Shown here: in pieces, positions 1-50,377 of the stretch | Position numbering within the stretch: position 1 is the first letter of the stretch | How the letters are laid out: every line of letters begins with the position of its first letter | IMG/VR virus record: IMGVR_UViG_3300025518_000025 | Span: 1-50,377 of that record | DNA length: 50,377 nucleotides | Direction: 5' to 3' (one strand) | Source: a virus | Lineage: Duplodnaviria > Caudoviricetes | Program-made: the position numbers and the translations under genes | The notes under the pieces: model-generated | Seen by the model: the letters and a program-made list of their open reading frames with translations, nothing else | Told to the model about the DNA's origin: nothing | The model's database searches: none

Positions 1-1281
1 ATGAATAAGATTTTTGAAAAAATTAGAAACGTACACTTAAACGTACACTTTTTGCAATCTCGAAAAAAATATACAATCGCGTTCTATACTGGAGGAATAA
101 AGCTTACAGAATGGAATGACCTGTCTAAAAACCAACAAAAAAAAGTATTAGAAAAAGAATGGTACCTGAGATGGTCATATAGAGATCCTAAAACACATAA
201 GCTTGTTCGTCAAAATAACATAAAAGCTGGCGTTAATTATTATAAAACAAAAAGTGAACGACTTCAAGTTTTAAATACGTTTAAGCATAATTTAGAATTA
301 CTTTTAGATGGTGGTTACTCCCCTTTCAATAAAGAAATTGAGAATTTTTCAATTGAAAAACAATACACAACAAATGAAGCTCTCGATTTTGTTTTGAATT
401 TAAAGAAATCAACTGTATCAAATAGGACCTATAACGATTATTCGTATGAAGTTGAGAAGTTTAAGAAGTACCTTGAAAAACATTTATTATTAGATTCTAG
501 CATACAGAACATCAATAAAAAAGTTGTTGTAAGTTATCTGAACAATATTTTAAAAGAATCATCTGCAAGAACCAGGAATAATTCCAGGTCTAATTTAAGT
601 TCTCTGTTTACTATAATGAAAGATAATTTTATTATTGAAAGTAACTTTATTAAAACAGATGTTTCTAAACTTACAACTTTAGGTAAGATTGACAGAACAA
701 TTTCGAATGATTTATTAAAAAGTATTTCAAATGATTTAAAAGTAAATGATCCTACCCTACTATTATATATAAAGTTTGTGGCCTATAACTTCTTAAGACC
801 TATTGAAGTTAATAGGTTAATTATTAAAAACATCGATTTAAAAGAAAAGCGTATCTATTTTAAAGCCAAAAACAAGCAGAATTTCAAAATTAAGCGTATT
901 CCTGATATTTTAGTGAATGAATTATTAGCCTTGAATTTAGATAAATATAATCCGGATGATTTTTTATTTACACCTTCCGGTATTCCTGGGAAATGGGATA
1001 GAGACGATAATGGAAGAAGAGAATATTATACAGGTAAATTTAAGGAAAGTATAAAAGATAAATTTAATTTAGGTGCTGAATACGGTATTTACAGTTTTAG
1101 ACATACCTACATCACTAATTTATTTCGTACTTATCGTAAAACAATGCCATTTAACACAGCTATTGATGCTTTAATGCCAATTACAGGCCATACATCTAAA
1201 GAAGGGTTAATTAACTACATTCATAAAATAGATGCTGATATACCAGCTGATTGGAGTGCTGATTTAGAATTTATTTTGTAA
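1..1281 (+). CDS. int: Tyrosine recombinase / phage integrase
   Basis: Catalytic-type motifs FLRPIEV (R), YSFRHT (HxxR-like), TGH and a C-terminal Tyr; SAM-like core region (TRNNSRSNLSSLF); 426 aa. Confidence 0.92.
   Translation: MNKIFEKIRNVHLNVHFLQSRKKYTIAFYTGGIKLTEWNDLSKNQQKKVLEKEWYLRWSYRDPKTHKLVRQNNIKAGVNYYKTKSERLQVLNTFKHNLELLLDGGYSPFNKEIENFSIEKQYTTNEALDFVLNLKKSTVSNRTYNDYSYEVEKFKKYLEKHLLLDSSIQNINKKVVVSYLNNILKESSARTRNNSRSNLSSLFTIMKDNFIIESNFIKTDVSKLTTLGKIDRTISNDLLKSISNDLKVNDPTLLLYIKFVAYNFLRPIEVNRLIIKNIDLKEKRIYFKAKNKQNFKIKRIPDILVNELLALNLDKYNPDDFLFTPSGIPGKWDRDDNGRREYYTGKFKESIKDKFNLGAEYGIYSFRHTYITNLFRTYRKTMPFNTAIDALMPITGHTSKEGLINYIHKIDADIPADWSADLEFIL
27..50 (+). repeat. Perfect 12-bp tandem repeat AAACGTACACTT x2 inside the int 5' end
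   Basis: Copies at 27-38 and 39-50. Confidence 0.9.
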
Positions 1282-1302
1282 AAAAACCACTCAAAAGAGT
1301 GG
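1280..1302 (-). terminator. Intrinsic terminator between the convergent int and lysis genes
   Basis: CCACTC-AAAA-GAGTGG hairpin; the A-tract at 1280-1286 is a U-tract on the minus strand. Confidence 0.8.
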
Positions 1303-1325
1303 CTCATTTATAAATTTCAGTATTA

Positions 1326-1946
1326 TTATTTCTTTTGATCTATAACAAATGTTTGTGATGTTCCGCACTTATCATTTATAGTAACCTCTGTATATTTCCT
1401 GCCAAATAGTTTAGATTTTATAAATAAAAACTTCCATTGTTTCCTTTCTGTATGCGTAACAACGTCTGAAGTATTCTTGAATATTCTCTCGGTTATGCTC
1501 AACTTCAAAACGTCATCAGCATACATTATATTACCTTTAATTGTCAAACACTCGTTTGTGTCTATAATAGGTACGTTTATTTCATTTTTAGTTTTAATAG
1601 CATCAAGAACAGGTTGTAAGTCGGTATTAACAACTGTAGTATCTTTATATGATAGTTTTGTTGTAATTATTTTCTGTACATTTTTAATTGCAATTTTATT
1701 TTCTTGTAAGAATTTCTGTAAATCTTGTCTATTGTACTCAAGATACTCCTTTAATTCTTGCTTGGTGTATGTTTGTTCTGCATATCTGGTACTATCATAT
1801 TTTACAATTTGAGTTATATTCTCAGACAAACGATGAATTTCCTTTTGTTGCCGTTGATTTTCTTTTATAAAATAAATAATTAATACGATTGCTAATGCAT
1901 AAAAAACAATCTTAATATTTTTTAATATTACTGTAATTGGAATCAT
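1326..1946 (-). CDS. Putative spanin-like lysis accessory protein
   Basis: N-terminal TM helix followed by coiled coil; last gene of the lysis block. Confidence 0.55.
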   Translation of the reverse strand: MIPITVILKNIKIVFYALAIVLIIYFIKENQRQQKEIHRLSENITQIVKYDSTRYAEQTYTKQELKEYLEYNRQDLQKFLQENKIAIKNVQKIITTKLSYKDTTVVNTDLQPVLDAIKTKNEINVPIIDTNECLTIKGNIMYADDVLKLSITERIFKNTSDVVTHTERKQWKFLFIKSKLFGRKYTEVTINDKCGTSQTFVIDQKK

Positions 1947-1984
1947 AACTATATTTATTTAGATGTTTTATATAGGTGTAAGTT

Positions 1985-2422
1985 TTATTTAATACGTGGT
2001 TCAGTAGTTATTATTAGAATTGCTTTTTTGTAAGGTTTTAACGCTTGATGAAAAGCATCCATAGTTTTTACACTATTGGTAATATCTAAATACTCATCTG
2101 CATTAAGTTTCTTGAGTGATTGACCAAGTGCTATACAGCCATTAAGCTGATGCCAATAATTAGCTGCATGAAACTTTGTCTCGGCTCGGTTTGGAACGCC
2201 TTTAATTTCCCATAAATCCTTTTTAAAACGATTTGACCACTCTATAACAACATCATACATACCTGACGGAATGCAACTAATATTATTTTCATTATTTCTC
2301 CAACCACGTTCTAAAGAAATGGAAGCAAATAATGGTTTGTTATTTTCTCCAAGCACTTTACAGCTTCCTAATGTTTGATTAGCATCTTGCCAATCTCTAT
2401 GTATTTTAATAATTGGTATCAT
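1985..2422 (-). CDS. DUF5675-like putative endolysin (L,D-transpeptidase-like)
   Basis: SCIPSGMY, GVPNR..FHAAN...GCIALG His/Cys motif; lies between the holin-like and spanin-like genes. Confidence 0.7.
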   Translation of the reverse strand: MIPIIKIHRDWQDANQTLGSCKVLGENNKPLFASISLERGWRNNENNISCIPSGMYDVVIEWSNRFKKDLWEIKGVPNRAETKFHAANYWHQLNGCIALGQSLKKLNADEYLDITNSVKTMDAFHQALKPYKKAILIITTEPRIK

Positions 2423-2814
2423 TTTATAGACAATTTCAGTTTGTCAAACTCTTTTTTTAGTTTATCATGTGCCGTTTGTAACTCATTATGTTTCTTTTCC
2501 CAATTTTTAGATTTTTCAATTTCTTTGTGATACAGCAAATTGATTTCATTAAATTGTAGTTGCAATTCTTTATTGTGTTGTTTTATAGAAGTAATTTCTA
2601 ACATCACTTCTTCCATTCTAGCTTTGTAATCTTCTAAAAAACCGTTGTACACTTCTTGCATACTTTTTAACGCATCAGAATCGTCTTTTTTAATGTTGGT
2701 TTCTTTGCTTTTTAACTCTAATTCTTTAGCTCGTTTACCCCCAAAAATATACGCTAATGGCACTCCTAAAAAACCGATAATAGTAACTAAATTGTCTAAT
2801 AAAAATTCTTTCAT
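2419..2814 (-). CDS. Holin-like membrane protein
   Basis: N-terminal TM (LVTIIGFLGVPLAYIFG) and coiled-coil tail; overlaps the endolysin start. Confidence 0.55.
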   Translation of the reverse strand: MKEFLLDNLVTIIGFLGVPLAYIFGGKRAKELELKSKETNIKKDDSDALKSMQEVYNGFLEDYKARMEEVMLEITSIKQHNKELQLQFNEINLLYHKEIEKSKNWEKKHNELQTAHDKLKKEFDKLKLSIK

Positions 2815-2847
2815 AATACGGTATTGTTAATTGATTTAATTAATTAT

Positions 2848-3183
2848 TTATTTAATATATTTTAGGAAAGAATACCACTTTCTTGTTTTAAGATACTCCA
2901 TATTATCTTGCTTACTATAAGCCTCTTTTTCCCAAGTAATACTCTTGTAAGCTAATCTAGTATTGCGGTATTTAATAATCCCTATTACATAATCTAAAAA
3001 ATAGAGAACGTAAAATAGAACTACTAATAGCTCCAACTGTTGTCTAATATGAATCTTTTCATGATTAATATTAATTTCTGTTGCAGTAGGTCTTAAGAAG
3101 ATAAAAGGGAATATTGTTATCCCTTTTACTCGCATAAAAATACTTACTAAGTCTGGTACTAAATTTCCTATTATTATTATCAT
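2848..3183 (-). CDS. Small HEXXH zincin-like membrane-associated protein
   Basis: GITIFPFIF...NHEKIH...WEKEAY motif plus a hydrophobic segment. Confidence 0.6.
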   Translation of the reverse strand: MIIIIGNLVPDLVSIFMRVKGITIFPFIFLRPTATEININHEKIHIRQQLELLVVLFYVLYFLDYVIGIIKYRNTRLAYKSITWEKEAYSKQDNMEYLKTRKWYSFLKYIK

Positions 3184-3202
3184 AATTAATTAATTTAAGT
3201 TA

Positions 3203-3982
3203 TTAAAAAGGTTGACAATGTCCTGCTATTACAGAACTAATGTATCCATTACTTGCAATTCTATAAGCATTACCATTATCTGCTTGATAATATAGATTAC
3301 CTCCATTTAAAGGTGTTGTAAGTCCTGAATTTGTGTAAACATAGTACCCTACTCTAGGGTAATGGTTTCCAATATCATTATGGTACATAGTAGTAAAATT
3401 AGAGAATCCACAAACTTCGCCTACACTTCCACCTGAGAGGGTAAGAATAAATGATTCTCCTGATGTTCCGACAGGAGTAGCTGCTATTGCATTACTATTT
3501 GCTGATGCATTATCTTTAAAATCTACTGCTACTATATAGTAGGTATAAATAGATCCATTTGTTAAAGAGCTATCTATATATGAGTTATTAGTGGTAGTTG
3601 TCAAAAAACTATAACTTCCTGTTCCTATTTTTCTATAAATAGCATAATGTTTTATACCACTTTGGTTGTCAGTGCTTGTATTCCAATCAAGAGTACAAGT
3701 GCCATTACCTGCAAATACATCATTTAATACAGGTGTTGTAGGAGCAGTAGTATCTGTATTTGTTACATTAACTTGTACACTATTAGTACAAGCTCCTGTT
3801 GATATAATAAAGAACGTTTGATAAGTAGGATCTATATTAGTTATAGAATACCCAGCCTCCAATTGAGCTCTAGTCACTCCACTTGCTAATATGGGACCAC
3901 TTATACTATTAGCTCTTATAGTATAGTTGTCTGTTGCACCTCCTGCAGGTGATTTTGTAAATGTTACAGTTTTATTTGCCAT
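3203..3982 (-). CDS. Fibronectin type III domain virion accessory protein
   Basis: DTTAPTTP..LDWNTSTDN..YAIYR..YYIVAVD FN3 signature. Confidence 0.8.
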   Translation of the reverse strand: MANKTVTFTKSPAGGATDNYTIRANSISGPILASGVTRAQLEAGYSITNIDPTYQTFFIISTGACTNSVQVNVTNTDTTAPTTPVLNDVFAGNGTCTLDWNTSTDNQSGIKHYAIYRKIGTGSYSFLTTTTNNSYIDSSLTNGSIYTYYIVAVDFKDNASANSNAIAATPVGTSGESFILTLSGGSVGEVCGFSNFTTMYHNDIGNHYPRVGYYVYTNSGLTTPLNGGNLYYQADNGNAYRIASNGYISSVIAGHCQPF

Positions 3983-3992
3983 ATACTAGTTA

Positions 3993-4946
3993 TTAATAAT
4001 AATCGTCGTGATACACTATTTCACTATTACCAGATTCAATTGATCCATTCCAAGTTCTAACGAAGTACCAAAATCTTTGATCGGATTCATACCCATTTGA
4101 CTGAAAACTAGTCAAAGTACTTGTATATTGTAATGTGAATGACCCTAAACTAGGTTGAGCTGCACCGATTGCTGTTATAGCACTATATGTTCTATAATTT
4201 ACAGCACCAGAAACAGGAGACCAACTCCACTTTTTAGACCAGCCATCAGGATAACTAACAGTAAATGGACCTGGAGGTGATAAGGAAGCTGCAGTAGTTG
4301 TAACATTAGCTGTACCGCTAAAATTAGTAGAAATGTTTCCTGAATTATCATAAGCTTTTACTTTAAGTGTATAAGCTGTGCTTGCTGTTAATCCTGTTAT
4401 ATTATAAGAAGTAGCTGTTCCTGTAGTTGTATACAACAATGTTCCCGCTGAATTGTAAATCTTATATCCAGCTATTCCGGAATGATCATCTGTAGATGCA
4501 TTCCAATCCAATGTTAAACTAGTAGAAGCTAAATTAGTGACTGTAGGAGTGCCTGATACATCTGTTGGATTGGTAGCATCTAAAGTAGTAGGTGTTACTG
4601 TATTACTAAAAGCTGCTGAATGATTACCTGCTGCATCATATGCCTTAACCTTATAACTCTGTTGTGTATATTGAGATAGTCCTGTAACATCTCTTAATAA
4701 AACATTCCCTACATCCCATAATAGAGTACCAGCTGAGTTATATATTTTATAACCAGTAACCCCTATATTGTCTGTAGCTGCATTCCATGTTAATCTCAAT
4801 GAAGTTCCTGTTATATTAGAAGTAGCTAATCCTGTTACATTAGAAGGAGCTGTATTGTCGGGATAAAATTCTACTCCTATAACTGCTAATGAACAAATTG
4901 GTCCCTTATAAATACTACTGGCAAGGATTCCTATTGGTATTGCCAT
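3993..4946 (-). CDS. Multi-FN3 domain virion accessory protein (probable start MAIPIG at 4946)
   Basis: Two chitinase-type FN3 repeats (LTWNAATDNIGVTGYKIY..VKAYDAAGN; LDWNASTDD..GYKIY..VKAYDNSGN) and a third degenerate one. Confidence 0.8.
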   Translation of the reverse strand: MAIPIGILASSIYKGPICSLAVIGVEFYPDNTAPSNVTGLATSNITGTSLRLTWNAATDNIGVTGYKIYNSAGTLLWDVGNVLLRDVTGLSQYTQQSYKVKAYDAAGNHSAAFSNTVTPTTLDATNPTDVSGTPTVTNLASTSLTLDWNASTDDHSGIAGYKIYNSAGTLLYTTTGTATSYNITGLTASTAYTLKVKAYDNSGNISTNFSGTANVTTTAASLSPPGPFTVSYPDGWSKKWSWSPVSGAVNYRTYSAITAIGAAQPSLGSFTLQYTSTLTSFQSNGYESDQRFWYFVRTWNGSIESGNSEIVYHDDYY

Positions 4947-4948
4947 AA

Positions 4949-5371
4949 TTATAATAATTGTAAATCTCCTGTTACTAACCAATCTGTTGCAGTAATCTTA
5001 ATTACTGATATAACAGAATATTGTTTTCTTGTAATTAATGTTTCAGCACTTCTAAGAGTTACACCACTACCAACTAAAGTAAGTTTTCCTGTTCCCCATT
5101 GTACAAAGTCATATCGATCTCCGATATTCGCTCCTGTATTAACAATAGTAGCATTACCAGCAGATGCTGAGTTATACACATGTAATGACCCTCTATTTGA
5201 AGCCGATACAGTAAAACTTGCAATGAAATCAGCAGGCATACCTTGTGTTAATGGTAAATAACTTGTATTATCCACATCTCCATTAGCTTTTAGAAATTGG
5301 AAGGAAGTTCCTCCCAATTTTTTGATAGCTCCATTTACAATTAAATCTGCTTCGATTTTCTTAACAGCCAT
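4949..5371 (-). CDS. Tail-fibre associated protein
   Basis: GGTSFQFLKANG repeat motif; C-terminal QWGTGKLTLV..YSVISVIK..WLVTGDL pattern typical of phage fibre tips. Confidence 0.6.
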   Translation of the reverse strand: MAVKKIEADLIVNGAIKKLGGTSFQFLKANGDVDNTSYLPLTQGMPADFIASFTVSASNRGSLHVYNSASAGNATIVNTGANIGDRYDFVQWGTGKLTLVGSGVTLRSAETLITRKQYSVISVIKITATDWLVTGDLQLL

Positions 5372-5373
5372 GA

Positions 5374-6450
5374 TTACCCTATAATTACGACTCTATATTG
5401 TCCGGATGTTGGTGCTACATTAAAATTAAAAGTAGCGGATGTATTAGTTGTAGCTAAAATTTCACAATCAATAATGTCATAAGGAGCGGCTTGTCTTATA
5501 ACCTGAGCGTGTATATCTCTAGTTCCTAAATTATGGGAAACCACATACGTTAAAGCAGCACCATCTCCAATAGCTTGTGAAAATTTTGCGACTGGCAATT
5601 TTGAGGCACTAAGGCCAAGGAAATTAACTAATTTCAATGGTGTAACAGCTTCGGTATCTTCTGTTGTAGTAACAGTCATCTTCGCAGCACTTGCTATTTT
5701 AATAATACCTGAAGTTGCTTCTGTGGCTGCAACAATATCTGGTATATTTTTATTGATAATAGTCCAATGTGCCAATGTAGTTGGATTAGTTTGTTTTGCG
5801 ATTATCATATCTCCAACCTGTACGTTTTCTGTAAAAAAATCGCCAGTAGCAGTTACTACATAAGTCCAACCTTGTTGTACAGTAATAGGAGTAGCATCTA
5901 ATAAAGGGGTGTTTGTAGCCGCATCATAACCACCTTTATACACTAAAGAACCGGCAACAGTTGTATTAATATCATTAATGAGTTGTAATATTTTAGAAGC
6001 AGAAAACAGCTCAGTATTAGAAGAACCTGAATCATTAATAATACGGTGTTTTGTGGCATCGCCAAGATGGGTATCAATTTGGGTATGTGTATTAGTTCCT
6101 ACGTTAGCTAAATCAGCATGGGCTAATTGTTGAAAGTTAGCTGCTGTAGCTCCTGATGCTCTTAATACCCACCCAACGGCTGCACCTGAAATAGTATGTT
6201 CAGCCCCTAAAGCTATATTAGTTGCAATTACGTGAGCTGATGGAGTACGTGCATTTGTTAGTCTAGTATCTATATCATCTACAACTGTAAGCCAAACAGT
6301 GCCATTAAAATACTTCACTTTTTTACTTACCGTGTTGTAATAAATTCTAGATTCTGTTCCTGTTGGGTCTGATGCTAAATTTTCAAGTTTAGCTTGTAAT
6401 AATTGATTTAACGCTAAATCGATGTCTGATAAAAAGATTTTTTTTGCCAT
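5374..6450 (-). CDS. Tail fibre-like protein
   Basis: LVYKGGYDAATNTP, ATEATSGIIKIAS and VSHNLGTRD fibre-type motifs; position in the tail block. Confidence 0.7.
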   Translation of the reverse strand: MAKKIFLSDIDLALNQLLQAKLENLASDPTGTESRIYYNTVSKKVKYFNGTVWLTVVDDIDTRLTNARTPSAHVIATNIALGAEHTISGAAVGWVLRASGATAANFQQLAHADLANVGTNTHTQIDTHLGDATKHRIINDSGSSNTELFSASKILQLINDINTTVAGSLVYKGGYDAATNTPLLDATPITVQQGWTYVVTATGDFFTENVQVGDMIIAKQTNPTTLAHWTIINKNIPDIVAATEATSGIIKIASAAKMTVTTTEDTEAVTPLKLVNFLGLSASKLPVAKFSQAIGDGAALTYVVSHNLGTRDIHAQVIRQAAPYDIIDCEILATTNTSATFNFNVAPTSGQYRVVIIG

Positions 6451-6454
6451 AATT

Positions 6455-8374
6455 TTAATTTAATACAGCAGTACCTATAAGTACAACTGAAAAGGTTATT
6501 GTTAAATTGTTGTTATCTAGATGAAGTACACTTCCTTCAATTTCGTTTCCAATGGTATCTATAATAGTTACAGATGGGTATTTGTTTAATTGATGGTTGA
6601 TACTCCATGTATCTGAAGGAATTGTTTGGGTGTGTATAAAATTAGCATCGGTAGGTGCGTTGTCTATGAGTTGGGTTATTAGACTATCTGCATAAGTATT
6701 GGCACTATTTAAAGTATTAGCATCAGCAGTTGCTTGTAAAGTAGAAACGGGTTTTGCTAAATCGCTTGTATTATCTACTTGGTCTAAACCAACCTGCGCT
6801 TTTGTAACTGCGTGTGGGTTGTCTGTTCTTGTTAAATGGTTAAGTAAATTGGTTGCATTGGTGCTTATCCACGTTACAGCATCGTCATAGGCGGTTTTTA
6901 ATTCTGTGGTAAAAATTGCTGTAATACTATCTAACTTTGTTTTTAAAGCATCAGTAAATGGATTGGTGTTTGCATTAGATTCGTATAAAGCTTTTACCTC
7001 ACTTGCTGTTATAGGTGCTAAATCCATACTCTCTTGCTCAGATAACTTACGGTAATCTGCCAATGTTCCTAAGATGGTTCCTAAATATTCATAATAAGCA
7101 TAACCGCTTGTAACAGTTGGATCTGCACTTGCATCATTAACATACTGTATAGCCATGTCTGATTGCGTTCCTTGTTCTGCTATAAGTTCAGTAATATTTA
7201 AATATCTATGTTCTATTGCAACAATATTTGGTTTGCCTGTCAGGTCTGTATAAGCGCCTGAAAAAGCTACTGGAGATAGATCGGAAGCGTTGGCTTTATC
7301 ACCTATACTATCTAACATTTCTTGTGTAATAGATTGTAAAATGCTTAAATTAGAATGTGTATGGAATACCGGTACTGAAACAGCTGGGGTTCCTTGCTGT
7401 ATTCTGATATTATCAACATGAATGGTACTTCCATTTTTATTGTTGCTAACAATCATCAAATCATACTCTTCATTATTCCACAATCCTCCAACTCTAAATG
7501 CTGTACCGGGAATTATAATAGTTTGCCATTGATTAATTAGATTAGCGTCAAAATTAAAAGAACCGTGAGTTACGTTTACTTCTCCAACCTTTAATGCAAC
7601 CGTATCAAACAATTGTAATATTAAGTTGTTTTTTCCTGCATCTTTACAAAAAACATCTAGCAAAACATTAGATAAATTAGAACCTAAGTATTTTGTTGTT
7701 GAATTTAAATTGAAAGCATTTTTACTTACAATTTTAACAGATTTTGTTCCGATAGAAGCTTGTTCTGTACTTGCTAAAATTACATTGGTAGGATTAGCTG
7801 TAGAGGTGTTTTTTTCTCCACCAACTTCTTGAAGATTTTCATTATACCATAAAATATTTGAAACTCCAGAGGGCTCTGTGGCACCGTTTGCAATGGTTAC
7901 AAATGTTAATTCTATTTGATGACCCCATTCTAAAACAGGTTTTGTACCTCCAGGTTCACCTTCTAATATAAATAAAGAACCATCTAAATCCGTATCGCCA
8001 TAAAAAACATCTATTCTTGAAAGTCCAGATGTGTTACTATTTGAAGTTAAAGTAAAACCATTAGAATAGTATAAAACATTATTAAATCTGTATACCAGAT
8101 TTTTAGTTCTATGAGATAGGCCTCCTATATATTCAATCGTTCCACTTACAATACCATTTACACCTACATTATAGTTAGATAATAAAGCTGAGTCTACTAT
8201 TTGTCTAACCGTAATGTATTCTGAAACTCCATCTATAAAAACACGAATTTTAGAATCAGCATTCAAATTATCTTGGTGGTTAAAATCGTCTGTTTTTTTG
8301 GTTTTGGCAATAATAGAATTTACAACAGTTGTTAACTCTATTACTTTTTGATTGAGTGCAGATAATAAACTCAT
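6455..8374 (-). CDS. Tail fibre / receptor-binding protein with carbohydrate-binding-like module
   Basis: NPHAVTKAQVGLDQVDNTSDLAKPVS fibre motif, VAFSGAYTDLTGKP, and CBM-like QWQTIIIP..HVDNIRI. Confidence 0.7.
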   Translation of the reverse strand: MSLLSALNQKVIELTTVVNSIIAKTKKTDDFNHQDNLNADSKIRVFIDGVSEYITVRQIVDSALLSNYNVGVNGIVSGTIEYIGGLSHRTKNLVYRFNNVLYYSNGFTLTSNSNTSGLSRIDVFYGDTDLDGSLFILEGEPGGTKPVLEWGHQIELTFVTIANGATEPSGVSNILWYNENLQEVGGEKNTSTANPTNVILASTEQASIGTKSVKIVSKNAFNLNSTTKYLGSNLSNVLLDVFCKDAGKNNLILQLFDTVALKVGEVNVTHGSFNFDANLINQWQTIIIPGTAFRVGGLWNNEEYDLMIVSNNKNGSTIHVDNIRIQQGTPAVSVPVFHTHSNLSILQSITQEMLDSIGDKANASDLSPVAFSGAYTDLTGKPNIVAIEHRYLNITELIAEQGTQSDMAIQYVNDASADPTVTSGYAYYEYLGTILGTLADYRKLSEQESMDLAPITASEVKALYESNANTNPFTDALKTKLDSITAIFTTELKTAYDDAVTWISTNATNLLNHLTRTDNPHAVTKAQVGLDQVDNTSDLAKPVSTLQATADANTLNSANTYADSLITQLIDNAPTDANFIHTQTIPSDTWSINHQLNKYPSVTIIDTIGNEIEGSVLHLDNNNLTITFSVVLIGTAVLN

Positions 8375-8395
8375 AATGAATCTGTTTTATGAAAA

Positions 8396-8403
8396 CAAAT
8401 ATA
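8396..8403 (-). promoter_or_regulatory. Bacteroidota -7 promoter element for the tail fibre/lysis block
   Basis: TATATTTG matches TAnnTTTG, 21 nt upstream of the ATG at 8374. Confidence 0.7.
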
Positions 8404-8409
8404 TAAAAT

Positions 8410-8442
8410 ATTCCTTATTTAGAATGATTCTAAATAAGGAAT
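8410..8442. promoter_or_regulatory. Perfect 33-bp palindromic operator (Fur-box-like), copy 1
   Basis: ATTCCTTATTTAGAAT-G-ATTCTAAATAAGGAAT, 16-bp arms. Confidence 0.8.
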
Positions 8443-8469
8443 TTATTGTTTTTGAAACGTTCTTTTTTG

Positions 8470-8477
8470 TAACTTTG
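8470..8477 (+). promoter_or_regulatory. -7 element for the divergent small genes
   Basis: TAACTTTG, 4 nt before the ATG at 8482. Confidence 0.5.
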
Positions 8478-8481
8478 AATT

Positions 8482-8694
8482 ATGGGTTTAATATTTTGGT
8501 TATTTGTAGTACTTGTAGGTGGTGGTTGGCTAATTGGCAAACTGCTTGGAGGCTTCTTATTTCCTGATAAAAAAGATGATAAATTTACATTTGTAGACAA
8601 ATCTGTGCATTATCACGAGCATAAAAGCATCAATATTATTGATGATACTACAAAAAAGAAGATATTTGAATTAAGAGAAAGTAATAAGAAATGA
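8482..8694 (+). CDS. Small single-TM protein (moron-like)
   Basis: Hydrophobic N-terminus; opposite strand to the late operon; overlaps the next ORF. Confidence 0.7.
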   Translation: MGLIFWLFVVLVGGGWLIGKLLGGFLFPDKKDDKFTFVDKSVHYHEHKSINIIDDTTKKKIFELRESNKK

Positions 8695-8903
8695 ACAAAG
8701 AAATAATAACAATTGCAGAAACACATCTGCCAAACGTTAATAATTTTAAAAACGACATGGTAAAAATATCGATTTTAAAAGGTAATTATGATATTAACCC
8801 TGCTGTTTTACCAATAGAAAGCAGTATGTATATAATTACATATCGTAAGAATACAGATCACTTAAATAATTTATTTTGGGAGTTTGTTTCTTTTAAAGAA
8901 TAA
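8691..8903 (+). CDS. Hypothetical protein (moron-like)
   Basis: ATGA-coupled to the previous ORF and followed by a terminator. Confidence 0.65.
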   Translation: MNKEIITIAETHLPNVNNFKNDMVKISILKGNYDINPAVLPIESSMYIITYRKNTDHLNNLFWEFVSFKE

Positions 8904-8932
8904 AAAAACCACTAATTAAAGTGGTTTTTTTT
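8902..8932. terminator. Bidirectional intrinsic terminator
   Basis: A7-CCACT-loop-AGTGG-T tract between convergent genes. Confidence 0.85.
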
Positions 8933-8942
8933 CTTATTGTTT

Positions 8943-10973
8943 TTATGCTTTAATTAAATAATCTCCCGCATAAAGTAGATTAGGTATTTCACCATAACTT
9001 TCTTCTGGAATAACAGATTCAGTACCTTGTGAACTATATACATTTCCTGTTTTTTTCATCACAGCCGTTAAAACATAAGAATCAGTATCACCTAAAGGAC
9101 CTTCTGTATTAAAATTGCCGTTTTTAACATACATAATACCGTTTATTATTACATTATTATGAGAGAGCGCAATCATTAATTTTCTCCATATTTCTTTTGT
9201 TACCGGCTCAAATATAAATTCTTCACCTTCACGCAATGAGGCACTTAATAAAATTGAATCAGTATCTGTATCATGTATTTCATGTTCATCTTCAGATTTT
9301 CCTTTTTTAGATATATAGGGAATTCTTATTTTATGAACAATCCCGGTACTATAATTAATATCAGTATTGGTATCATTAAAATAAACTATTTCAATAGTAT
9401 TCTCTTGTTTTAATTTCACATCAATAACTTCGCTTAAAAATTGAACAGTTTCAAACTTAGGATCTGTTTCTGTAATTTTTACCTGAATTTTCTTATCAAG
9501 ATAAACAGACATATCAATAGAAAACTCGTAAATATTGTAATTAAAAAGGTTATAAATACTTCCAACTATTATGTTTGTATCAGTGCCTGTAAAAACATTT
9601 GATATTATAATAACCTCTGCTAATTTTGTTTCATCAAAAATGACATCTTCAATTATATACCAAACATTATCAATAATTAGATAATTACCAACATAAGCCC
9701 ATTCAGGAACTGCACCATTCAAAGCATAAGGCTCATCTATTATTTCTGTATCAAAATTGTATTTATTACCGGACACGAAATAGATACCTGTTAAACCATT
9801 TCCTAAATTATATTTAATAGCATCTCGTTTATCTTTTAAACCAATGAAATTTGATTTTTTAACAATAGGTATATTATCTTCTGTTAAATCGCATTTTAAA
9901 ACTTTTACATCAATATTTTTAAAGTTAGAACGGATTTGAGTTGTGATGGTATCACTGCTTTGAAACTTTTGTATTTCTGTATCCGGTAATTTTACATCAA
10001 CTTCATAACTCAAAGTATTTTCATCAGATTTATAATTATCACTCACTCCCCATTCAACTACTTTTTTAAAACGAATGCTATTAGCTTTTGAAGGTAAAGC
10101 TGCATAAGGCACATTTACTCCGGCTCCTATTCCAACCTCATCAAAACTTGTAACAATAAAATCTTTTTGTATTGAGCACCCTAACTGATCTTTAATGTAA
10201 ATGGTATAATTACCGGATGTTAATCCTGAAAATATATTGGAAGATTGAAATGTAACATTATCTAAAGAATATTGTAATACAAGACCTTCTACTTGTGTAA
10301 TAGTAGTTGTTGCTGTAGCCCCACTAGGTGAATTGATAATTTTAACAATTGTATTTGAAGATGATAGTTTCTTTGGCAGTGAAACTGTTTTGGCAGCTGT
10401 TTTACCATTAACATCAGTTACATTGATAATTGACGATATACCTCTACTCAATTCGTAAGTAAACGGATTATTAGTATTTGGTAAACCATTTACAATTGTT
10501 GCTAAAACACTTGTGGTTATATTTAATTTTACTTTGTTGCATTGATCTGTATCTGCAGCACTATAAACAACACCATCAATTGTTATTGCCGGTGTCTCAA
10601 CTTCATTTTGAATAGTTATAATTGCACCAGAATTATTTGCTGTTTCAGCAAAAACAGCGTTGCTGAAATTAGCTGTAATTTCTACTTTTCCAAGACCGTT
10701 TGCTAACGGTGTGGCCACAACTGTGAATAAATTTGTTGTGTTATGATCTAGATTAAAAGCGTTTTTAAAATTAGTAGCAACATTACCAAACCATCTATCA
10801 GGGTGTATTCCATCATCTGGTTCGAATATAGGAAGTGTTACTTGATAATTAGCTGAACGTATTTCTTTAAAAGTTTCATTTAACAATATACCATAGCTAG
10901 TTTCTGAGATAGCTAGAAAACTATCTACACTAGGAATTGTTTGAAAATCTATCGTTATTTTTGAAAAAGCCAT
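8943..10973 (-). CDS. Tail tip/structural protein with a SprB-like repeat
   Basis: YSLDNVTFQSSNIFSGLTSGNYTIYIKDQLGC; second gene downstream of the tape measure. Confidence 0.6.
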   Translation of the reverse strand: MAFSKITIDFQTIPSVDSFLAISETSYGILLNETFKEIRSANYQVTLPIFEPDDGIHPDRWFGNVATNFKNAFNLDHNTTNLFTVVATPLANGLGKVEITANFSNAVFAETANNSGAIITIQNEVETPAITIDGVVYSAADTDQCNKVKLNITTSVLATIVNGLPNTNNPFTYELSRGISSIINVTDVNGKTAAKTVSLPKKLSSSNTIVKIINSPSGATATTTITQVEGLVLQYSLDNVTFQSSNIFSGLTSGNYTIYIKDQLGCSIQKDFIVTSFDEVGIGAGVNVPYAALPSKANSIRFKKVVEWGVSDNYKSDENTLSYEVDVKLPDTEIQKFQSSDTITTQIRSNFKNIDVKVLKCDLTEDNIPIVKKSNFIGLKDKRDAIKYNLGNGLTGIYFVSGNKYNFDTEIIDEPYALNGAVPEWAYVGNYLIIDNVWYIIEDVIFDETKLAEVIIISNVFTGTDTNIIVGSIYNLFNYNIYEFSIDMSVYLDKKIQVKITETDPKFETVQFLSEVIDVKLKQENTIEIVYFNDTNTDINYSTGIVHKIRIPYISKKGKSEDEHEIHDTDTDSILLSASLREGEEFIFEPVTKEIWRKLMIALSHNNVIINGIMYVKNGNFNTEGPLGDTDSYVLTAVMKKTGNVYSSQGTESVIPEESYGEIPNLLYAGDYLIKA

Positions 10974-10991
10974 ATCGTTGTTTTTAGAATG

Positions 10992-13223
10992 TTATTTATT
11001 ATATTTTATTATTTCCCAGTTTCCTTTATTGTTAGGTTTTAAACTATCCAGGTATCCTTTTTCAATTTCTCCTTTCTCATTTTTAAAAGCGATGAGTCCA
11101 TACATATTAGGTACTTTTTTACCTAAAATAACGGTGGTTCCATAAATTTGCTGCAACAATTCAAAATCCACAGGAAATTCAAATTTTACTTTTTCAGGGA
11201 TAAACCTTGCCTTTGTAAGTAATTTATTCTGAATATTTCCTTTTTCAGAATATTCAATTTCACCAATTAGTTGAGTTGATAGATTAACATTCCCTACTGA
11301 GCTGGCATATCTAACAAATTCATTCGGATATTTTGTTAATCCAGCAGAAATAGTCCATCCATTATTTCTCAACATTGTAAAAGGTGTTAGTCTTAAATTT
11401 GTTGCAGAATCAGGATCATACGTTCCTGTAGGTTCTTTTTGTAAAATATCTTGCCAAACTACTTGCTCAAATACCTCTGTAAGACCTCTTTTTAAATCTA
11501 ATAACATAATATCTTTATCATAAGTGGTGTCTTCTGTTGGATAGTCAGCTTTTGGCTTACGTCTTGATATTTCTGTTGCTGTTGGATCAGCTCTGTATTT
11601 TGATAGTAATGTTAATATGTTTTTTTCTATTATTGATAAGGTATAAGTAGATTTTGCATTGTATTCAAATAATCCCATTATTTCTTCATACTCACCTCCT
11701 TTTTCATAACCAACTTCAACACTTGAATAATATAGTTCTGGCATTTTGGTTCTTTTTACATTACTAACCTGTATATATTCAAACACATTAGAATAACTAT
11801 TTCCTAATTTTATGGTTACATTTCTGTTATAGAAAAATTCTTTTTTTTCTATTCTGATACGTTCTTTAAAACCTATTTTTTCAATACCCATTCCCAATCC
11901 TTTAACAGCTAGATAAGAAGTTAGAAAATCTTTTAATGATGTTGTGAATTTCTTATACAATTCATCACCATCAACAAACCCTCTTACCCAATGACCGTGT
12001 GTAAGTCCAATTAAAGAGGCTTCGCCATCTTCAGCATATCCAAGATCTGTTCTTCCTAAAGCTTCTGAATATAAAGCGTCTGTTCTTCCGGTGATTATCT
12101 GTAATAACCTATTACAAACTTCAAAAGGTAGTAACACATTAGATTGTGATTTTTCATAGAAACTATCTTCTTCAATTGTTATACTTGCAACCGTTTCTTC
12201 AAAATCAACATAAATACGATCATTTGGGTCGAAAACAGCTCCACTAAACGACCCGCTACCAAACCATACCAACGCCAAACTCTCACCTTCTAATAATTCA
12301 ATATTTTGATTATAATTAACATTGATTATATGGTTATCCATATTATATGGATTTGGCACTGTATAAAGATGCGTTCTGTTTACCAAGTTATAATCTTCAC
12401 CACCATTATATTTAACCAAATCAACACGCATTTTAATATTACTGGCGCTTAAACTACGTGGTTTTATTTTACATTTTACAGATATATTAATTTTTAGTGT
12501 TTTTTTTCTATCATTAACAGCATAAAATAATGATGAAGGAGCTCCTTTTATAATGGTTCCTGCCTGTTCAAACTGATTTTTTAAGATAGAATGTACCAAT
12601 TCATCAGATTTATAATTAACTGATACCGGAATGCCTAACTGCCCTTCATTATAACCATCACTGGCTTTTCTTCTAAAAGCATTACTAATACGATCTATTT
12701 CTTGAACCTCCAATAAACTTTTTAAGAATATTTTACGTCCGTTTAAAGAAACTTTTTTAGGGATTAAAGGATTAATAGGCATCCCATCAATTGTATCTAA
12801 ACGCTCTAATTCTAATTGTTCACTCTCTCTTGATTTTATCAATTTTTCAAGTCCACCTGCATTGTATTTAATGCTCAGTTTATCGTCTTCTTCTGTTTTA
12901 GTCATCAAATCTAAAAAACCATCGTAACCACGAATCCATTGATCCGTTTTAGGGTGTTTTTCATCTTTTACCAATCGTATTTCTGCATTAACTCCGTATA
13001 AATCATCAACTAAATTTATCCAATCTTTACCATTGCCTAAAAATTTTAAGCTATTGCTAAAATTGGTAAATAAACCGTCATAACCTTTGTTTTTAGCCAG
13101 CTCTTTGTCATCATCTTTCCATCCTAAAGGTTCGGAAATAACAATACTGGTCATGCCTTTACAAGAAAGTGTATAACGTACTCTGTCGCTTAATGTTGGG
13201 TTTACATCGCTCATGAGTTCCAA
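10992..13223 (-). CDS. Tail tip/baseplate hub-like protein
   Basis: Directly downstream of the tape measure; EPLGWKD N-terminal motif; 743 aa. Confidence 0.6.
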   Translation of the reverse strand: MELMSDVNPTLSDRVRYTLSCKGMTSIVISEPLGWKDDDKELAKNKGYDGLFTNFSNSLKFLGNGKDWINLVDDLYGVNAEIRLVKDEKHPKTDQWIRGYDGFLDLMTKTEEDDKLSIKYNAGGLEKLIKSRESEQLELERLDTIDGMPINPLIPKKVSLNGRKIFLKSLLEVQEIDRISNAFRRKASDGYNEGQLGIPVSVNYKSDELVHSILKNQFEQAGTIIKGAPSSLFYAVNDRKKTLKINISVKCKIKPRSLSASNIKMRVDLVKYNGGEDYNLVNRTHLYTVPNPYNMDNHIINVNYNQNIELLEGESLALVWFGSGSFSGAVFDPNDRIYVDFEETVASITIEEDSFYEKSQSNVLLPFEVCNRLLQIITGRTDALYSEALGRTDLGYAEDGEASLIGLTHGHWVRGFVDGDELYKKFTTSLKDFLTSYLAVKGLGMGIEKIGFKERIRIEKKEFFYNRNVTIKLGNSYSNVFEYIQVSNVKRTKMPELYYSSVEVGYEKGGEYEEIMGLFEYNAKSTYTLSIIEKNILTLLSKYRADPTATEISRRKPKADYPTEDTTYDKDIMLLDLKRGLTEVFEQVVWQDILQKEPTGTYDPDSATNLRLTPFTMLRNNGWTISAGLTKYPNEFVRYASSVGNVNLSTQLIGEIEYSEKGNIQNKLLTKARFIPEKVKFEFPVDFELLQQIYGTTVILGKKVPNMYGLIAFKNEKGEIEKGYLDSLKPNNKGNWEIIKYNK

Positions 13224-16200
13224 TTAATATTTTTAGACTTCCATATTGAATGAGGAATGTCAATTTTGTTTTTAAGAATGATTGTTTTTTGACGCTCAAT
13301 TACTTTTCTGGTCTGTTTTAATTCTTCTAACATTTCTTTTCCATAAGCATCATCAAACAGTTGTTTAGCTTGATAATCATTCATGTTTTTACCTTCCATT
13401 GCAAGTGATGACATCATTGCAGCGCGTTGCAATTTGTAGTACTCTTCTACTGAACTATGCACCTGGTCATCTTTCTTTAAAAAGGTAAGTGTTGGTTTGT
13501 TAGGTGTTAAACGTGGATTATTACCGTATTTATCGGTAATTACCTCACTAACACCACCGTCTCCAACATAGGCAATTTCTTCTTTTCCGCCTTTTCTACC
13601 ATGTTTGTATTTCGGAATTGGCTGCGCTAATACCGTTGCTGCTTGTACGGCTCCAATACCAATAATGTATGGCAATAAAGCAGGACCAAAAATAGGACCT
13701 AAACCATAAGGCGGAGGACCCAATGCTGTAATAGAAGCCAATGCAGTTTGCGCTACAATAGTAGCTAAATTGGCTATTTTATTAAAGATTGCCTGCTTTT
13801 GTTGTTCCTTGCGCTTTTTAGCTTCTAATTTTTCACGCTGTTTTTCTGCTTCATTTGCAATTAAGTCTTTTTGTATCTGATCATCACCAGCTAGTTCTAA
13901 TTGCTTATTGTAGTATTCTTCACTTCGTTGAATATCATCATCTATTCGCTGGATTCTAGCATCAAAAATAGTATTGGTAAAATCAACCAACGCATCTTTT
14001 AATTGAAATGCTAAATCTTTAACTCTTTCGCTGAATTCTTTTTCTAAGTATTCTTTAGTAAAAATATTTTCAGCATAATTTTCTGTTTCAAGATCAGAAA
14101 CTTCCTTTTTAAAACGGAATAAATCAGCGGTATATTTTGCTATTTTTTCAGCTGATATACGTTCTTTTTCAGGTAACTTATCTTGATTAGCCAGTAAATC
14201 TTCAATTTTTGATATTTGAAAATTTAAACCATCAATAGCATACTTCTTTTGAATGGCTAAAACACGCTTTTCATGGTCTTCTCTTGCTTTCTCAATTAAC
14301 TCAAAATTACCTTTAGCAGCATCTAATTCATTAACATAGGTATTGTTCTCTGCAACTAAATCTTTGTTTAAATTATTGTCTTTTGTTTGTAATTCAGCAT
14401 CTATTCTTTTCTGAAGAACATTTAATTCATTATCAATTATTGCCTGACGCTTTTTTTCTTCTGTGATAGCAATACCGGTTAATGCTTCCTGGTATTTTTC
14501 ATACAATAATTGTTGCTCTGCAGTTAATTTTTTCTTGAGTTCACCTGTTTTAATAAATTCTGCTATTTCAATATCTGAAAGCTGACGAACAAATTTTCCT
14601 GAATCCTCATCGTATTTTCCTAATTGCTTCAATTCATTTTCTAATCCTTCTTTATGTTTTTGAAGCATCTTTTGATTGGCCACTTCCAGCGCATCTAATT
14701 TTTCATCTAAGGTTGATTTTTCATCTTCAACAATTTTATTGTTTAAATCAATTTCTCTTTGAAGTCTGAATTGTGATAATTTAAAAGCATCATCATCCGC
14801 TTTCTTTTGTGCATCATACAGTTCTTTTCTCAATTTCTTTTGAGCTGCTAAAAATGCTTTTCTTTTTTTCTCATCTTCATCTCTTTGTGTTTCAGCATCT
14901 TTTAGGTTGTTTTGATGTTCTAATTCTGATGCTAAATCTCTATACTTTTTATTCTCTGCTAAAAGCAGATTATTGGAAAGTGTTAAATTATTTTTTTCAT
15001 TTTCAGTATTTACTTTTAGATTGCTTAGTTTCTTTTGCGCTCTATCTTTAGCTACAACAATACCAACGCTACCTCCACTAGCTTTTTCTATTCGTTCTAA
15101 TTCTGCAATTTCATTTTCTAATACCTTTATTTTCTCTGCAGAAGTGTTTTTAGTGTTTTCTAATAATTCATTATTAGCTTTAATAATCATCTGATTTGTT
15201 TCAATGAAATTATCCAACACTTTTTTCTTTGCAGCAATTTCTTGCTTATCTAATTCCTTAGATTCGCCTTGTTTTTTTCTTTTAAGCTCAAACTCATTTT
15301 CTATTTGTTTGATGTTTTTATTGTAAAACTCCTCATTATTTTTAGCAGTTTCTTCTAATACTTTTTTAGTTTTATCAGTATTGGTATTAATTCTATTTTG
15401 TATTGCTTCATTTTCTGATAGTTCACTGTTAAAAACTTTATAAGCAACAACCACCGCTGCTAATAAAGCTAAAACCACACCCCAAGGCGTTGCAGTCATA
15501 GCCGTATTTAATCCGGTTTGAGCAACTGTTGCAGCTCTAACGGCTGTTGCTTGTGCTAAAACAGATGTTCTACCAATACCAGTAGCTAATGCAAAACTTA
15601 ATTCAGCAGCTGCAGCAGCTGTTTTTAAGGCAGTATAGGAAGAAGTTATAAAACTCATAAGCTTCATAATTCCAAAATATGCCAATAAAACACTACCAAA
15701 TTTTATAAAATTTTCAATTATACTTCCTAAATTATCTCTTAAATACTTTAAAGAATTAGCTATTTTTTGTGTTCCACCATTTGCTTGATCAGTAGATAAA
15801 ATATACGCATCCCACTTGTCTTTTACATCACCTATAATAGAGGATATACTTTCAGAGGCAGCTTCTACCTCTCTGTTTAAAGCTAAGTTTTCCTGGTACT
15901 CTAATGTAGCTTGAGCAACTGAATCTGTTAAAATAGTATAGTTGGCTGCTAAAGCACCAATAACGGTTGTGGCTCTTTTTTCGGTAATATTAACATCATC
16001 TAAAATATTATTTAGATTTTGACCTTCTTCTTTTGCTTTTGAGAGACCACCAACGAATTTTACAAAAACTCCAGAAGCATCTTTATTGAATTGTTCTGAT
16101 AGTTCTTTTTGCGTTAATCCAGTAAGTTTTAATACTTGCTCAAGATTTGCACCTGTTGAAATAGCTTTATCAATTACTTTAAAAGCAGTTTGAATAGCAC

Positions 16201-17380
16201 TTCTAGATGATTCAGCTTCTGAACCCAAAGAAGATGTTGCTGCTCCCAAACCTAAAACACTTTCAGCAGATGCATTGTAAATAGATACTCCCTTTTGTAT
16301 TTCTGTTGAGTTTTCTAATACCTGAGCTTCAGTTGTAGCAAAATTATTACCTAACTGCGTGATTACAGATGCTAAACGGTCTGCATTTTCAAAACTATCT
16401 TGAGAAACTTCAATAAATTTCGCAAAATCCTGAACTTGTTCATTTGAAATAATATCCGATGTTAGCTTTAATTTCTCAATAGCTGTAGAAAATCGCAATA
16501 TATTTTCAGTTCCTTTAACACCCAATTGTCCTGCTACTTCAGATGATTTTAAAAGACCTGCTACAGAAACTCCATTTAATTTGTCGCCCAAATCAACAAC
16601 TTCTTTTCCAAAATCTTTTAAATCCTGACCAGAAATGTTAGTTGTTTTTCCAACGGCAATTAATTGGCGGTCAAAATCTTTAATAGTTGAAAAAATGTCT
16701 TTTACTATTTGCCCAAATAAATCAACACCGGTTAATAATCCGAAAGTAGACACTAAGTCTCTAGCTGTTTGATTTAACCCTTGAAAAGCACTGCTATAAT
16801 TACCAATGTTTTTAGAATAATTTTTAGTAGCTGCATCAACCGCTTTTACACGCGCATCTAGTTTATCATATTCAACTTGCGCAATCTTTACTTGATTGAT
16901 ATTTACTTTTTCAGCACTTAGTAAATTTGCTAAAGTTTGTTGTGCTTTGTTGCGTTGAGTGTTTAATCTTTCATAAGAGCTTACCAATCCTAAACGCTCA
17001 CGAGCTTCCGATTTTAATGCTTTAGCAGTTTCTTGTAACTCTACACGTTCTTTTATTAAAGCTCTACTAGTGCCCTCTGAAATTAATTGTTTCTTTTTAA
17101 TAGCACTAATTAATTGATTTTCTAACTGAATTTGTTCACGCCAAACAACACTTTGTGTCTTACTAATTTCAATTTCTTGCGTTTTAGCTTTTATGTATTC
17201 AGTATTGTTAGTCGAGTTTTTTATAAGTTTTGCAATGTTATTTAATTCAATAACACCTTTAGAAAATTCCTTATTTTTATCAATTGCTAATTGAACTTGT
17301 TTTTGATATTCAGCACCCCAATTAAGAGCTTCATCTTCAATAACCTGTTTACGAGTGATTACACCATCAGAGTTTGCCAT
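13211..17380 (-). CDS. Tail tape measure protein (TP901-like core)
   Basis: 1389 aa; coiled coil; FDRQLIAVGKTT..AGQLGV..LGNNFATTE core; ATPWGVVLALL TM region. Confidence 0.93.
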   Translation of the reverse strand: MANSDGVITRKQVIEDEALNWGAEYQKQVQLAIDKNKEFSKGVIELNNIAKLIKNSTNNTEYIKAKTQEIEISKTQSVVWREQIQLENQLISAIKKKQLISEGTSRALIKERVELQETAKALKSEARERLGLVSSYERLNTQRNKAQQTLANLLSAEKVNINQVKIAQVEYDKLDARVKAVDAATKNYSKNIGNYSSAFQGLNQTARDLVSTFGLLTGVDLFGQIVKDIFSTIKDFDRQLIAVGKTTNISGQDLKDFGKEVVDLGDKLNGVSVAGLLKSSEVAGQLGVKGTENILRFSTAIEKLKLTSDIISNEQVQDFAKFIEVSQDSFENADRLASVITQLGNNFATTEAQVLENSTEIQKGVSIYNASAESVLGLGAATSSLGSEAESSRSAIQTAFKVIDKAISTGANLEQVLKLTGLTQKELSEQFNKDASGVFVKFVGGLSKAKEEGQNLNNILDDVNITEKRATTVIGALAANYTILTDSVAQATLEYQENLALNREVEAASESISSIIGDVKDKWDAYILSTDQANGGTQKIANSLKYLRDNLGSIIENFIKFGSVLLAYFGIMKLMSFITSSYTALKTAAAAAELSFALATGIGRTSVLAQATAVRAATVAQTGLNTAMTATPWGVVLALLAAVVVAYKVFNSELSENEAIQNRINTNTDKTKKVLEETAKNNEEFYNKNIKQIENEFELKRKKQGESKELDKQEIAAKKKVLDNFIETNQMIIKANNELLENTKNTSAEKIKVLENEIAELERIEKASGGSVGIVVAKDRAQKKLSNLKVNTENEKNNLTLSNNLLLAENKKYRDLASELEHQNNLKDAETQRDEDEKKRKAFLAAQKKLRKELYDAQKKADDDAFKLSQFRLQREIDLNNKIVEDEKSTLDEKLDALEVANQKMLQKHKEGLENELKQLGKYDEDSGKFVRQLSDIEIAEFIKTGELKKKLTAEQQLLYEKYQEALTGIAITEEKKRQAIIDNELNVLQKRIDAELQTKDNNLNKDLVAENNTYVNELDAAKGNFELIEKAREDHEKRVLAIQKKYAIDGLNFQISKIEDLLANQDKLPEKERISAEKIAKYTADLFRFKKEVSDLETENYAENIFTKEYLEKEFSERVKDLAFQLKDALVDFTNTIFDARIQRIDDDIQRSEEYYNKQLELAGDDQIQKDLIANEAEKQREKLEAKKRKEQQKQAIFNKIANLATIVAQTALASITALGPPPYGLGPIFGPALLPYIIGIGAVQAATVLAQPIPKYKHGRKGGKEEIAYVGDGGVSEVITDKYGNNPRLTPNKPTLTFLKKDDQVHSSVEEYYKLQRAAMMSSLAMEGKNMNDYQAKQLFDDAYGKEMLEELKQTRKVIERQKTIILKNKIDIPHSIWKSKNINWNS

Positions 17381-17990
17381 TATTAGTAGTATTTTGTTTC
17401 TTAATTGAGTTAATTTTTGCGTTTACTTGCTTTTGAAAAGCGTAATATTTTAAATAGGAAACCGTATTGTAATCGCCAATATCAAATCCTAATATTGATG
17501 AATAACTAGCCATTATATCATCTATATTATACTCACTTTTACCTTGTTCTTTTGGCTCCGGCAACATATTTTGATATAATTCTGCTTTTACTACATACGC
17601 ATTCGCTTCATTTTCAATTTTTTCTAAATCAGCATAATATTTATCAGTACTTTCGAGTGATATTTTGTACCCTTTCTCAATAAGCACATCGTATATTTCC
17701 TGATTAAAATCATATTTTAAGACTTCACAGCTCATTAATACCACCTTATTTAAAGCTAGTAATTCATCAATATTTTTTGAAAGTTTAAATATTTTCTTAG
17801 CCTCAGTGGTTTGGTTTTTTTCTAGATGTTCATTGTATAATTCTGCCCAAATAGTAGCATACTTTACTAAATTTTCAGGCGAACAATCACCTTCTTTTTT
17901 AACATCGCTATTTAATAGCCAAAACGAACCATGCTCTTCTATTTTTAAGAAGAGTTTGTAAGGAATTATATCAAGTGAATTGTAAATCAT
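17367..17990 (-). CDS. Putative tail assembly chaperone
   Basis: Position immediately upstream of the tape measure (synteny only). Confidence 0.4.
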   Translation of the reverse strand: MIYNSLDIIPYKLFLKIEEHGSFWLLNSDVKKEGDCSPENLVKYATIWAELYNEHLEKNQTTEAKKIFKLSKNIDELLALNKVVLMSCEVLKYDFNQEIYDVLIEKGYKISLESTDKYYADLEKIENEANAYVVKAELYQNMLPEPKEQGKSEYNIDDIMASYSSILGFDIGDYNTVSYLKYYAFQKQVNAKINSIKKQNTTNNGKL

Positions 17991-18436
17991 ATATCGAGTA
18001 ATTTTCTGCTATTTTCAATAAAAAAAGGCAATAACCTCGTTGCTATCACCTCTTTTAAGTCTTTATCACGCAATCCAAAGAGTTTGTCAGACAACCAATG
18101 TTTACTACTTAGAATATCGTTTGTTTTTGGATCTGTTGATCTAAACCGTAACACTCCTGAGACTTCTTGCATATAGAAACCTTTTAACCAGTTTCCAGTA
18201 TCAATACCTGTAAAAGGAGTTCCCCATTCTTTTTTACCACCAGATATTTCTTCAGTTGCCTTAGAATAAAATCCTATTGGTTTTCCAAATATATCCTCAC
18301 TGTCCTCTGAAATCCTTTTTTTCTCAAGTTCTATTATCTCTTTTTCAATACTTCTTATAAACTTATAAAGGTCCTTTTTTAACCGATTCTGATCTAGCTT
18401 TTTTGCTTTGTTCAACTGTTCTTGAAGTGTTGCCAT
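17987..18436 (-). CDS. Putative neck/tail completion protein (HK97 gp10-like / virion morphogenesis)
   Basis: DTGNW motif, size and synteny. Confidence 0.45.
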   Translation of the reverse strand: MATLQEQLNKAKKLDQNRLKKDLYKFIRSIEKEIIELEKKRISEDSEDIFGKPIGFYSKATEEISGGKKEWGTPFTGIDTGNWLKGFYMQEVSGVLRFRSTDPKTNDILSSKHWLSDKLFGLRDKDLKEVIATRLLPFFIENSRKLLDI

Positions 18437-18590
18437 CTGTAGCTATTTTATAAGCTTTTTTAAGTTCCTGCTCTCGATCTTTAGGATGCATATTTTTAAA
18501 GACATGAGTTGAGCTAAACTCTTCTTTAAAATCCGCAAAGGACTTGTTATAGCCCTCTGCGAAAGTTATCCCTTTATACGTTTTTTTCAT
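18363..18590 (-). CDS. Hypothetical structural-region protein
   Basis: Coupled to the tail tube stop codon; overlaps the next gene by 74 bp. Confidence 0.55.
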   Translation of the reverse strand: MKKTYKGITFAEGYNKSFADFKEEFSSTHVFKNMHPKDREQELKKAYKIATDGNTSRTVEQSKKARSESVKKGPL

Positions 18591-19489
18591 TACGTAACGG
18601 TAATTGAAAGCGGTGTTGGTCCTTCATACATAATGGTAGTTTGAACCACAATTCCTTTTACACTAACGGTAAATCCGGTTGCAAAACCAGTTCCAGTTAA
18701 TTCATAGGTATTATCAACACCTGGAGCAACAAATGATACAGCTTGAACAGCTCCTGCAAGATCTTTAACCTCAAAATCACCATCTTCTAGAGAAGTAACA
18801 AATGAGTTACCAGCTTTAGCAGTGAATTTTATAGATGTAGCAGAAGCACTTACTTGTTGTAAACCAACATCAAAGATTCCTTCTAAATGCCCTTCTTCTA
18901 AATCGCTTTTAACGATTACAGCACTTAAAACATCATCTTTATCAGCAAAAGTGATAGAACCTTTTACATAAGGAACTTTATCTTTTGTGGCGCGAATTCT
19001 GGTAACGGTCAATTCTTTTATTTTTCGACCTTTTACTTTTACACCATCAACGGCATAAATACCTGAGTAATCAGCATCTTCGTTGAATTCAAATAATTCA
19101 CCGTAGTTTCCTAATTCCTGGTATGATTTTAATGCAGCATAAGCAGCAACACTTAAATAACACTCGAATGTGATTTTTTCAACTCCTTTTGAAGTTACTT
19201 TTGAGAAGTTTCCGCTCTCAAACTTTGTATCTTCGGTTGATGCATCAGCTAATTCGTAAACCGGGAACAATGGCACAATGCTTTTAGCTGCAATAGCAGC
19301 TCTCCAATCGGCTACTGTTTTAAAAGCAGTAACAGAAGGAAACTCAAACCCATTTGATAAAACAGGAATAAGTAATTTTGATTCAATACAGTTATCTCTG
19401 TAACCTGTATTTTTCTGCGGATTCGCCGCTCCGCTGCAAATGTCTATATATGTTTTTGACATAATATTTTTAATTAATTTGTTAAACAA
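18590..19489 (-). CDS. Major tail tube protein (probable start MSKTY), with a C-terminal Ig-like segment
   Basis: Size, beta-rich composition and position between head-tail genes and the tape measure. Confidence 0.6.
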   Translation of the reverse strand: MFNKLIKNIMSKTYIDICSGAANPQKNTGYRDNCIESKLLIPVLSNGFEFPSVTAFKTVADWRAAIAAKSIVPLFPVYELADASTEDTKFESGNFSKVTSKGVEKITFECYLSVAAYAALKSYQELGNYGELFEFNEDADYSGIYAVDGVKVKGRKIKELTVTRIRATKDKVPYVKGSITFADKDDVLSAVIVKSDLEEGHLEGIFDVGLQQVSASATSIKFTAKAGNSFVTSLEDGDFEVKDLAGAVQAVSFVAPGVDNTYELTGTGFATGFTVSVKGIVVQTTIMYEGPTPLSITVT

Positions 19490-20028
19490 CTAACGTTATA
19501 CGTAATTTCTCCACTTATTGAAAACACATGAAAAGGATGTTCATCATATCCTTTTAGGTTTTCTGTGTAAAAATCATCTAATGATTCCTTAATTCCTTTT
19601 TCCATTTTTTCAAATGAAAACCACGTTTTTTTCCTGATCAACTCTATTGCTTTCATCTGAGCTTCCATATCTGCTCTATGAACACTCTCAGGATATATTT
19701 TTTGAAGATTTAACATAAACACTATTTTAACAGTATTTGTAAATCTTATACCCTCTTTTGAGTTGTGTTTTGGTCCTTCAATAAAAAAGATAGAACCGTT
19801 TTTAGTGTCATTTATAAGAACATCTTTATACTCATTCTTTCCTATATAAGCCTCTGGAACATCCTTTTTGTCTTTTGACTGATTCTTGTAAACACGACCA
19901 TACACTTCTATTTCACCCCAATTTAAATTATCAAAAAGATACATTTGTATTTTTTGAATAACAGCATCAATGCCTTTAGGATTTGTGAGTATATGATTCA
20001 TAATTTTACCAAAGTGGTGTTCCGTCAA
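19474..20028 (-). CDS. Putative tail terminator/completion protein
   Basis: Synteny. Confidence 0.45.
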   Translation of the reverse strand: MTEHHFGKIMNHILTNPKGIDAVIQKIQMYLFDNLNWGEIEVYGRVYKNQSKDKKDVPEAYIGKNEYKDVLINDTKNGSIFFIEGPKHNSKEGIRFTNTVKIVFMLNLQKIYPESVHRADMEAQMKAIELIRKKTWFSFEKMEKGIKESLDDFYTENLKGYDEHPFHVFSISGEITYNVSCLTN

Positions 20029-20587
20029 TTAATACAGGATCTGGAAAAAGTATTTTTTGCGCTTTTTTAATAGCTTCATTTTTTTCATAAGTAATGCCTT
20101 TTGCAATAAAATGACCGTTGTCATTCTTAGCTCCATACAATTCAATTTTTAATGTTTGAAATGATAAGGAAGCATTACGTTCTATGAAATTCTTACGGTT
20201 AGAAGAAACAAACAATTCTAATATTTTAACCGCAATAGTGTAGCCAATAGCACTATCAAATAATTTTACCTTTTTAGCTATTATACTAGAGTAATCCGTT
20301 GTATCAATGTATAAATGATGTTGATCGAAAATTACCGTTAATACTTCTCTTACAGATTGCTCTCTAATAGAAGCCAGGAATTTATTGAAGTCTGCCATAT
20401 CCATATCTACTTCTGCAACTGCTGCATAGATATTTTCAACAGAAGCCAGCTGGTGAAATGCGTTTACTTTTCGACCTGAATCTGCTGTTTTATTTTCGGT
20501 ATCGAGAATAATTGAGCTATCAGAATCTAAAGGCACTTCCCAGCCTATTCTGTTAATTAAAGATGATATGCTTTCTTCCGAATACAT
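20006..20587 (-). CDS. Putative head-tail adaptor
   Basis: First gene after the capsid gene. Confidence 0.45.
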   Translation of the reverse strand: MYSEESISSLINRIGWEVPLDSDSSIILDTENKTADSGRKVNAFHQLASVENIYAAVAEVDMDMADFNKFLASIREQSVREVLTVIFDQHHLYIDTTDYSSIIAKKVKLFDSAIGYTIAVKILELFVSSNRKNFIERNASLSFQTLKIELYGAKNDNGHFIAKGITYEKNEAIKKAQKILFPDPVLIDGTPLW

Positions 20588-20590
20588 CTA

Positions 20591-21868
20591 TTATACCGCT
20601 TCTACAATGTTAGCTTCAAATACTAAGATTTGCTCTTCTGACAATGCGTTAATAGCATCTAACAATTTAGCATCAGTTGAAGCGATGGTTAATTTAGAAG
20701 TTGGTTTGGCTAATTTAAGCGCATCTACAACAGATTGCTTAGTGTAGCTAGTTCCTTCATAATCAAAATTAGCATCACCCTCTGTTTGAGCATCAACAGC
20801 AGCTTCTTCTGTGTCTAATAAATAGATACTATCAACATTACTGATAACCGGCAATGCTAAAGCTTGAGAAGAGGTGAATTCTGCAAATGGTTCTGATTGA
20901 TGCCATTTTTTCAACAAAATAAATCCATCTGCTTTTTCATACATAACTGATTTATTTGGACGTGTTTCCTCTGCCAAAATACCATAAACTAACTTACCAA
21001 CTTTAGTGTTTTGTAAGAACACAACGGTATTTGCTGCCCAAGGTGTTTGAATAGTTCTTACACCATCACGCTCTGTTACAACAGTTCTATCAACAATAAT
21101 TATTGATAGTTTATAACGTTTTTGTAACATGGTATTTACTTGATCAATATCTGGTACAGGAATTTGTGATCCTACAAAATTTTGACTAAACGCATATTGC
21201 TCACGTGTTTGTTGATTCATTGCTAAATTATCGAAGGTAGCTTCATCCATCATTAATACGGATAATACATTTCCTTTAGATTTAGCTTGTTTAATGATAC
21301 GTTTAATGTCGTCAATTGGTTTAGAGGTCGAATCTGACCAAGGTTTAACAGCACCAAATTTATTGGCTGCCGGATAACCGTAGTTTACTCTAATTCCTGA
21401 ACCAACATTCGTATCATCATCAACAAGTGTTAAACCTGTAGATAATCCTTGTAAGAACATAAACTCTAATTTTTCATAGATACCTAAAAGAGATTTAGTA
21501 GTATCTGCGAAAATCTTACCAACCAATATCTTAGTTTCAACGTTTCTTGCTTGAAGCACGTCAATATCAGACATTGTTTTTTCATTTAAAGATAATTTCA
21601 TTCCTAACTTTGGAATATCGCCAGAAGCGGTTCCGAATGAATCTCTTTTTTTCAATGGTAAAGCAGAATCCATTGCCACAACATCAGCTGAAACAACTGA
21701 TCCGTCAACGTTTAAGGTTTGCCATTTAAGGTCGGTTGACAATTCTTTTGTCAACATTTCTTTATGTAAATAGGTTAAAGGTGTTTTTTTACCATTAACT
21801 CTTTCTACTAAGTCTTTTGCTATTGCTTTAAAAAAAGCTGCGAACTGTACAAATAACGATTGTTCCAT
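20591..21868 (-). CDS. Major capsid protein (lambda gpE-like) with a C-terminal extension
   Basis: ADVVAMDSALPLKKR, IPKLGMK..LNE and WSDSTSKPIDDI patterns of the cap_E type. Confidence 0.88.
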   Translation of the reverse strand: MEQSLFVQFAAFFKAIAKDLVERVNGKKTPLTYLHKEMLTKELSTDLKWQTLNVDGSVVSADVVAMDSALPLKKRDSFGTASGDIPKLGMKLSLNEKTMSDIDVLQARNVETKILVGKIFADTTKSLLGIYEKLEFMFLQGLSTGLTLVDDDTNVGSGIRVNYGYPAANKFGAVKPWSDSTSKPIDDIKRIIKQAKSKGNVLSVLMMDEATFDNLAMNQQTREQYAFSQNFVGSQIPVPDIDQVNTMLQKRYKLSIIIVDRTVVTERDGVRTIQTPWAANTVVFLQNTKVGKLVYGILAEETRPNKSVMYEKADGFILLKKWHQSEPFAEFTSSQALALPVISNVDSIYLLDTEEAAVDAQTEGDANFDYEGTSYTKQSVVDALKLAKPTSKLTIASTDAKLLDAINALSEEQILVFEANIVEAV

Positions 21869-21874
21869 AACTTA

Positions 21875-22270
21875 TTAGTCTTTTGTAAATCTGATTAATG
21901 GTAATGCTGTTATTGCTCCTGCAGGAACAGCGTAAGGAGAAGCCACCTTATTAACAGTACCACGAACTAAAATAGCTGCAAATGGTTTTGTTTTTAAAAT
22001 GCTCGAAACTAACACACCTTTATAGGTATGTGATGCTGGCAATGCTGCATAATCAGCTCCAGAGACTGGCATCGGTTTTAAATTTCCTGATGATGTTTCT
22101 TCGATGATTATATGTCCAGCTTTAATAACATTAACGTCAGCTGCTACAGCTGCTACATCTAATGTTTTACCACCAGGAATTGTCTCTAGGTTTTGGATAA
22201 CAACAATGCTATCATTACTAGTGTCAACGGTTTCCTTGGTATTGTCTAAATTTCCGGTTATACCTGACAT
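21875..22270 (-). CDS. Head decoration protein
   Basis: GGKTLD..VIKAGH..RGTVN; lies between scaffold and capsid. Confidence 0.7.
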   Translation of the reverse strand: MSGITGNLDNTKETVDTSNDSIVVIQNLETIPGGKTLDVAAVAADVNVIKAGHIIIEETSSGNLKPMPVSGADYAALPASHTYKGVLVSSILKTKPFAAILVRGTVNKVASPYAVPAGAITALPLIRFTKD

Positions 22271-22295
22271 AATTGATTAAATATTAATTAACTTT

Positions 22296-22952
22296 TTAAA
22301 CTAACTCGTCAACAATTAATTTAATATCTTCGGCACTAGGTTCGTCTCCGCCTTTAGTTCTATAAGGTACTCCGCCTGAATATTGCGTTTGATCTGCAAC
22401 AGATTGTCTGATTTCTGTATATTCGGTTTCAAGGGCTTTTACTTGATCCTCAATAGGTGTTTCAGAATTCGTGTCAACACGTTTAATCCATTGTTCTTGC
22501 AACTCCGGTTTCATCCCTTTTAAAATTTCAGAACTTCCAAAAAGCTTAGTGGCTGTTTGGATTTTGGTTTCTGTAACCTTACCTTTTTCAAGATTATCAA
22601 CCTTTTCTAACAATGCTTTTGCCCACGCTGGAGCATCGTCATCATTTTTCTTTTTAGATGGGTCTTCCTCTTCTTCATCCTCTTTTTTACCAACATTTTT
22701 TGCTAACAACTCTGTTTTTGCCTTATTGTCCGCTTCAAGAGTTCTTGCTCTATCATCGTCCTTAGCAATTTCTTCGATGCTTATAACATCGTTAAAATCA
22801 TTGATTACTACATCAATTGCAGCATCGTCTGCATCGTCAGCTGGTTTTTTAGCAAGTTTATCCGCAATTGCGTCTAACCTTTTTTGAGATAAGTTAGCCT
22901 TAGGAAATAATGCCTTAAGTCTAGCCTTAATGATTTCTGGTTTTACTGCCAT
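22296..22952 (-). CDS. Capsid scaffolding protein
   Basis: Acidic, helical, with a PAWAKALL motif; upstream of the capsid genes. Confidence 0.7.
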   Translation of the reverse strand: MAVKPEIIKARLKALFPKANLSQKRLDAIADKLAKKPADDADDAAIDVVINDFNDVISIEEIAKDDDRARTLEADNKAKTELLAKNVGKKEDEEEEDPSKKKNDDDAPAWAKALLEKVDNLEKGKVTETKIQTATKLFGSSEILKGMKPELQEQWIKRVDTNSETPIEDQVKALETEYTEIRQSVADQTQYSGGVPYRTKGGDEPSAEDIKLIVDELV

Positions 22953-22989
22953 AAGAAATTTAATTAAATTATTGATTTATAACTTTTAA

Positions 22990-22997
22990 CAAATGTA
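22990..22997 (-). promoter_or_regulatory. -7 promoter element for the head/tail operon
   Basis: TACATTTG matches TAnnTTTG. Confidence 0.7.
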
Positions 22998-23004
22998 ATA
23001 AATT

Positions 23005-23037
23005 ATTTCTTATTTAGAATCATTCTAAATAAGGAAT
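23005..23037. promoter_or_regulatory. Palindromic operator (Fur-box-like), copy 2
   Basis: ATTTCTTATTTAGAAT-C-ATTCTAAATAAGGAAT; one mismatch in the arms. Confidence 0.8.
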
Positions 23038-23045
23038 TTTAACAC

Positions 23046-23074
23046 AAAAAAACCACCCGTTTTATGAGTGGTTT
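23046..23074 (-). terminator. Intrinsic terminator after the portal gene
   Basis: AAACCAC..GTGGTTT stem with a U-tract on the minus strand. Confidence 0.75.
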
Positions 23075-23088
23075 GGTTAACTTAAATC

Positions 23089-24495
23089 TTAAACAGTTAC
23101 AGGTGTCTCTGTTTTAGTTTTAGACTTAGCTTCCTTTTCAATTTCAGTAATCTCATTAACCGCATTCCCTGTCATATCTAGATATTCAACAGCTGTTTTT
23201 AAACTCATAACCCCTGCAGTTCTTGCTTTTGCTATATTTTCAATTGCTTCTTTTAAATCATTTGGTAAAATAGAATTGAATTCCACTTTAATAAGCGTGT
23301 CTTTAACTTGGCTAGCTAGTTTTGTTTCTGTGGTTTTTGCAATTCCAGAGATCAATACTTTAATAATTCGCTGAACCATTGTTCTGTTATCACCCTCATT
23401 CATGGCGGCTTTTATTCTAGGATCTAAAAATAATAATTCTAAAGCAACACCCGAAAGGCCTCCTATACTTCCTTTTAAGTTATCAAATGATAAGTTTGGA
23501 GTACAGGATATAGAATAAATTGCAGCTTCTAATAGTTCTATTTCCAATTTAACACTTTCCGGAGCGTTGCTATTGGTTAAGAATTCTGCATCGCCATGTA
23601 TCGTTTTTCCACTGTCTGCATCGACTTCTTTCATTGGAAACTTTAATGTTTTTCCATCATCATTTCTATCCGGCAAATTGGTTACTTCACCATATAATTT
23701 TAATAAAGGATAACCGGAATAATCATTACTTGCACCTAATTTTGATAAAGCCGTTTCATAACGATCTATCAAACTTTGTACATCATACCACTCTGGTTCG
23801 TCTTGAGATAGATATACGATAGGAATTTTGCTAAATCCATGTGGTAATTTATCAATTAAGGCAAATGATCCTGATACATCGCTACATTTATAACACAATT
23901 CATTGGTCCAAATCCAGGTATGTTTAACGGTTTTATCGCCATCTTTTGTTGTAAAAGACCAGGTGAAAGCTGCCATATCTCCATCATCATCAAAATAAGG
24001 AGCCATTGATCCGTTTTCATTGGTTAAAAGTTTTAGTTTAATGTCTTTTACCTTTGTATTTTCAATAGTTACCACATCTTTGATATAAAACTGAATAGCA
24101 ACTTCTGTTTGGCTTTTTTGAACAATTTTAGCCTTTTGAATTTTATCATCAATTCTATTTTCATCCCAAAGTGATAATACCTTTTGAAATAAATCATTTG
24201 GTTTTTCAATTGATAAGGTTACCGGTTGCCCAACTTCAAAAGCACATGCTGTGTTTACAATCTTTTTTTGAAATGGTACAATTGCTCTAATTGCTTTCAC
24301 TGTTTTAGATTTCTCACCTTCGCCAACTTGCTTGTCTTTTTGAATAAGACCCACTTGCGACTGTCTAATGGTGCGATCTAACACTTTGTATTCTTTGATG
24401 TGCTTTTCTATTTTAGCACTGTCTTTTTTTGAAGTTAAAAAAGTTTTAATAGCTTTTTCAGGTTCTAATTCTAGTAGTTTTAATAATTCGTCCAT
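23089..24495 (-). CDS. Portal protein (SPP1 gp6-like)
   Basis: PHGFSKIPIVY, LIDRYETALS, YSISCTPNLSF and SGVAL motifs. Confidence 0.92.
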   Translation of the reverse strand: MDELLKLLELEPEKAIKTFLTSKKDSAKIEKHIKEYKVLDRTIRQSQVGLIQKDKQVGEGEKSKTVKAIRAIVPFQKKIVNTACAFEVGQPVTLSIEKPNDLFQKVLSLWDENRIDDKIQKAKIVQKSQTEVAIQFYIKDVVTIENTKVKDIKLKLLTNENGSMAPYFDDDGDMAAFTWSFTTKDGDKTVKHTWIWTNELCYKCSDVSGSFALIDKLPHGFSKIPIVYLSQDEPEWYDVQSLIDRYETALSKLGASNDYSGYPLLKLYGEVTNLPDRNDDGKTLKFPMKEVDADSGKTIHGDAEFLTNSNAPESVKLEIELLEAAIYSISCTPNLSFDNLKGSIGGLSGVALELLFLDPRIKAAMNEGDNRTMVQRIIKVLISGIAKTTETKLASQVKDTLIKVEFNSILPNDLKEAIENIAKARTAGVMSLKTAVEYLDMTGNAVNEITEIEKEAKSKTKTETPVTV

Positions 24496-24500
24496 GATTT

Positions 24501-25970
24501 TTAGTAATTAATTCCCATTTGGGAGAGTGATTTAGTTGTTGTGTGAATTTGCGGTTGATTGTTGTAGGCCATGTGTCCGTATCTTGAAGAATCCCAAAAG
24601 TGATTCCAGTCATCGATAGGCTGGTTTATGGCGATACCGTTTATTTCTTTTAATCGATAATTTTCCTGCTCTTTTTTAACTTGAGGATATAAATGATTTT
24701 TAACAATGTGTATTTTTTTACTTTTCATTGACAGTAAATGAAACATAACACTTTTTGTTTTGCTTACTTTTTTAGTGTTCCAACCGCCTTTATTTAAAGC
24801 TTTCACCATTTCAACCGTTCCTTTGTTTTCTCCTGTGTATTTGTCTGAACTATCACATATAATTAAATCACCTAAATCAAAGTCTGATTTATTTGGCTTT
24901 ACTCCAACAGCTTTTAATACTTCAATTAATTCATCTGATGTTTCAATAGGTGCATAAATCAACGGTTCTATATAAATATTATACGCATCTTCTGCATATT
25001 TATTTAAGCTGTTCGGATCTGTTGTAAATCCAAAGTCATTGGTGTAAATGTGGGCCAAATCTGGAAACTCATCAATCCATTCTACATGCTGGAACACCAC
25101 ACCTTTCATGGCACCACGTAAACCAAGTCCGTACACTTTCCACATAAACTCATCGGCAGTACCATTATTGATGTTTGTAGGATGTGGAGGCGGATAGTTT
25201 GTTTTACTTATTGGCTCTACTTTGTTTGTGGCTTTATTATAACAATGGATAACACTGTCTTTGATGATGTAGGAACCAGGCTTCCATGGTTCGTAAGAAA
25301 GTATTTTGTTTTTTTCTTGCGGACTTATAAACGGATTGTCTAAGAAAGTGGTTCTTAAAAACCCAACATCAGGTCTGTTAAGTACTTTATCAAAAAACCA
25401 ATGTTCTGTAACACTTGGGTTGTAATCTGACCACCAAAACTTACGACAACGCATCTCAACGTGATCAAAAACAGATTGCTTAATAAACATTATTTCATTA
25501 AAGAACGCATAATCACAACCACCACCATGCTTCCCATCACCTAAGAAATAAATAGTACTACCATTTATTTTGAAACTCTTTATTTCTTCTGCATTATGAA
25601 ATTTATTAGGTAATCCATAATCATCCAAACGCCTTTTAAAATCATCGTATAAGGTTGTTTTAAACTCATTGTAAGTTTCTCTGTAAATATTGATGGTACA
25701 TTTAGTTTCTACGAATAAACAAAGCCAAATAATAATATCTACGCCAGCCCACGTTTTCCCGGAACGAGAGGAACCCTCTAAGGCACAACCTCTAAAACCA
25801 CCTATTAGTTCATCATAACGGTTATATTGTTGCTCGTTGATTGCATTAAATAGAAATTTATAGTTAGGATTCGTAATTGCATCAATATTTTTTAATTGAC
25901 TGCGAAACAAGTCTATATCTCTTTCTTTTAAAAGAGTTTCTAATTCTATTATTTCAGCATCAGTGAGCAA
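24501..25970 (-). CDS. terL: Terminase large subunit (PBSX-like), TTG start
   Basis: Walker A GSSRSGKT, Walker B AFFNE, DYNP, nuclease DFGF and NHFWDSSRY. Confidence 0.93.
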   Translation of the reverse strand: MLTDAEIIELETLLKERDIDLFRSQLKNIDAITNPNYKFLFNAINEQQYNRYDELIGGFRGCALEGSSRSGKTWAGVDIIIWLCLFVETKCTINIYRETYNEFKTTLYDDFKRRLDDYGLPNKFHNAEEIKSFKINGSTIYFLGDGKHGGGCDYAFFNEIMFIKQSVFDHVEMRCRKFWWSDYNPSVTEHWFFDKVLNRPDVGFLRTTFLDNPFISPQEKNKILSYEPWKPGSYIIKDSVIHCYNKATNKVEPISKTNYPPPHPTNINNGTADEFMWKVYGLGLRGAMKGVVFQHVEWIDEFPDLAHIYTNDFGFTTDPNSLNKYAEDAYNIYIEPLIYAPIETSDELIEVLKAVGVKPNKSDFDLGDLIICDSSDKYTGENKGTVEMVKALNKGGWNTKKVSKTKSVMFHLLSMKSKKIHIVKNHLYPQVKKEQENYRLKEINGIAINQPIDDWNHFWDSSRYGHMAYNNQPQIHTTTKSLSQMGINY

Positions 25971-25974
25971 CTTA

Positions 25975-26232
25975 TTAAACTATTTTTATTAATTTATGAT
26001 GAATCATAAAGCGTACTTTTTCTTCAATATGCAGTTTTTTTTTACGACCAAAAGCACGTTTTTTATGCTGTATTAAATAAAATTGATCAACAATTTTTTG
26101 CCGTTCTATTGGATCATTGAGCTTGTATTTCTTAATAACAGCTTTTACCTGTCTTTTTTGGTTTCTTTTTCTAATTAGAAACTGCATTCTAACAGTTATT
26201 TTTCTCTTTAACAATTGAAGTTGTTTAATCAT
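25975..26232 (-). CDS. Basic hypothetical protein
   Basis: K/R-rich 85-aa ORF coupled to its neighbours. Confidence 0.6.
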   Translation of the reverse strand: MIKQLQLLKRKITVRMQFLIRKRNQKRQVKAVIKKYKLNDPIERQKIVDQFYLIQHKKRAFGRKKKLHIEEKVRFMIHHKLIKIV

Positions 26233-26380
26233 CGATGTAACTTTTTAAAGATATTTCTAGATCATTTAATTCATTTTCTGCAAAATCGAGAACTGCTAAA
26301 CCGATTAACTCAGGGTTTGATGTTTCTCTAAGTTCACCTTCAATTTCTATATATACTTTACCGTTTTTTATTTGTATCAT
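26225..26380 (-). CDS. Small acidic protein, 51 aa (not in the ORF track)
   Basis: Hand translation MIQIKNGKVYIEIEGELRETSNPELIGLAVLDFAENELNDLEISLKSYIDD; fills the gap after the ACP gene. Confidence 0.7.
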   Translation of the reverse strand: MIQIKNGKVYIEIEGELRETSNPELIGLAVLDFAENELNDLEISLKSYIDD

Positions 26381-26394
26381 AATAGTTAAGTTAA

Positions 26395-26637
26395 CTACTT
26401 GTTAATACCACTCAATAATTCTCCTACGGTACGTACTCTTTCAATATTTTGATCGTTTACCTGTACATTAAATTCATATTCCACTTCCATTACTAATTCA
26501 ACAACATCTAGCGAGTCAAGACCTAACTCATCATATAGAACTGTACTTGATTTAACCTCAAAATTATCGGTCAATTCTGATTTATTTCTGATGACTTTTA
26601 TTAATTCATCTAGCGTAATTTGTCTTCTTTCTTCCAT
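26395..26637 (-). CDS. Acyl carrier protein (AcpP-like)
   Basis: LGLDSLDVVELVMEVEYEF with the phosphopantetheine Ser; C-terminal TVGE; 80 aa, acidic. Confidence 0.92.
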   Translation of the reverse strand: MEERRQITLDELIKVIRNKSELTDNFEVKSSTVLYDELGLDSLDVVELVMEVEYEFNVQVNDQNIERVRTVGELLSGINK

Positions 26638-26678
26638 TTTGTTTAGTTTTTAGTACATTGAGTTTATTATTATTTTTG

Positions 26679-26788
26679 TGGAGAAGAACGGATTCGAACC
26701 GCTGACCTTCCAAAATTGGCGCTCTAACCTTTGACACTAATTACACTGCAAGAACCATTGTTTGTGTGTATCGCTGAGCTACTTCCCC
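26679..26788 (-). ncRNA. tRNA-like RNA: Ala-type acceptor stem, expanded D-loop, truncated anticodon arm
   Basis: GGGGAAG UA GCUC AG [44 nt] GG UUA GAGC G CCAAUUUUGGA AGGUC AGCGG UUCGAAU CCGUU CUUCUCC A. Confidence 0.85.
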
Positions 26789-26793
26789 ATTTA

Positions 26794-26820
26794 AAAAAGC
26801 CATTAAAAAAATGGCTTTTT
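26794..26820. terminator. Bidirectional terminator-like hairpin
   Basis: AAAAAGCCATT-AAAAA-AATGGCTTTTT. Confidence 0.75.
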
Positions 26821-26836
26821 GTATAAATTATATTCT

Positions 26837-27220
26837 TTAACAATCAGCTCTAATTGATTTATAAAGTTTTAGTGAGTTTTGTGTAAAATGTAAATTATAA
26901 TTATCCTTTAACTTTTGCCGATAATGTTTCTTGACTGTGTTTTGATTAGAACCTACTAACACGGCATTCAAACCACTTTTCGAGAATACTCTCGCATCCT
27001 CTTTATCAACAAAATACAAATTACATTGAACATCATTTGCATCGATAATTAAAGATGCTAACTGAAAATCAGCTACTACAATTACATCATTAGTTACAGC
27101 ACTGAATTGCTGGACTACTTCTGTTTTTTGCTTCGGTTCCGGTGTGGCTGTAGTATTTGCCATGACCGTGAAACTAATCATCCCGATTAATAACATAAAG
27201 AACCAATTGAATTGCTTCAT
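26837..27220 (-). CDS. Secreted hypothetical protein
   Basis: Sec signal peptide MKQFNWFFMLLIGMISFTVMA. Confidence 0.7.
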   Translation of the reverse strand: MKQFNWFFMLLIGMISFTVMANTTATPEPKQKTEVVQQFSAVTNDVIVVADFQLASLIIDANDVQCNLYFVDKEDARVFSKSGLNAVLVGSNQNTVKKHYRQKLKDNYNLHFTQNSLKLYKSIRADC

Positions 27221-27227
27221 AATACAT

Positions 27228-27270
27228 CAAAAATAACATATTTTATTATTATTTTGTAAAATATGTTATT
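27228..27270 (-). promoter_or_regulatory. -7 element overlapped by a 14-bp inverted repeat
   Basis: TATTTTTG at 27228-27235; AATAACATATTTTA-N11-TAAAATATGTTATT at 27232-27270. Confidence 0.55.
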
Positions 27271-27290
27271 ATAGTTATAAAAAAATTTAA

Positions 27291-27746
27291 CTATTTTTTC
27301 AACGCTTTAGCTACTAACTGTGCAATACGTTTTTCTCTTTCTTCTGAATCTGTGCTGTTAGTAAGAATCAACGGACTTTCTTTATCGCCTTTTAACACCG
27401 TTACTCGATCTGGATACAAGCCCTCTAATTTATTTATTTCCTTTTTAATGCGATTTATTACCGCCAAACCTTGTGGAGTGCCTTTGTACGATTCTTTTAA
27501 TGATCGTGCATCTTGTTTTAATTCTGCAATCCTTAAAGCTCTTTTTTGCGCAATAGATGATTCTTCTTCTTTGTGCCAGGATTCATACGCTTTTTTTAAA
27601 AGATTTTTGGCTTGTCTGCGCTTTACATCAAATTGTTGCTCACAGTTTTTTAATATCAAATAGTCAGGCACACCAGAGATAATCCAACCTTGAATGGTGA
27701 ACACTCTTTTTTCGGTTTCTAATTTTGTGGACCTGCTTCCAGCCAT
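27291..27746 (-). CDS. Putative terminase small subunit
   Basis: N-terminal HTH-like region, NKLEGLY and GDKESPL motifs; upstream of terL. Confidence 0.6.
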   Translation of the reverse strand: MAGSRSTKLETEKRVFTIQGWIISGVPDYLILKNCEQQFDVKRRQAKNLLKKAYESWHKEEESSIAQKRALRIAELKQDARSLKESYKGTPQGLAVINRIKKEINKLEGLYPDRVTVLKGDKESPLILTNSTDSEEREKRIAQLVAKALKK

Positions 27747-27753
27747 AGTGCTT

Positions 27754-27990
27754 TTAATTACTTGGGAACATGTATTTGATCACTGAAATATGTCGACTTA
27801 GCTCTGTAATTCTATCGCGAAGTTTGATAGCTTCCTTTTCTCGCATTTGTCTAATTTCATTGTCTGAATCTTGAATAGCTTGAGGGTCATAAGCTTTTAA
27901 AGCAGCTTCAAAAATACCTTTTTCTTCTTCTAAATATTTTACAATAGTATCTCTCATTTCTATTAGAATTAAATAATTAGTTTCTGCCAT
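27754..27990 (-). CDS. Coiled-coil hypothetical protein (probable start MAETN at 27990)
   Basis: Part of track ORF 27754..28038; the internal ATG follows an A-rich leader. Confidence 0.6.
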   Translation of the reverse strand: MAETNYLILIEMRDTIVKYLEEEKGIFEAALKAYDPQAIQDSDNEIRQMREKEAIKLRDRITELSRHISVIKYMFPSN

Positions 27991-28047
27991 TTTCAAATAT
28001 TTAATATTACTTGGCATAAAAGTAATAAAAACTTTCATTCAACCGGT

Positions 28048-28160
28048 ACGGTGACCGAAGTCACCGTTAATCTTTTCAGGAGTTTTGATTAAGGTTCAAA
28101 ACAGTCTCAAAAGGTTCTCGCGTTACCGAGAACAGAAAATACAGCATAAAACCTGCTATA
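28048..28160 (-). ncRNA. Putative structured cis-regulatory RNA (four hairpins)
   Basis: ACGGUGAC-UUCG-GUCACCGU, GUUUUGA/UCAAAAC, GUUCUCG/CGAGAAC and UAUAGCA/UGCUGUA stems. Confidence 0.55.
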
Positions 28161-28308
28161 AAGCATAAAACACATCACCATTTTGCATCAGGATTTTATT
28201 TCCTTGTATTGCAACTACGTTGGTTGTAACCTCGATACTACCTTTAAACAAAATATCTTTTGTGTAGGTAAATGCTTGTCCAACTTTGTAGTCTTTTTTT
28301 AGTAACAT
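28156..28308 (-). CDS. Small protein, 50 aa (not in the ORF track)
   Basis: Hand translation MLLKKDYKVGQAFTYTKDILFKGSIEVTTNVVAIQGNKILMQNGDVFYAL. Confidence 0.65.
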   Translation of the reverse strand: MLLKKDYKVGQAFTYTKDILFKGSIEVTTNVVAIQGNKILMQNGDVFYAL

Positions 28309-28320
28309 ATTTTTACGTCA

Positions 28321-29805
28321 TTATAACAGAGCAATATTGGGTTGATTATTCAACTCTTCCAAGTCTTCACCTAAGTTTAACTCGGGATAATTATCTTTTA
28401 TTTTCTTTGGATCTCCTTTGTAGAATACCAATACATTTTGATGCATTTTACCAACTTTTCTTCCATTGTTAAATTGTCGTCTTACTCTAATGGCTAAACT
28501 ACCAACTACGTTTACTAAAATAATTTCATTGTAATACTTTGCTCCAGCTTCTTCAAAAGCTTTAATAGTATCACTCACAAAGTTGATGTAAAAGCCGTTT
28601 TTATCGCGAACATCACCTACAACAAAACAAGCAAAACGGTCATCTTTTAGTTGCTCAATAGATTTTTTAACGATGCTGAAATAAGCTGTTTTAAAATCTT
28701 CATAGGTCATATTTGATAAATCCTTTGGATCATCGCTGTATTTTTCTAAATAAGCATAAGGCGGACAGCTGTAAACAAAGTCAACTTCATCAACAAATAT
28801 CTTATCTAAAACCTCATTACTATCTCCATCAAACCAATCAACACCTCTAATTTGTAAAAGTTCCGCTTGTTTTCGGTTGGCTTCTACCTGGTCCAAACGT
28901 AAATCGATTCCTTTGTATTTATAACCTAAAACACCTGCAACAATTCCACGAACGGAACCGCCAGCAAACGGGTCTAAAATACGACCACCTTCAGGGCAAA
29001 ACCATTTGTATGACAACTCGCATAAAACAGGATCAAAAATACTAGCACCTTCATAAACGTGCATTCCTTTTTTCTTTGCGTATTCTAAAATCTCATCCCA
29101 TTCAGGATCACGTCCTAAACTTTCACGCATTTTATTGCGCAGTTCGTAAATAGCGGTGCTTTGTCCGCTTTTTGCAATCAACTCGACATCTTCTCTTGTT
29201 TCTTGAGAATTAAACCCAAGCGACAACCATTTACGCTTTCGCTCTTGCCAAACTCCTGAACGCGTGTCTAAAATTGAAAACGGTGGAAAGATGAAACTGT
29301 CTTTTAGTGATGAAGGAATGATAGGTTCGCTATTGTTTTCACCCTTATTTAAAAGGCCTTCAAATTCAATTACATCAAAATCCTGAATATTCATAATGGA
29401 TTGTAAATCTGGAAAGTCTAATTGGAAGTTATTTACAAAGTCTAACAATCCCTGCTGGGTTATTTTTGCGTAAGCAGATGAATATACCAACACCAATTCT
29501 GCTGCTTCTTTCATGTTTTTGCAATCGATAAAAGTTGCTGGCAATAGTTCCGGCACTTCTTTGCCTGTTTCAATTACTTTTTCTAAATCTAAAAAACGAT
29601 GTCTGCCATCTAAGCAGTAAATAATACCTTGGTGTTCCCAAACCTTAAACGGATCTATAAACTGATATTTTAAAATGGATTCGATTAGCTTTTCAGAGCC
29701 GTTGTTAACCCATTCTTTGAAGTTTTCTTGCTGAATGAATTGAAGCTCGCGCCAATTTATCAACGTTGTTTTTAATACTCTTGATGCGATTGGTGCTTCT
29801 TGCAT
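28321..29805 (-). CDS. ParB-like N-terminal domain fused to an N4/N6 DNA methyltransferase
   Basis: LDGRHR in the N-terminal domain; SAM motif ILDPFAGGS; catalytic SCPPY. Confidence 0.85.
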   Translation of the reverse strand: MQEAPIASRVLKTTLINWRELQFIQQENFKEWVNNGSEKLIESILKYQFIDPFKVWEHQGIIYCLDGRHRFLDLEKVIETGKEVPELLPATFIDCKNMKEAAELVLVYSSAYAKITQQGLLDFVNNFQLDFPDLQSIMNIQDFDVIEFEGLLNKGENNSEPIIPSSLKDSFIFPPFSILDTRSGVWQERKRKWLSLGFNSQETREDVELIAKSGQSTAIYELRNKMRESLGRDPEWDEILEYAKKKGMHVYEGASIFDPVLCELSYKWFCPEGGRILDPFAGGSVRGIVAGVLGYKYKGIDLRLDQVEANRKQAELLQIRGVDWFDGDSNEVLDKIFVDEVDFVYSCPPYAYLEKYSDDPKDLSNMTYEDFKTAYFSIVKKSIEQLKDDRFACFVVGDVRDKNGFYINFVSDTIKAFEEAGAKYYNEIILVNVVGSLAIRVRRQFNNGRKVGKMHQNVLVFYKGDPKKIKDNYPELNLGEDLEELNNQPNIALL

Positions 29806-29841
29806 TGGTTAAAAAAGGTTTTATTTGGTAATATCTTGAAA

Positions 29842-29849
29842 CAAATGTA
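29842..29849 (-). promoter_or_regulatory. -7 element, probable start of the packaging/late transcript
   Basis: TACATTTG, 36 nt upstream of the ATG at 29805. Confidence 0.6.
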
Positions 29850-30056
29850 CATAATTTGCTATTATCTTGCATATTATGTTAGTCTTATTTTATTAATATG
29901 TTGATTTACAGTGTTTTCAGATTTTATAAAATTTATGTTATTTATTGGTTATAATGCCAGTTATAAAAATTAGTTCTCATTTATAGTTCTAAATTGGAAA
30001 GCTAGCGTGTAAATTATGCGTTTACTATTCAATTTAGGTTGATTTTAAGGTCGTTT

Positions 30057-30416
30057 TTAATGTTTTTTAGGGTAATTACTTGGATTTTCTATAATATTAA
30101 CATCTAAGTAAAAGTCTGCAAAAATGTGAATCGTATAAACTACCCTGTTATTAGGATTGTCTGCACTTCGTGTGGTTGGAAACTGAAGCTTTTTATCTGG
30201 ATCAGTTAAGCAACTTTCTAACGCTTTTATCATTTCATTAATTGGAGCTGCATTTTCTATCCAGGGCATAGCCATAATATCCATATCAGAATTTAAGCTG
30301 CCATGTAAACCTAATGCCCACCCTTTATCAAGTGCGGCTTGTCTAAAGTCATTCCACATTGCAGCATAAAAAACGGCTCTTCCATTGGTAACCACGTATT
30401 CTCTATTTTTAGCCAT
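30057..30416 (-). CDS. Hypothetical protein with a minimal nucleotidyltransferase-like motif
   Basis: LGLHGSLNSDMDIMAMPW (GS..DxD). Confidence 0.5.
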   Translation of the reverse strand: MAKNREYVVTNGRAVFYAAMWNDFRQAALDKGWALGLHGSLNSDMDIMAMPWIENAAPINEMIKALESCLTDPDKKLQFPTTRSADNPNNRVVYTIHIFADFYLDVNIIENPSNYPKKH

Positions 30417-30833
30417 TTAATTGATAGTTTTTTTTATAGGGAAGAGACTGTTTTTTTCAAAATAAAATATAATAGGATTTGGTGTTTCTTTTACTTGACC
30501 ATATTTAAGCGCAAAACGATAATTTCTACTATATTTTTTAGCTCTCTTTAATTGGTCTTCTAGTTCTTGTCTAAATACTCGTAAACTAAAAGTGTCTTTT
30601 GCTTTATTGCAAATTGAGCAACTTGGATTTAAATTGTCGATATGATTTACATCATTTTCATTTAAATGATTCAAAAACTCTGGAATATCTCTTTTGTTTT
30701 TTATACACCAATTAAAATTGCTTTGAGGAATAATATGATCTATTTGCATTTTAATAAGCTTATCACCACAATAAGCACAATAACCATTATATTTATTAAA
30801 AACAACTTCTCTTATGCGTTTATCCAAAGCCAT
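30417..30833 (-). CDS. HNH endonuclease
   Basis: CAYCG..MQIDHIIP..NLNPSCSICN. Confidence 0.9.
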   Translation of the reverse strand: MALDKRIREVVFNKYNGYCAYCGDKLIKMQIDHIIPQSNFNWCIKNKRDIPEFLNHLNENDVNHIDNLNPSCSICNKAKDTFSLRVFRQELEDQLKRAKKYSRNYRFALKYGQVKETPNPIIFYFEKNSLFPIKKTIN

Positions 30834-30843
30834 TGTTCAATTG

Positions 30844-31200
30844 TTATTTATTGATTTCTTCTAATTCTAATTCTTTTCCTGTTAAAACAAAGTATAAGTT
30901 TTGAAGTTGATGAACGCTATTAATTTTAACATCTATTCCATTTTCAAAACCATTATAAACTTTTAATATTTCAACTCCGTCTTTTTGATAAATTATCATT
31001 TCATCCCAACCTGTATTCTTCTCAAAACCTAATTTCAATAACCATTCTTCTGTTAGTGGAATACCATTCATTGATTTATAATTAGAGTAACAATCAATAT
31101 TGTAATATAAAATATTAATGCCTAATGCTGTTATTTTTACAGGATGTCCGTTGTTATTATATTCAACTAAATTTCCGATACGTAACTCTTTTGGATCCAT
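30844..31200 (-). CDS. Conserved phage hypothetical protein
   Basis: ELRIGN..IPLTEEWLLKLGF..VHQLQNLYF pattern. Confidence 0.7.
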   Translation of the reverse strand: MDPKELRIGNLVEYNNNGHPVKITALGINILYYNIDCYSNYKSMNGIPLTEEWLLKLGFEKNTGWDEMIIYQKDGVEILKVYNGFENGIDVKINSVHQLQNLYFVLTGKELELEEINK

Positions 31201-31439
31201 TACTCAATTATTTCGTTTTTAAAAGCGGCTAAACGCATTGGATGCATTTGGCTGTTTCCAATTTGTTGTTTATACCAAATTTGTTTGGTTCGAACAATTT
31301 CTTTTATTTCTTCATCGGTAAATTCAAAACACATATTTACACTTCTATCATTTGATTGATATTGCACATGTACGGTGTTAAATTCTACTTGATGTTCTGC
31401 TATTTTGTTTGTTACTTCAGGAAATTCTACTGATTTCAT
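31200..31439 (-). CDS. Hypothetical protein
   Basis: Coupled ORF in the operon. Confidence 0.65.
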   Translation of the reverse strand: MKSVEFPEVTNKIAEHQVEFNTVHVQYQSNDRSVNMCFEFTDEEIKEIVRTKQIWYKQQIGNSQMHPMRLAAFKNEIIE

Positions 31440-31448
31440 ATAAATAAT

Positions 31449-31826
31449 TTAATCTTTATTCTCTTGTCTGTCTTTAGGAGGCATTTCTTCCAATCTAATT
31501 GCTTTAATAGTGGTTTTACCTTCTAAAATTGCTTTACATACCCTGTGCAAACCATCACAAATAACACCTTCATTATCTAAAATAATGGGATGGTCTATGT
31601 TGGTGTGTCTTAACCTGTCTACATGATGTATAAAATCAGCAAGGTTGCCAATATTCCAAGCTGGTCTGTTTAAGTTTATGCCAATCAATGGTAAATCAAA
31701 TTGTTTATACTTTTTAGATTGCTCTATTAATTTTAAGGCAGAATAGATATTTCCATGTTGATCTTCGTATTCATTCTCGATTAATACAACTTTTTCAATT
31801 TTTACTTTTGGTAAATTATCGCTCAT
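31449..31826 (-). CDS. Stand-alone ParB/sulfiredoxin-like domain protein
   Basis: HPIILDNEGVICDGLHRVCKA. Confidence 0.7.
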   Translation of the reverse strand: MSDNLPKVKIEKVVLIENEYEDQHGNIYSALKLIEQSKKYKQFDLPLIGINLNRPAWNIGNLADFIHHVDRLRHTNIDHPIILDNEGVICDGLHRVCKAILEGKTTIKAIRLEEMPPKDRQENKD

Positions 31827-31839
31827 ACTGAAATTACTT

Positions 31840-32265
31840 TTACCGTTTTTTGAAATTATGAATCAGCATATAAGCATCTCTGGCGTGTTCGCTTGTTACC
31901 GATGTAATACCTGTAATTTTTTGAAACATTTCTTTATTTAATTTAGTGGCTCCTTTAACGGGATGTAGCATTTCAAATGTTATTTTGTTTTCTGAAAGCT
32001 TATTGATTTCTGTTAAGAAATCTTCCCATATAGAACAATCTCTTTTTACTGATCCAGCTCCTTGTTGTTTTTCTTGAGAGCGTGGACCAAACCATTTTCT
32101 TTTACGTGCATCTTCTACTCTAATATGCACCTCCAAATCTTTGTTTAATAGGTCTATAATAAAGTTTATAGCATTATGTATGGCAATTGTTTTAGCCATT
32201 TTTTGCGTTCCATTAATAAAGCCAATACCCGTTTTAACTCCTGGATCAATACCGATGTAAACCAA
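31840..32265 (-). CDS. RuvC-like Holliday junction resolvase
   Basis: YIGIDPGVKTG, VED and HARDA acidic motifs; TTG start. Confidence 0.75.
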   Translation of the reverse strand: MVYIGIDPGVKTGIGFINGTQKMAKTIAIHNAINFIIDLLNKDLEVHIRVEDARKRKWFGPRSQEKQQGAGSVKRDCSIWEDFLTEINKLSENKITFEMLHPVKGATKLNKEMFQKITGITSVTSEHARDAYMLIHNFKKR

Positions 32266-32336
32266 TGCGTTGAAAAATTTAAAGAAATAGTGTGCCTAAG
32301 GTTTTCTTAGGACTTTTGAAGTATCTATAACAAGCT

Positions 32337-32344
32337 CAAATATA
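32337..32344 (-). promoter_or_regulatory. -7 promoter element
   Basis: TATATTTG in the intergenic gap upstream of the resolvase. Confidence 0.5.
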
Positions 32345-32421
32345 GTTATTTCTATTGAATTTGAAGCTGTTTTTTGTGGTTAAATATGGGTGAAAAAACA
32401 ATTTATTTTTAAAAAAACCAC

Positions 32422-32479
32422 AACGGCTAACGTGTGCTAAAATGGCATTGAAACGCCTTTTAGCTTGTTGTTAGCCGTT
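32422..32479 (-). other. attC-like imperfect inverted repeat
   Basis: AACGGCTAAC-AACAA-GCTAAAAGGC..GCCATTTTAGC-ACAC-GTTAGCCGTT; the stop codon of the upstream ORF lies in GGCTAAC. Confidence 0.55.
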
Positions 32480-32692
32480 ATTTTGTTCCAATGTGTTTTT
32501 AATGCTATCTTCAAAATAACTATCTCGTATCATTCCTAAGTAATTTTTATTCTCATCAAAAACCTTTCTTGCATAATCCAATCTTCCATCCATTACATAA
32601 AATGATTCGGTTACGTAAATGATATCTCCTTCTAGGAATACCTTATTAAGCAATTCTATGTTACGTTTTGCTTTGTAATTTATTATTGTCAT
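32471..32692 (-). CDS. Hypothetical protein
   Basis: 73-aa ORF ending in the attC-like site. Confidence 0.65.
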   Translation of the reverse strand: MTIINYKAKRNIELLNKVFLEGDIIYVTESFYVMDGRLDYARKVFDENKNYLGMIRDSYFEDSIKNTLEQNNG

Positions 32693-32694
32693 AT

Positions 32695-32901
32695 CTATCT
32701 ATGGTATTTTGATTTATTATTATATAAAAACTTATTATCTATAACTTTAGTTTCTAAATGCAGATGAGCAGTATTGGTAATAAGAAAAGGTTCTGGTAAG
32801 AAAGGTTTTATTAAGCGTTTTTTAATCTCTTCAATTCTTTCTTGTTCTAACTCTTGCAATCTCATTAACATCGCATATATCCTTAATTTTTGTACTAGCA
32901 T
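32695..32901 (-). CDS. Hypothetical protein
   Basis: ORF in the operon. Confidence 0.6.
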   Translation of the reverse strand: MLVQKLRIYAMLMRLQELEQERIEEIKKRLIKPFLPEPFLITNTAHLHLETKVIDNKFLYNNKSKYHR

Positions 32902-32936
32902 TTTTCTATTGCTTATTTTTTTAAGTAATTAATTTA

Positions 32937-33272
32937 CTATTTAATTGGTTTTTTACATTCAATGCAAATACCAATGTGTTTTTCAAATAAATCAAGTTTC
33001 TTACCACACTCACAAACCAATTTTACGTTTTGATCAGTTTTTTCACTCGTATTTGCAAGTATAATATCAGAGTGATTAAAGCAAAAACTTATAAATTCTG
33101 CGTGTTTAAGTGCTTCTGCTTTTTGTATTTCAGTACAGGACTTACTGTTTGCTATTTCTATATAAGGCACTCTGGCAATCTTATATTTACCACCAAGTTT
33201 TGTCCCTATAATATTCCAAGCGGTTTTACTTTCGCTGTGTTTAATTTGTACTTTAATGTTTGGATTTTCCAT
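32937..33272 (-). CDS. Hypothetical protein with a C-terminal zinc ribbon
   Basis: CECG...CIEC. Confidence 0.65.
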   Translation of the reverse strand: MENPNIKVQIKHSESKTAWNIIGTKLGGKYKIARVPYIEIANSKSCTEIQKAEALKHAEFISFCFNHSDIILANTSEKTDQNVKLVCECGKKLDLFEKHIGICIECKKPIK

Positions 33273-33278
33273 AAGGCA

Positions 33279-33404
33279 TCATTTTAGATTTTTAATCATT
33301 AGAACAAATCCAACAATAGTATAGACAACTATTAATACCGTTGCTGCTGCAAAAGCATAAGCGGCTATCATAGTGGAGTCTTTAAGTTGTTTTTCTGTTT
33401 TCAT
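33279..33404 (-). CDS. Small single-TM protein, 41 aa (not in the ORF track)
   Basis: Hand translation MKTEKQLKDSTMIAAYAFAAATVLIVVYTIVGFVLMIKNLK. Confidence 0.55.
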   Translation of the reverse strand: MKTEKQLKDSTMIAAYAFAAATVLIVVYTIVGFVLMIKNLK

Positions 33405-33425
33405 CTGTTTATTTTTTTTGGTTTT

Positions 33426-34202
33426 TTATTTTAAGTTCAATGAAACCTGGTTAGTAGAATAATTTGTTATTAATATTTCGTTTCTGCGGTTATTTATGTT
33501 TCTGCGTTCTGTTAGAAATATTACATTCATTTTATAATCTGCTGCTAATTGTAAAACTTTTTCGTTATCAAATTCACTCATTGCAGAAGGAATACCAGAA
33601 GTAGCTATTATTTTAAAACAATCCTCTGTATCTTTCACGCTCCATTTAGGTACTTTGTAAAAATGTGTTGTGTCTAGATAAATCGGATCCATATAGATAA
33701 AGCATTCCTCTTTTCTTAATAGTGTTTCGCTGAAATTAATTTTATTAACAACCTCTCTAAAATCACTATTCATAAGCGTAGCATCTTGCAACCATAGAAA
33801 AGTTGGTTCTATATTTTTAATGATATTTTTTTTAACATTTTCTAAACCAAACCTTAATGTATCGCCTTTCCCTAGGTATGTGAAATTTGATAAAAGCAAA
33901 AACCTAATTGCTTTCGTTAAAGGATCTAATTCAATATTTTTTTTCCAATCTTTAACTAAACTTTCTGTAATAGGCATTAGCTTAATTTGATGAATTAATT
34001 GCTCTTTCTGATTAAGAATTATTTTATATAAGTTATAAACATCATCGTCCAGATCATTTAGAATTGCATATTTCGGTTTTGGTAAATAAAAGTAACTACC
34101 GCCTGCGCCAAAAAATAATTCAATTCTCATTTTGTGCGGCGGGAAGTGTTTATATAATTGATCTTTCATTTTTCGTTTATTTCCTAGTCTAGTTAAAATC
34201 AT
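33426..34202 (-). CDS. D12-class (Dam-like) DNA adenine methyltransferase
   Basis: GNKRK, ELFFGAG, ILNDLD and YMDPIY (DPPY variant). Confidence 0.85.
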   Translation of the reverse strand: MILTRLGNKRKMKDQLYKHFPPHKMRIELFFGAGGSYFYLPKPKYAILNDLDDDVYNLYKIILNQKEQLIHQIKLMPITESLVKDWKKNIELDPLTKAIRFLLLSNFTYLGKGDTLRFGLENVKKNIIKNIEPTFLWLQDATLMNSDFREVVNKINFSETLLRKEECFIYMDPIYLDTTHFYKVPKWSVKDTEDCFKIIATSGIPSAMSEFDNEKVLQLAADYKMNVIFLTERRNINNRRNEILITNYSTNQVSLNLK

Positions 34203-34206
34203 TTCT

Positions 34207-34407
34207 CTATTGGTTTAACAATTCTTCTACAATGGCCTTATAAATGGGTCGTGGATTAAAGTTTTCTAGCCACCAGTCTTTTCCTCTGTTTTTAGCAACG
34301 GTATAATGGTGTTCTATTTCAGTTAGTTGGTGTTTGGTTCTAAGGTTGTTCTGTTGCACTTTATCTAGTTTTAAATAAGCTGCAGTATTAAGAATGGCAT
34401 TTCTCAT
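34207..34407 (-). CDS. Hypothetical protein
   Basis: ORF in the operon. Confidence 0.6.
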   Translation of the reverse strand: MRNAILNTAAYLKLDKVQQNNLRTKHQLTEIEHHYTVAKNRGKDWWLENFNPRPIYKAIVEELLNQ

Positions 34408-34529
34408 AAATTTGGAGTTTTTCCTATTATTTTAAAAAAAGTGATGCTTAACGCAAATGCGATAGTTATGATGTTAATTAGTACTAATAACAACATCAAT
34501 GAAGGTTTAGGTAGGTTAGTTTTTTTCAT
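34404..34529 (-). CDS. Small single-TM protein, 41 aa (not in the ORF track)
   Basis: Hand translation MKKTNLPKPSLMLLLVLINIITIAFALSITFFKIIGKTPNL; ATGA-coupled at both ends. Confidence 0.6.
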   Translation of the reverse strand: MKKTNLPKPSLMLLLVLINIITIAFALSITFFKIIGKTPNL

Positions 34530-34789
34530 TGTTTTGGTTTAATAATTTCTGTTATTTTTAAGCTAAGGATGCAGTAGTTTTTTTCTATACCTAATACACC
34601 ACCAGTCAGAATATAAGATACATAGGCATGTATTTCTTTAGCGGTGTAGTTGGTTCCGTCAAATTCTTGTAATATGAGTTTGTCGCCTCGCTGAAAGTCT
34701 CTATCATTTAAACGAATTTCAAAAGATTTGTTTCCTGCTGCTGTGGCATGAAAATACTCTGGTAATATTTTAAGTTTATGTGTTTTCAT
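34526..34789 (-). CDS. ASCH/PUA-like (DUF3850) protein
   Basis: HKLKILPEYF..GNKSFEIRLNDRDFQRGD. Confidence 0.88.
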   Translation of the reverse strand: MKTHKLKILPEYFHATAAGNKSFEIRLNDRDFQRGDKLILQEFDGTNYTAKEIHAYVSYILTGGVLGIEKNYCILSLKITEIIKPKQ

Positions 34790-34792
34790 GGG

Positions 34793-35026
34793 TTACATTA
34801 ATTTAATTAAGAATTCTAAGGCAAATAATGCTTCTTGTTGTAATTTTTCACCATTAAATTCCACATACTGTAATTTTGCTACATTATTTAAATCGTATTC
34901 GGTAGTTACAGATAGCTCACAGTCGTTTTTTTTAATACTGTGCCAATCATAAGAGAATTCTTCTTCATAAAAACGAGGTTGTTTTTCTACAAATCCTAAT
35001 GCTAAAAGCTGTTTTATACTTATCAT
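34793..35026 (-). CDS. Hypothetical protein
   Basis: Coupled ORF. Confidence 0.6.
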   Translation of the reverse strand: MISIKQLLALGFVEKQPRFYEEEFSYDWHSIKKNDCELSVTTEYDLNNVAKLQYVEFNGEKLQQEALFALEFLIKLM

Positions 35027-35445
35027 TTTTTTAAGGTATTTATTAAATATATTTCTGCTTTCTGTATATTAACCATCGTATTGGCAACGGCACAAATAGA
35101 ACTTGCTTTTTTAATGGTTTCATCGGAAGCATTGTTGTTAATCTCTTTTAAAACATTAATTAAAGATTCTTTTAGTGTAATATTTTCAGCGGTTGGCTGA
35201 TAGCCATTTATAGTTATTTCTGTTTTTTTACTTTTAACTTCCGGTAAGTTTTTAGGCACCTCTTTTAATTCTTTAAAAAATTCCTCCATTTCATGAGGTA
35301 AAAAAGAGTAGGTTAATCCGTCTGTTTTAATTACAATAACGCTTCCTGTAATTTCTTTATACGATTTTATTACTATTTTCTTACCTAAATAAACCTTGGT
35401 TTTTCCAATAAGCTGTTCTAATTGTTGTATGGTATCTTCTGACAT
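35023..35445 (-). CDS. Hypothetical protein
   Basis: Follows the HNH gene; helical C-terminus (KASSICAVANTMVNIQKAE). Confidence 0.6.
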   Translation of the reverse strand: MSEDTIQQLEQLIGKTKVYLGKKIVIKSYKEITGSVIVIKTDGLTYSFLPHEMEEFFKELKEVPKNLPEVKSKKTEITINGYQPTAENITLKESLINVLKEINNNASDETIKKASSICAVANTMVNIQKAEIYLINTLKK

Positions 35446-35455
35446 TTTGTTTGAT

Positions 35456-36274
35456 TTAATGGTTCTTATTTTTATTGATTTTTTTATTGATTTTTGATAT
35501 TAGTCTGATGGTTTTTTTAAGCTCTTCCGGATAACGATGTATGGTGTTTTTAGCTATATGTTCTTTCCTGGTAATTAACTCTAAATTTTCAGGTGCACAA
35601 TTCATGGTGTCGTTATCTACAAACCGTAGGATATACCCTTTTGGAACGGGTCCAAATTTCTGTTCCCAATTATACACTTGCAATTGCACCCATATACCTA
35701 ATTTTACTCTTATGTATTTATGCTTAACGCCTCTTTTATCAGCTCTTATTCTGATGTCTCCATTGCTAATTCCTACTGAATTATGAGGTAGGTTTCCTTT
35801 TTTAAACCTGGTTGCTTTACTATTTTCAATACCTTTTGCAGTCATATACTCGGTTTGCTTTTTTCCTTTATTAGCCGGAATTTGTCCTTTTCTGAACATT
35901 CCCATTTTTTTACGTTCATCTGCTAATTGTTGAGGTATTGTTAAATTCATTCTTTCTAAAGCTCCTGTAATACCGCTTCCACTTCTTCCAATGATGTTAG
36001 CCATGGTTTTAACCGGTATTTTTAAGTAATTTTCTTTTATAAAAGCATCTTCTTCTTTTGTAAAATTGGTAGTTCCTTTAGTGGCTTTTAAAAAGGCGTT
36101 AAGTCTAAATTTTATTTTAAGTTCTGCCGGTATTACTAAATTTTCATTTTTCTGAAATCGATATACAACTCCTTTTTCAATTCCGAATTTTTTAGCAATA
36201 GAAACGCCGCTTTGCTTTAAATAATTAGCTTTTATATACGCTGCTATTTCTGGTGTTATGACTATTTTTGGCAT
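35456..36274 (-). CDS. HTH/NUMOD-like repeats plus an HNH_3-type endonuclease domain
   Basis: FRKGQIPANKG, TRFKKGNLPHN and GPVPKGYILRFVDNDTMNCAPENL. Confidence 0.8.
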   Translation of the reverse strand: MPKIVITPEIAAYIKANYLKQSGVSIAKKFGIEKGVVYRFQKNENLVIPAELKIKFRLNAFLKATKGTTNFTKEEDAFIKENYLKIPVKTMANIIGRSGSGITGALERMNLTIPQQLADERKKMGMFRKGQIPANKGKKQTEYMTAKGIENSKATRFKKGNLPHNSVGISNGDIRIRADKRGVKHKYIRVKLGIWVQLQVYNWEQKFGPVPKGYILRFVDNDTMNCAPENLELITRKEHIAKNTIHRYPEELKKTIRLISKINKKINKNKNH

Positions 36275-36510
36275 GGCTTAAAATTTAGTTCACTTTCTTT
36301 TTGAATGATGTAATCTGTTGTTGGTTGTAAAAAATCGGCCACATTCATGTTTTTTATTTTTTCTAACCGTACCAAGGTCCGTTGCATTTCTTTAATCAGT
36401 TTACATTGGTCTTTAAAGTTTAGTTCTTCATCTCCTAAAAAATCGTAGTACAGATGATACTGGTTTAGTAACTCATTGTATTTTTCCTGGTATGTTTGTA
36501 CTACTTCCAT
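36262..36510 (-). CDS. Hypothetical protein
   Basis: Coupled ORF. Confidence 0.6.
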   Translation of the reverse strand: MEVVQTYQEKYNELLNQYHLYYDFLGDEELNFKDQCKLIKEMQRTLVRLEKIKNMNVADFLQPTTDYIIQKESELNFKPCQK

Positions 36511-36512
36511 GG

Positions 36513-37220
36513 TTACATTCTAAAACTTACACCTTCCCACTTAATGATATTGAACATCTCCGGCAAACGATCGCCAATGCGCTCTTTATAGCGTTCTGTA
36601 ATTTCAGAAGGTTTTAAATTGGTGGTTACGTAGGTTATTGCCTGGTTTCTATTGCGCTCAAATAACACCTCTCCCATCAATTCAAAGCTTAAAAAGGCTA
36701 ATTTTTCAAAGCCTAAATCATCGATATAAAGCTTTCCGGTGTAATAGTTTTTAATTTCAAAATTGGTTTGATTACTTTTAACAGCGTTCATGTATTCATC
36801 TACAAAAGAACCGGTACTGATGCTTTTGAAATAAAAAGCGTTGTTGTTATAATCTAAGGAGATTCTTTTTCCTATTTCCTGCAATACTTTAAATAAAAAC
36901 GATTTCCCAACGCCATAATCACCATAAATCAACAATCCTTTATCTAAACTTGCTTTGTTTTTTATTAAACCGTATTGATTAAAATTTTCAAGTTTTAAGA
37001 AATAACCTAAGATTGTATAGATAATTTTATCATTTCTTTGGTCGATGATGAATTGATCATCCCGATGTTTTTTTATTTTTTCGAATTCAGTTTTACTGAT
37101 TTCTAAAAATAAATTCCAAAACAAATTTTTATTAAATTTTTGCATTTCTTTAGGTTGATTTTTAATTACAGTTTCCCAATTTTTTAAATGATTGACTATT
37201 GGTGTTGCTATGCTAATCAT
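36513..37220 (-). CDS. DnaC/IstB-like ATPase (helicase loader)
   Basis: Walker A GDYGVGKS, YIDDLG, TTNL and RIGDRL. Confidence 0.88.
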   Translation of the reverse strand: MISIATPIVNHLKNWETVIKNQPKEMQKFNKNLFWNLFLEISKTEFEKIKKHRDDQFIIDQRNDKIIYTILGYFLKLENFNQYGLIKNKASLDKGLLIYGDYGVGKSFLFKVLQEIGKRISLDYNNNAFYFKSISTGSFVDEYMNAVKSNQTNFEIKNYYTGKLYIDDLGFEKLAFLSFELMGEVLFERNRNQAITYVTTNLKPSEITERYKERIGDRLPEMFNIIKWEGVSFRM

Positions 37221-37965
37221 ATTGCTTAATTTTATCGATTACCGTTTGATTCATTTCACTAACTGGAGCTGTTTTTTTGTTGCTAAAATTTTTATCGTTT
37301 TTTGCCCAGGTTTGTAATCTTCTTTCAAGATCCCAAGTTGGCTCTAATTCTTGTCTGAATTTTGTTTGCGATTTATTAGGTTCTGTCCAGTATTTATAAA
37401 ACTCATTTAAAAACTCTTTACCATACATTTCTAAAAAAGGAGTGAGTGTGGTAGAAAATTTTAATTTTCTGGCATTATAATTTTCTTTACTTTCCTTTAC
37501 TTTACTCTTCTTTACTTTACTTTGTGTGTTTATGGGTCCTATAGTTGGTAATAAACCTTGTTTACGTATCCCTAAACTGGTTAAAAGGGTGAATAAACCC
37601 TCTAAAGTGATACATTTATTATTTCGCTTTTTATAAGCATCTTGAATACTATCAATAAAATCTTGACACCAAATAATCTTATTTTCTCGCCAAAGAATTG
37701 CATCAAATTTTCCTAAATCAACCAAATCATTTATAATCGATTCTAGTACTTCTTTTGAGACTTTACACTTAGCAGATAAGTACATTAATGTACTTGGTTT
37801 TGATAAATTTAAGTAGTGATAATCTGTTTTACCAAGCTCTCTTAATAACTTCACGAAAGTTGCAAACCCATCATTTCCATAAGTTTCTTCTAGGTAAAAC
37901 ATCTTATTTCCTTCTTCACATAAAAAAGGAAAATAATCAACACTATTTCTTTCAGGTCTTGCCAT
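37213..37965 (-). CDS. Replication initiator-like protein (DUF4373 type)
   Basis: MARP...VDYFP N-terminus, SKVKKSKVKE linker; adjacent to the loader. Confidence 0.8.
   Translation of the reverse strand: MARPERNSVDYFPFLCEEGNKMFYLEETYGNDGFATFVKLLRELGKTDYHYLNLSKPSTLMYLSAKCKVSKEVLESIINDLVDLGKFDAILWRENKIIWCQDFIDSIQDAYKKRNNKCITLEGLFTLLTSLGIRKQGLLPTIGPINTQSKVKKSKVKESKENYNARKLKFSTTLTPFLEMYGKEFLNEFYKYWTEPNKSQTKFRQELEPTWDLERRLQTWAKNDKNFSNKKTAPVSEMNQTVIDKIKQYD
37485..37523. repeat. CTTTA(C) short-repeat tract in the initiator gene, possible origin region
   Basis: ctttactttcctttactttactcttctttactttacttt. Confidence 0.45.
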
Positions 37966-37969
37966 TTCA

Positions 37970-38395
37970 TTATTCTTTTAAAAGTTCAACATCATCATAT
38001 TTATTTCCTATAACAAAAAAATGATTTTCAGTATCTCTGTATATAAAACTTCCATATGTGAAAACATAATCTTTACAAGAACTTTCTAAACCATTAAATG
38101 AATGAATACATCTAAATTTTAATTCTGGAAATAACTCTATAATAGCAACACGCCAATGTTTACCATTAGAACCATCATCCCACTTAACTACATCACCATC
38201 ATAAATTTCCACACCGTTTTTATCTTTAAATCCGGTGAATTGTCCTAACGTGTCCGTTTTTATATATTCAATCTGTTTATTTTTTATATCTTGAATTGAA
38301 TCAATTTCATTTTCTGAATACACAGCGTTTGGTAATCCAAAAATCCATTTATCTGTACCGGCTATTTTTGCTCTAAATTTTATAATTCTACTCAT
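37970..38395 (-). CDS. YopX family protein
   Basis: IKFRA..GQFTGFKDKNGVEIYDGDVV..VIGNKYD. Confidence 0.9.
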   Translation of the reverse strand: MSRIIKFRAKIAGTDKWIFGLPNAVYSENEIDSIQDIKNKQIEYIKTDTLGQFTGFKDKNGVEIYDGDVVKWDDGSNGKHWRVAIIELFPELKFRCIHSFNGLESSCKDYVFTYGSFIYRDTENHFFVIGNKYDDVELLKE

Positions 38396-38396
38396 C

Positions 38397-38552
38397 TTAA
38401 AATTTCATTTTAGGTTGGTTAATATTCATCAGATACCGATCAACTTTAGCTTCTAATTCTTTCGAGCGTTTTAGCCAGCTAGGATATTTTGTTTTAAAAT
38501 ATTCCTTTTGGCTGTTTCGCATATCAAATACTAATTTTTCAAATTCATTCAT
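38397..38552 (-). CDS. Small protein, 51 aa (not in the ORF track)
   Basis: Hand translation MNEFEKLVFDMRNSQKEYFKTKYPSWLKRSKELEAKVDRYLMNINQPKMKF. Confidence 0.7.
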   Translation of the reverse strand: MNEFEKLVFDMRNSQKEYFKTKYPSWLKRSKELEAKVDRYLMNINQPKMKF

Positions 38553-38556
38553 ACTT

Positions 38557-40230
38557 TTAATTTTTAAATAAGTCTAATACTTTATCAATAAAATCGGTTT
38601 TCATTTCATCTGTTGCTCCAGTAATTGCATTAGCTGTTTCAGCTTTAGATTGGATCATTTCAAACAATTGCTCATCAATAGTATTTTGTCCTAAGAAGTA
38701 GGTACACATCACATTGTTTTTTTGCCCTATACGGTGCGCTCTGTCCTCACATTGTACACAATCGGCATAAGTCCATGGATATTCAATAAAAGCAACCCTA
38801 GAACTCGCTGTTAGCGTAATACCCACTCCTGCAGCTTTAATATTACACACTATTAGTTTTACATCTGGATTTCTTTGGAAAGCATCGATATTAAGCTGCT
38901 TTACATCCATATTATCTCTACCGGTTAAGGTAACCGCATGTGGAAACTCTTTTAAAACAGCATCAACAATAGCGTGTAAGCTGCAGAACACAATTAGTTT
39001 TTCTCCTGAGTCTAAAACCTCATTGATAAACTCTTTTACTTCAGCTAATTTTCCTAAGGCAGAAATGCGTTTTAGTTCACCCATTTTTACCATGATCTCA
39101 CCTCTAAGTTTTTTAAGGATTTCTTTATCGGAACACCCTTGCTCTTCCAAATATTTTACAAACTGATTTTTAGCTTTGTTGTAATCTGTTCTAGTAGTGA
39201 TATCACATAGAATAGTTTGGCGTTGTTTTTCCGGAAGATCCTTTGCAACGTCTTTTTTCTCTCTTCTAAAAAAACAATATTTGTTTAATAAGAAATTAAG
39301 TTCTTTTAAATTAGAAGCACCATATCCACCCTCGCAATATCTCATTTTAAACCCTTTTGCGCCTCCAAATTCATTTAACCTTCCCATGATGGCTAATTGA
39401 GAGAATAAATCGATTGGTTTGTTTACAACAGGTGTACCGGTTAATAAAATGCGCCACTCTTTACCCATGGCAATTCTTAAAGCTAATTTGGTTTGTTGTG
39501 TTTTAGTGTCTTTACATCGGTGCGATTCATCGATAATAACCGATTTAAACAAACCTGCTCTTTCATTCAATTTAATATCCATTGAATTACGCATTCTGCC
39601 TTTAGGTGGCATATAATCAACAAAGAACTTTTTTAAGCTTTCATAGTTTACAATAAACACATCTGCCAATCCCATTTCATAGAATCGGTGCCAGGTACTT
39701 TTATTTTTATCATCTAAAATAATGGCTTTTTTACCAGCCCACTGGTTCCACTCGCGTTGCCAGTTTATTTTGGTAGAGGAAGGACAAACAACCAAACAAG
39801 GAAATGTTTTTTCACCTTGCAAATTACCACCATGTAACGTACCAATGGCCTGTAAGGTTTTTCCAAGACCTTGTTCATCACCATTGATAAAACGTTTCAA
39901 AAGTAATCCCTGCGCAACACCTTTACTTTGATACGGTCTAAAACCAAATCCGTTTGGATGGTGTAATGGCAATTCAAAATCTAAGGTTGGTAATTCGGGC
40001 AAATCTGTAATTTCTACGGCATTGTGTTTTTCTACCACTATTAATTCAGCTCTATGGGTTTTTACCAAATCCAACACTTCATTTGAAACATGTATTGGAG
40101 CAATCCACAGTTTTTTAACCGGATCAAAACGTCTGCTAGACAATGCTTGAATAGCTGTTAAATTTCTAGTTCTAAAATTATTGAACCCTATACGTATGTG
40201 AAATTCTCTTGGATACTGAATTATTTGCAT
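38557..40230 (-). CDS. SNF2-family (SMARCAL1-like) helicase
   Basis: DEQGLGKT, IIDESH, LTGTP, GVGITLT and QCEDRAHRIGQ. Confidence 0.93.
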   Translation of the reverse strand: MQIIQYPREFHIRIGFNNFRTRNLTAIQALSSRRFDPVKKLWIAPIHVSNEVLDLVKTHRAELIVVEKHNAVEITDLPELPTLDFELPLHHPNGFGFRPYQSKGVAQGLLLKRFINGDEQGLGKTLQAIGTLHGGNLQGEKTFPCLVVCPSSTKINWQREWNQWAGKKAIILDDKNKSTWHRFYEMGLADVFIVNYESLKKFFVDYMPPKGRMRNSMDIKLNERAGLFKSVIIDESHRCKDTKTQQTKLALRIAMGKEWRILLTGTPVVNKPIDLFSQLAIMGRLNEFGGAKGFKMRYCEGGYGASNLKELNFLLNKYCFFRREKKDVAKDLPEKQRQTILCDITTRTDYNKAKNQFVKYLEEQGCSDKEILKKLRGEIMVKMGELKRISALGKLAEVKEFINEVLDSGEKLIVFCSLHAIVDAVLKEFPHAVTLTGRDNMDVKQLNIDAFQRNPDVKLIVCNIKAAGVGITLTASSRVAFIEYPWTYADCVQCEDRAHRIGQKNNVMCTYFLGQNTIDEQLFEMIQSKAETANAITGATDEMKTDFIDKVLDLFKN

Positions 40231-40233
40231 AAA

Positions 40234-41832
40234 CTACTTAGATTTAGGAGTTTTTTTAGTCTTTGTAGTTTTCTCATCAATTACTTCTAATTGCGATTTC
40301 AACGCATCAATTCTTTGAGTTGAGCGTTCAATACGTTTGTCTGCAATTTCCTGCTGCGCAGCTTCAATTGATTTAATATCCTCTGAATAATACTCTTCTA
40401 AAATTTGTTTGTAAGCTGCAGCACTAGAATTATTTTCGTGTGAGCCATAATTCACATTTAGTTTGTGACTAATAAAATGTCTGATAGTTAAATTCACTAA
40501 TTGATCTGGAATTGCTTCAGTAAGTATTTTATTAATGTTTAAATGTTTTACAAAATCCAATTCATTGTGTAGTTGATAACATTCAGAATGAAGCGCCACA
40601 ATTAAAGCTACTTTTTCATTGTTTGATAATGGTGCATCATTGTTTTTAAAAGTTGATTTGTCAATAGTTCGAATAGCTGCCCAAACTTTCTCTGCATCCA
40701 ATTCCAAAGCTCTTTTAGCTCTTTCTTCAATTTTAGAAATATCTTCTTTTATTGTTTCGTTTTTTACTATTTCTGGAGTAATACCTGGTATTTCTTTAGA
40801 TTCATTCTTTACCCATATATTTTCATATTTTCCTATATCATGACCAGATACACAAAATCCTTTTGCAGCTGTAAATCCTTTTGACGAATAACCTCTATAA
40901 TCATCATACTGTTTTAATATTTTTATATTAAATTCCTTGCAAATATTGATGATTACTTCATCGGGTTTTGAATGACTCGATATTATAAACACATCCTCAT
41001 TTTCATTGATTATTCTCGCAACTTCTTTATGGGTATGCGTTTTTAATTTATTGTTATAACAGGTTTCATCAAAACAATTATCTTCCTCTTGAAATTCAGC
41101 AAATAACATTGGATTTGCTTTTGATCTTTTAGGACAAACAACACATGCACAAACACCATTTACCAATAAATCATCTGCTAAATCAAAGGGAGCATCTGAT
41201 AAGTTTTGAGATTCTTCTTTAATAAACTCTTTAATACTTTGTAAAGTACCATAATCCGGTTCATCGGTTTCTCTCCATGGTTTAGCAGAACTGTATATTT
41301 GTTCTTGTTTATCAGCTTCACACTTTGCAATTAAAGTGGCATGGCTAATACCTAAATAACCCGCTTTAAAATGATTTCTAATAGGTTCTATTAGATCAAC
41401 TAGTTTTAATCTTCCGGTAACAAAAACTTCACTTTTAGATAATTTAACAGCTATATCAGCAATGGTATAGTTACCACTATCTACCATTTTTTTAAAGGCA
41501 TCTGCTTCATCTAGTGGATGCACATCTTTGCGCTCTAAATTTTCTATTATTTGAATTTCAAAAGCTTCTTCATCTGTAAGCTCTCTAATATTAGCAGGAA
41601 TTGTAGTTTGTTTAGCTAAAAGAGAAGCTCTAAACCTACGTTCACCACAAACCAATTCAAAGTTTTTGCCTTTTGGACGTACTAATATTGGTTGCAATAT
41701 TCCTTTTTGATTAATACTATCACTTAATTCTTTTAAGCTTTTCTCATCAATATCTTTTCTTGGATTGGTTTTAGACAATTCAATACTATTGATCTCTAAA
41801 ATCTGTAATTTATTTTCAATTATGTTCTCCAT
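40234..41832 (-). CDS. Large ParB/RepB/Spo0J-family protein
   Basis: NPRK..GILQPILVR..GERRFRA..ENLERKD, HTH, and a Cys cluster CVVCPKRS..CFDETC. Confidence 0.88.
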   Translation of the reverse strand: MENIIENKLQILEINSIELSKTNPRKDIDEKSLKELSDSINQKGILQPILVRPKGKNFELVCGERRFRASLLAKQTTIPANIRELTDEEAFEIQIIENLERKDVHPLDEADAFKKMVDSGNYTIADIAVKLSKSEVFVTGRLKLVDLIEPIRNHFKAGYLGISHATLIAKCEADKQEQIYSSAKPWRETDEPDYGTLQSIKEFIKEESQNLSDAPFDLADDLLVNGVCACVVCPKRSKANPMLFAEFQEEDNCFDETCYNNKLKTHTHKEVARIINENEDVFIISSHSKPDEVIINICKEFNIKILKQYDDYRGYSSKGFTAAKGFCVSGHDIGKYENIWVKNESKEIPGITPEIVKNETIKEDISKIEERAKRALELDAEKVWAAIRTIDKSTFKNNDAPLSNNEKVALIVALHSECYQLHNELDFVKHLNINKILTEAIPDQLVNLTIRHFISHKLNVNYGSHENNSSAAAYKQILEEYYSEDIKSIEAAQQEIADKRIERSTQRIDALKSQLEVIDEKTTKTKKTPKSK

Positions 41833-41896
41833 TTTTTAAGGGAATTATTTAGTTTTTCAATTATTAAATTGCAACTTCTTAGTTGCTTATCTATTT

Positions 41897-42520
41897 TTAT
41901 GATTCAACAGACGAACTTACCTCGATGGTAATTCCTTGCTCTTTTAAATTGGATACCATTTTTTTAACTTTTCCAGTTGGAGAATGATCTTCTTCTTCCT
42001 CTAAATCCTCATCAAAATCAAATGAAGTTTGTTTTGGAAGTGGTGCGTGTTTACCTTGTGAGTATTGATATACCTCTTCACGCAATGCTTCAATGCTTTC
42101 TATCAATTCCTCAATAAATTTGTATTCTTCGTCATCCCAACGAATAAAAGGAGTGCTCAATCCGATTGATTTTCCTGTAGATAAATAACGGCTTCCAGAA
42201 ATAACGACTCCTTCAGAATTGGTAGAACCGGTTATTTTAAATTCAGATACTTTGTAGTTTTTAAAGTAGCAATCATCATAATTAATATCATTAATTCCTT
42301 CATAAATGGCGTTTTTAATGGTATCGTTAATTGGTTCTTGCTCGCACAATAAAATGAGGTGAGGAATCAAATTTACATAAGCCGTTTGGCAATCTTCATG
42401 AATTGGTAAATCTGATTTTTTAGTTACTGTTTCGGTACATTCTTCTTTTTTTTCTTCAAAAGAATACTGCAGAAATAATCCGCCTTGTACTTTTCCTGAT
42501 TTAATGGTAATTACTGACAT
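41897..42520 (-). CDS. Conserved phage hypothetical protein
   Basis: Acidic 207-aa ORF in the operon. Confidence 0.65.
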   Translation of the reverse strand: MSVITIKSGKVQGGLFLQYSFEEKKEECTETVTKKSDLPIHEDCQTAYVNLIPHLILLCEQEPINDTIKNAIYEGINDINYDDCYFKNYKVSEFKITGSTNSEGVVISGSRYLSTGKSIGLSTPFIRWDDEEYKFIEELIESIEALREEVYQYSQGKHAPLPKQTSFDFDEDLEEEEDHSPTGKVKKMVSNLKEQGITIEVSSSVES

Positions 42521-42538
42521 ATATTATAGATTTATTGG

Positions 42539-42793
42539 TTAAATTTTTGTGATACTGATTCCTGGTAAGTTGTTAAATGCAACACCTGTTTTTTGTGAAG
42601 TTTTTCCGTCATACGTATGCTCTATAATAACTTCTTCTTCCGGTTCAAAAGCATCACTCACTTTTTTCATGGCTCCTCTAAACTCTATAAAAACCAAACC
42701 ACCTTCAGTTGTTTTTAAGGTTAACCTATTTTTAAAATGAACACCTTGAGACAGATCTTCTATTTTCTTAATTTTTCCTGTTACAACTCCCAT
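42539..42793 (-). CDS. Small OB-fold protein (DUF3127-like)
   Basis: VTGKIKKI..IEFRG..FNNL pattern. Confidence 0.55.
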   Translation of the reverse strand: MGVVTGKIKKIEDLSQGVHFKNRLTLKTTEGGLVFIEFRGAMKKVSDAFEPEEEVIIEHTYDGKTSQKTGVAFNNLPGISITKI

Positions 42794-42796
42794 TTC

Positions 42797-43138
42797 TTAA
42801 TTATTTACTGTTAGATAATGTATGGTTTCATCACTTTTAGATTTTCTTTTTTCGAAGAAGTCTTTAAATTCCGGACATTCTCTTTCCAACAATCGCACAT
42901 ACATTGGTGTGTAGTTATTGTTGTATTTAAAGCCGTCATCTTTTACCTCACCCCCCATTTTAAAGCGCATCACCTGAAACAAGCCACGTGCTGAAAAATG
43001 TTTGTGTCCTATTTGTTTAGCATCAAATGCTAACTGTTTAAACCGTTGGTAAACTGTTGGATATTTTTGATGGTATTCCATAAATTTTCCAACATCGCTT
43101 GAATTCATTGTTTCAAATAAATCTAGTTGAGCTTTCAT
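42797..43138 (-). CDS. Conserved phage hypothetical protein
   Basis: YHQKYPTVY..SARGLF..KYNNNYTPMYVR. Confidence 0.65.
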   Translation of the reverse strand: MKAQLDLFETMNSSDVGKFMEYHQKYPTVYQRFKQLAFDAKQIGHKHFSARGLFQVMRFKMGGEVKDDGFKYNNNYTPMYVRLLERECPEFKDFFEKRKSKSDETIHYLTVNN

Positions 43139-43575
43139 AAATATTGTTTATTATTGGTTAATTCAATTTCTATTTGTTGCATAATCGTTAAGTCGCTGGG
43201 TTCTGGTAAATAGATACCAGCTTCTTTGCTTGCGTAATCTCTAAATCTGTTGATAGCCAGTGTTAATTCATCTTTAGTAACATCAGCCAAACTTTTATAT
43301 TCAGTTCTAATTTCACCTGTTTTTCTATTGATAAATTCATATTCAAAGATTTCAGGATTCACTAATTTTTTAAAGTATTCTAGTTTGATATATTCTACTG
43401 TTTCTCCATATTCCAAGGCAAACCATCCCATTATTAAATGCACGTATTTAAGCTGCGGATAGGTTTTAGAAACCTGTTTCTGTTTTAATTCAAATACCTT
43501 CTTTTTTTCTATGAAGTATTTTAATTTGTCAACAGATCGTTGTACATCGATTTCGTTTATTGGATTGTAGATCAT
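43135..43575 (-). CDS. NinB-like protein
   Basis: KTYPQLKYVH..SLADVTKDEL..GIYLPEP. Confidence 0.55.
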   Translation of the reverse strand: MIYNPINEIDVQRSVDKLKYFIEKKKVFELKQKQVSKTYPQLKYVHLIMGWFALEYGETVEYIKLEYFKKLVNPEIFEYEFINRKTGEIRTEYKSLADVTKDELTLAINRFRDYASKEAGIYLPEPSDLTIMQQIEIELTNNKQYL

Positions 43576-43757
43576 TAGTATAGTATTATTGCTGTGTAAT
43601 CAATCCATTGATTGCAGATACTCCCATCATTATAATTCTCACGCATCAGAGTAATTGTAAATGATATACTTTGAATATTCTTATTGCTTAAATTCCACTC
43701 GTTAATCTTATTTTCTAAGTCTTGATGTGAAATACTTGATGTTATAATTTTTACCAT
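43575..43757 (-). CDS. Hypothetical protein
   Basis: 60-aa coupled ORF. Confidence 0.55.
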   Translation of the reverse strand: MVKIITSSISHQDLENKINEWNLSNKNIQSISFTITLMRENYNDGSICNQWIDYTAIILY

Positions 43758-43780
43758 TTATTTATTTATTTTTTGTTTTT

Positions 43781-43813
43781 AAAAAACCACCCTCTCCTCA
43801 TAAAAAAGGGTGG
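43781..43813 (-). terminator. Intrinsic terminator
   Basis: CCACCCT..AGGGTGG stem with a U-tract on the minus strand. Confidence 0.65.
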
Positions 43814-43869
43814 AAATTGCTATGAAAAAAAGAATGAAAGTTTATCCGCCCACTTCCAAGGATAGTTTA

Positions 43870-44223
43870 CTAAAACGGTAAATCATCATCTTCACCAATG
43901 GCCTCTGCTAATGGAGCTTCATTGCTTTGTGGAACCCAAACAGTTGAGTTCCCTAAAATTGGCATTGCCATGCGCTCAGCTTCACTCATTTGCTCATACA
44001 ATTCTTTAGGTAAATTCTGTTTAACTAAATGAGTGTTTTGCCCTTCAATTGGATTTTTTAATTGTATATGATATAAATCTAAATACAATCCTTTTTCGCC
44101 TCTGTAAAGGTTGTTAGCATCAATAGGGATGATTAAGCAATCTATTTCTCCAGATTGTCCTTTTAATAGTTTTCTGGTGTGCTTTAAGGAAGCTAAATTT
44201 AATTTGGTGCTGAAATTTGACAT
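43870..44223 (-). CDS. SSB-like protein
   Basis: C-terminal acidic tip EDDDLPF; within the recombination module. Confidence 0.7.
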   Translation of the reverse strand: MSNFSTKLNLASLKHTRKLLKGQSGEIDCLIIPIDANNLYRGEKGLYLDLYHIQLKNPIEGQNTHLVKQNLPKELYEQMSEAERMAMPILGNSTVWVPQSNEAPLAEAIGEDDDLPF

Positions 44224-44241
44224 CGTTCTTATTTTTTTTAG

Positions 44242-44979
44242 TTAAAAAGGTGTTTTATTAAAATTGATACTTGTGCCGTTACTGGCTACGGTAACTGTTT
44301 TTCCTGTGGTATTTTCTACAGCTGCTTTAAATGCTATCTCATCACTATTACTATCGCTTAAATGAATTAATACGATGTTGTTTACTTTAGATAAATCGTT
44401 TGCAGATAAAGTGGTGAGGCAATTTTCTAAACTCATGTGCGATTTTAAGATTCTATTTCTTAAAAATTCTGGTGATGCTCCTGCATTCATTTTAGCATCA
44501 ATTATTTTTTTAGAATAATTAGCTTCAATTAAAATATTATTGATATTGTTAAAAGTGTAGGCACAGTAAAAAGTATCGGTTAAAAAAAGCAAATTACCAC
44601 ATTCTTTGTGCTTAATTATAAATCCGAAAGGTTCAGCAGCATCATGTTGAACATCAAAAGGCATTACTTTAAAATTGCCAATTGCCAAAGCAATTTTATT
44701 CTGCATCGGTATAGCGCGATGATTATTGATTTGCAATGCCTTAAATGTTCCGTTAGAAGAATATACATTAATCCCTAATTTTGTTAGTTCATTAATGCTT
44801 TTGGCGTGATCCATATGTTCGTGTGAAACGATACAACCAGCTACTTTGGAGGAATTGAAATTTATAGCTTGTTTTATTGCCTGAACATTTACACCACATT
44901 CGATAATAAGAGCTTCCTCATTGTTCTCTAAAATGTAACAATTACCTTTACTTCCTGTGCCTATAACTTTTAACTCCAT
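44242..44979 (-). CDS. MBL-fold metallo-hydrolase (exonuclease-like)
   Basis: GSKGNCY, SHEHMDH, HDA, LIEANY and LIHLS. Confidence 0.92.
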   Translation of the reverse strand: MELKVIGTGSKGNCYILENNEEALIIECGVNVQAIKQAINFNSSKVAGCIVSHEHMDHAKSINELTKLGINVYSSNGTFKALQINNHRAIPMQNKIALAIGNFKVMPFDVQHDAAEPFGFIIKHKECGNLLFLTDTFYCAYTFNNINNILIEANYSKKIIDAKMNAGASPEFLRNRILKSHMSLENCLTTLSANDLSKVNNIVLIHLSDSNSDEIAFKAAVENTTGKTVTVASNGTSINFNKTPF

Positions 44980-44980
44980 A

Positions 44981-45853
44981 TTAAAATCCTGGTCCTGATG
45001 TTGCTACTGGTTGCTCTTCTTCATTTTCGATTTCCTCTACTTCAACATCATAGGATGCTATTTCATTTTCAATTACATCTTCTGAATCGATATCTAAGGT
45101 TTCTTTGTTAGCGTTTTGCGTTACCTCATTTTCTACATAAGCTGCAGTAGTGTCAATGATTTCAATTTCATCAAATAGATCGCTATCATCTGAGCTTCCT
45201 ATTTTGGTTTTAAGCAATCTTGAAACCACTGTTTTCTTAGCCATTTCATCAGGAAATTTTTGATGTGCCGGTGAGTTTCCTTTTGCTTTTCCCATTTCCC
45301 AGGCAGTTCTTATTTGTTCCATGTTCATAACCTCTGCATCTGTTGTTCCATCATTAAAAATGGCAATAGCATAAGCGCCTTTCACTTTTTGCGGATTGAT
45401 GTTTTCAAAATTCTGATCGTGCTTAGTAATGTTTTTTCTTCCTGTTTGAAAATCAAAAGCATATTCAAAAACATCATTCTCATAAATAGCAATTGCAACT
45501 ACTTCTTTTATTCCTGCAACTCTTTTACCTACAGCCATTGTACCCATGTAACTGCGCTGCATTACTAATTTATTGCCATATACGATGTAATAACATTGCT
45601 TTTTGGATGGTGACAAACCTTGTAAAACAGTATCTAACAATGCGTTTGCAACACTTTCTTTAGTGCAAACCTCTAAAGCTGGTCGCTTATTTAAGTCAAC
45701 AGTTTCCTGTAATATTAGAAAAGCACTTCTCAAAGCATTTTCTGCACTATAATTATCAGGGAGTTTTAATCCTCCTTCACTTGAAAATTGTGCTACTTTA
45801 GCTAATACTGTTCCAACAGTATCTTCAGTAAATTTTTTAATTTGTGTACTCAT
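44981..45853 (-). CDS. recT: RecT-family single-strand annealing recombinase
   Basis: QGLSPSKKQCYYIVYG..RSYMG..FPDEMAKKTV. Confidence 0.88.
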   Translation of the reverse strand: MSTQIKKFTEDTVGTVLAKVAQFSSEGGLKLPDNYSAENALRSAFLILQETVDLNKRPALEVCTKESVANALLDTVLQGLSPSKKQCYYIVYGNKLVMQRSYMGTMAVGKRVAGIKEVVAIAIYENDVFEYAFDFQTGRKNITKHDQNFENINPQKVKGAYAIAIFNDGTTDAEVMNMEQIRTAWEMGKAKGNSPAHQKFPDEMAKKTVVSRLLKTKIGSSDDSDLFDEIEIIDTTAAYVENEVTQNANKETLDIDSEDVIENEIASYDVEVEEIENEEEQPVATSGPGF

Positions 45854-45880
45854 TTTGAAATATTTAATTATTAATAATGA

Positions 45881-47893
45881 TTATGCTACTCTTAATTTCT
45901 TATCAGGTTTTGAAACAATCAAATTCACTATTTGCGATTTACATTCAATAATATCTACAATGCTCTCGCGATTGTCTATAAATATTGGAGCTGTAATTTT
46001 GTAGTATTCGCAAAGGGTATTGATGATATCTAATCCTGCGTTTATTTTGGATGCTGTGTTGGCATCAGAAAAAGGAACACCATCAATTAACGTATGGCAA
46101 CATTCAACCTCAGCACCATTGATTTGTGTTTCAAATAATTTGAATTTTACAAAGTTGAATTTCTCGTTGATTAAGGATTCTAAGGTGTCAATTTTCTTTT
46201 TGATGAACAATTCAATTGTGTATTGCTCTTTTTCTAAATCAGAGATTTGTTGAGCCAAGGTAGTTTCTTGATTTTGTAACTCTTCTATACGTTTGATGGA
46301 AGCTTTAATTTGATCTTCAATTGCCAAACCTCTATTAATTTCAGCTATTTCGCTTTCAATACTTGCTTTAGCAGCTTTTAAATCATCTACATTGATGGTT
46401 TCTTGTTGTTGTAAAGCTGTTTCCTTCTCTGAAAGCTCGGTTTTAAGCTTTTTATAATCGCTATTTTTAGCCAATTCATTTGCAACTAAAACAGTTTCAT
46501 CTTGAGGTTCACTGCTTTTTGGGGCATTTTCTAAATGCTTAATTTTCTCCTCAATGTTTAGAATGTCAAGCAAAATAGTTTTTACGCTAGTATTGCCGTT
46601 TTCGATTCTAATTTCAAGGCTATTAATTTCATTTTCTACAGCTGATTTTTGCTCTGTTAATGATTTACCTTCTGCACTAATTTTAGAAAGGTTTTCATTT
46701 TTTGTTTTAATGAAATTGGCTTTTAACTCCTCTTTTTTAGCTTCTACATCGGAAGCTTCAAAATCTCTTTTACATGTTGGGCATGCAAAGTTTGCCTCAT
46801 CAAAATTGAGTTCTTTTTCATTTTCAAGACCCCATTCCGTTCTTTTATAAGCAATGCCGGTTGTGAAATTATTGAGCTGCTCATTTAAACCTTTTAATTT
46901 TAAACCTAAGGTGGTTAATCCATTTTCATAGGTTTGCAACTCAGCTTTTTTAGCAGATAATTCATTGTTTAAATCATTTACACCAGAGGTTTCAGACTTC
47001 ATTGATCTACTTACTGCTTGCTTAGTTTCAAACTCGATGTTTTGAAGCTTTGATTTTAGTTCAAACACTTCATTAGCAACGGCATTTCTTTTGCTTAGAA
47101 TAGCATCAAATGCTTTTGTTTTATCATCAATTTGCGCCTGTACATCGTTTAAAGAGTTTATTAAAACTTCTTTTTCTTTTTTCAATGCATCAAAATCTAA
47201 AGCTTCAGGAGTATTTCTAGTAACTTCATCTACTCTGGTAGGAATTGATTTAATAGCATCGTTTAATAATTTGCGTTGCGCTGCTAATTGTTTCTTATAC
47301 TCATCTAAACTTTTGTTAGTTAGTTTAGCCATTAACTCGGTAAACATTTGGTCGTTTCCTGCTATTTCTGCATCGCTTACATTCCCAACTAATTCAATTA
47401 AAGCACTTCTTTTATCCTGCCATTTCAATGAATTAAATGCCAATGGATTGGTAATCATTTTAAAAACTGATTCATCTAAAATGCTTGCTATTTTCTCATG
47501 GAACTCTTTTTGTTGTTTTGGCACCTCATTCCAGAAATATTCGGTTACATTCCCGGAGAATTCAGCATCTAACGAACCTCTTTTCTTAACCCAATTTTCT
47601 TTTAGAATTCTTCTAATAACAATTTCCTCGCCTTTTACATCAATAACAGCAGAAACCTCGTGTTCTATTTGAGGAATCACCTTATTATCTTTATCGAGTG
47701 TTTTAATTTCGAAGTCTTTTCTGTCGGTACTGTCTTTACCAAAAAGTAACCAGGTAAATCCGTCAAAAATTGTTGTCTTTCCAATACCATTCTCACCAAA
47801 AATATTAGTAACATGGTTAAAATTGATTGTTAGATTTCTTATCCCTTTAAAGTTTTTAAGGGTAATTTGTTTAATGGCAATTGAATTTTCCAT
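45881..47893 (-). CDS. SbcC/Rad50-like ATPase with coiled coil and zinc hook
   Basis: LKNFKG, GENGIGKTT, CPTC and PIFIDNRE. Confidence 0.88.
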   Translation of the reverse strand: MENSIAIKQITLKNFKGIRNLTINFNHVTNIFGENGIGKTTIFDGFTWLLFGKDSTDRKDFEIKTLDKDNKVIPQIEHEVSAVIDVKGEEIVIRRILKENWVKKRGSLDAEFSGNVTEYFWNEVPKQQKEFHEKIASILDESVFKMITNPLAFNSLKWQDKRSALIELVGNVSDAEIAGNDQMFTELMAKLTNKSLDEYKKQLAAQRKLLNDAIKSIPTRVDEVTRNTPEALDFDALKKEKEVLINSLNDVQAQIDDKTKAFDAILSKRNAVANEVFELKSKLQNIEFETKQAVSRSMKSETSGVNDLNNELSAKKAELQTYENGLTTLGLKLKGLNEQLNNFTTGIAYKRTEWGLENEKELNFDEANFACPTCKRDFEASDVEAKKEELKANFIKTKNENLSKISAEGKSLTEQKSAVENEINSLEIRIENGNTSVKTILLDILNIEEKIKHLENAPKSSEPQDETVLVANELAKNSDYKKLKTELSEKETALQQQETINVDDLKAAKASIESEIAEINRGLAIEDQIKASIKRIEELQNQETTLAQQISDLEKEQYTIELFIKKKIDTLESLINEKFNFVKFKLFETQINGAEVECCHTLIDGVPFSDANTASKINAGLDIINTLCEYYKITAPIFIDNRESIVDIIECKSQIVNLIVSKPDKKLRVA

Positions 47894-47934
47894 ATCTTTG
47901 AATTGTAATTAATAATTAAACTTCTGTTTAGTTT

Positions 47935-47960
47935 CCTACTGTTTCAGCAGTAGGTTTTTT
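47935..47960 (+). terminator. Hairpin with a plus-strand U-tract
   Basis: CCTACTG-TTTCAG-CAGTAGG-TTTTTT. Confidence 0.5.
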
Positions 47961-48135
47961 ATTTTACAAGTAGTTTTATGAGATAATTTCGAGCTTCATC
48001 ATCAGTAACTAATTGTTTTCTTTTTTTATGAATTTTTTGCTTACCCTGCAAATCCTTTTGAAGCCTGTCAAAAAGCTTAATTTGCTCTTCTATGGAAAGC
48101 ACTTTTACAATTGGATATACAGTGTCGGCAATCAT
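47959..48135 (-). CDS. Small protein, 58 aa (not in the ORF track)
   Basis: Hand translation MIADTVYPIVKVLSIEEQIKLFDRLQKDLQGKQKIHKKRKQLVTDDEARNYLIKLLVK; TAATG-coupled. Confidence 0.65.
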   Translation of the reverse strand: MIADTVYPIVKVLSIEEQIKLFDRLQKDLQGKQKIHKKRKQLVTDDEARNYLIKLLVK

Positions 48136-48407
48136 TATTCTTGCTCTTGAAGCATTTGTTTTAATTCTGATTTAGCTTTTTCGAAATAGATCAAAGCATC
48201 TTCTGTTTTCTCAAATGATTTTGAGATCATCTTAGCAACCACTTCCTTATTTTCTTCTGTAATTGACTGTGTGCGATAAAAGATATTTCTAACTGTTGAG
48301 TAACTCACATTAACTTTAGTTGAGATATCAATCAAATCATTGGTGGTTAAGAGTCTGTGAAATATTGATTTCTGCTCTTCTGTAATTGGGTTTCCTACTA
48401 TTACCAT
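48135..48407 (-). CDS. Cro-like HTH protein
   Basis: DLIDISTKVNVSYSTVRNIF HTH pattern. Confidence 0.6.
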   Translation of the reverse strand: MVIVGNPITEEQKSIFHRLLTTNDLIDISTKVNVSYSTVRNIFYRTQSITEENKEVVAKMISKSFEKTEDALIYFEKAKSELKQMLQEQE

Positions 48408-48457
48408 TTTTTTAATTTTAATTATTTAACTTTTTTAATTGATCTAGATTTATTGGT

Positions 48458-48688
48458 TTATCTGTTAAAGATGTTTTTCAAGGCCTTTCTTACATAATAG
48501 CCAAATACAAAGGCGGCTAAATAAATAGATAAAGTAACTAGCAATGCTATTGCATGACTTACACCCTCATTAACTAATAACCAAATGGCAGCTATCATTG
48601 GGCTGGACATTCCTATAATGGCGACTGTGATACTATTTTTTTTCATGCTGCTACTTTTAGTTCTGCTTTTAATAATTGAATTTTCCAT
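48458..48688 (-). CDS. Two-TM small membrane protein (probable start MKKNS)
   Basis: Two hydrophobic helices. Confidence 0.6.
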   Translation of the reverse strand: MENSIIKSRTKSSSMKKNSITVAIIGMSSPMIAAIWLLVNEGVSHAIALLVTLSIYLAAFVFGYYVRKALKNIFNR

Positions 48689-48924
48689 TGTAGCTCCGCT
48701 TCGGTTAGAAGATTTCTAAGAGCTTCTTTATAATTTTTGATGTCGTCATATGACTTAGCAATAACTTCTCTTGTGAACCAGCTGTCAAAGTCAGCATTAA
48801 GGAATTCTCTAATTAAGTAGATGTACCTTTTTTTAAAAATTTCATCATACTCATCTTTAAATACAATTCTATACAGTTCGCCGCTTTGCAGTGTTCCCGT
48901 AAAATTTTTAATGTTTAATTTCAT
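48643..48924 (-). CDS. Hypothetical protein, first gene of the lytic early operon
   Basis: Divergent from the repressor. Confidence 0.6.
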   Translation of the reverse strand: MKLNIKNFTGTLQSGELYRIVFKDEYDEIFKKRYIYLIREFLNADFDSWFTREVIAKSYDDIKNYKEALRNLLTEAELQWKIQLLKAELKVAA

Positions 48925-49040
48925 TTTTTGATGGTTTAGTTATTACAGTTAATAAAATCGCACTTAAATCTTTTGATAATAATTTGTGATTTTATATTGT
49001 CATAATTTGTATATTTACTTTATATAAAAGTTTTACACTA

Positions 49041-49094
49041 CAAATATACAAGTAAAATACAAGTAAACAAATTATTTACAAGTTTTTTTCTTGT
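49041..49094. promoter_or_regulatory. Lysis/lysogeny switch region: minus-strand -7 element plus TACAAGT operator repeats
   Basis: TATATTTG (49041-49048, minus); TACAAGT at 49047, 49058 and 49077; ACAAG-N7-CTTGT at 49078-49094. Confidence 0.65.
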
Positions 49095-49114
49095 CAACTT
49101 TAATATTTCGGATC

Positions 49115-49831
49115 ATGTTTAAAGAAACACTTCGCAAATACATAGAAATCAAAAACATAACACAGTCTGAGCTAGCATCAATGGTTGGTGATACGCAACA
49201 AGCTGTGAGTGATTTCTTAAATAAGGAGGGAAATCCACAGAAAAAAACAAGAGAGAAGTACTTTGAAAAACTTGTAGGCTTTGAAAATTACTACAAACAA
49301 ATTACAAGTTTAAATCAAGTAAATGATCATGATATCGAATATGATATAATAGAAAACACTAATGGTAATAAGTTTGTTAAATTACCAGACGGAAGTTTAA
49401 TGATTAGCGTTCCGTTAATTCCATTTAATGCATACGCATCTTTTTTAGAGATTTATGATGACGAATACCAGGTTCATGAAGAATTTGAAAGTATCTATTT
49501 TACAGTTGATAAAATTGGACGAGGGAAATACCTTGCATTTACTGTTAAAAATGATAGCATGAATGGCGGAAGTTTAGATGACACTCCATCAGGAGCACAG
49601 GTATTAACACGTGAGCTAGGCAGACATCATTGGAAAGATGGCTTTAAACCCACACAATACGGCTGGATCATTATTTGTTTAACCGGTATATTTCATAAAG
49701 ATATTAAAGGACCAGATGAACATGGATTTATTACTTGCTCCTCTAGAAATAAATCTCCTGAGTTCCCAAATTTTAAACTCAATCTAAACGATGTACATTC
49801 CATTTACAAATTGATAAAAAGAACATTTTAA
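49115..49831 (+). CDS. CI-like repressor (XRE HTH plus S24-like domain)
   Basis: ITQSELASMVGDTQQAVSDF HTH; FTVKNDSM Ser motif and a downstream Lys; ATG at 49115 preferred over the TTG at 49091. Confidence 0.88.
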   Translation: MFKETLRKYIEIKNITQSELASMVGDTQQAVSDFLNKEGNPQKKTREKYFEKLVGFENYYKQITSLNQVNDHDIEYDIIENTNGNKFVKLPDGSLMISVPLIPFNAYASFLEIYDDEYQVHEEFESIYFTVDKIGRGKYLAFTVKNDSMNGGSLDDTPSGAQVLTRELGRHHWKDGFKPTQYGWIIICLTGIFHKDIKGPDEHGFITCSSRNKSPEFPNFKLNLNDVHSIYKLIKRTF

Positions 49832-49847
49832 CCAATACTTTTAAATT

Positions 49848-50168
49848 ATGAAAAAGACATTATATATCCTGGTCGCAATTATTTTTATTAGTTGCCAACC
49901 TAAAATGGACAATAGACAGTTGTTAATAAAGAATATTGAAATAAAAATAAAAGAGACAATGAATGATCCTAGTAGTTTTGAATTCATAAGCTTTAATTCT
50001 AATGTTGAAAAAGAATTAGAATATATAGAAGGAACTGGAGATAATTCATCTGATGTAAGATTTTATGACTTTAAGTTTAGAGGAAAAAACGCTTATGGAG
50101 CCTTAATAATTGATCAAGCATTAATTTTGACTGATAAGGAATTTTTGTCATTTAGAATTGTAGATTAA
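49848..50168 (+). CDS. Lipoprotein (lysogenic/immunity region)
   Basis: Lipobox FIS-C; NDPSSFEF and FRGKNAYGA. Confidence 0.75.
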   Translation: MKKTLYILVAIIFISCQPKMDNRQLLIKNIEIKIKETMNDPSSFEFISFNSNVEKELEYIEGTGDNSSDVRFYDFKFRGKNAYGALIIDQALILTDKEFLSFRIVD

Positions 50169-50179
50169 ACTATTGAATT

Positions 50180-50377
50180 ATGAAGAATATTTTATTAATT
50201 ACTTTTCTCTCTTTATTAAGTTGCAGTGATGATTCTTGCGAAGATGAAATACGTTCAATAAATCAAAAATATGAAAGTCAAGTAAAACAGATAAATGAAA
50301 GGCAACCAATTGATCAAATACAGCTCAACTTAGTTAATAATGCCTGGAGAAAAGAATTAGAAAATATTGATTGTTAA
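50180..50377 (+). CDS. Small lipoprotein
   Basis: Lipobox LLS-C followed by the acidic SDD. Confidence 0.7.
   Translation: MKNILLITFLSLLSCSDDSCEDEIRSINQKYESQVKQINERQPIDQIQLNLVNNAWRKELENIDC

Follow-up and report, generated by a model that had tools for sequence, protein, structure and literature searches.

The window, the whole 50,377-nt stretch of proviral DNA that was analysed, comes from a temperate Flavobacteriia-type phage and contains exactly two copies of ATTTAGAATnATTCTAAAT by exact pattern search, which we call site 1 and site 2 (Table 1), and none of 100 dinucleotide-preserving shuffles of the window contains even one. Both copies sit inside a 42-nt direct repeat, located with a repeat finder at 8403-8444 and 22998-23039, whose two copies are 93% identical. 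An earlier note on this DNA had pointed to matched palindromes at two virion-gene promoters, and the exact search and the repeat establish that this repetition of the motif is real. Each core extends into a longer palindrome, which at site 2 spans about 23009-23033, while the extension of site 1 outside its core is not kept in related phages. A megablast search with positions 6000-24500 found no match among 50,697 phage records.

Table 1. Features at the two palindromic sites and in the terminase operon.
Feature	Position	Strand	Remark
Site 1 core, 19-bp palindrome ATTTAGAATGATTCTAAAT	8417..8435		18/18 specified bases of the Fur box
Site 1 extended palindrome TTCCTTATTTAGAAT-G-ATTCTAAATAAGGAA	8410..8442		15 pairs
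-7 box TATATTTG, tail-fibre operon promoter	8396..8403	-	13 nt downstream of site 1 palindrome
639-aa tail-fibre-like protein	6455..8374	-	first gene behind site 1; PHROG tail fibre and minor tail families
Divergent -7 box TAACTTTG	8470..8477	+	4 nt before ATG of small plus-strand gene
70-aa predicted membrane protein	8482..8694	+	divergent from site 1
Bidirectional intrinsic-terminator-like hairpin	8902..8931	both	ends head-tail operon and small plus-strand genes
Site 2 core, 19-bp palindrome ATTTAGAATCATTCTAAAT	23012..23030		exact pattern search
-7 box TACATTTG, head-tail operon promoter	22990..22997	-	14 nt downstream of site 2 palindrome
Intrinsic-terminator-like hairpin and T run after portal gene	23050..23074	-	directly upstream of site 2
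218-aa gene, scaffold position	22296..22952	-	first gene behind site 2; phrog_5824, function unknown
Major capsid protein gene	20591-21868		after 218-aa gene
P0005, 51-aa ORF, stand-alone copy of ~40-aa mini-Fur module	26225..26380	-	in terminase operon

The operon behind site 2 runs from the 218-aa gene through the major capsid protein and the tape measure to two large virion proteins. Its description in the earlier note as a scaffold-capsid-tail operon stands for the capsid, tape measure and virion genes, and the scaffold is assigned by position, its gene matching phrog_5824. Behind site 1, the tail-fibre-like gene (PHROG matches with weak to moderate E-values) is followed by further genes of the same operon; the fibre half of the proposed fibre-lysis operon was recovered, and for lysis we found only DUF5675 and a weak DUF6549 match. 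A terminator had been placed upstream of each site. This applies to site 2, which the portal terminator (23074..23050) adjoins in a layout shared by 12 of the 13 relatives shown. At site 1 the hairpin at 8902-8931 is about 460 bp away, and because two small plus-strand ORFs (8482-8903) separate the two, site 1 lies in a divergent promoter region. The divergent -7 box has a near-leaderless layout that is kept in 5/5 site-1 loci. Relatives have homologues of the 70-aa predicted membrane protein at the corresponding position, and the phages Freya, Danklef and Arctus carry a comparable small divergent gene.

Primary-sigma promoters of Bacteroidetes follow a rule of TTTG at -33 and TAnnTTTG at -7. 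The rule is treated, for the group of Riemerella anatipestifer, in the discussion section of PMC5609570. At both sites the TAnnTTTG element of the Bacteroidetes primary-sigma promoter is present on the minus strand, and the palindrome centres (8426 and 23021) lie 30 and 31 bp from 8396 and 22990, exactly as the earlier note had it. About 19 nt upstream of the -7 box there is neither a TTTG nor a TTG; the right arm ATTCTAAAT occupies the position. Since each box ends 13-14 nt upstream of its -7 box, its centre falls at about -35, and at both promoters the 19-bp box stands where the -33 TTTG element would normally be, in agreement with the suggestion that the palindrome covers the -33 region. 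The nearest core edge is 43 nt from the ATG at 8374 for site 1 and 60 nt from the ATG at 22952 for site 2, which places both boxes in promoter regions.

This arrangement is conserved. Eight relatives were collected by their capsid protein only, blind to the motif; seven of them carry the box (≤2 mismatches) at the homologous place, and the geometry of both sites is retained in relatives whose proteins are 35-89% identical. Across 14 site-2 and five site-1 sequences the core is 96-98% identical, compared to 70-74% for the flanks; the -7 box is present in 18/19 aligned sites and the spacer to it is 13-16 nt in 18/19. None of the 19 aligned promoters has a TTTG at -33. The conservation in related phages that the earlier note proposed as a check is thus borne out. 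Similar sites precede the portal, tail and tail-fibre genes of the cultured Polaribacter phage Freya and Leeuwenhoekiella phage Arctus, and the motif is at least 30-fold commoner in viral contigs than the reversed palindrome (at least 118 viral loci versus 4). Within the phage family the box is clade-restricted and not universal: it is absent from the complete genome of relative G421, has its centre deleted in locus L246 and is destroyed at site 2 of relative G420. The capsid homologue was present in 3 of 401 Flavobacteriaceae genomes sampled (prophages, 40-42% identity), and these three have neither the box nor any other palindrome at the homologous place.

The palindromes could in principle act as nucleic-acid structure, either as a terminator or attenuator hairpin in read-through RNA or as a cruciform. 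The extended palindrome of site 1 is flagged as terminator-like on both strands and folds at -16.2 kcal/mol, and the outer flanks show some two-sided changes across relatives (covariation 0.116 versus 0.081, with 5 of 500 shuffles reaching 0.116). However, only 3 of its 15 pairs are GC, it does not combine the GC-rich stem, T run and conserved structure of an intrinsic terminator, and the hairpins of relatives are weak (-5.5 to -6.5 kcal/mol), so that sequence is kept while stability is not. Within the core a single pair varies; it deviates in 7 of 23 distinct sequences, never with a compensatory change, which fits a protein site and not a hairpin. The palindrome also lies upstream of the -7 box and therefore outside the late mRNA, and site 2 is already preceded by a proper GC-rich terminator. 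We consider a structural role very improbable.

The sequence itself points to a Fur-family protein. Both sites agree at 18/18 specified bases with the Fur box ATTTAGAATTATTCTAAAT predicted for R. anatipestifer (Flavobacteriales) in PMC5609570, a likeness that the earlier note had stated correctly. Excerpts of PMC10986502 and PMC11967795 report EMSAs with R. anatipestifer Fur, a fur deletion and a Fur-box mutant: a box-bearing promoter fragment (fragments were used, not footprints) was shifted by Fur with Mn2+, and a box-bearing gene was de-repressed by fur deletion, Fur-box mutation and iron limitation. In both settings the box is a 19-bp 9-1-9 inverted repeat in promoter regions within 100 bp of a start codon, in an organism group that uses -7/-33 promoters. 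In Riemerella, however, it controls chromosomal iron and haem uptake genes with demonstrated dependence on Fur and iron, whereas here the predicted box lies on phage virion-gene promoters and is centred at -35. The core words of the phage box recur in the Irr iron-control element of alpha-proteobacteria (TTTAGAA-N3-TTCTAAA) and in the PerR boxes of Firmicutes; these belong to other paralogues in other hosts and bear only on the claim of a Fur-family-type site. The exact-motif genome scan also listed loci from Rhizobium, Bradyrhizobium, Ancylobacter, Paenibacillus and Streptococcus, in agreement with a Fur-superfamily recognition code.

In the same scan, 70 of the 120 genome loci listed were Bacteroidota by title. 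Pfam assignments for 92 ORFs beside 65 of these 70 loci included Plug/TonB receptors (9), NqrA (7), multihaem cytochrome c (7), HemA (3), SufBD (2), Fe-S_biosyn (2) and FUR (2). A Polaribacter MAG with one Fur-family gene has sites flanking genes for multihaem cytochrome c, a POR/ferredoxin pair, ApbC, SufB and Sdh cytochrome b, and eight genomes hold 4-10 sites each (≤2 mismatches) versus 0-3 for the reversed control. The scan of host-group genomes suggested in the earlier note therefore marks an iron-related regulon, TonB receptors included, and the absence from iron-uptake promoters that would speak against Fur is not what these genomes contain. A good number of these host genes use iron and have their box far upstream, so that activation by Fur may occur in this group too.

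The phage geometry, with the box ending 12-17 nt before TAnnTTTG, was found in 11/11 relatives and seven unrelated viral loci. Perfect boxes in Bacteroidota genomes, taken as 142 site-orientations, gave no instance of it; these boxes either overlap the -7 box or lie 24-58 nt upstream of it. Consequently, host precedent does not tell repression from activation, and iron gating of the kind seen at host genes is not the sole reading.

Which protein could occupy the boxes? A six-frame search of the window with PF01475 gave no match at E up to 1, with a positive control in 14 genomes, and 0 of 50 other box-bearing viral records matched (chosen from 107 non-relative box-bearing viral loci, mainly the longer contigs). 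Related and unrelated Flavobacteriia phages nevertheless carry host-derived, metal-site-free mini-Fur genes just upstream of their terminase genes, in Freya and Danklef immediately upstream of the small-subunit gene; PF01475 matches Freya_1 at 32 bits, is annotated in Danklef_1 and is weak in relative G405. The winged helix of one phage mini-Fur is 41% identical to residues 11-101 of host Fur (E 9e-25) and retains the host recognition helix YRVSRAT(L/I)(Y/F)NT. The mini-Furs have no HxH motifs and are His-poor, and would therefore be metal-independent.

The window keeps the accompanying module as the free-standing P0005, which shares 52% identity with the C-terminal 41 residues of Freya gp09 (E 1.7e-9) and fits the family's IxIKNGKVFxxxEGExKETxNPxLIGxAxLD-like sequence type. 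The family has 11 representatives, four of them fused to FUR in both domain orders, and its profile matches 14 of the 24 records searched. In G420 the module is fused to a winged helix that was recognized by eye and by alignment. All five complete box-bearing genomes (G000, G404, G406, G412 and G414) encode the module; the box-less complete genome G421 and the three box-less prophages do not, and Arctus_1 has boxes and no module. P0005 is a candidate phage partner of the boxes. The window itself has no Fur gene, but the earlier statement that no late regulator was recognised needs updating, since other phages encode mini-Fur and the window retains its module. Searches with longer forms of P0005 found no homologues, and an Atlas search gave no usable match. 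The module aligns with the Fur C-terminal domain in the same register by BLAST and hhalign, but at an hhalign probability of 0.4% the likeness is not significant, and we do not claim homology. A possible tRNA at 26679-26789 was rejected, as ARAGORN found none and Rfam gave only sub-threshold matches.

Alternatively, the sites could be operators of a phage regulator unrelated to Fur, such as the basic 85-aa protein at 25975-26232 or the AP2-like protein of relatives, with the Fur-box likeness due to coincidence or mimicry. Several small unannotated proteins in the terminase operon and the clade restriction of the box would suit such a regulator. Yet identical 18-base boxes turn up in unrelated phage families whose gene sets differ and in phylum-wide host iron regulons, whereas one would expect a private regulator to drift in concert with its site; the probable CI operators of the switch region (TTACTTGTA repeats) are different, and the phage mini-Furs retain the host recognition helix. 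We judge this explanation unlikely. The CI repressor itself was rejected as the binder, the switch region (48925-49090) having other repeats and no box at ≤3 mismatches.

We favour, as probable, a reading in which both palindromes are operators for a Fur-family regulator, placed inside sigma-A-type promoters with TAnnTTTG -7 boxes, where host Fur would bind and repress and the module might serve as a switch. The promoters would start two operons, the head-tail operon behind the portal terminator and the tail-fibre operon, restarted after the small divergent gene cassette. Because the provirus encodes no Fur-type DNA-binding protein, the occupant is most likely host Fur, and Flavobacteriales Fur recognises this sequence when metal-loaded. 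Bound Fur would occlude the -33 region and so keep the virion operons shut in the lysogen and in early infection, coupled to the iron state of the cell. Less certainly, the 51-aa module protein may act from the phage side as a switch, relieving or converting Fur at the two promoters, since other phages fuse the same module to a host-derived Fur DNA-binding domain without metal sites. With repression by Fur only, iron starvation would turn on the virion genes of the lysogen, which looks harmful unless another layer is present. A decoy role, in which the boxes titrate Fur, seems implausible with two sites per genome against an abundant regulator.

An absent -33 element would fit an activator too. 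The box would then replace the -33 element and the bound protein, either host Fur along with P0005 or, in Freya-like phages, the fused mini-Fur, would recruit RNA polymerase late in infection by a logic like that of class II activators; the module gene would be the late switch and iron state secondary. The missing TTTG in all 19 aligned promoters, the phage-specific geometry, the co-occurrence of module and boxes, the predicted metal independence of the mini-Furs and the location of their genes directly before the terminase small-subunit gene, a typical place for a late regulator, are all consistent with activation, and the remote upstream position of the boxes at host nqrA and cytochrome genes hints at positive Fur action in the phylum. 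T4 offers a parallel, as the MotA box, used with AsiA, stands in place of the -35 element at phage middle promoters. In both systems a conserved box centred around -30 to -35 substitutes for the host element in one temporal class of promoters and a small phage protein is involved, here only as a candidate co-factor. The two systems are not homologous, however, and in the window the box is the operator of a host regulator itself, with activation only proposed. Against activation, the module has no detectable family or fold, Arctus_1 has boxes without the module, and the experimental data for the box in Flavobacteriales, in the excerpts of PMC10986502 and PMC11967795, show repression only. We treat activation as possible but doubtful.

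Control of prophage cargo genes by host regulators is textbook knowledge; stx1 is under Fur and corynephage tox is under DtxR. Likewise, sitABCD on lambda-like coliphages is preceded by a Fur box in the account excerpted from PMC6969025. In each case the operator of a host iron-sensing repressor lies on phage DNA and links phage-borne genes to host iron. Those, however, are accessory genes, morons or toxins, which the lysogen expresses, whereas here the boxes lie on virion structural operons, within a conserved late-promoter architecture and together with mini-Fur or module genes. In the literature searched, we found no host iron-regulator operator fixed in capsid, tail or fibre promoters, and the main text of the Freya and Danklef paper contains none of the words ferric, iron, promoter and regulator.

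More tentatively, marine Flavobacteriia siphoviruses might have built a late-gene switch on host Fur, with the small phage module as a timer that converts or removes it. In this phage the module stands alone; elsewhere it is joined, in one order or the other, to a captured Fur DNA-binding domain blind to metal. If true, a module timer acting on host Fur would amount to a kind of late phage regulation not described before and a built-in link between marine iron supply and virion production. Should Fur indeed occupy these promoters, phage production by the abundant Flavobacteriia associated with blooms would hinge on iron status. Since iron is a nutrient in limiting supply in the sea, such a dependence would bear on the choice between lysis and lysogeny and on carbon turnover. 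As a new regulatory interface between phage and host, the mini-Fur genes and the free module are tractable, with cultured pairs at hand: Freya or Danklef on Polaribacter, and Arctus_1 on Leeuwenhoekiella.

The window is a provirus record of 50,377 bp with an estimated completeness of 95% and a GC content of 31%. Within it, the pattern ATTTAGAATn{1-12}ATTCTAAAT matches twice, at 8417-8435 (site 1, centre G) and at 23012-23030 (site 2, centre C), and has zero copies in 100 dinucleotide-preserving shuffles. A repeat finder reports a direct repeat of 42 nt with 93% identity (8403-8444 versus 22998-23039), and this pair is also the window's longest inverted-repeat pair. The paired palindromes at matched promoter positions described in the earlier note are therefore confirmed, and pattern search and direct reading return the same coordinates and the same distances to the TAnnTTTG elements. 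Two weaker box-like matches, both within coding sequence (4947-4965 and 34011-34029, three mismatches each), are probably chance occurrences.

The Flavobacteriales (Riemerella) Fur box to which the earlier note likened the core is in print. In Guo et al. 2017, the predicted Fur box of R. anatipestifer is 5'-ATTTAGAATTATTCTAAAT-3', and Fur shifted four promoter fragments bearing it (PMC5609570); both phage sites match this box at 18 of 18 specified bases. Subsequent work by another group describes a rhuB promoter box, ATTTAGAATTATCCTAAAT, in R. anatipestifer, Mn2+-dependent binding of Fur to a box-bearing promoter fragment, and de-repression of rhuH by fur deletion, by Fur-box mutation and by iron limitation (PMC10986502, PMC11967795).

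The minus strand carries nearly all of the window's genes, which we assigned with PHROG and Pfam scans. An integrase at one end and a weak candidate for an HTH_3 repressor near the other indicate that the element is temperate. The capsid protein's closest named relative is that of Cellulophaga phage Nekkels_1 (38% identity). Gene order indicates that site 2 begins the head-tail operon and site 1 the fibre operon, in which further tail or decoration-like genes follow the 639-aa fibre-like gene down to 1326. The two operons proposed in the earlier note, scaffold-capsid-tail and fibre-lysis, stand as head-tail genes behind site 2 and fibre genes behind site 1, with no lysis gene identified with confidence in the window. 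The site 1 region is divergent, with two 70-aa ORFs that oppose late-gene transcription. The ORF nearer the site encodes a predicted membrane protein and its position is conserved in relatives; analogous small divergent genes are present in the phages Freya, Danklef and Arctus. These ORFs are possibly a lysogen-expressed moron.

Features of the window around the two palindromes, with the phage-side candidate and the repressor candidate
Feature	Position	Strand	Remark
Integrase	1-1281	+	
639-aa tail-fibre-like gene	6455-8374		directly behind site 1
Site 1 -7 box, TATATTTG	8403..8396	-	13 nt after palindrome
Divergent -7 box, TAACTTTG	8470-8477	+	4 nt ahead of small gene's ATG, near-leaderless
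Two 70-aa ORFs	8482-8694 and 8691-8903	+	no family match; between bidirectional terminator and site 1
Bidirectional terminator	8902-8931		
Two large virion proteins	10992-13223 and 8943-10973		
1389-aa ORF	13211-17380		tape-measure by position and size; homologues by BLAST only
Major capsid protein	20591-21868		
218-aa gene, then 131-aa gene			behind site 2, ahead of capsid gene
Site 2 -7 box, TACATTTG	22997..22990	-	14 nt after palindrome
Terminator-like hairpin	23074..23050	-	between portal gene and site 2
Portal	23089-24495		
Large terminase	24501-25970		
P0005, 51-aa ORF	26225-26380	-	like non-Fur end of Polaribacter phage 'Fur family' protein
HTH_3 repressor candidate, weak	49091-49831	+	

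The exact motif occurs at no fewer than 118 viral loci, compared to 4 for a reversed palindrome of equal composition. Among the 118 listed, eleven loci belong to relatives of the window phage, and the box always lies at one of two homologous places. A motif-blind sample, drawn by capsid-protein similarity, comprises eight relatives (53-89% identity). Seven of them carry the box, roughly 1.15 kb ahead of the capsid gene (four exact, one with one mismatch and two with two). The eighth, L246 (capsid 53% identical), retains the late promoter and, at the homologous place (L246 2330-2350), a remnant cttATTTAG-TCTAAATaa that has lost the central 6 bp of the box (ATTTAG-TCTAAAT). The motif is thus conserved in related phages, together with the layout of both sites. 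The box is absent from distant prophages (capsid 40-42% identical, in 3 of 401 Flavobacteriaceae genomes sampled) and from the complete relative G421.

Across the window and the contigs of 13 relatives, site 2 reads terminator, about 12-15 nt, box, 14-16 nt, TAnnTTTG, about 45 nt and the ATG of the 'MAVKPEIIKARLKA' gene. A GC-rich terminator with a T run follows the preceding gene in 12 of the 13 relatives, L244 being without it; the preceding gene is the portal gene, except in L246, where small inserted ORFs follow the portal gene. At site 1, the order shared by the window and four relatives is small divergent membrane-protein gene, with its near-leaderless -7 box, about 20-35 nt, box, 13-14 nt, TAnnTTTG, 4-27 nt and the fibre ATG. 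Because relative L247 lacks the small gene, the promoter and the box alike, with the fibre gene directly next, the second late promoter looks like a restart copy needed after an inserted, terminator-flanked cassette.

A conserved palindrome could act as a protein site or as an RNA hairpin. Across 14 site-2 and 5 site-1 sequences, the core is 96-98% identical versus 70-74% for the flanks. In a separate alignment of 25 sites (23 distinct), six of the nine core pairs are invariant. The G-C pair is changed in seven sequences, always to a non-pair and with zero compensated changes. The most frequent variant converts one arm from TTAGAA to TTATAA, which host sites show too. For the window's two sites, the predicted RNA hairpins have folding energies of -9.5 and -16.2 kcal/mol; those of three relatives reach no more than -5.5 to -6.5 kcal/mol. 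Conserved sequence without conserved stability fits a protein operator. The outer flanks do contain some two-sided changes (covariation of 0.116 versus 0.081, reached by 5 of 500 shuffles), a value that kinship may inflate. These flanks (columns 1-4 with 28-31 of the site alignment, A5) are often symmetric and differ among phages (TATGTT...AACATA; TTTCTT...AAGAAA), lengthening the palindrome to about 31 bp.

We then compared the genes that the motif adjoins in bacteria. A scan for the exact motif in one genome per species yielded at least 120 loci; among the 120 matches listed, 70 are Bacteroidota by title, and the others are mostly from alpha-proteobacteria, Paenibacillus, Streptococcus, Acidobacteriota and Verrucomicrobiota, which fit the boxes of the Fur-superfamily regulators Irr and PerR. 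Flanking ORFs (at least 80 aa, start within 300 bp of the motif, pointing away) numbered 92 at 65 of the 70 listed Bacteroidota loci, the other 5 having no such ORF. Their Pfam matches include Plug/TonB receptor (9), NqrA (7), multihaem cytochrome c (7), HemA (3), AraC (3, divergent from hemA), SufBD (2), Fe-S_biosyn (2) and FUR (2), and an anaerobic ribonucleotide reductase was the first flanking ORF scanned. Eight Flavobacteriaceae-type genomes contain 4-10 sites each with up to 2 mismatches, compared to 0-3 for the reversed pattern. In a Polaribacter MAG with one Fur-family gene, Pfam scans of 10 of the 13 ORFs flanking sites found a multihaem cytochrome c, a 2-oxoacid:ferredoxin oxidoreductase/ferredoxin pair, ApbC/NUBPL, SufB and succinate dehydrogenase cytochrome b. 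Together, these tallies indicate that the motif marks an iron-related regulon; it is present at iron promoters, including those of TonB receptors among the listed loci, and many host targets are iron-using genes instead of iron-uptake genes. We consider it highly probable that the phage palindromes are Fur-family operators.

The host regulon also contains distant sites. Seven Bacteroidota nqrA genes (L023, L028, L069, L076, L085, L095 and L113) have a perfect box 46-58 nt ahead of their -7 box, a distance of 55-58 nt in all but one, often with apaG divergent, and multihaem cytochrome c genes of other Bacteroidota loci have one 45-100 nt upstream. Perfect boxes this far upstream suggest that Fur directly and positively controls iron-rich respiratory complexes in the phylum.

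To identify candidate binders, we searched the phages for Fur itself. There is no Fur-family domain in six frames of the window at E <=1, in a search positive for 14 control genomes, and none in 50 other box-bearing viral records at E <=0.001 (of which 22 are 90% complete or better). This leaves host Fur as the default candidate binder. In the divergent region between the HTH_3 candidate and the minus-strand early genes, a TATATTTG box is surrounded by three repeats resembling TTACTTGTA (about 49040-49095); these repeats are probably immunity (CI) operators and have no relation to the Fur box.

This choice of binder is made less simple by the cultured Polaribacter phages Freya_1 and Danklef_1, which carry boxes ahead of portal, tail and tail-protein genes (in Freya at 6848 with one mismatch, and at 14267 and 22527 exactly). 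Both also encode, immediately upstream of the small terminase gene, a protein annotated as 'ferric uptake regulator family protein'. The Freya protein, gp09, matches PF01475 in its winged-helix part only (positions 2-77 of 121, 32 bits). Its last 41 residues are 52% identical to the window's P0005 (E 1.7e-9), which belongs to an unnamed family of about 40 aa, hereafter the module. A scan of 1.84 billion representative proteins gave 14 module matches, of which 11 were accepted; P0010, P0012 and P0016 were set aside as long repetitive matches. Six of the 11 are free-standing (47-72 aa), four are fused to a FUR winged helix and one is another fusion. In the FUR-fused forms, the module is N-terminal in three and C-terminal in one, and three exceed the Pfam cut-off, the other being weak. 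One aligns with host Fur residues 11-101 (41% identity, E 9e-25), keeping the recognition helix and ending just short of the HDH metal motif. These fused proteins have zero HxH motifs and 0-4 histidines, compared to 6-9 in host Fur, and from their sequences look like captured, metal-blind Fur DNA-binding domains.

The module profile is found in 14 of 24 phage-family records searched, including all five complete box-bearing genomes, and is absent from the box-less complete G421 and three box-less prophage genomes. Two records depart from this pattern: G420 has module and winged helix, yet its site-2 box is destroyed, and Arctus_1 has boxes and no module. The L246 contig also codes for a 115-aa protein in which the module is joined to a Fur-like winged helix (L276:363-707, minus strand). 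Based on the fusion pattern and this co-occurrence, we propose that P0005 would work with a Fur-type domain, in this phage the host's. The host-Fur interpretation in the earlier note is partly supported, by the Fur-box identity and the iron-regulon mark, and is extended by a phage-side candidate.

Promoter geometry bears on the mode of control. If TAnnTTTG is taken to be the -7 element, a spacer of 13-16 nt places the box at about -44 to -26, with its centre near -35. TTTG is absent at the -33 position of the phage promoters, and the box stands there. This spacing was found in 0 of 142 site-orientations of perfect boxes in the Bacteroidota genomes examined. There, boxes of suf, iscA-like and some TonB receptor genes overlap the -7 box or the start site, and others sit 24-58 nt upstream. 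The phage-type spacing recurs in seven viral loci unrelated to the window phage, in one of them ahead of a portal gene. A Fur dimer at -35 should block sigma binding, leading to repression. The main rival is activation: a promoter missing its -33 element, as these are, may depend on a bound protein. We regard activation as rather unlikely; that host Fur occupies the sites of this phage, jointly with repression as the default, is in our view somewhat probable.

The motif extends beyond this phage family. Among the viral matches listed, other families have the motif ahead of small terminase, portal and helicase-like genes. In Arctus_1, a cultured, temperate Leeuwenhoekiella phage, a 1-mismatch box lies between a small divergent gene and the tail-fibre gene, 13 nt from TATATTTG, and further sites follow the large terminase gene and precede the S24 repressor gene; the latter is a 2-mismatch box (L262 1696-1714) directly upstream of this S24-peptidase gene, in the immunity region. 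In our literature search, neither Fur boxes at the virion promoters of phages nor a Fur encoded by flavobacterial phages were found described. The words ferric, iron, promoter and regulator are absent from the main text of the Freya/Danklef paper, and its supplements and those on Riemerella may hold annotation tables. The nearest precedent found is in lambda-like coliphages, whose Fur box precedes the sitABCD cargo operon (PMC6969025). A host metal-regulator operator on phage DNA is thus known already; what appears to be new is that such an operator is built into virion-gene promoters and conserved there, alongside a candidate partner encoded by the phage.

Several other features lie near the terminase genes of the window. 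The minus strand encodes, at 26395-26637, an acyl carrier protein of 80 aa whose phosphopantetheine-site motif is GLDSLD (phrog_5934, E 2e-14). A 111-nt tRNA-like sequence (26679-26789, minus strand) has an acceptor/T-arm-like 3' end, GGTTCGAATCC...CCA, and an insert of about 45 nt; ARAGORN makes no call there, and Rfam yields no more than a sub-threshold match to a tmRNA 3' part (E 0.11). Another operator-like palindrome, ACATATTTTA-N11-TAAAATATGT (27236-27266), adjoins a TATTTTTG box (27235..27228, minus strand) upstream of a 127-aa secreted-protein gene and the terminase-proximal genes.
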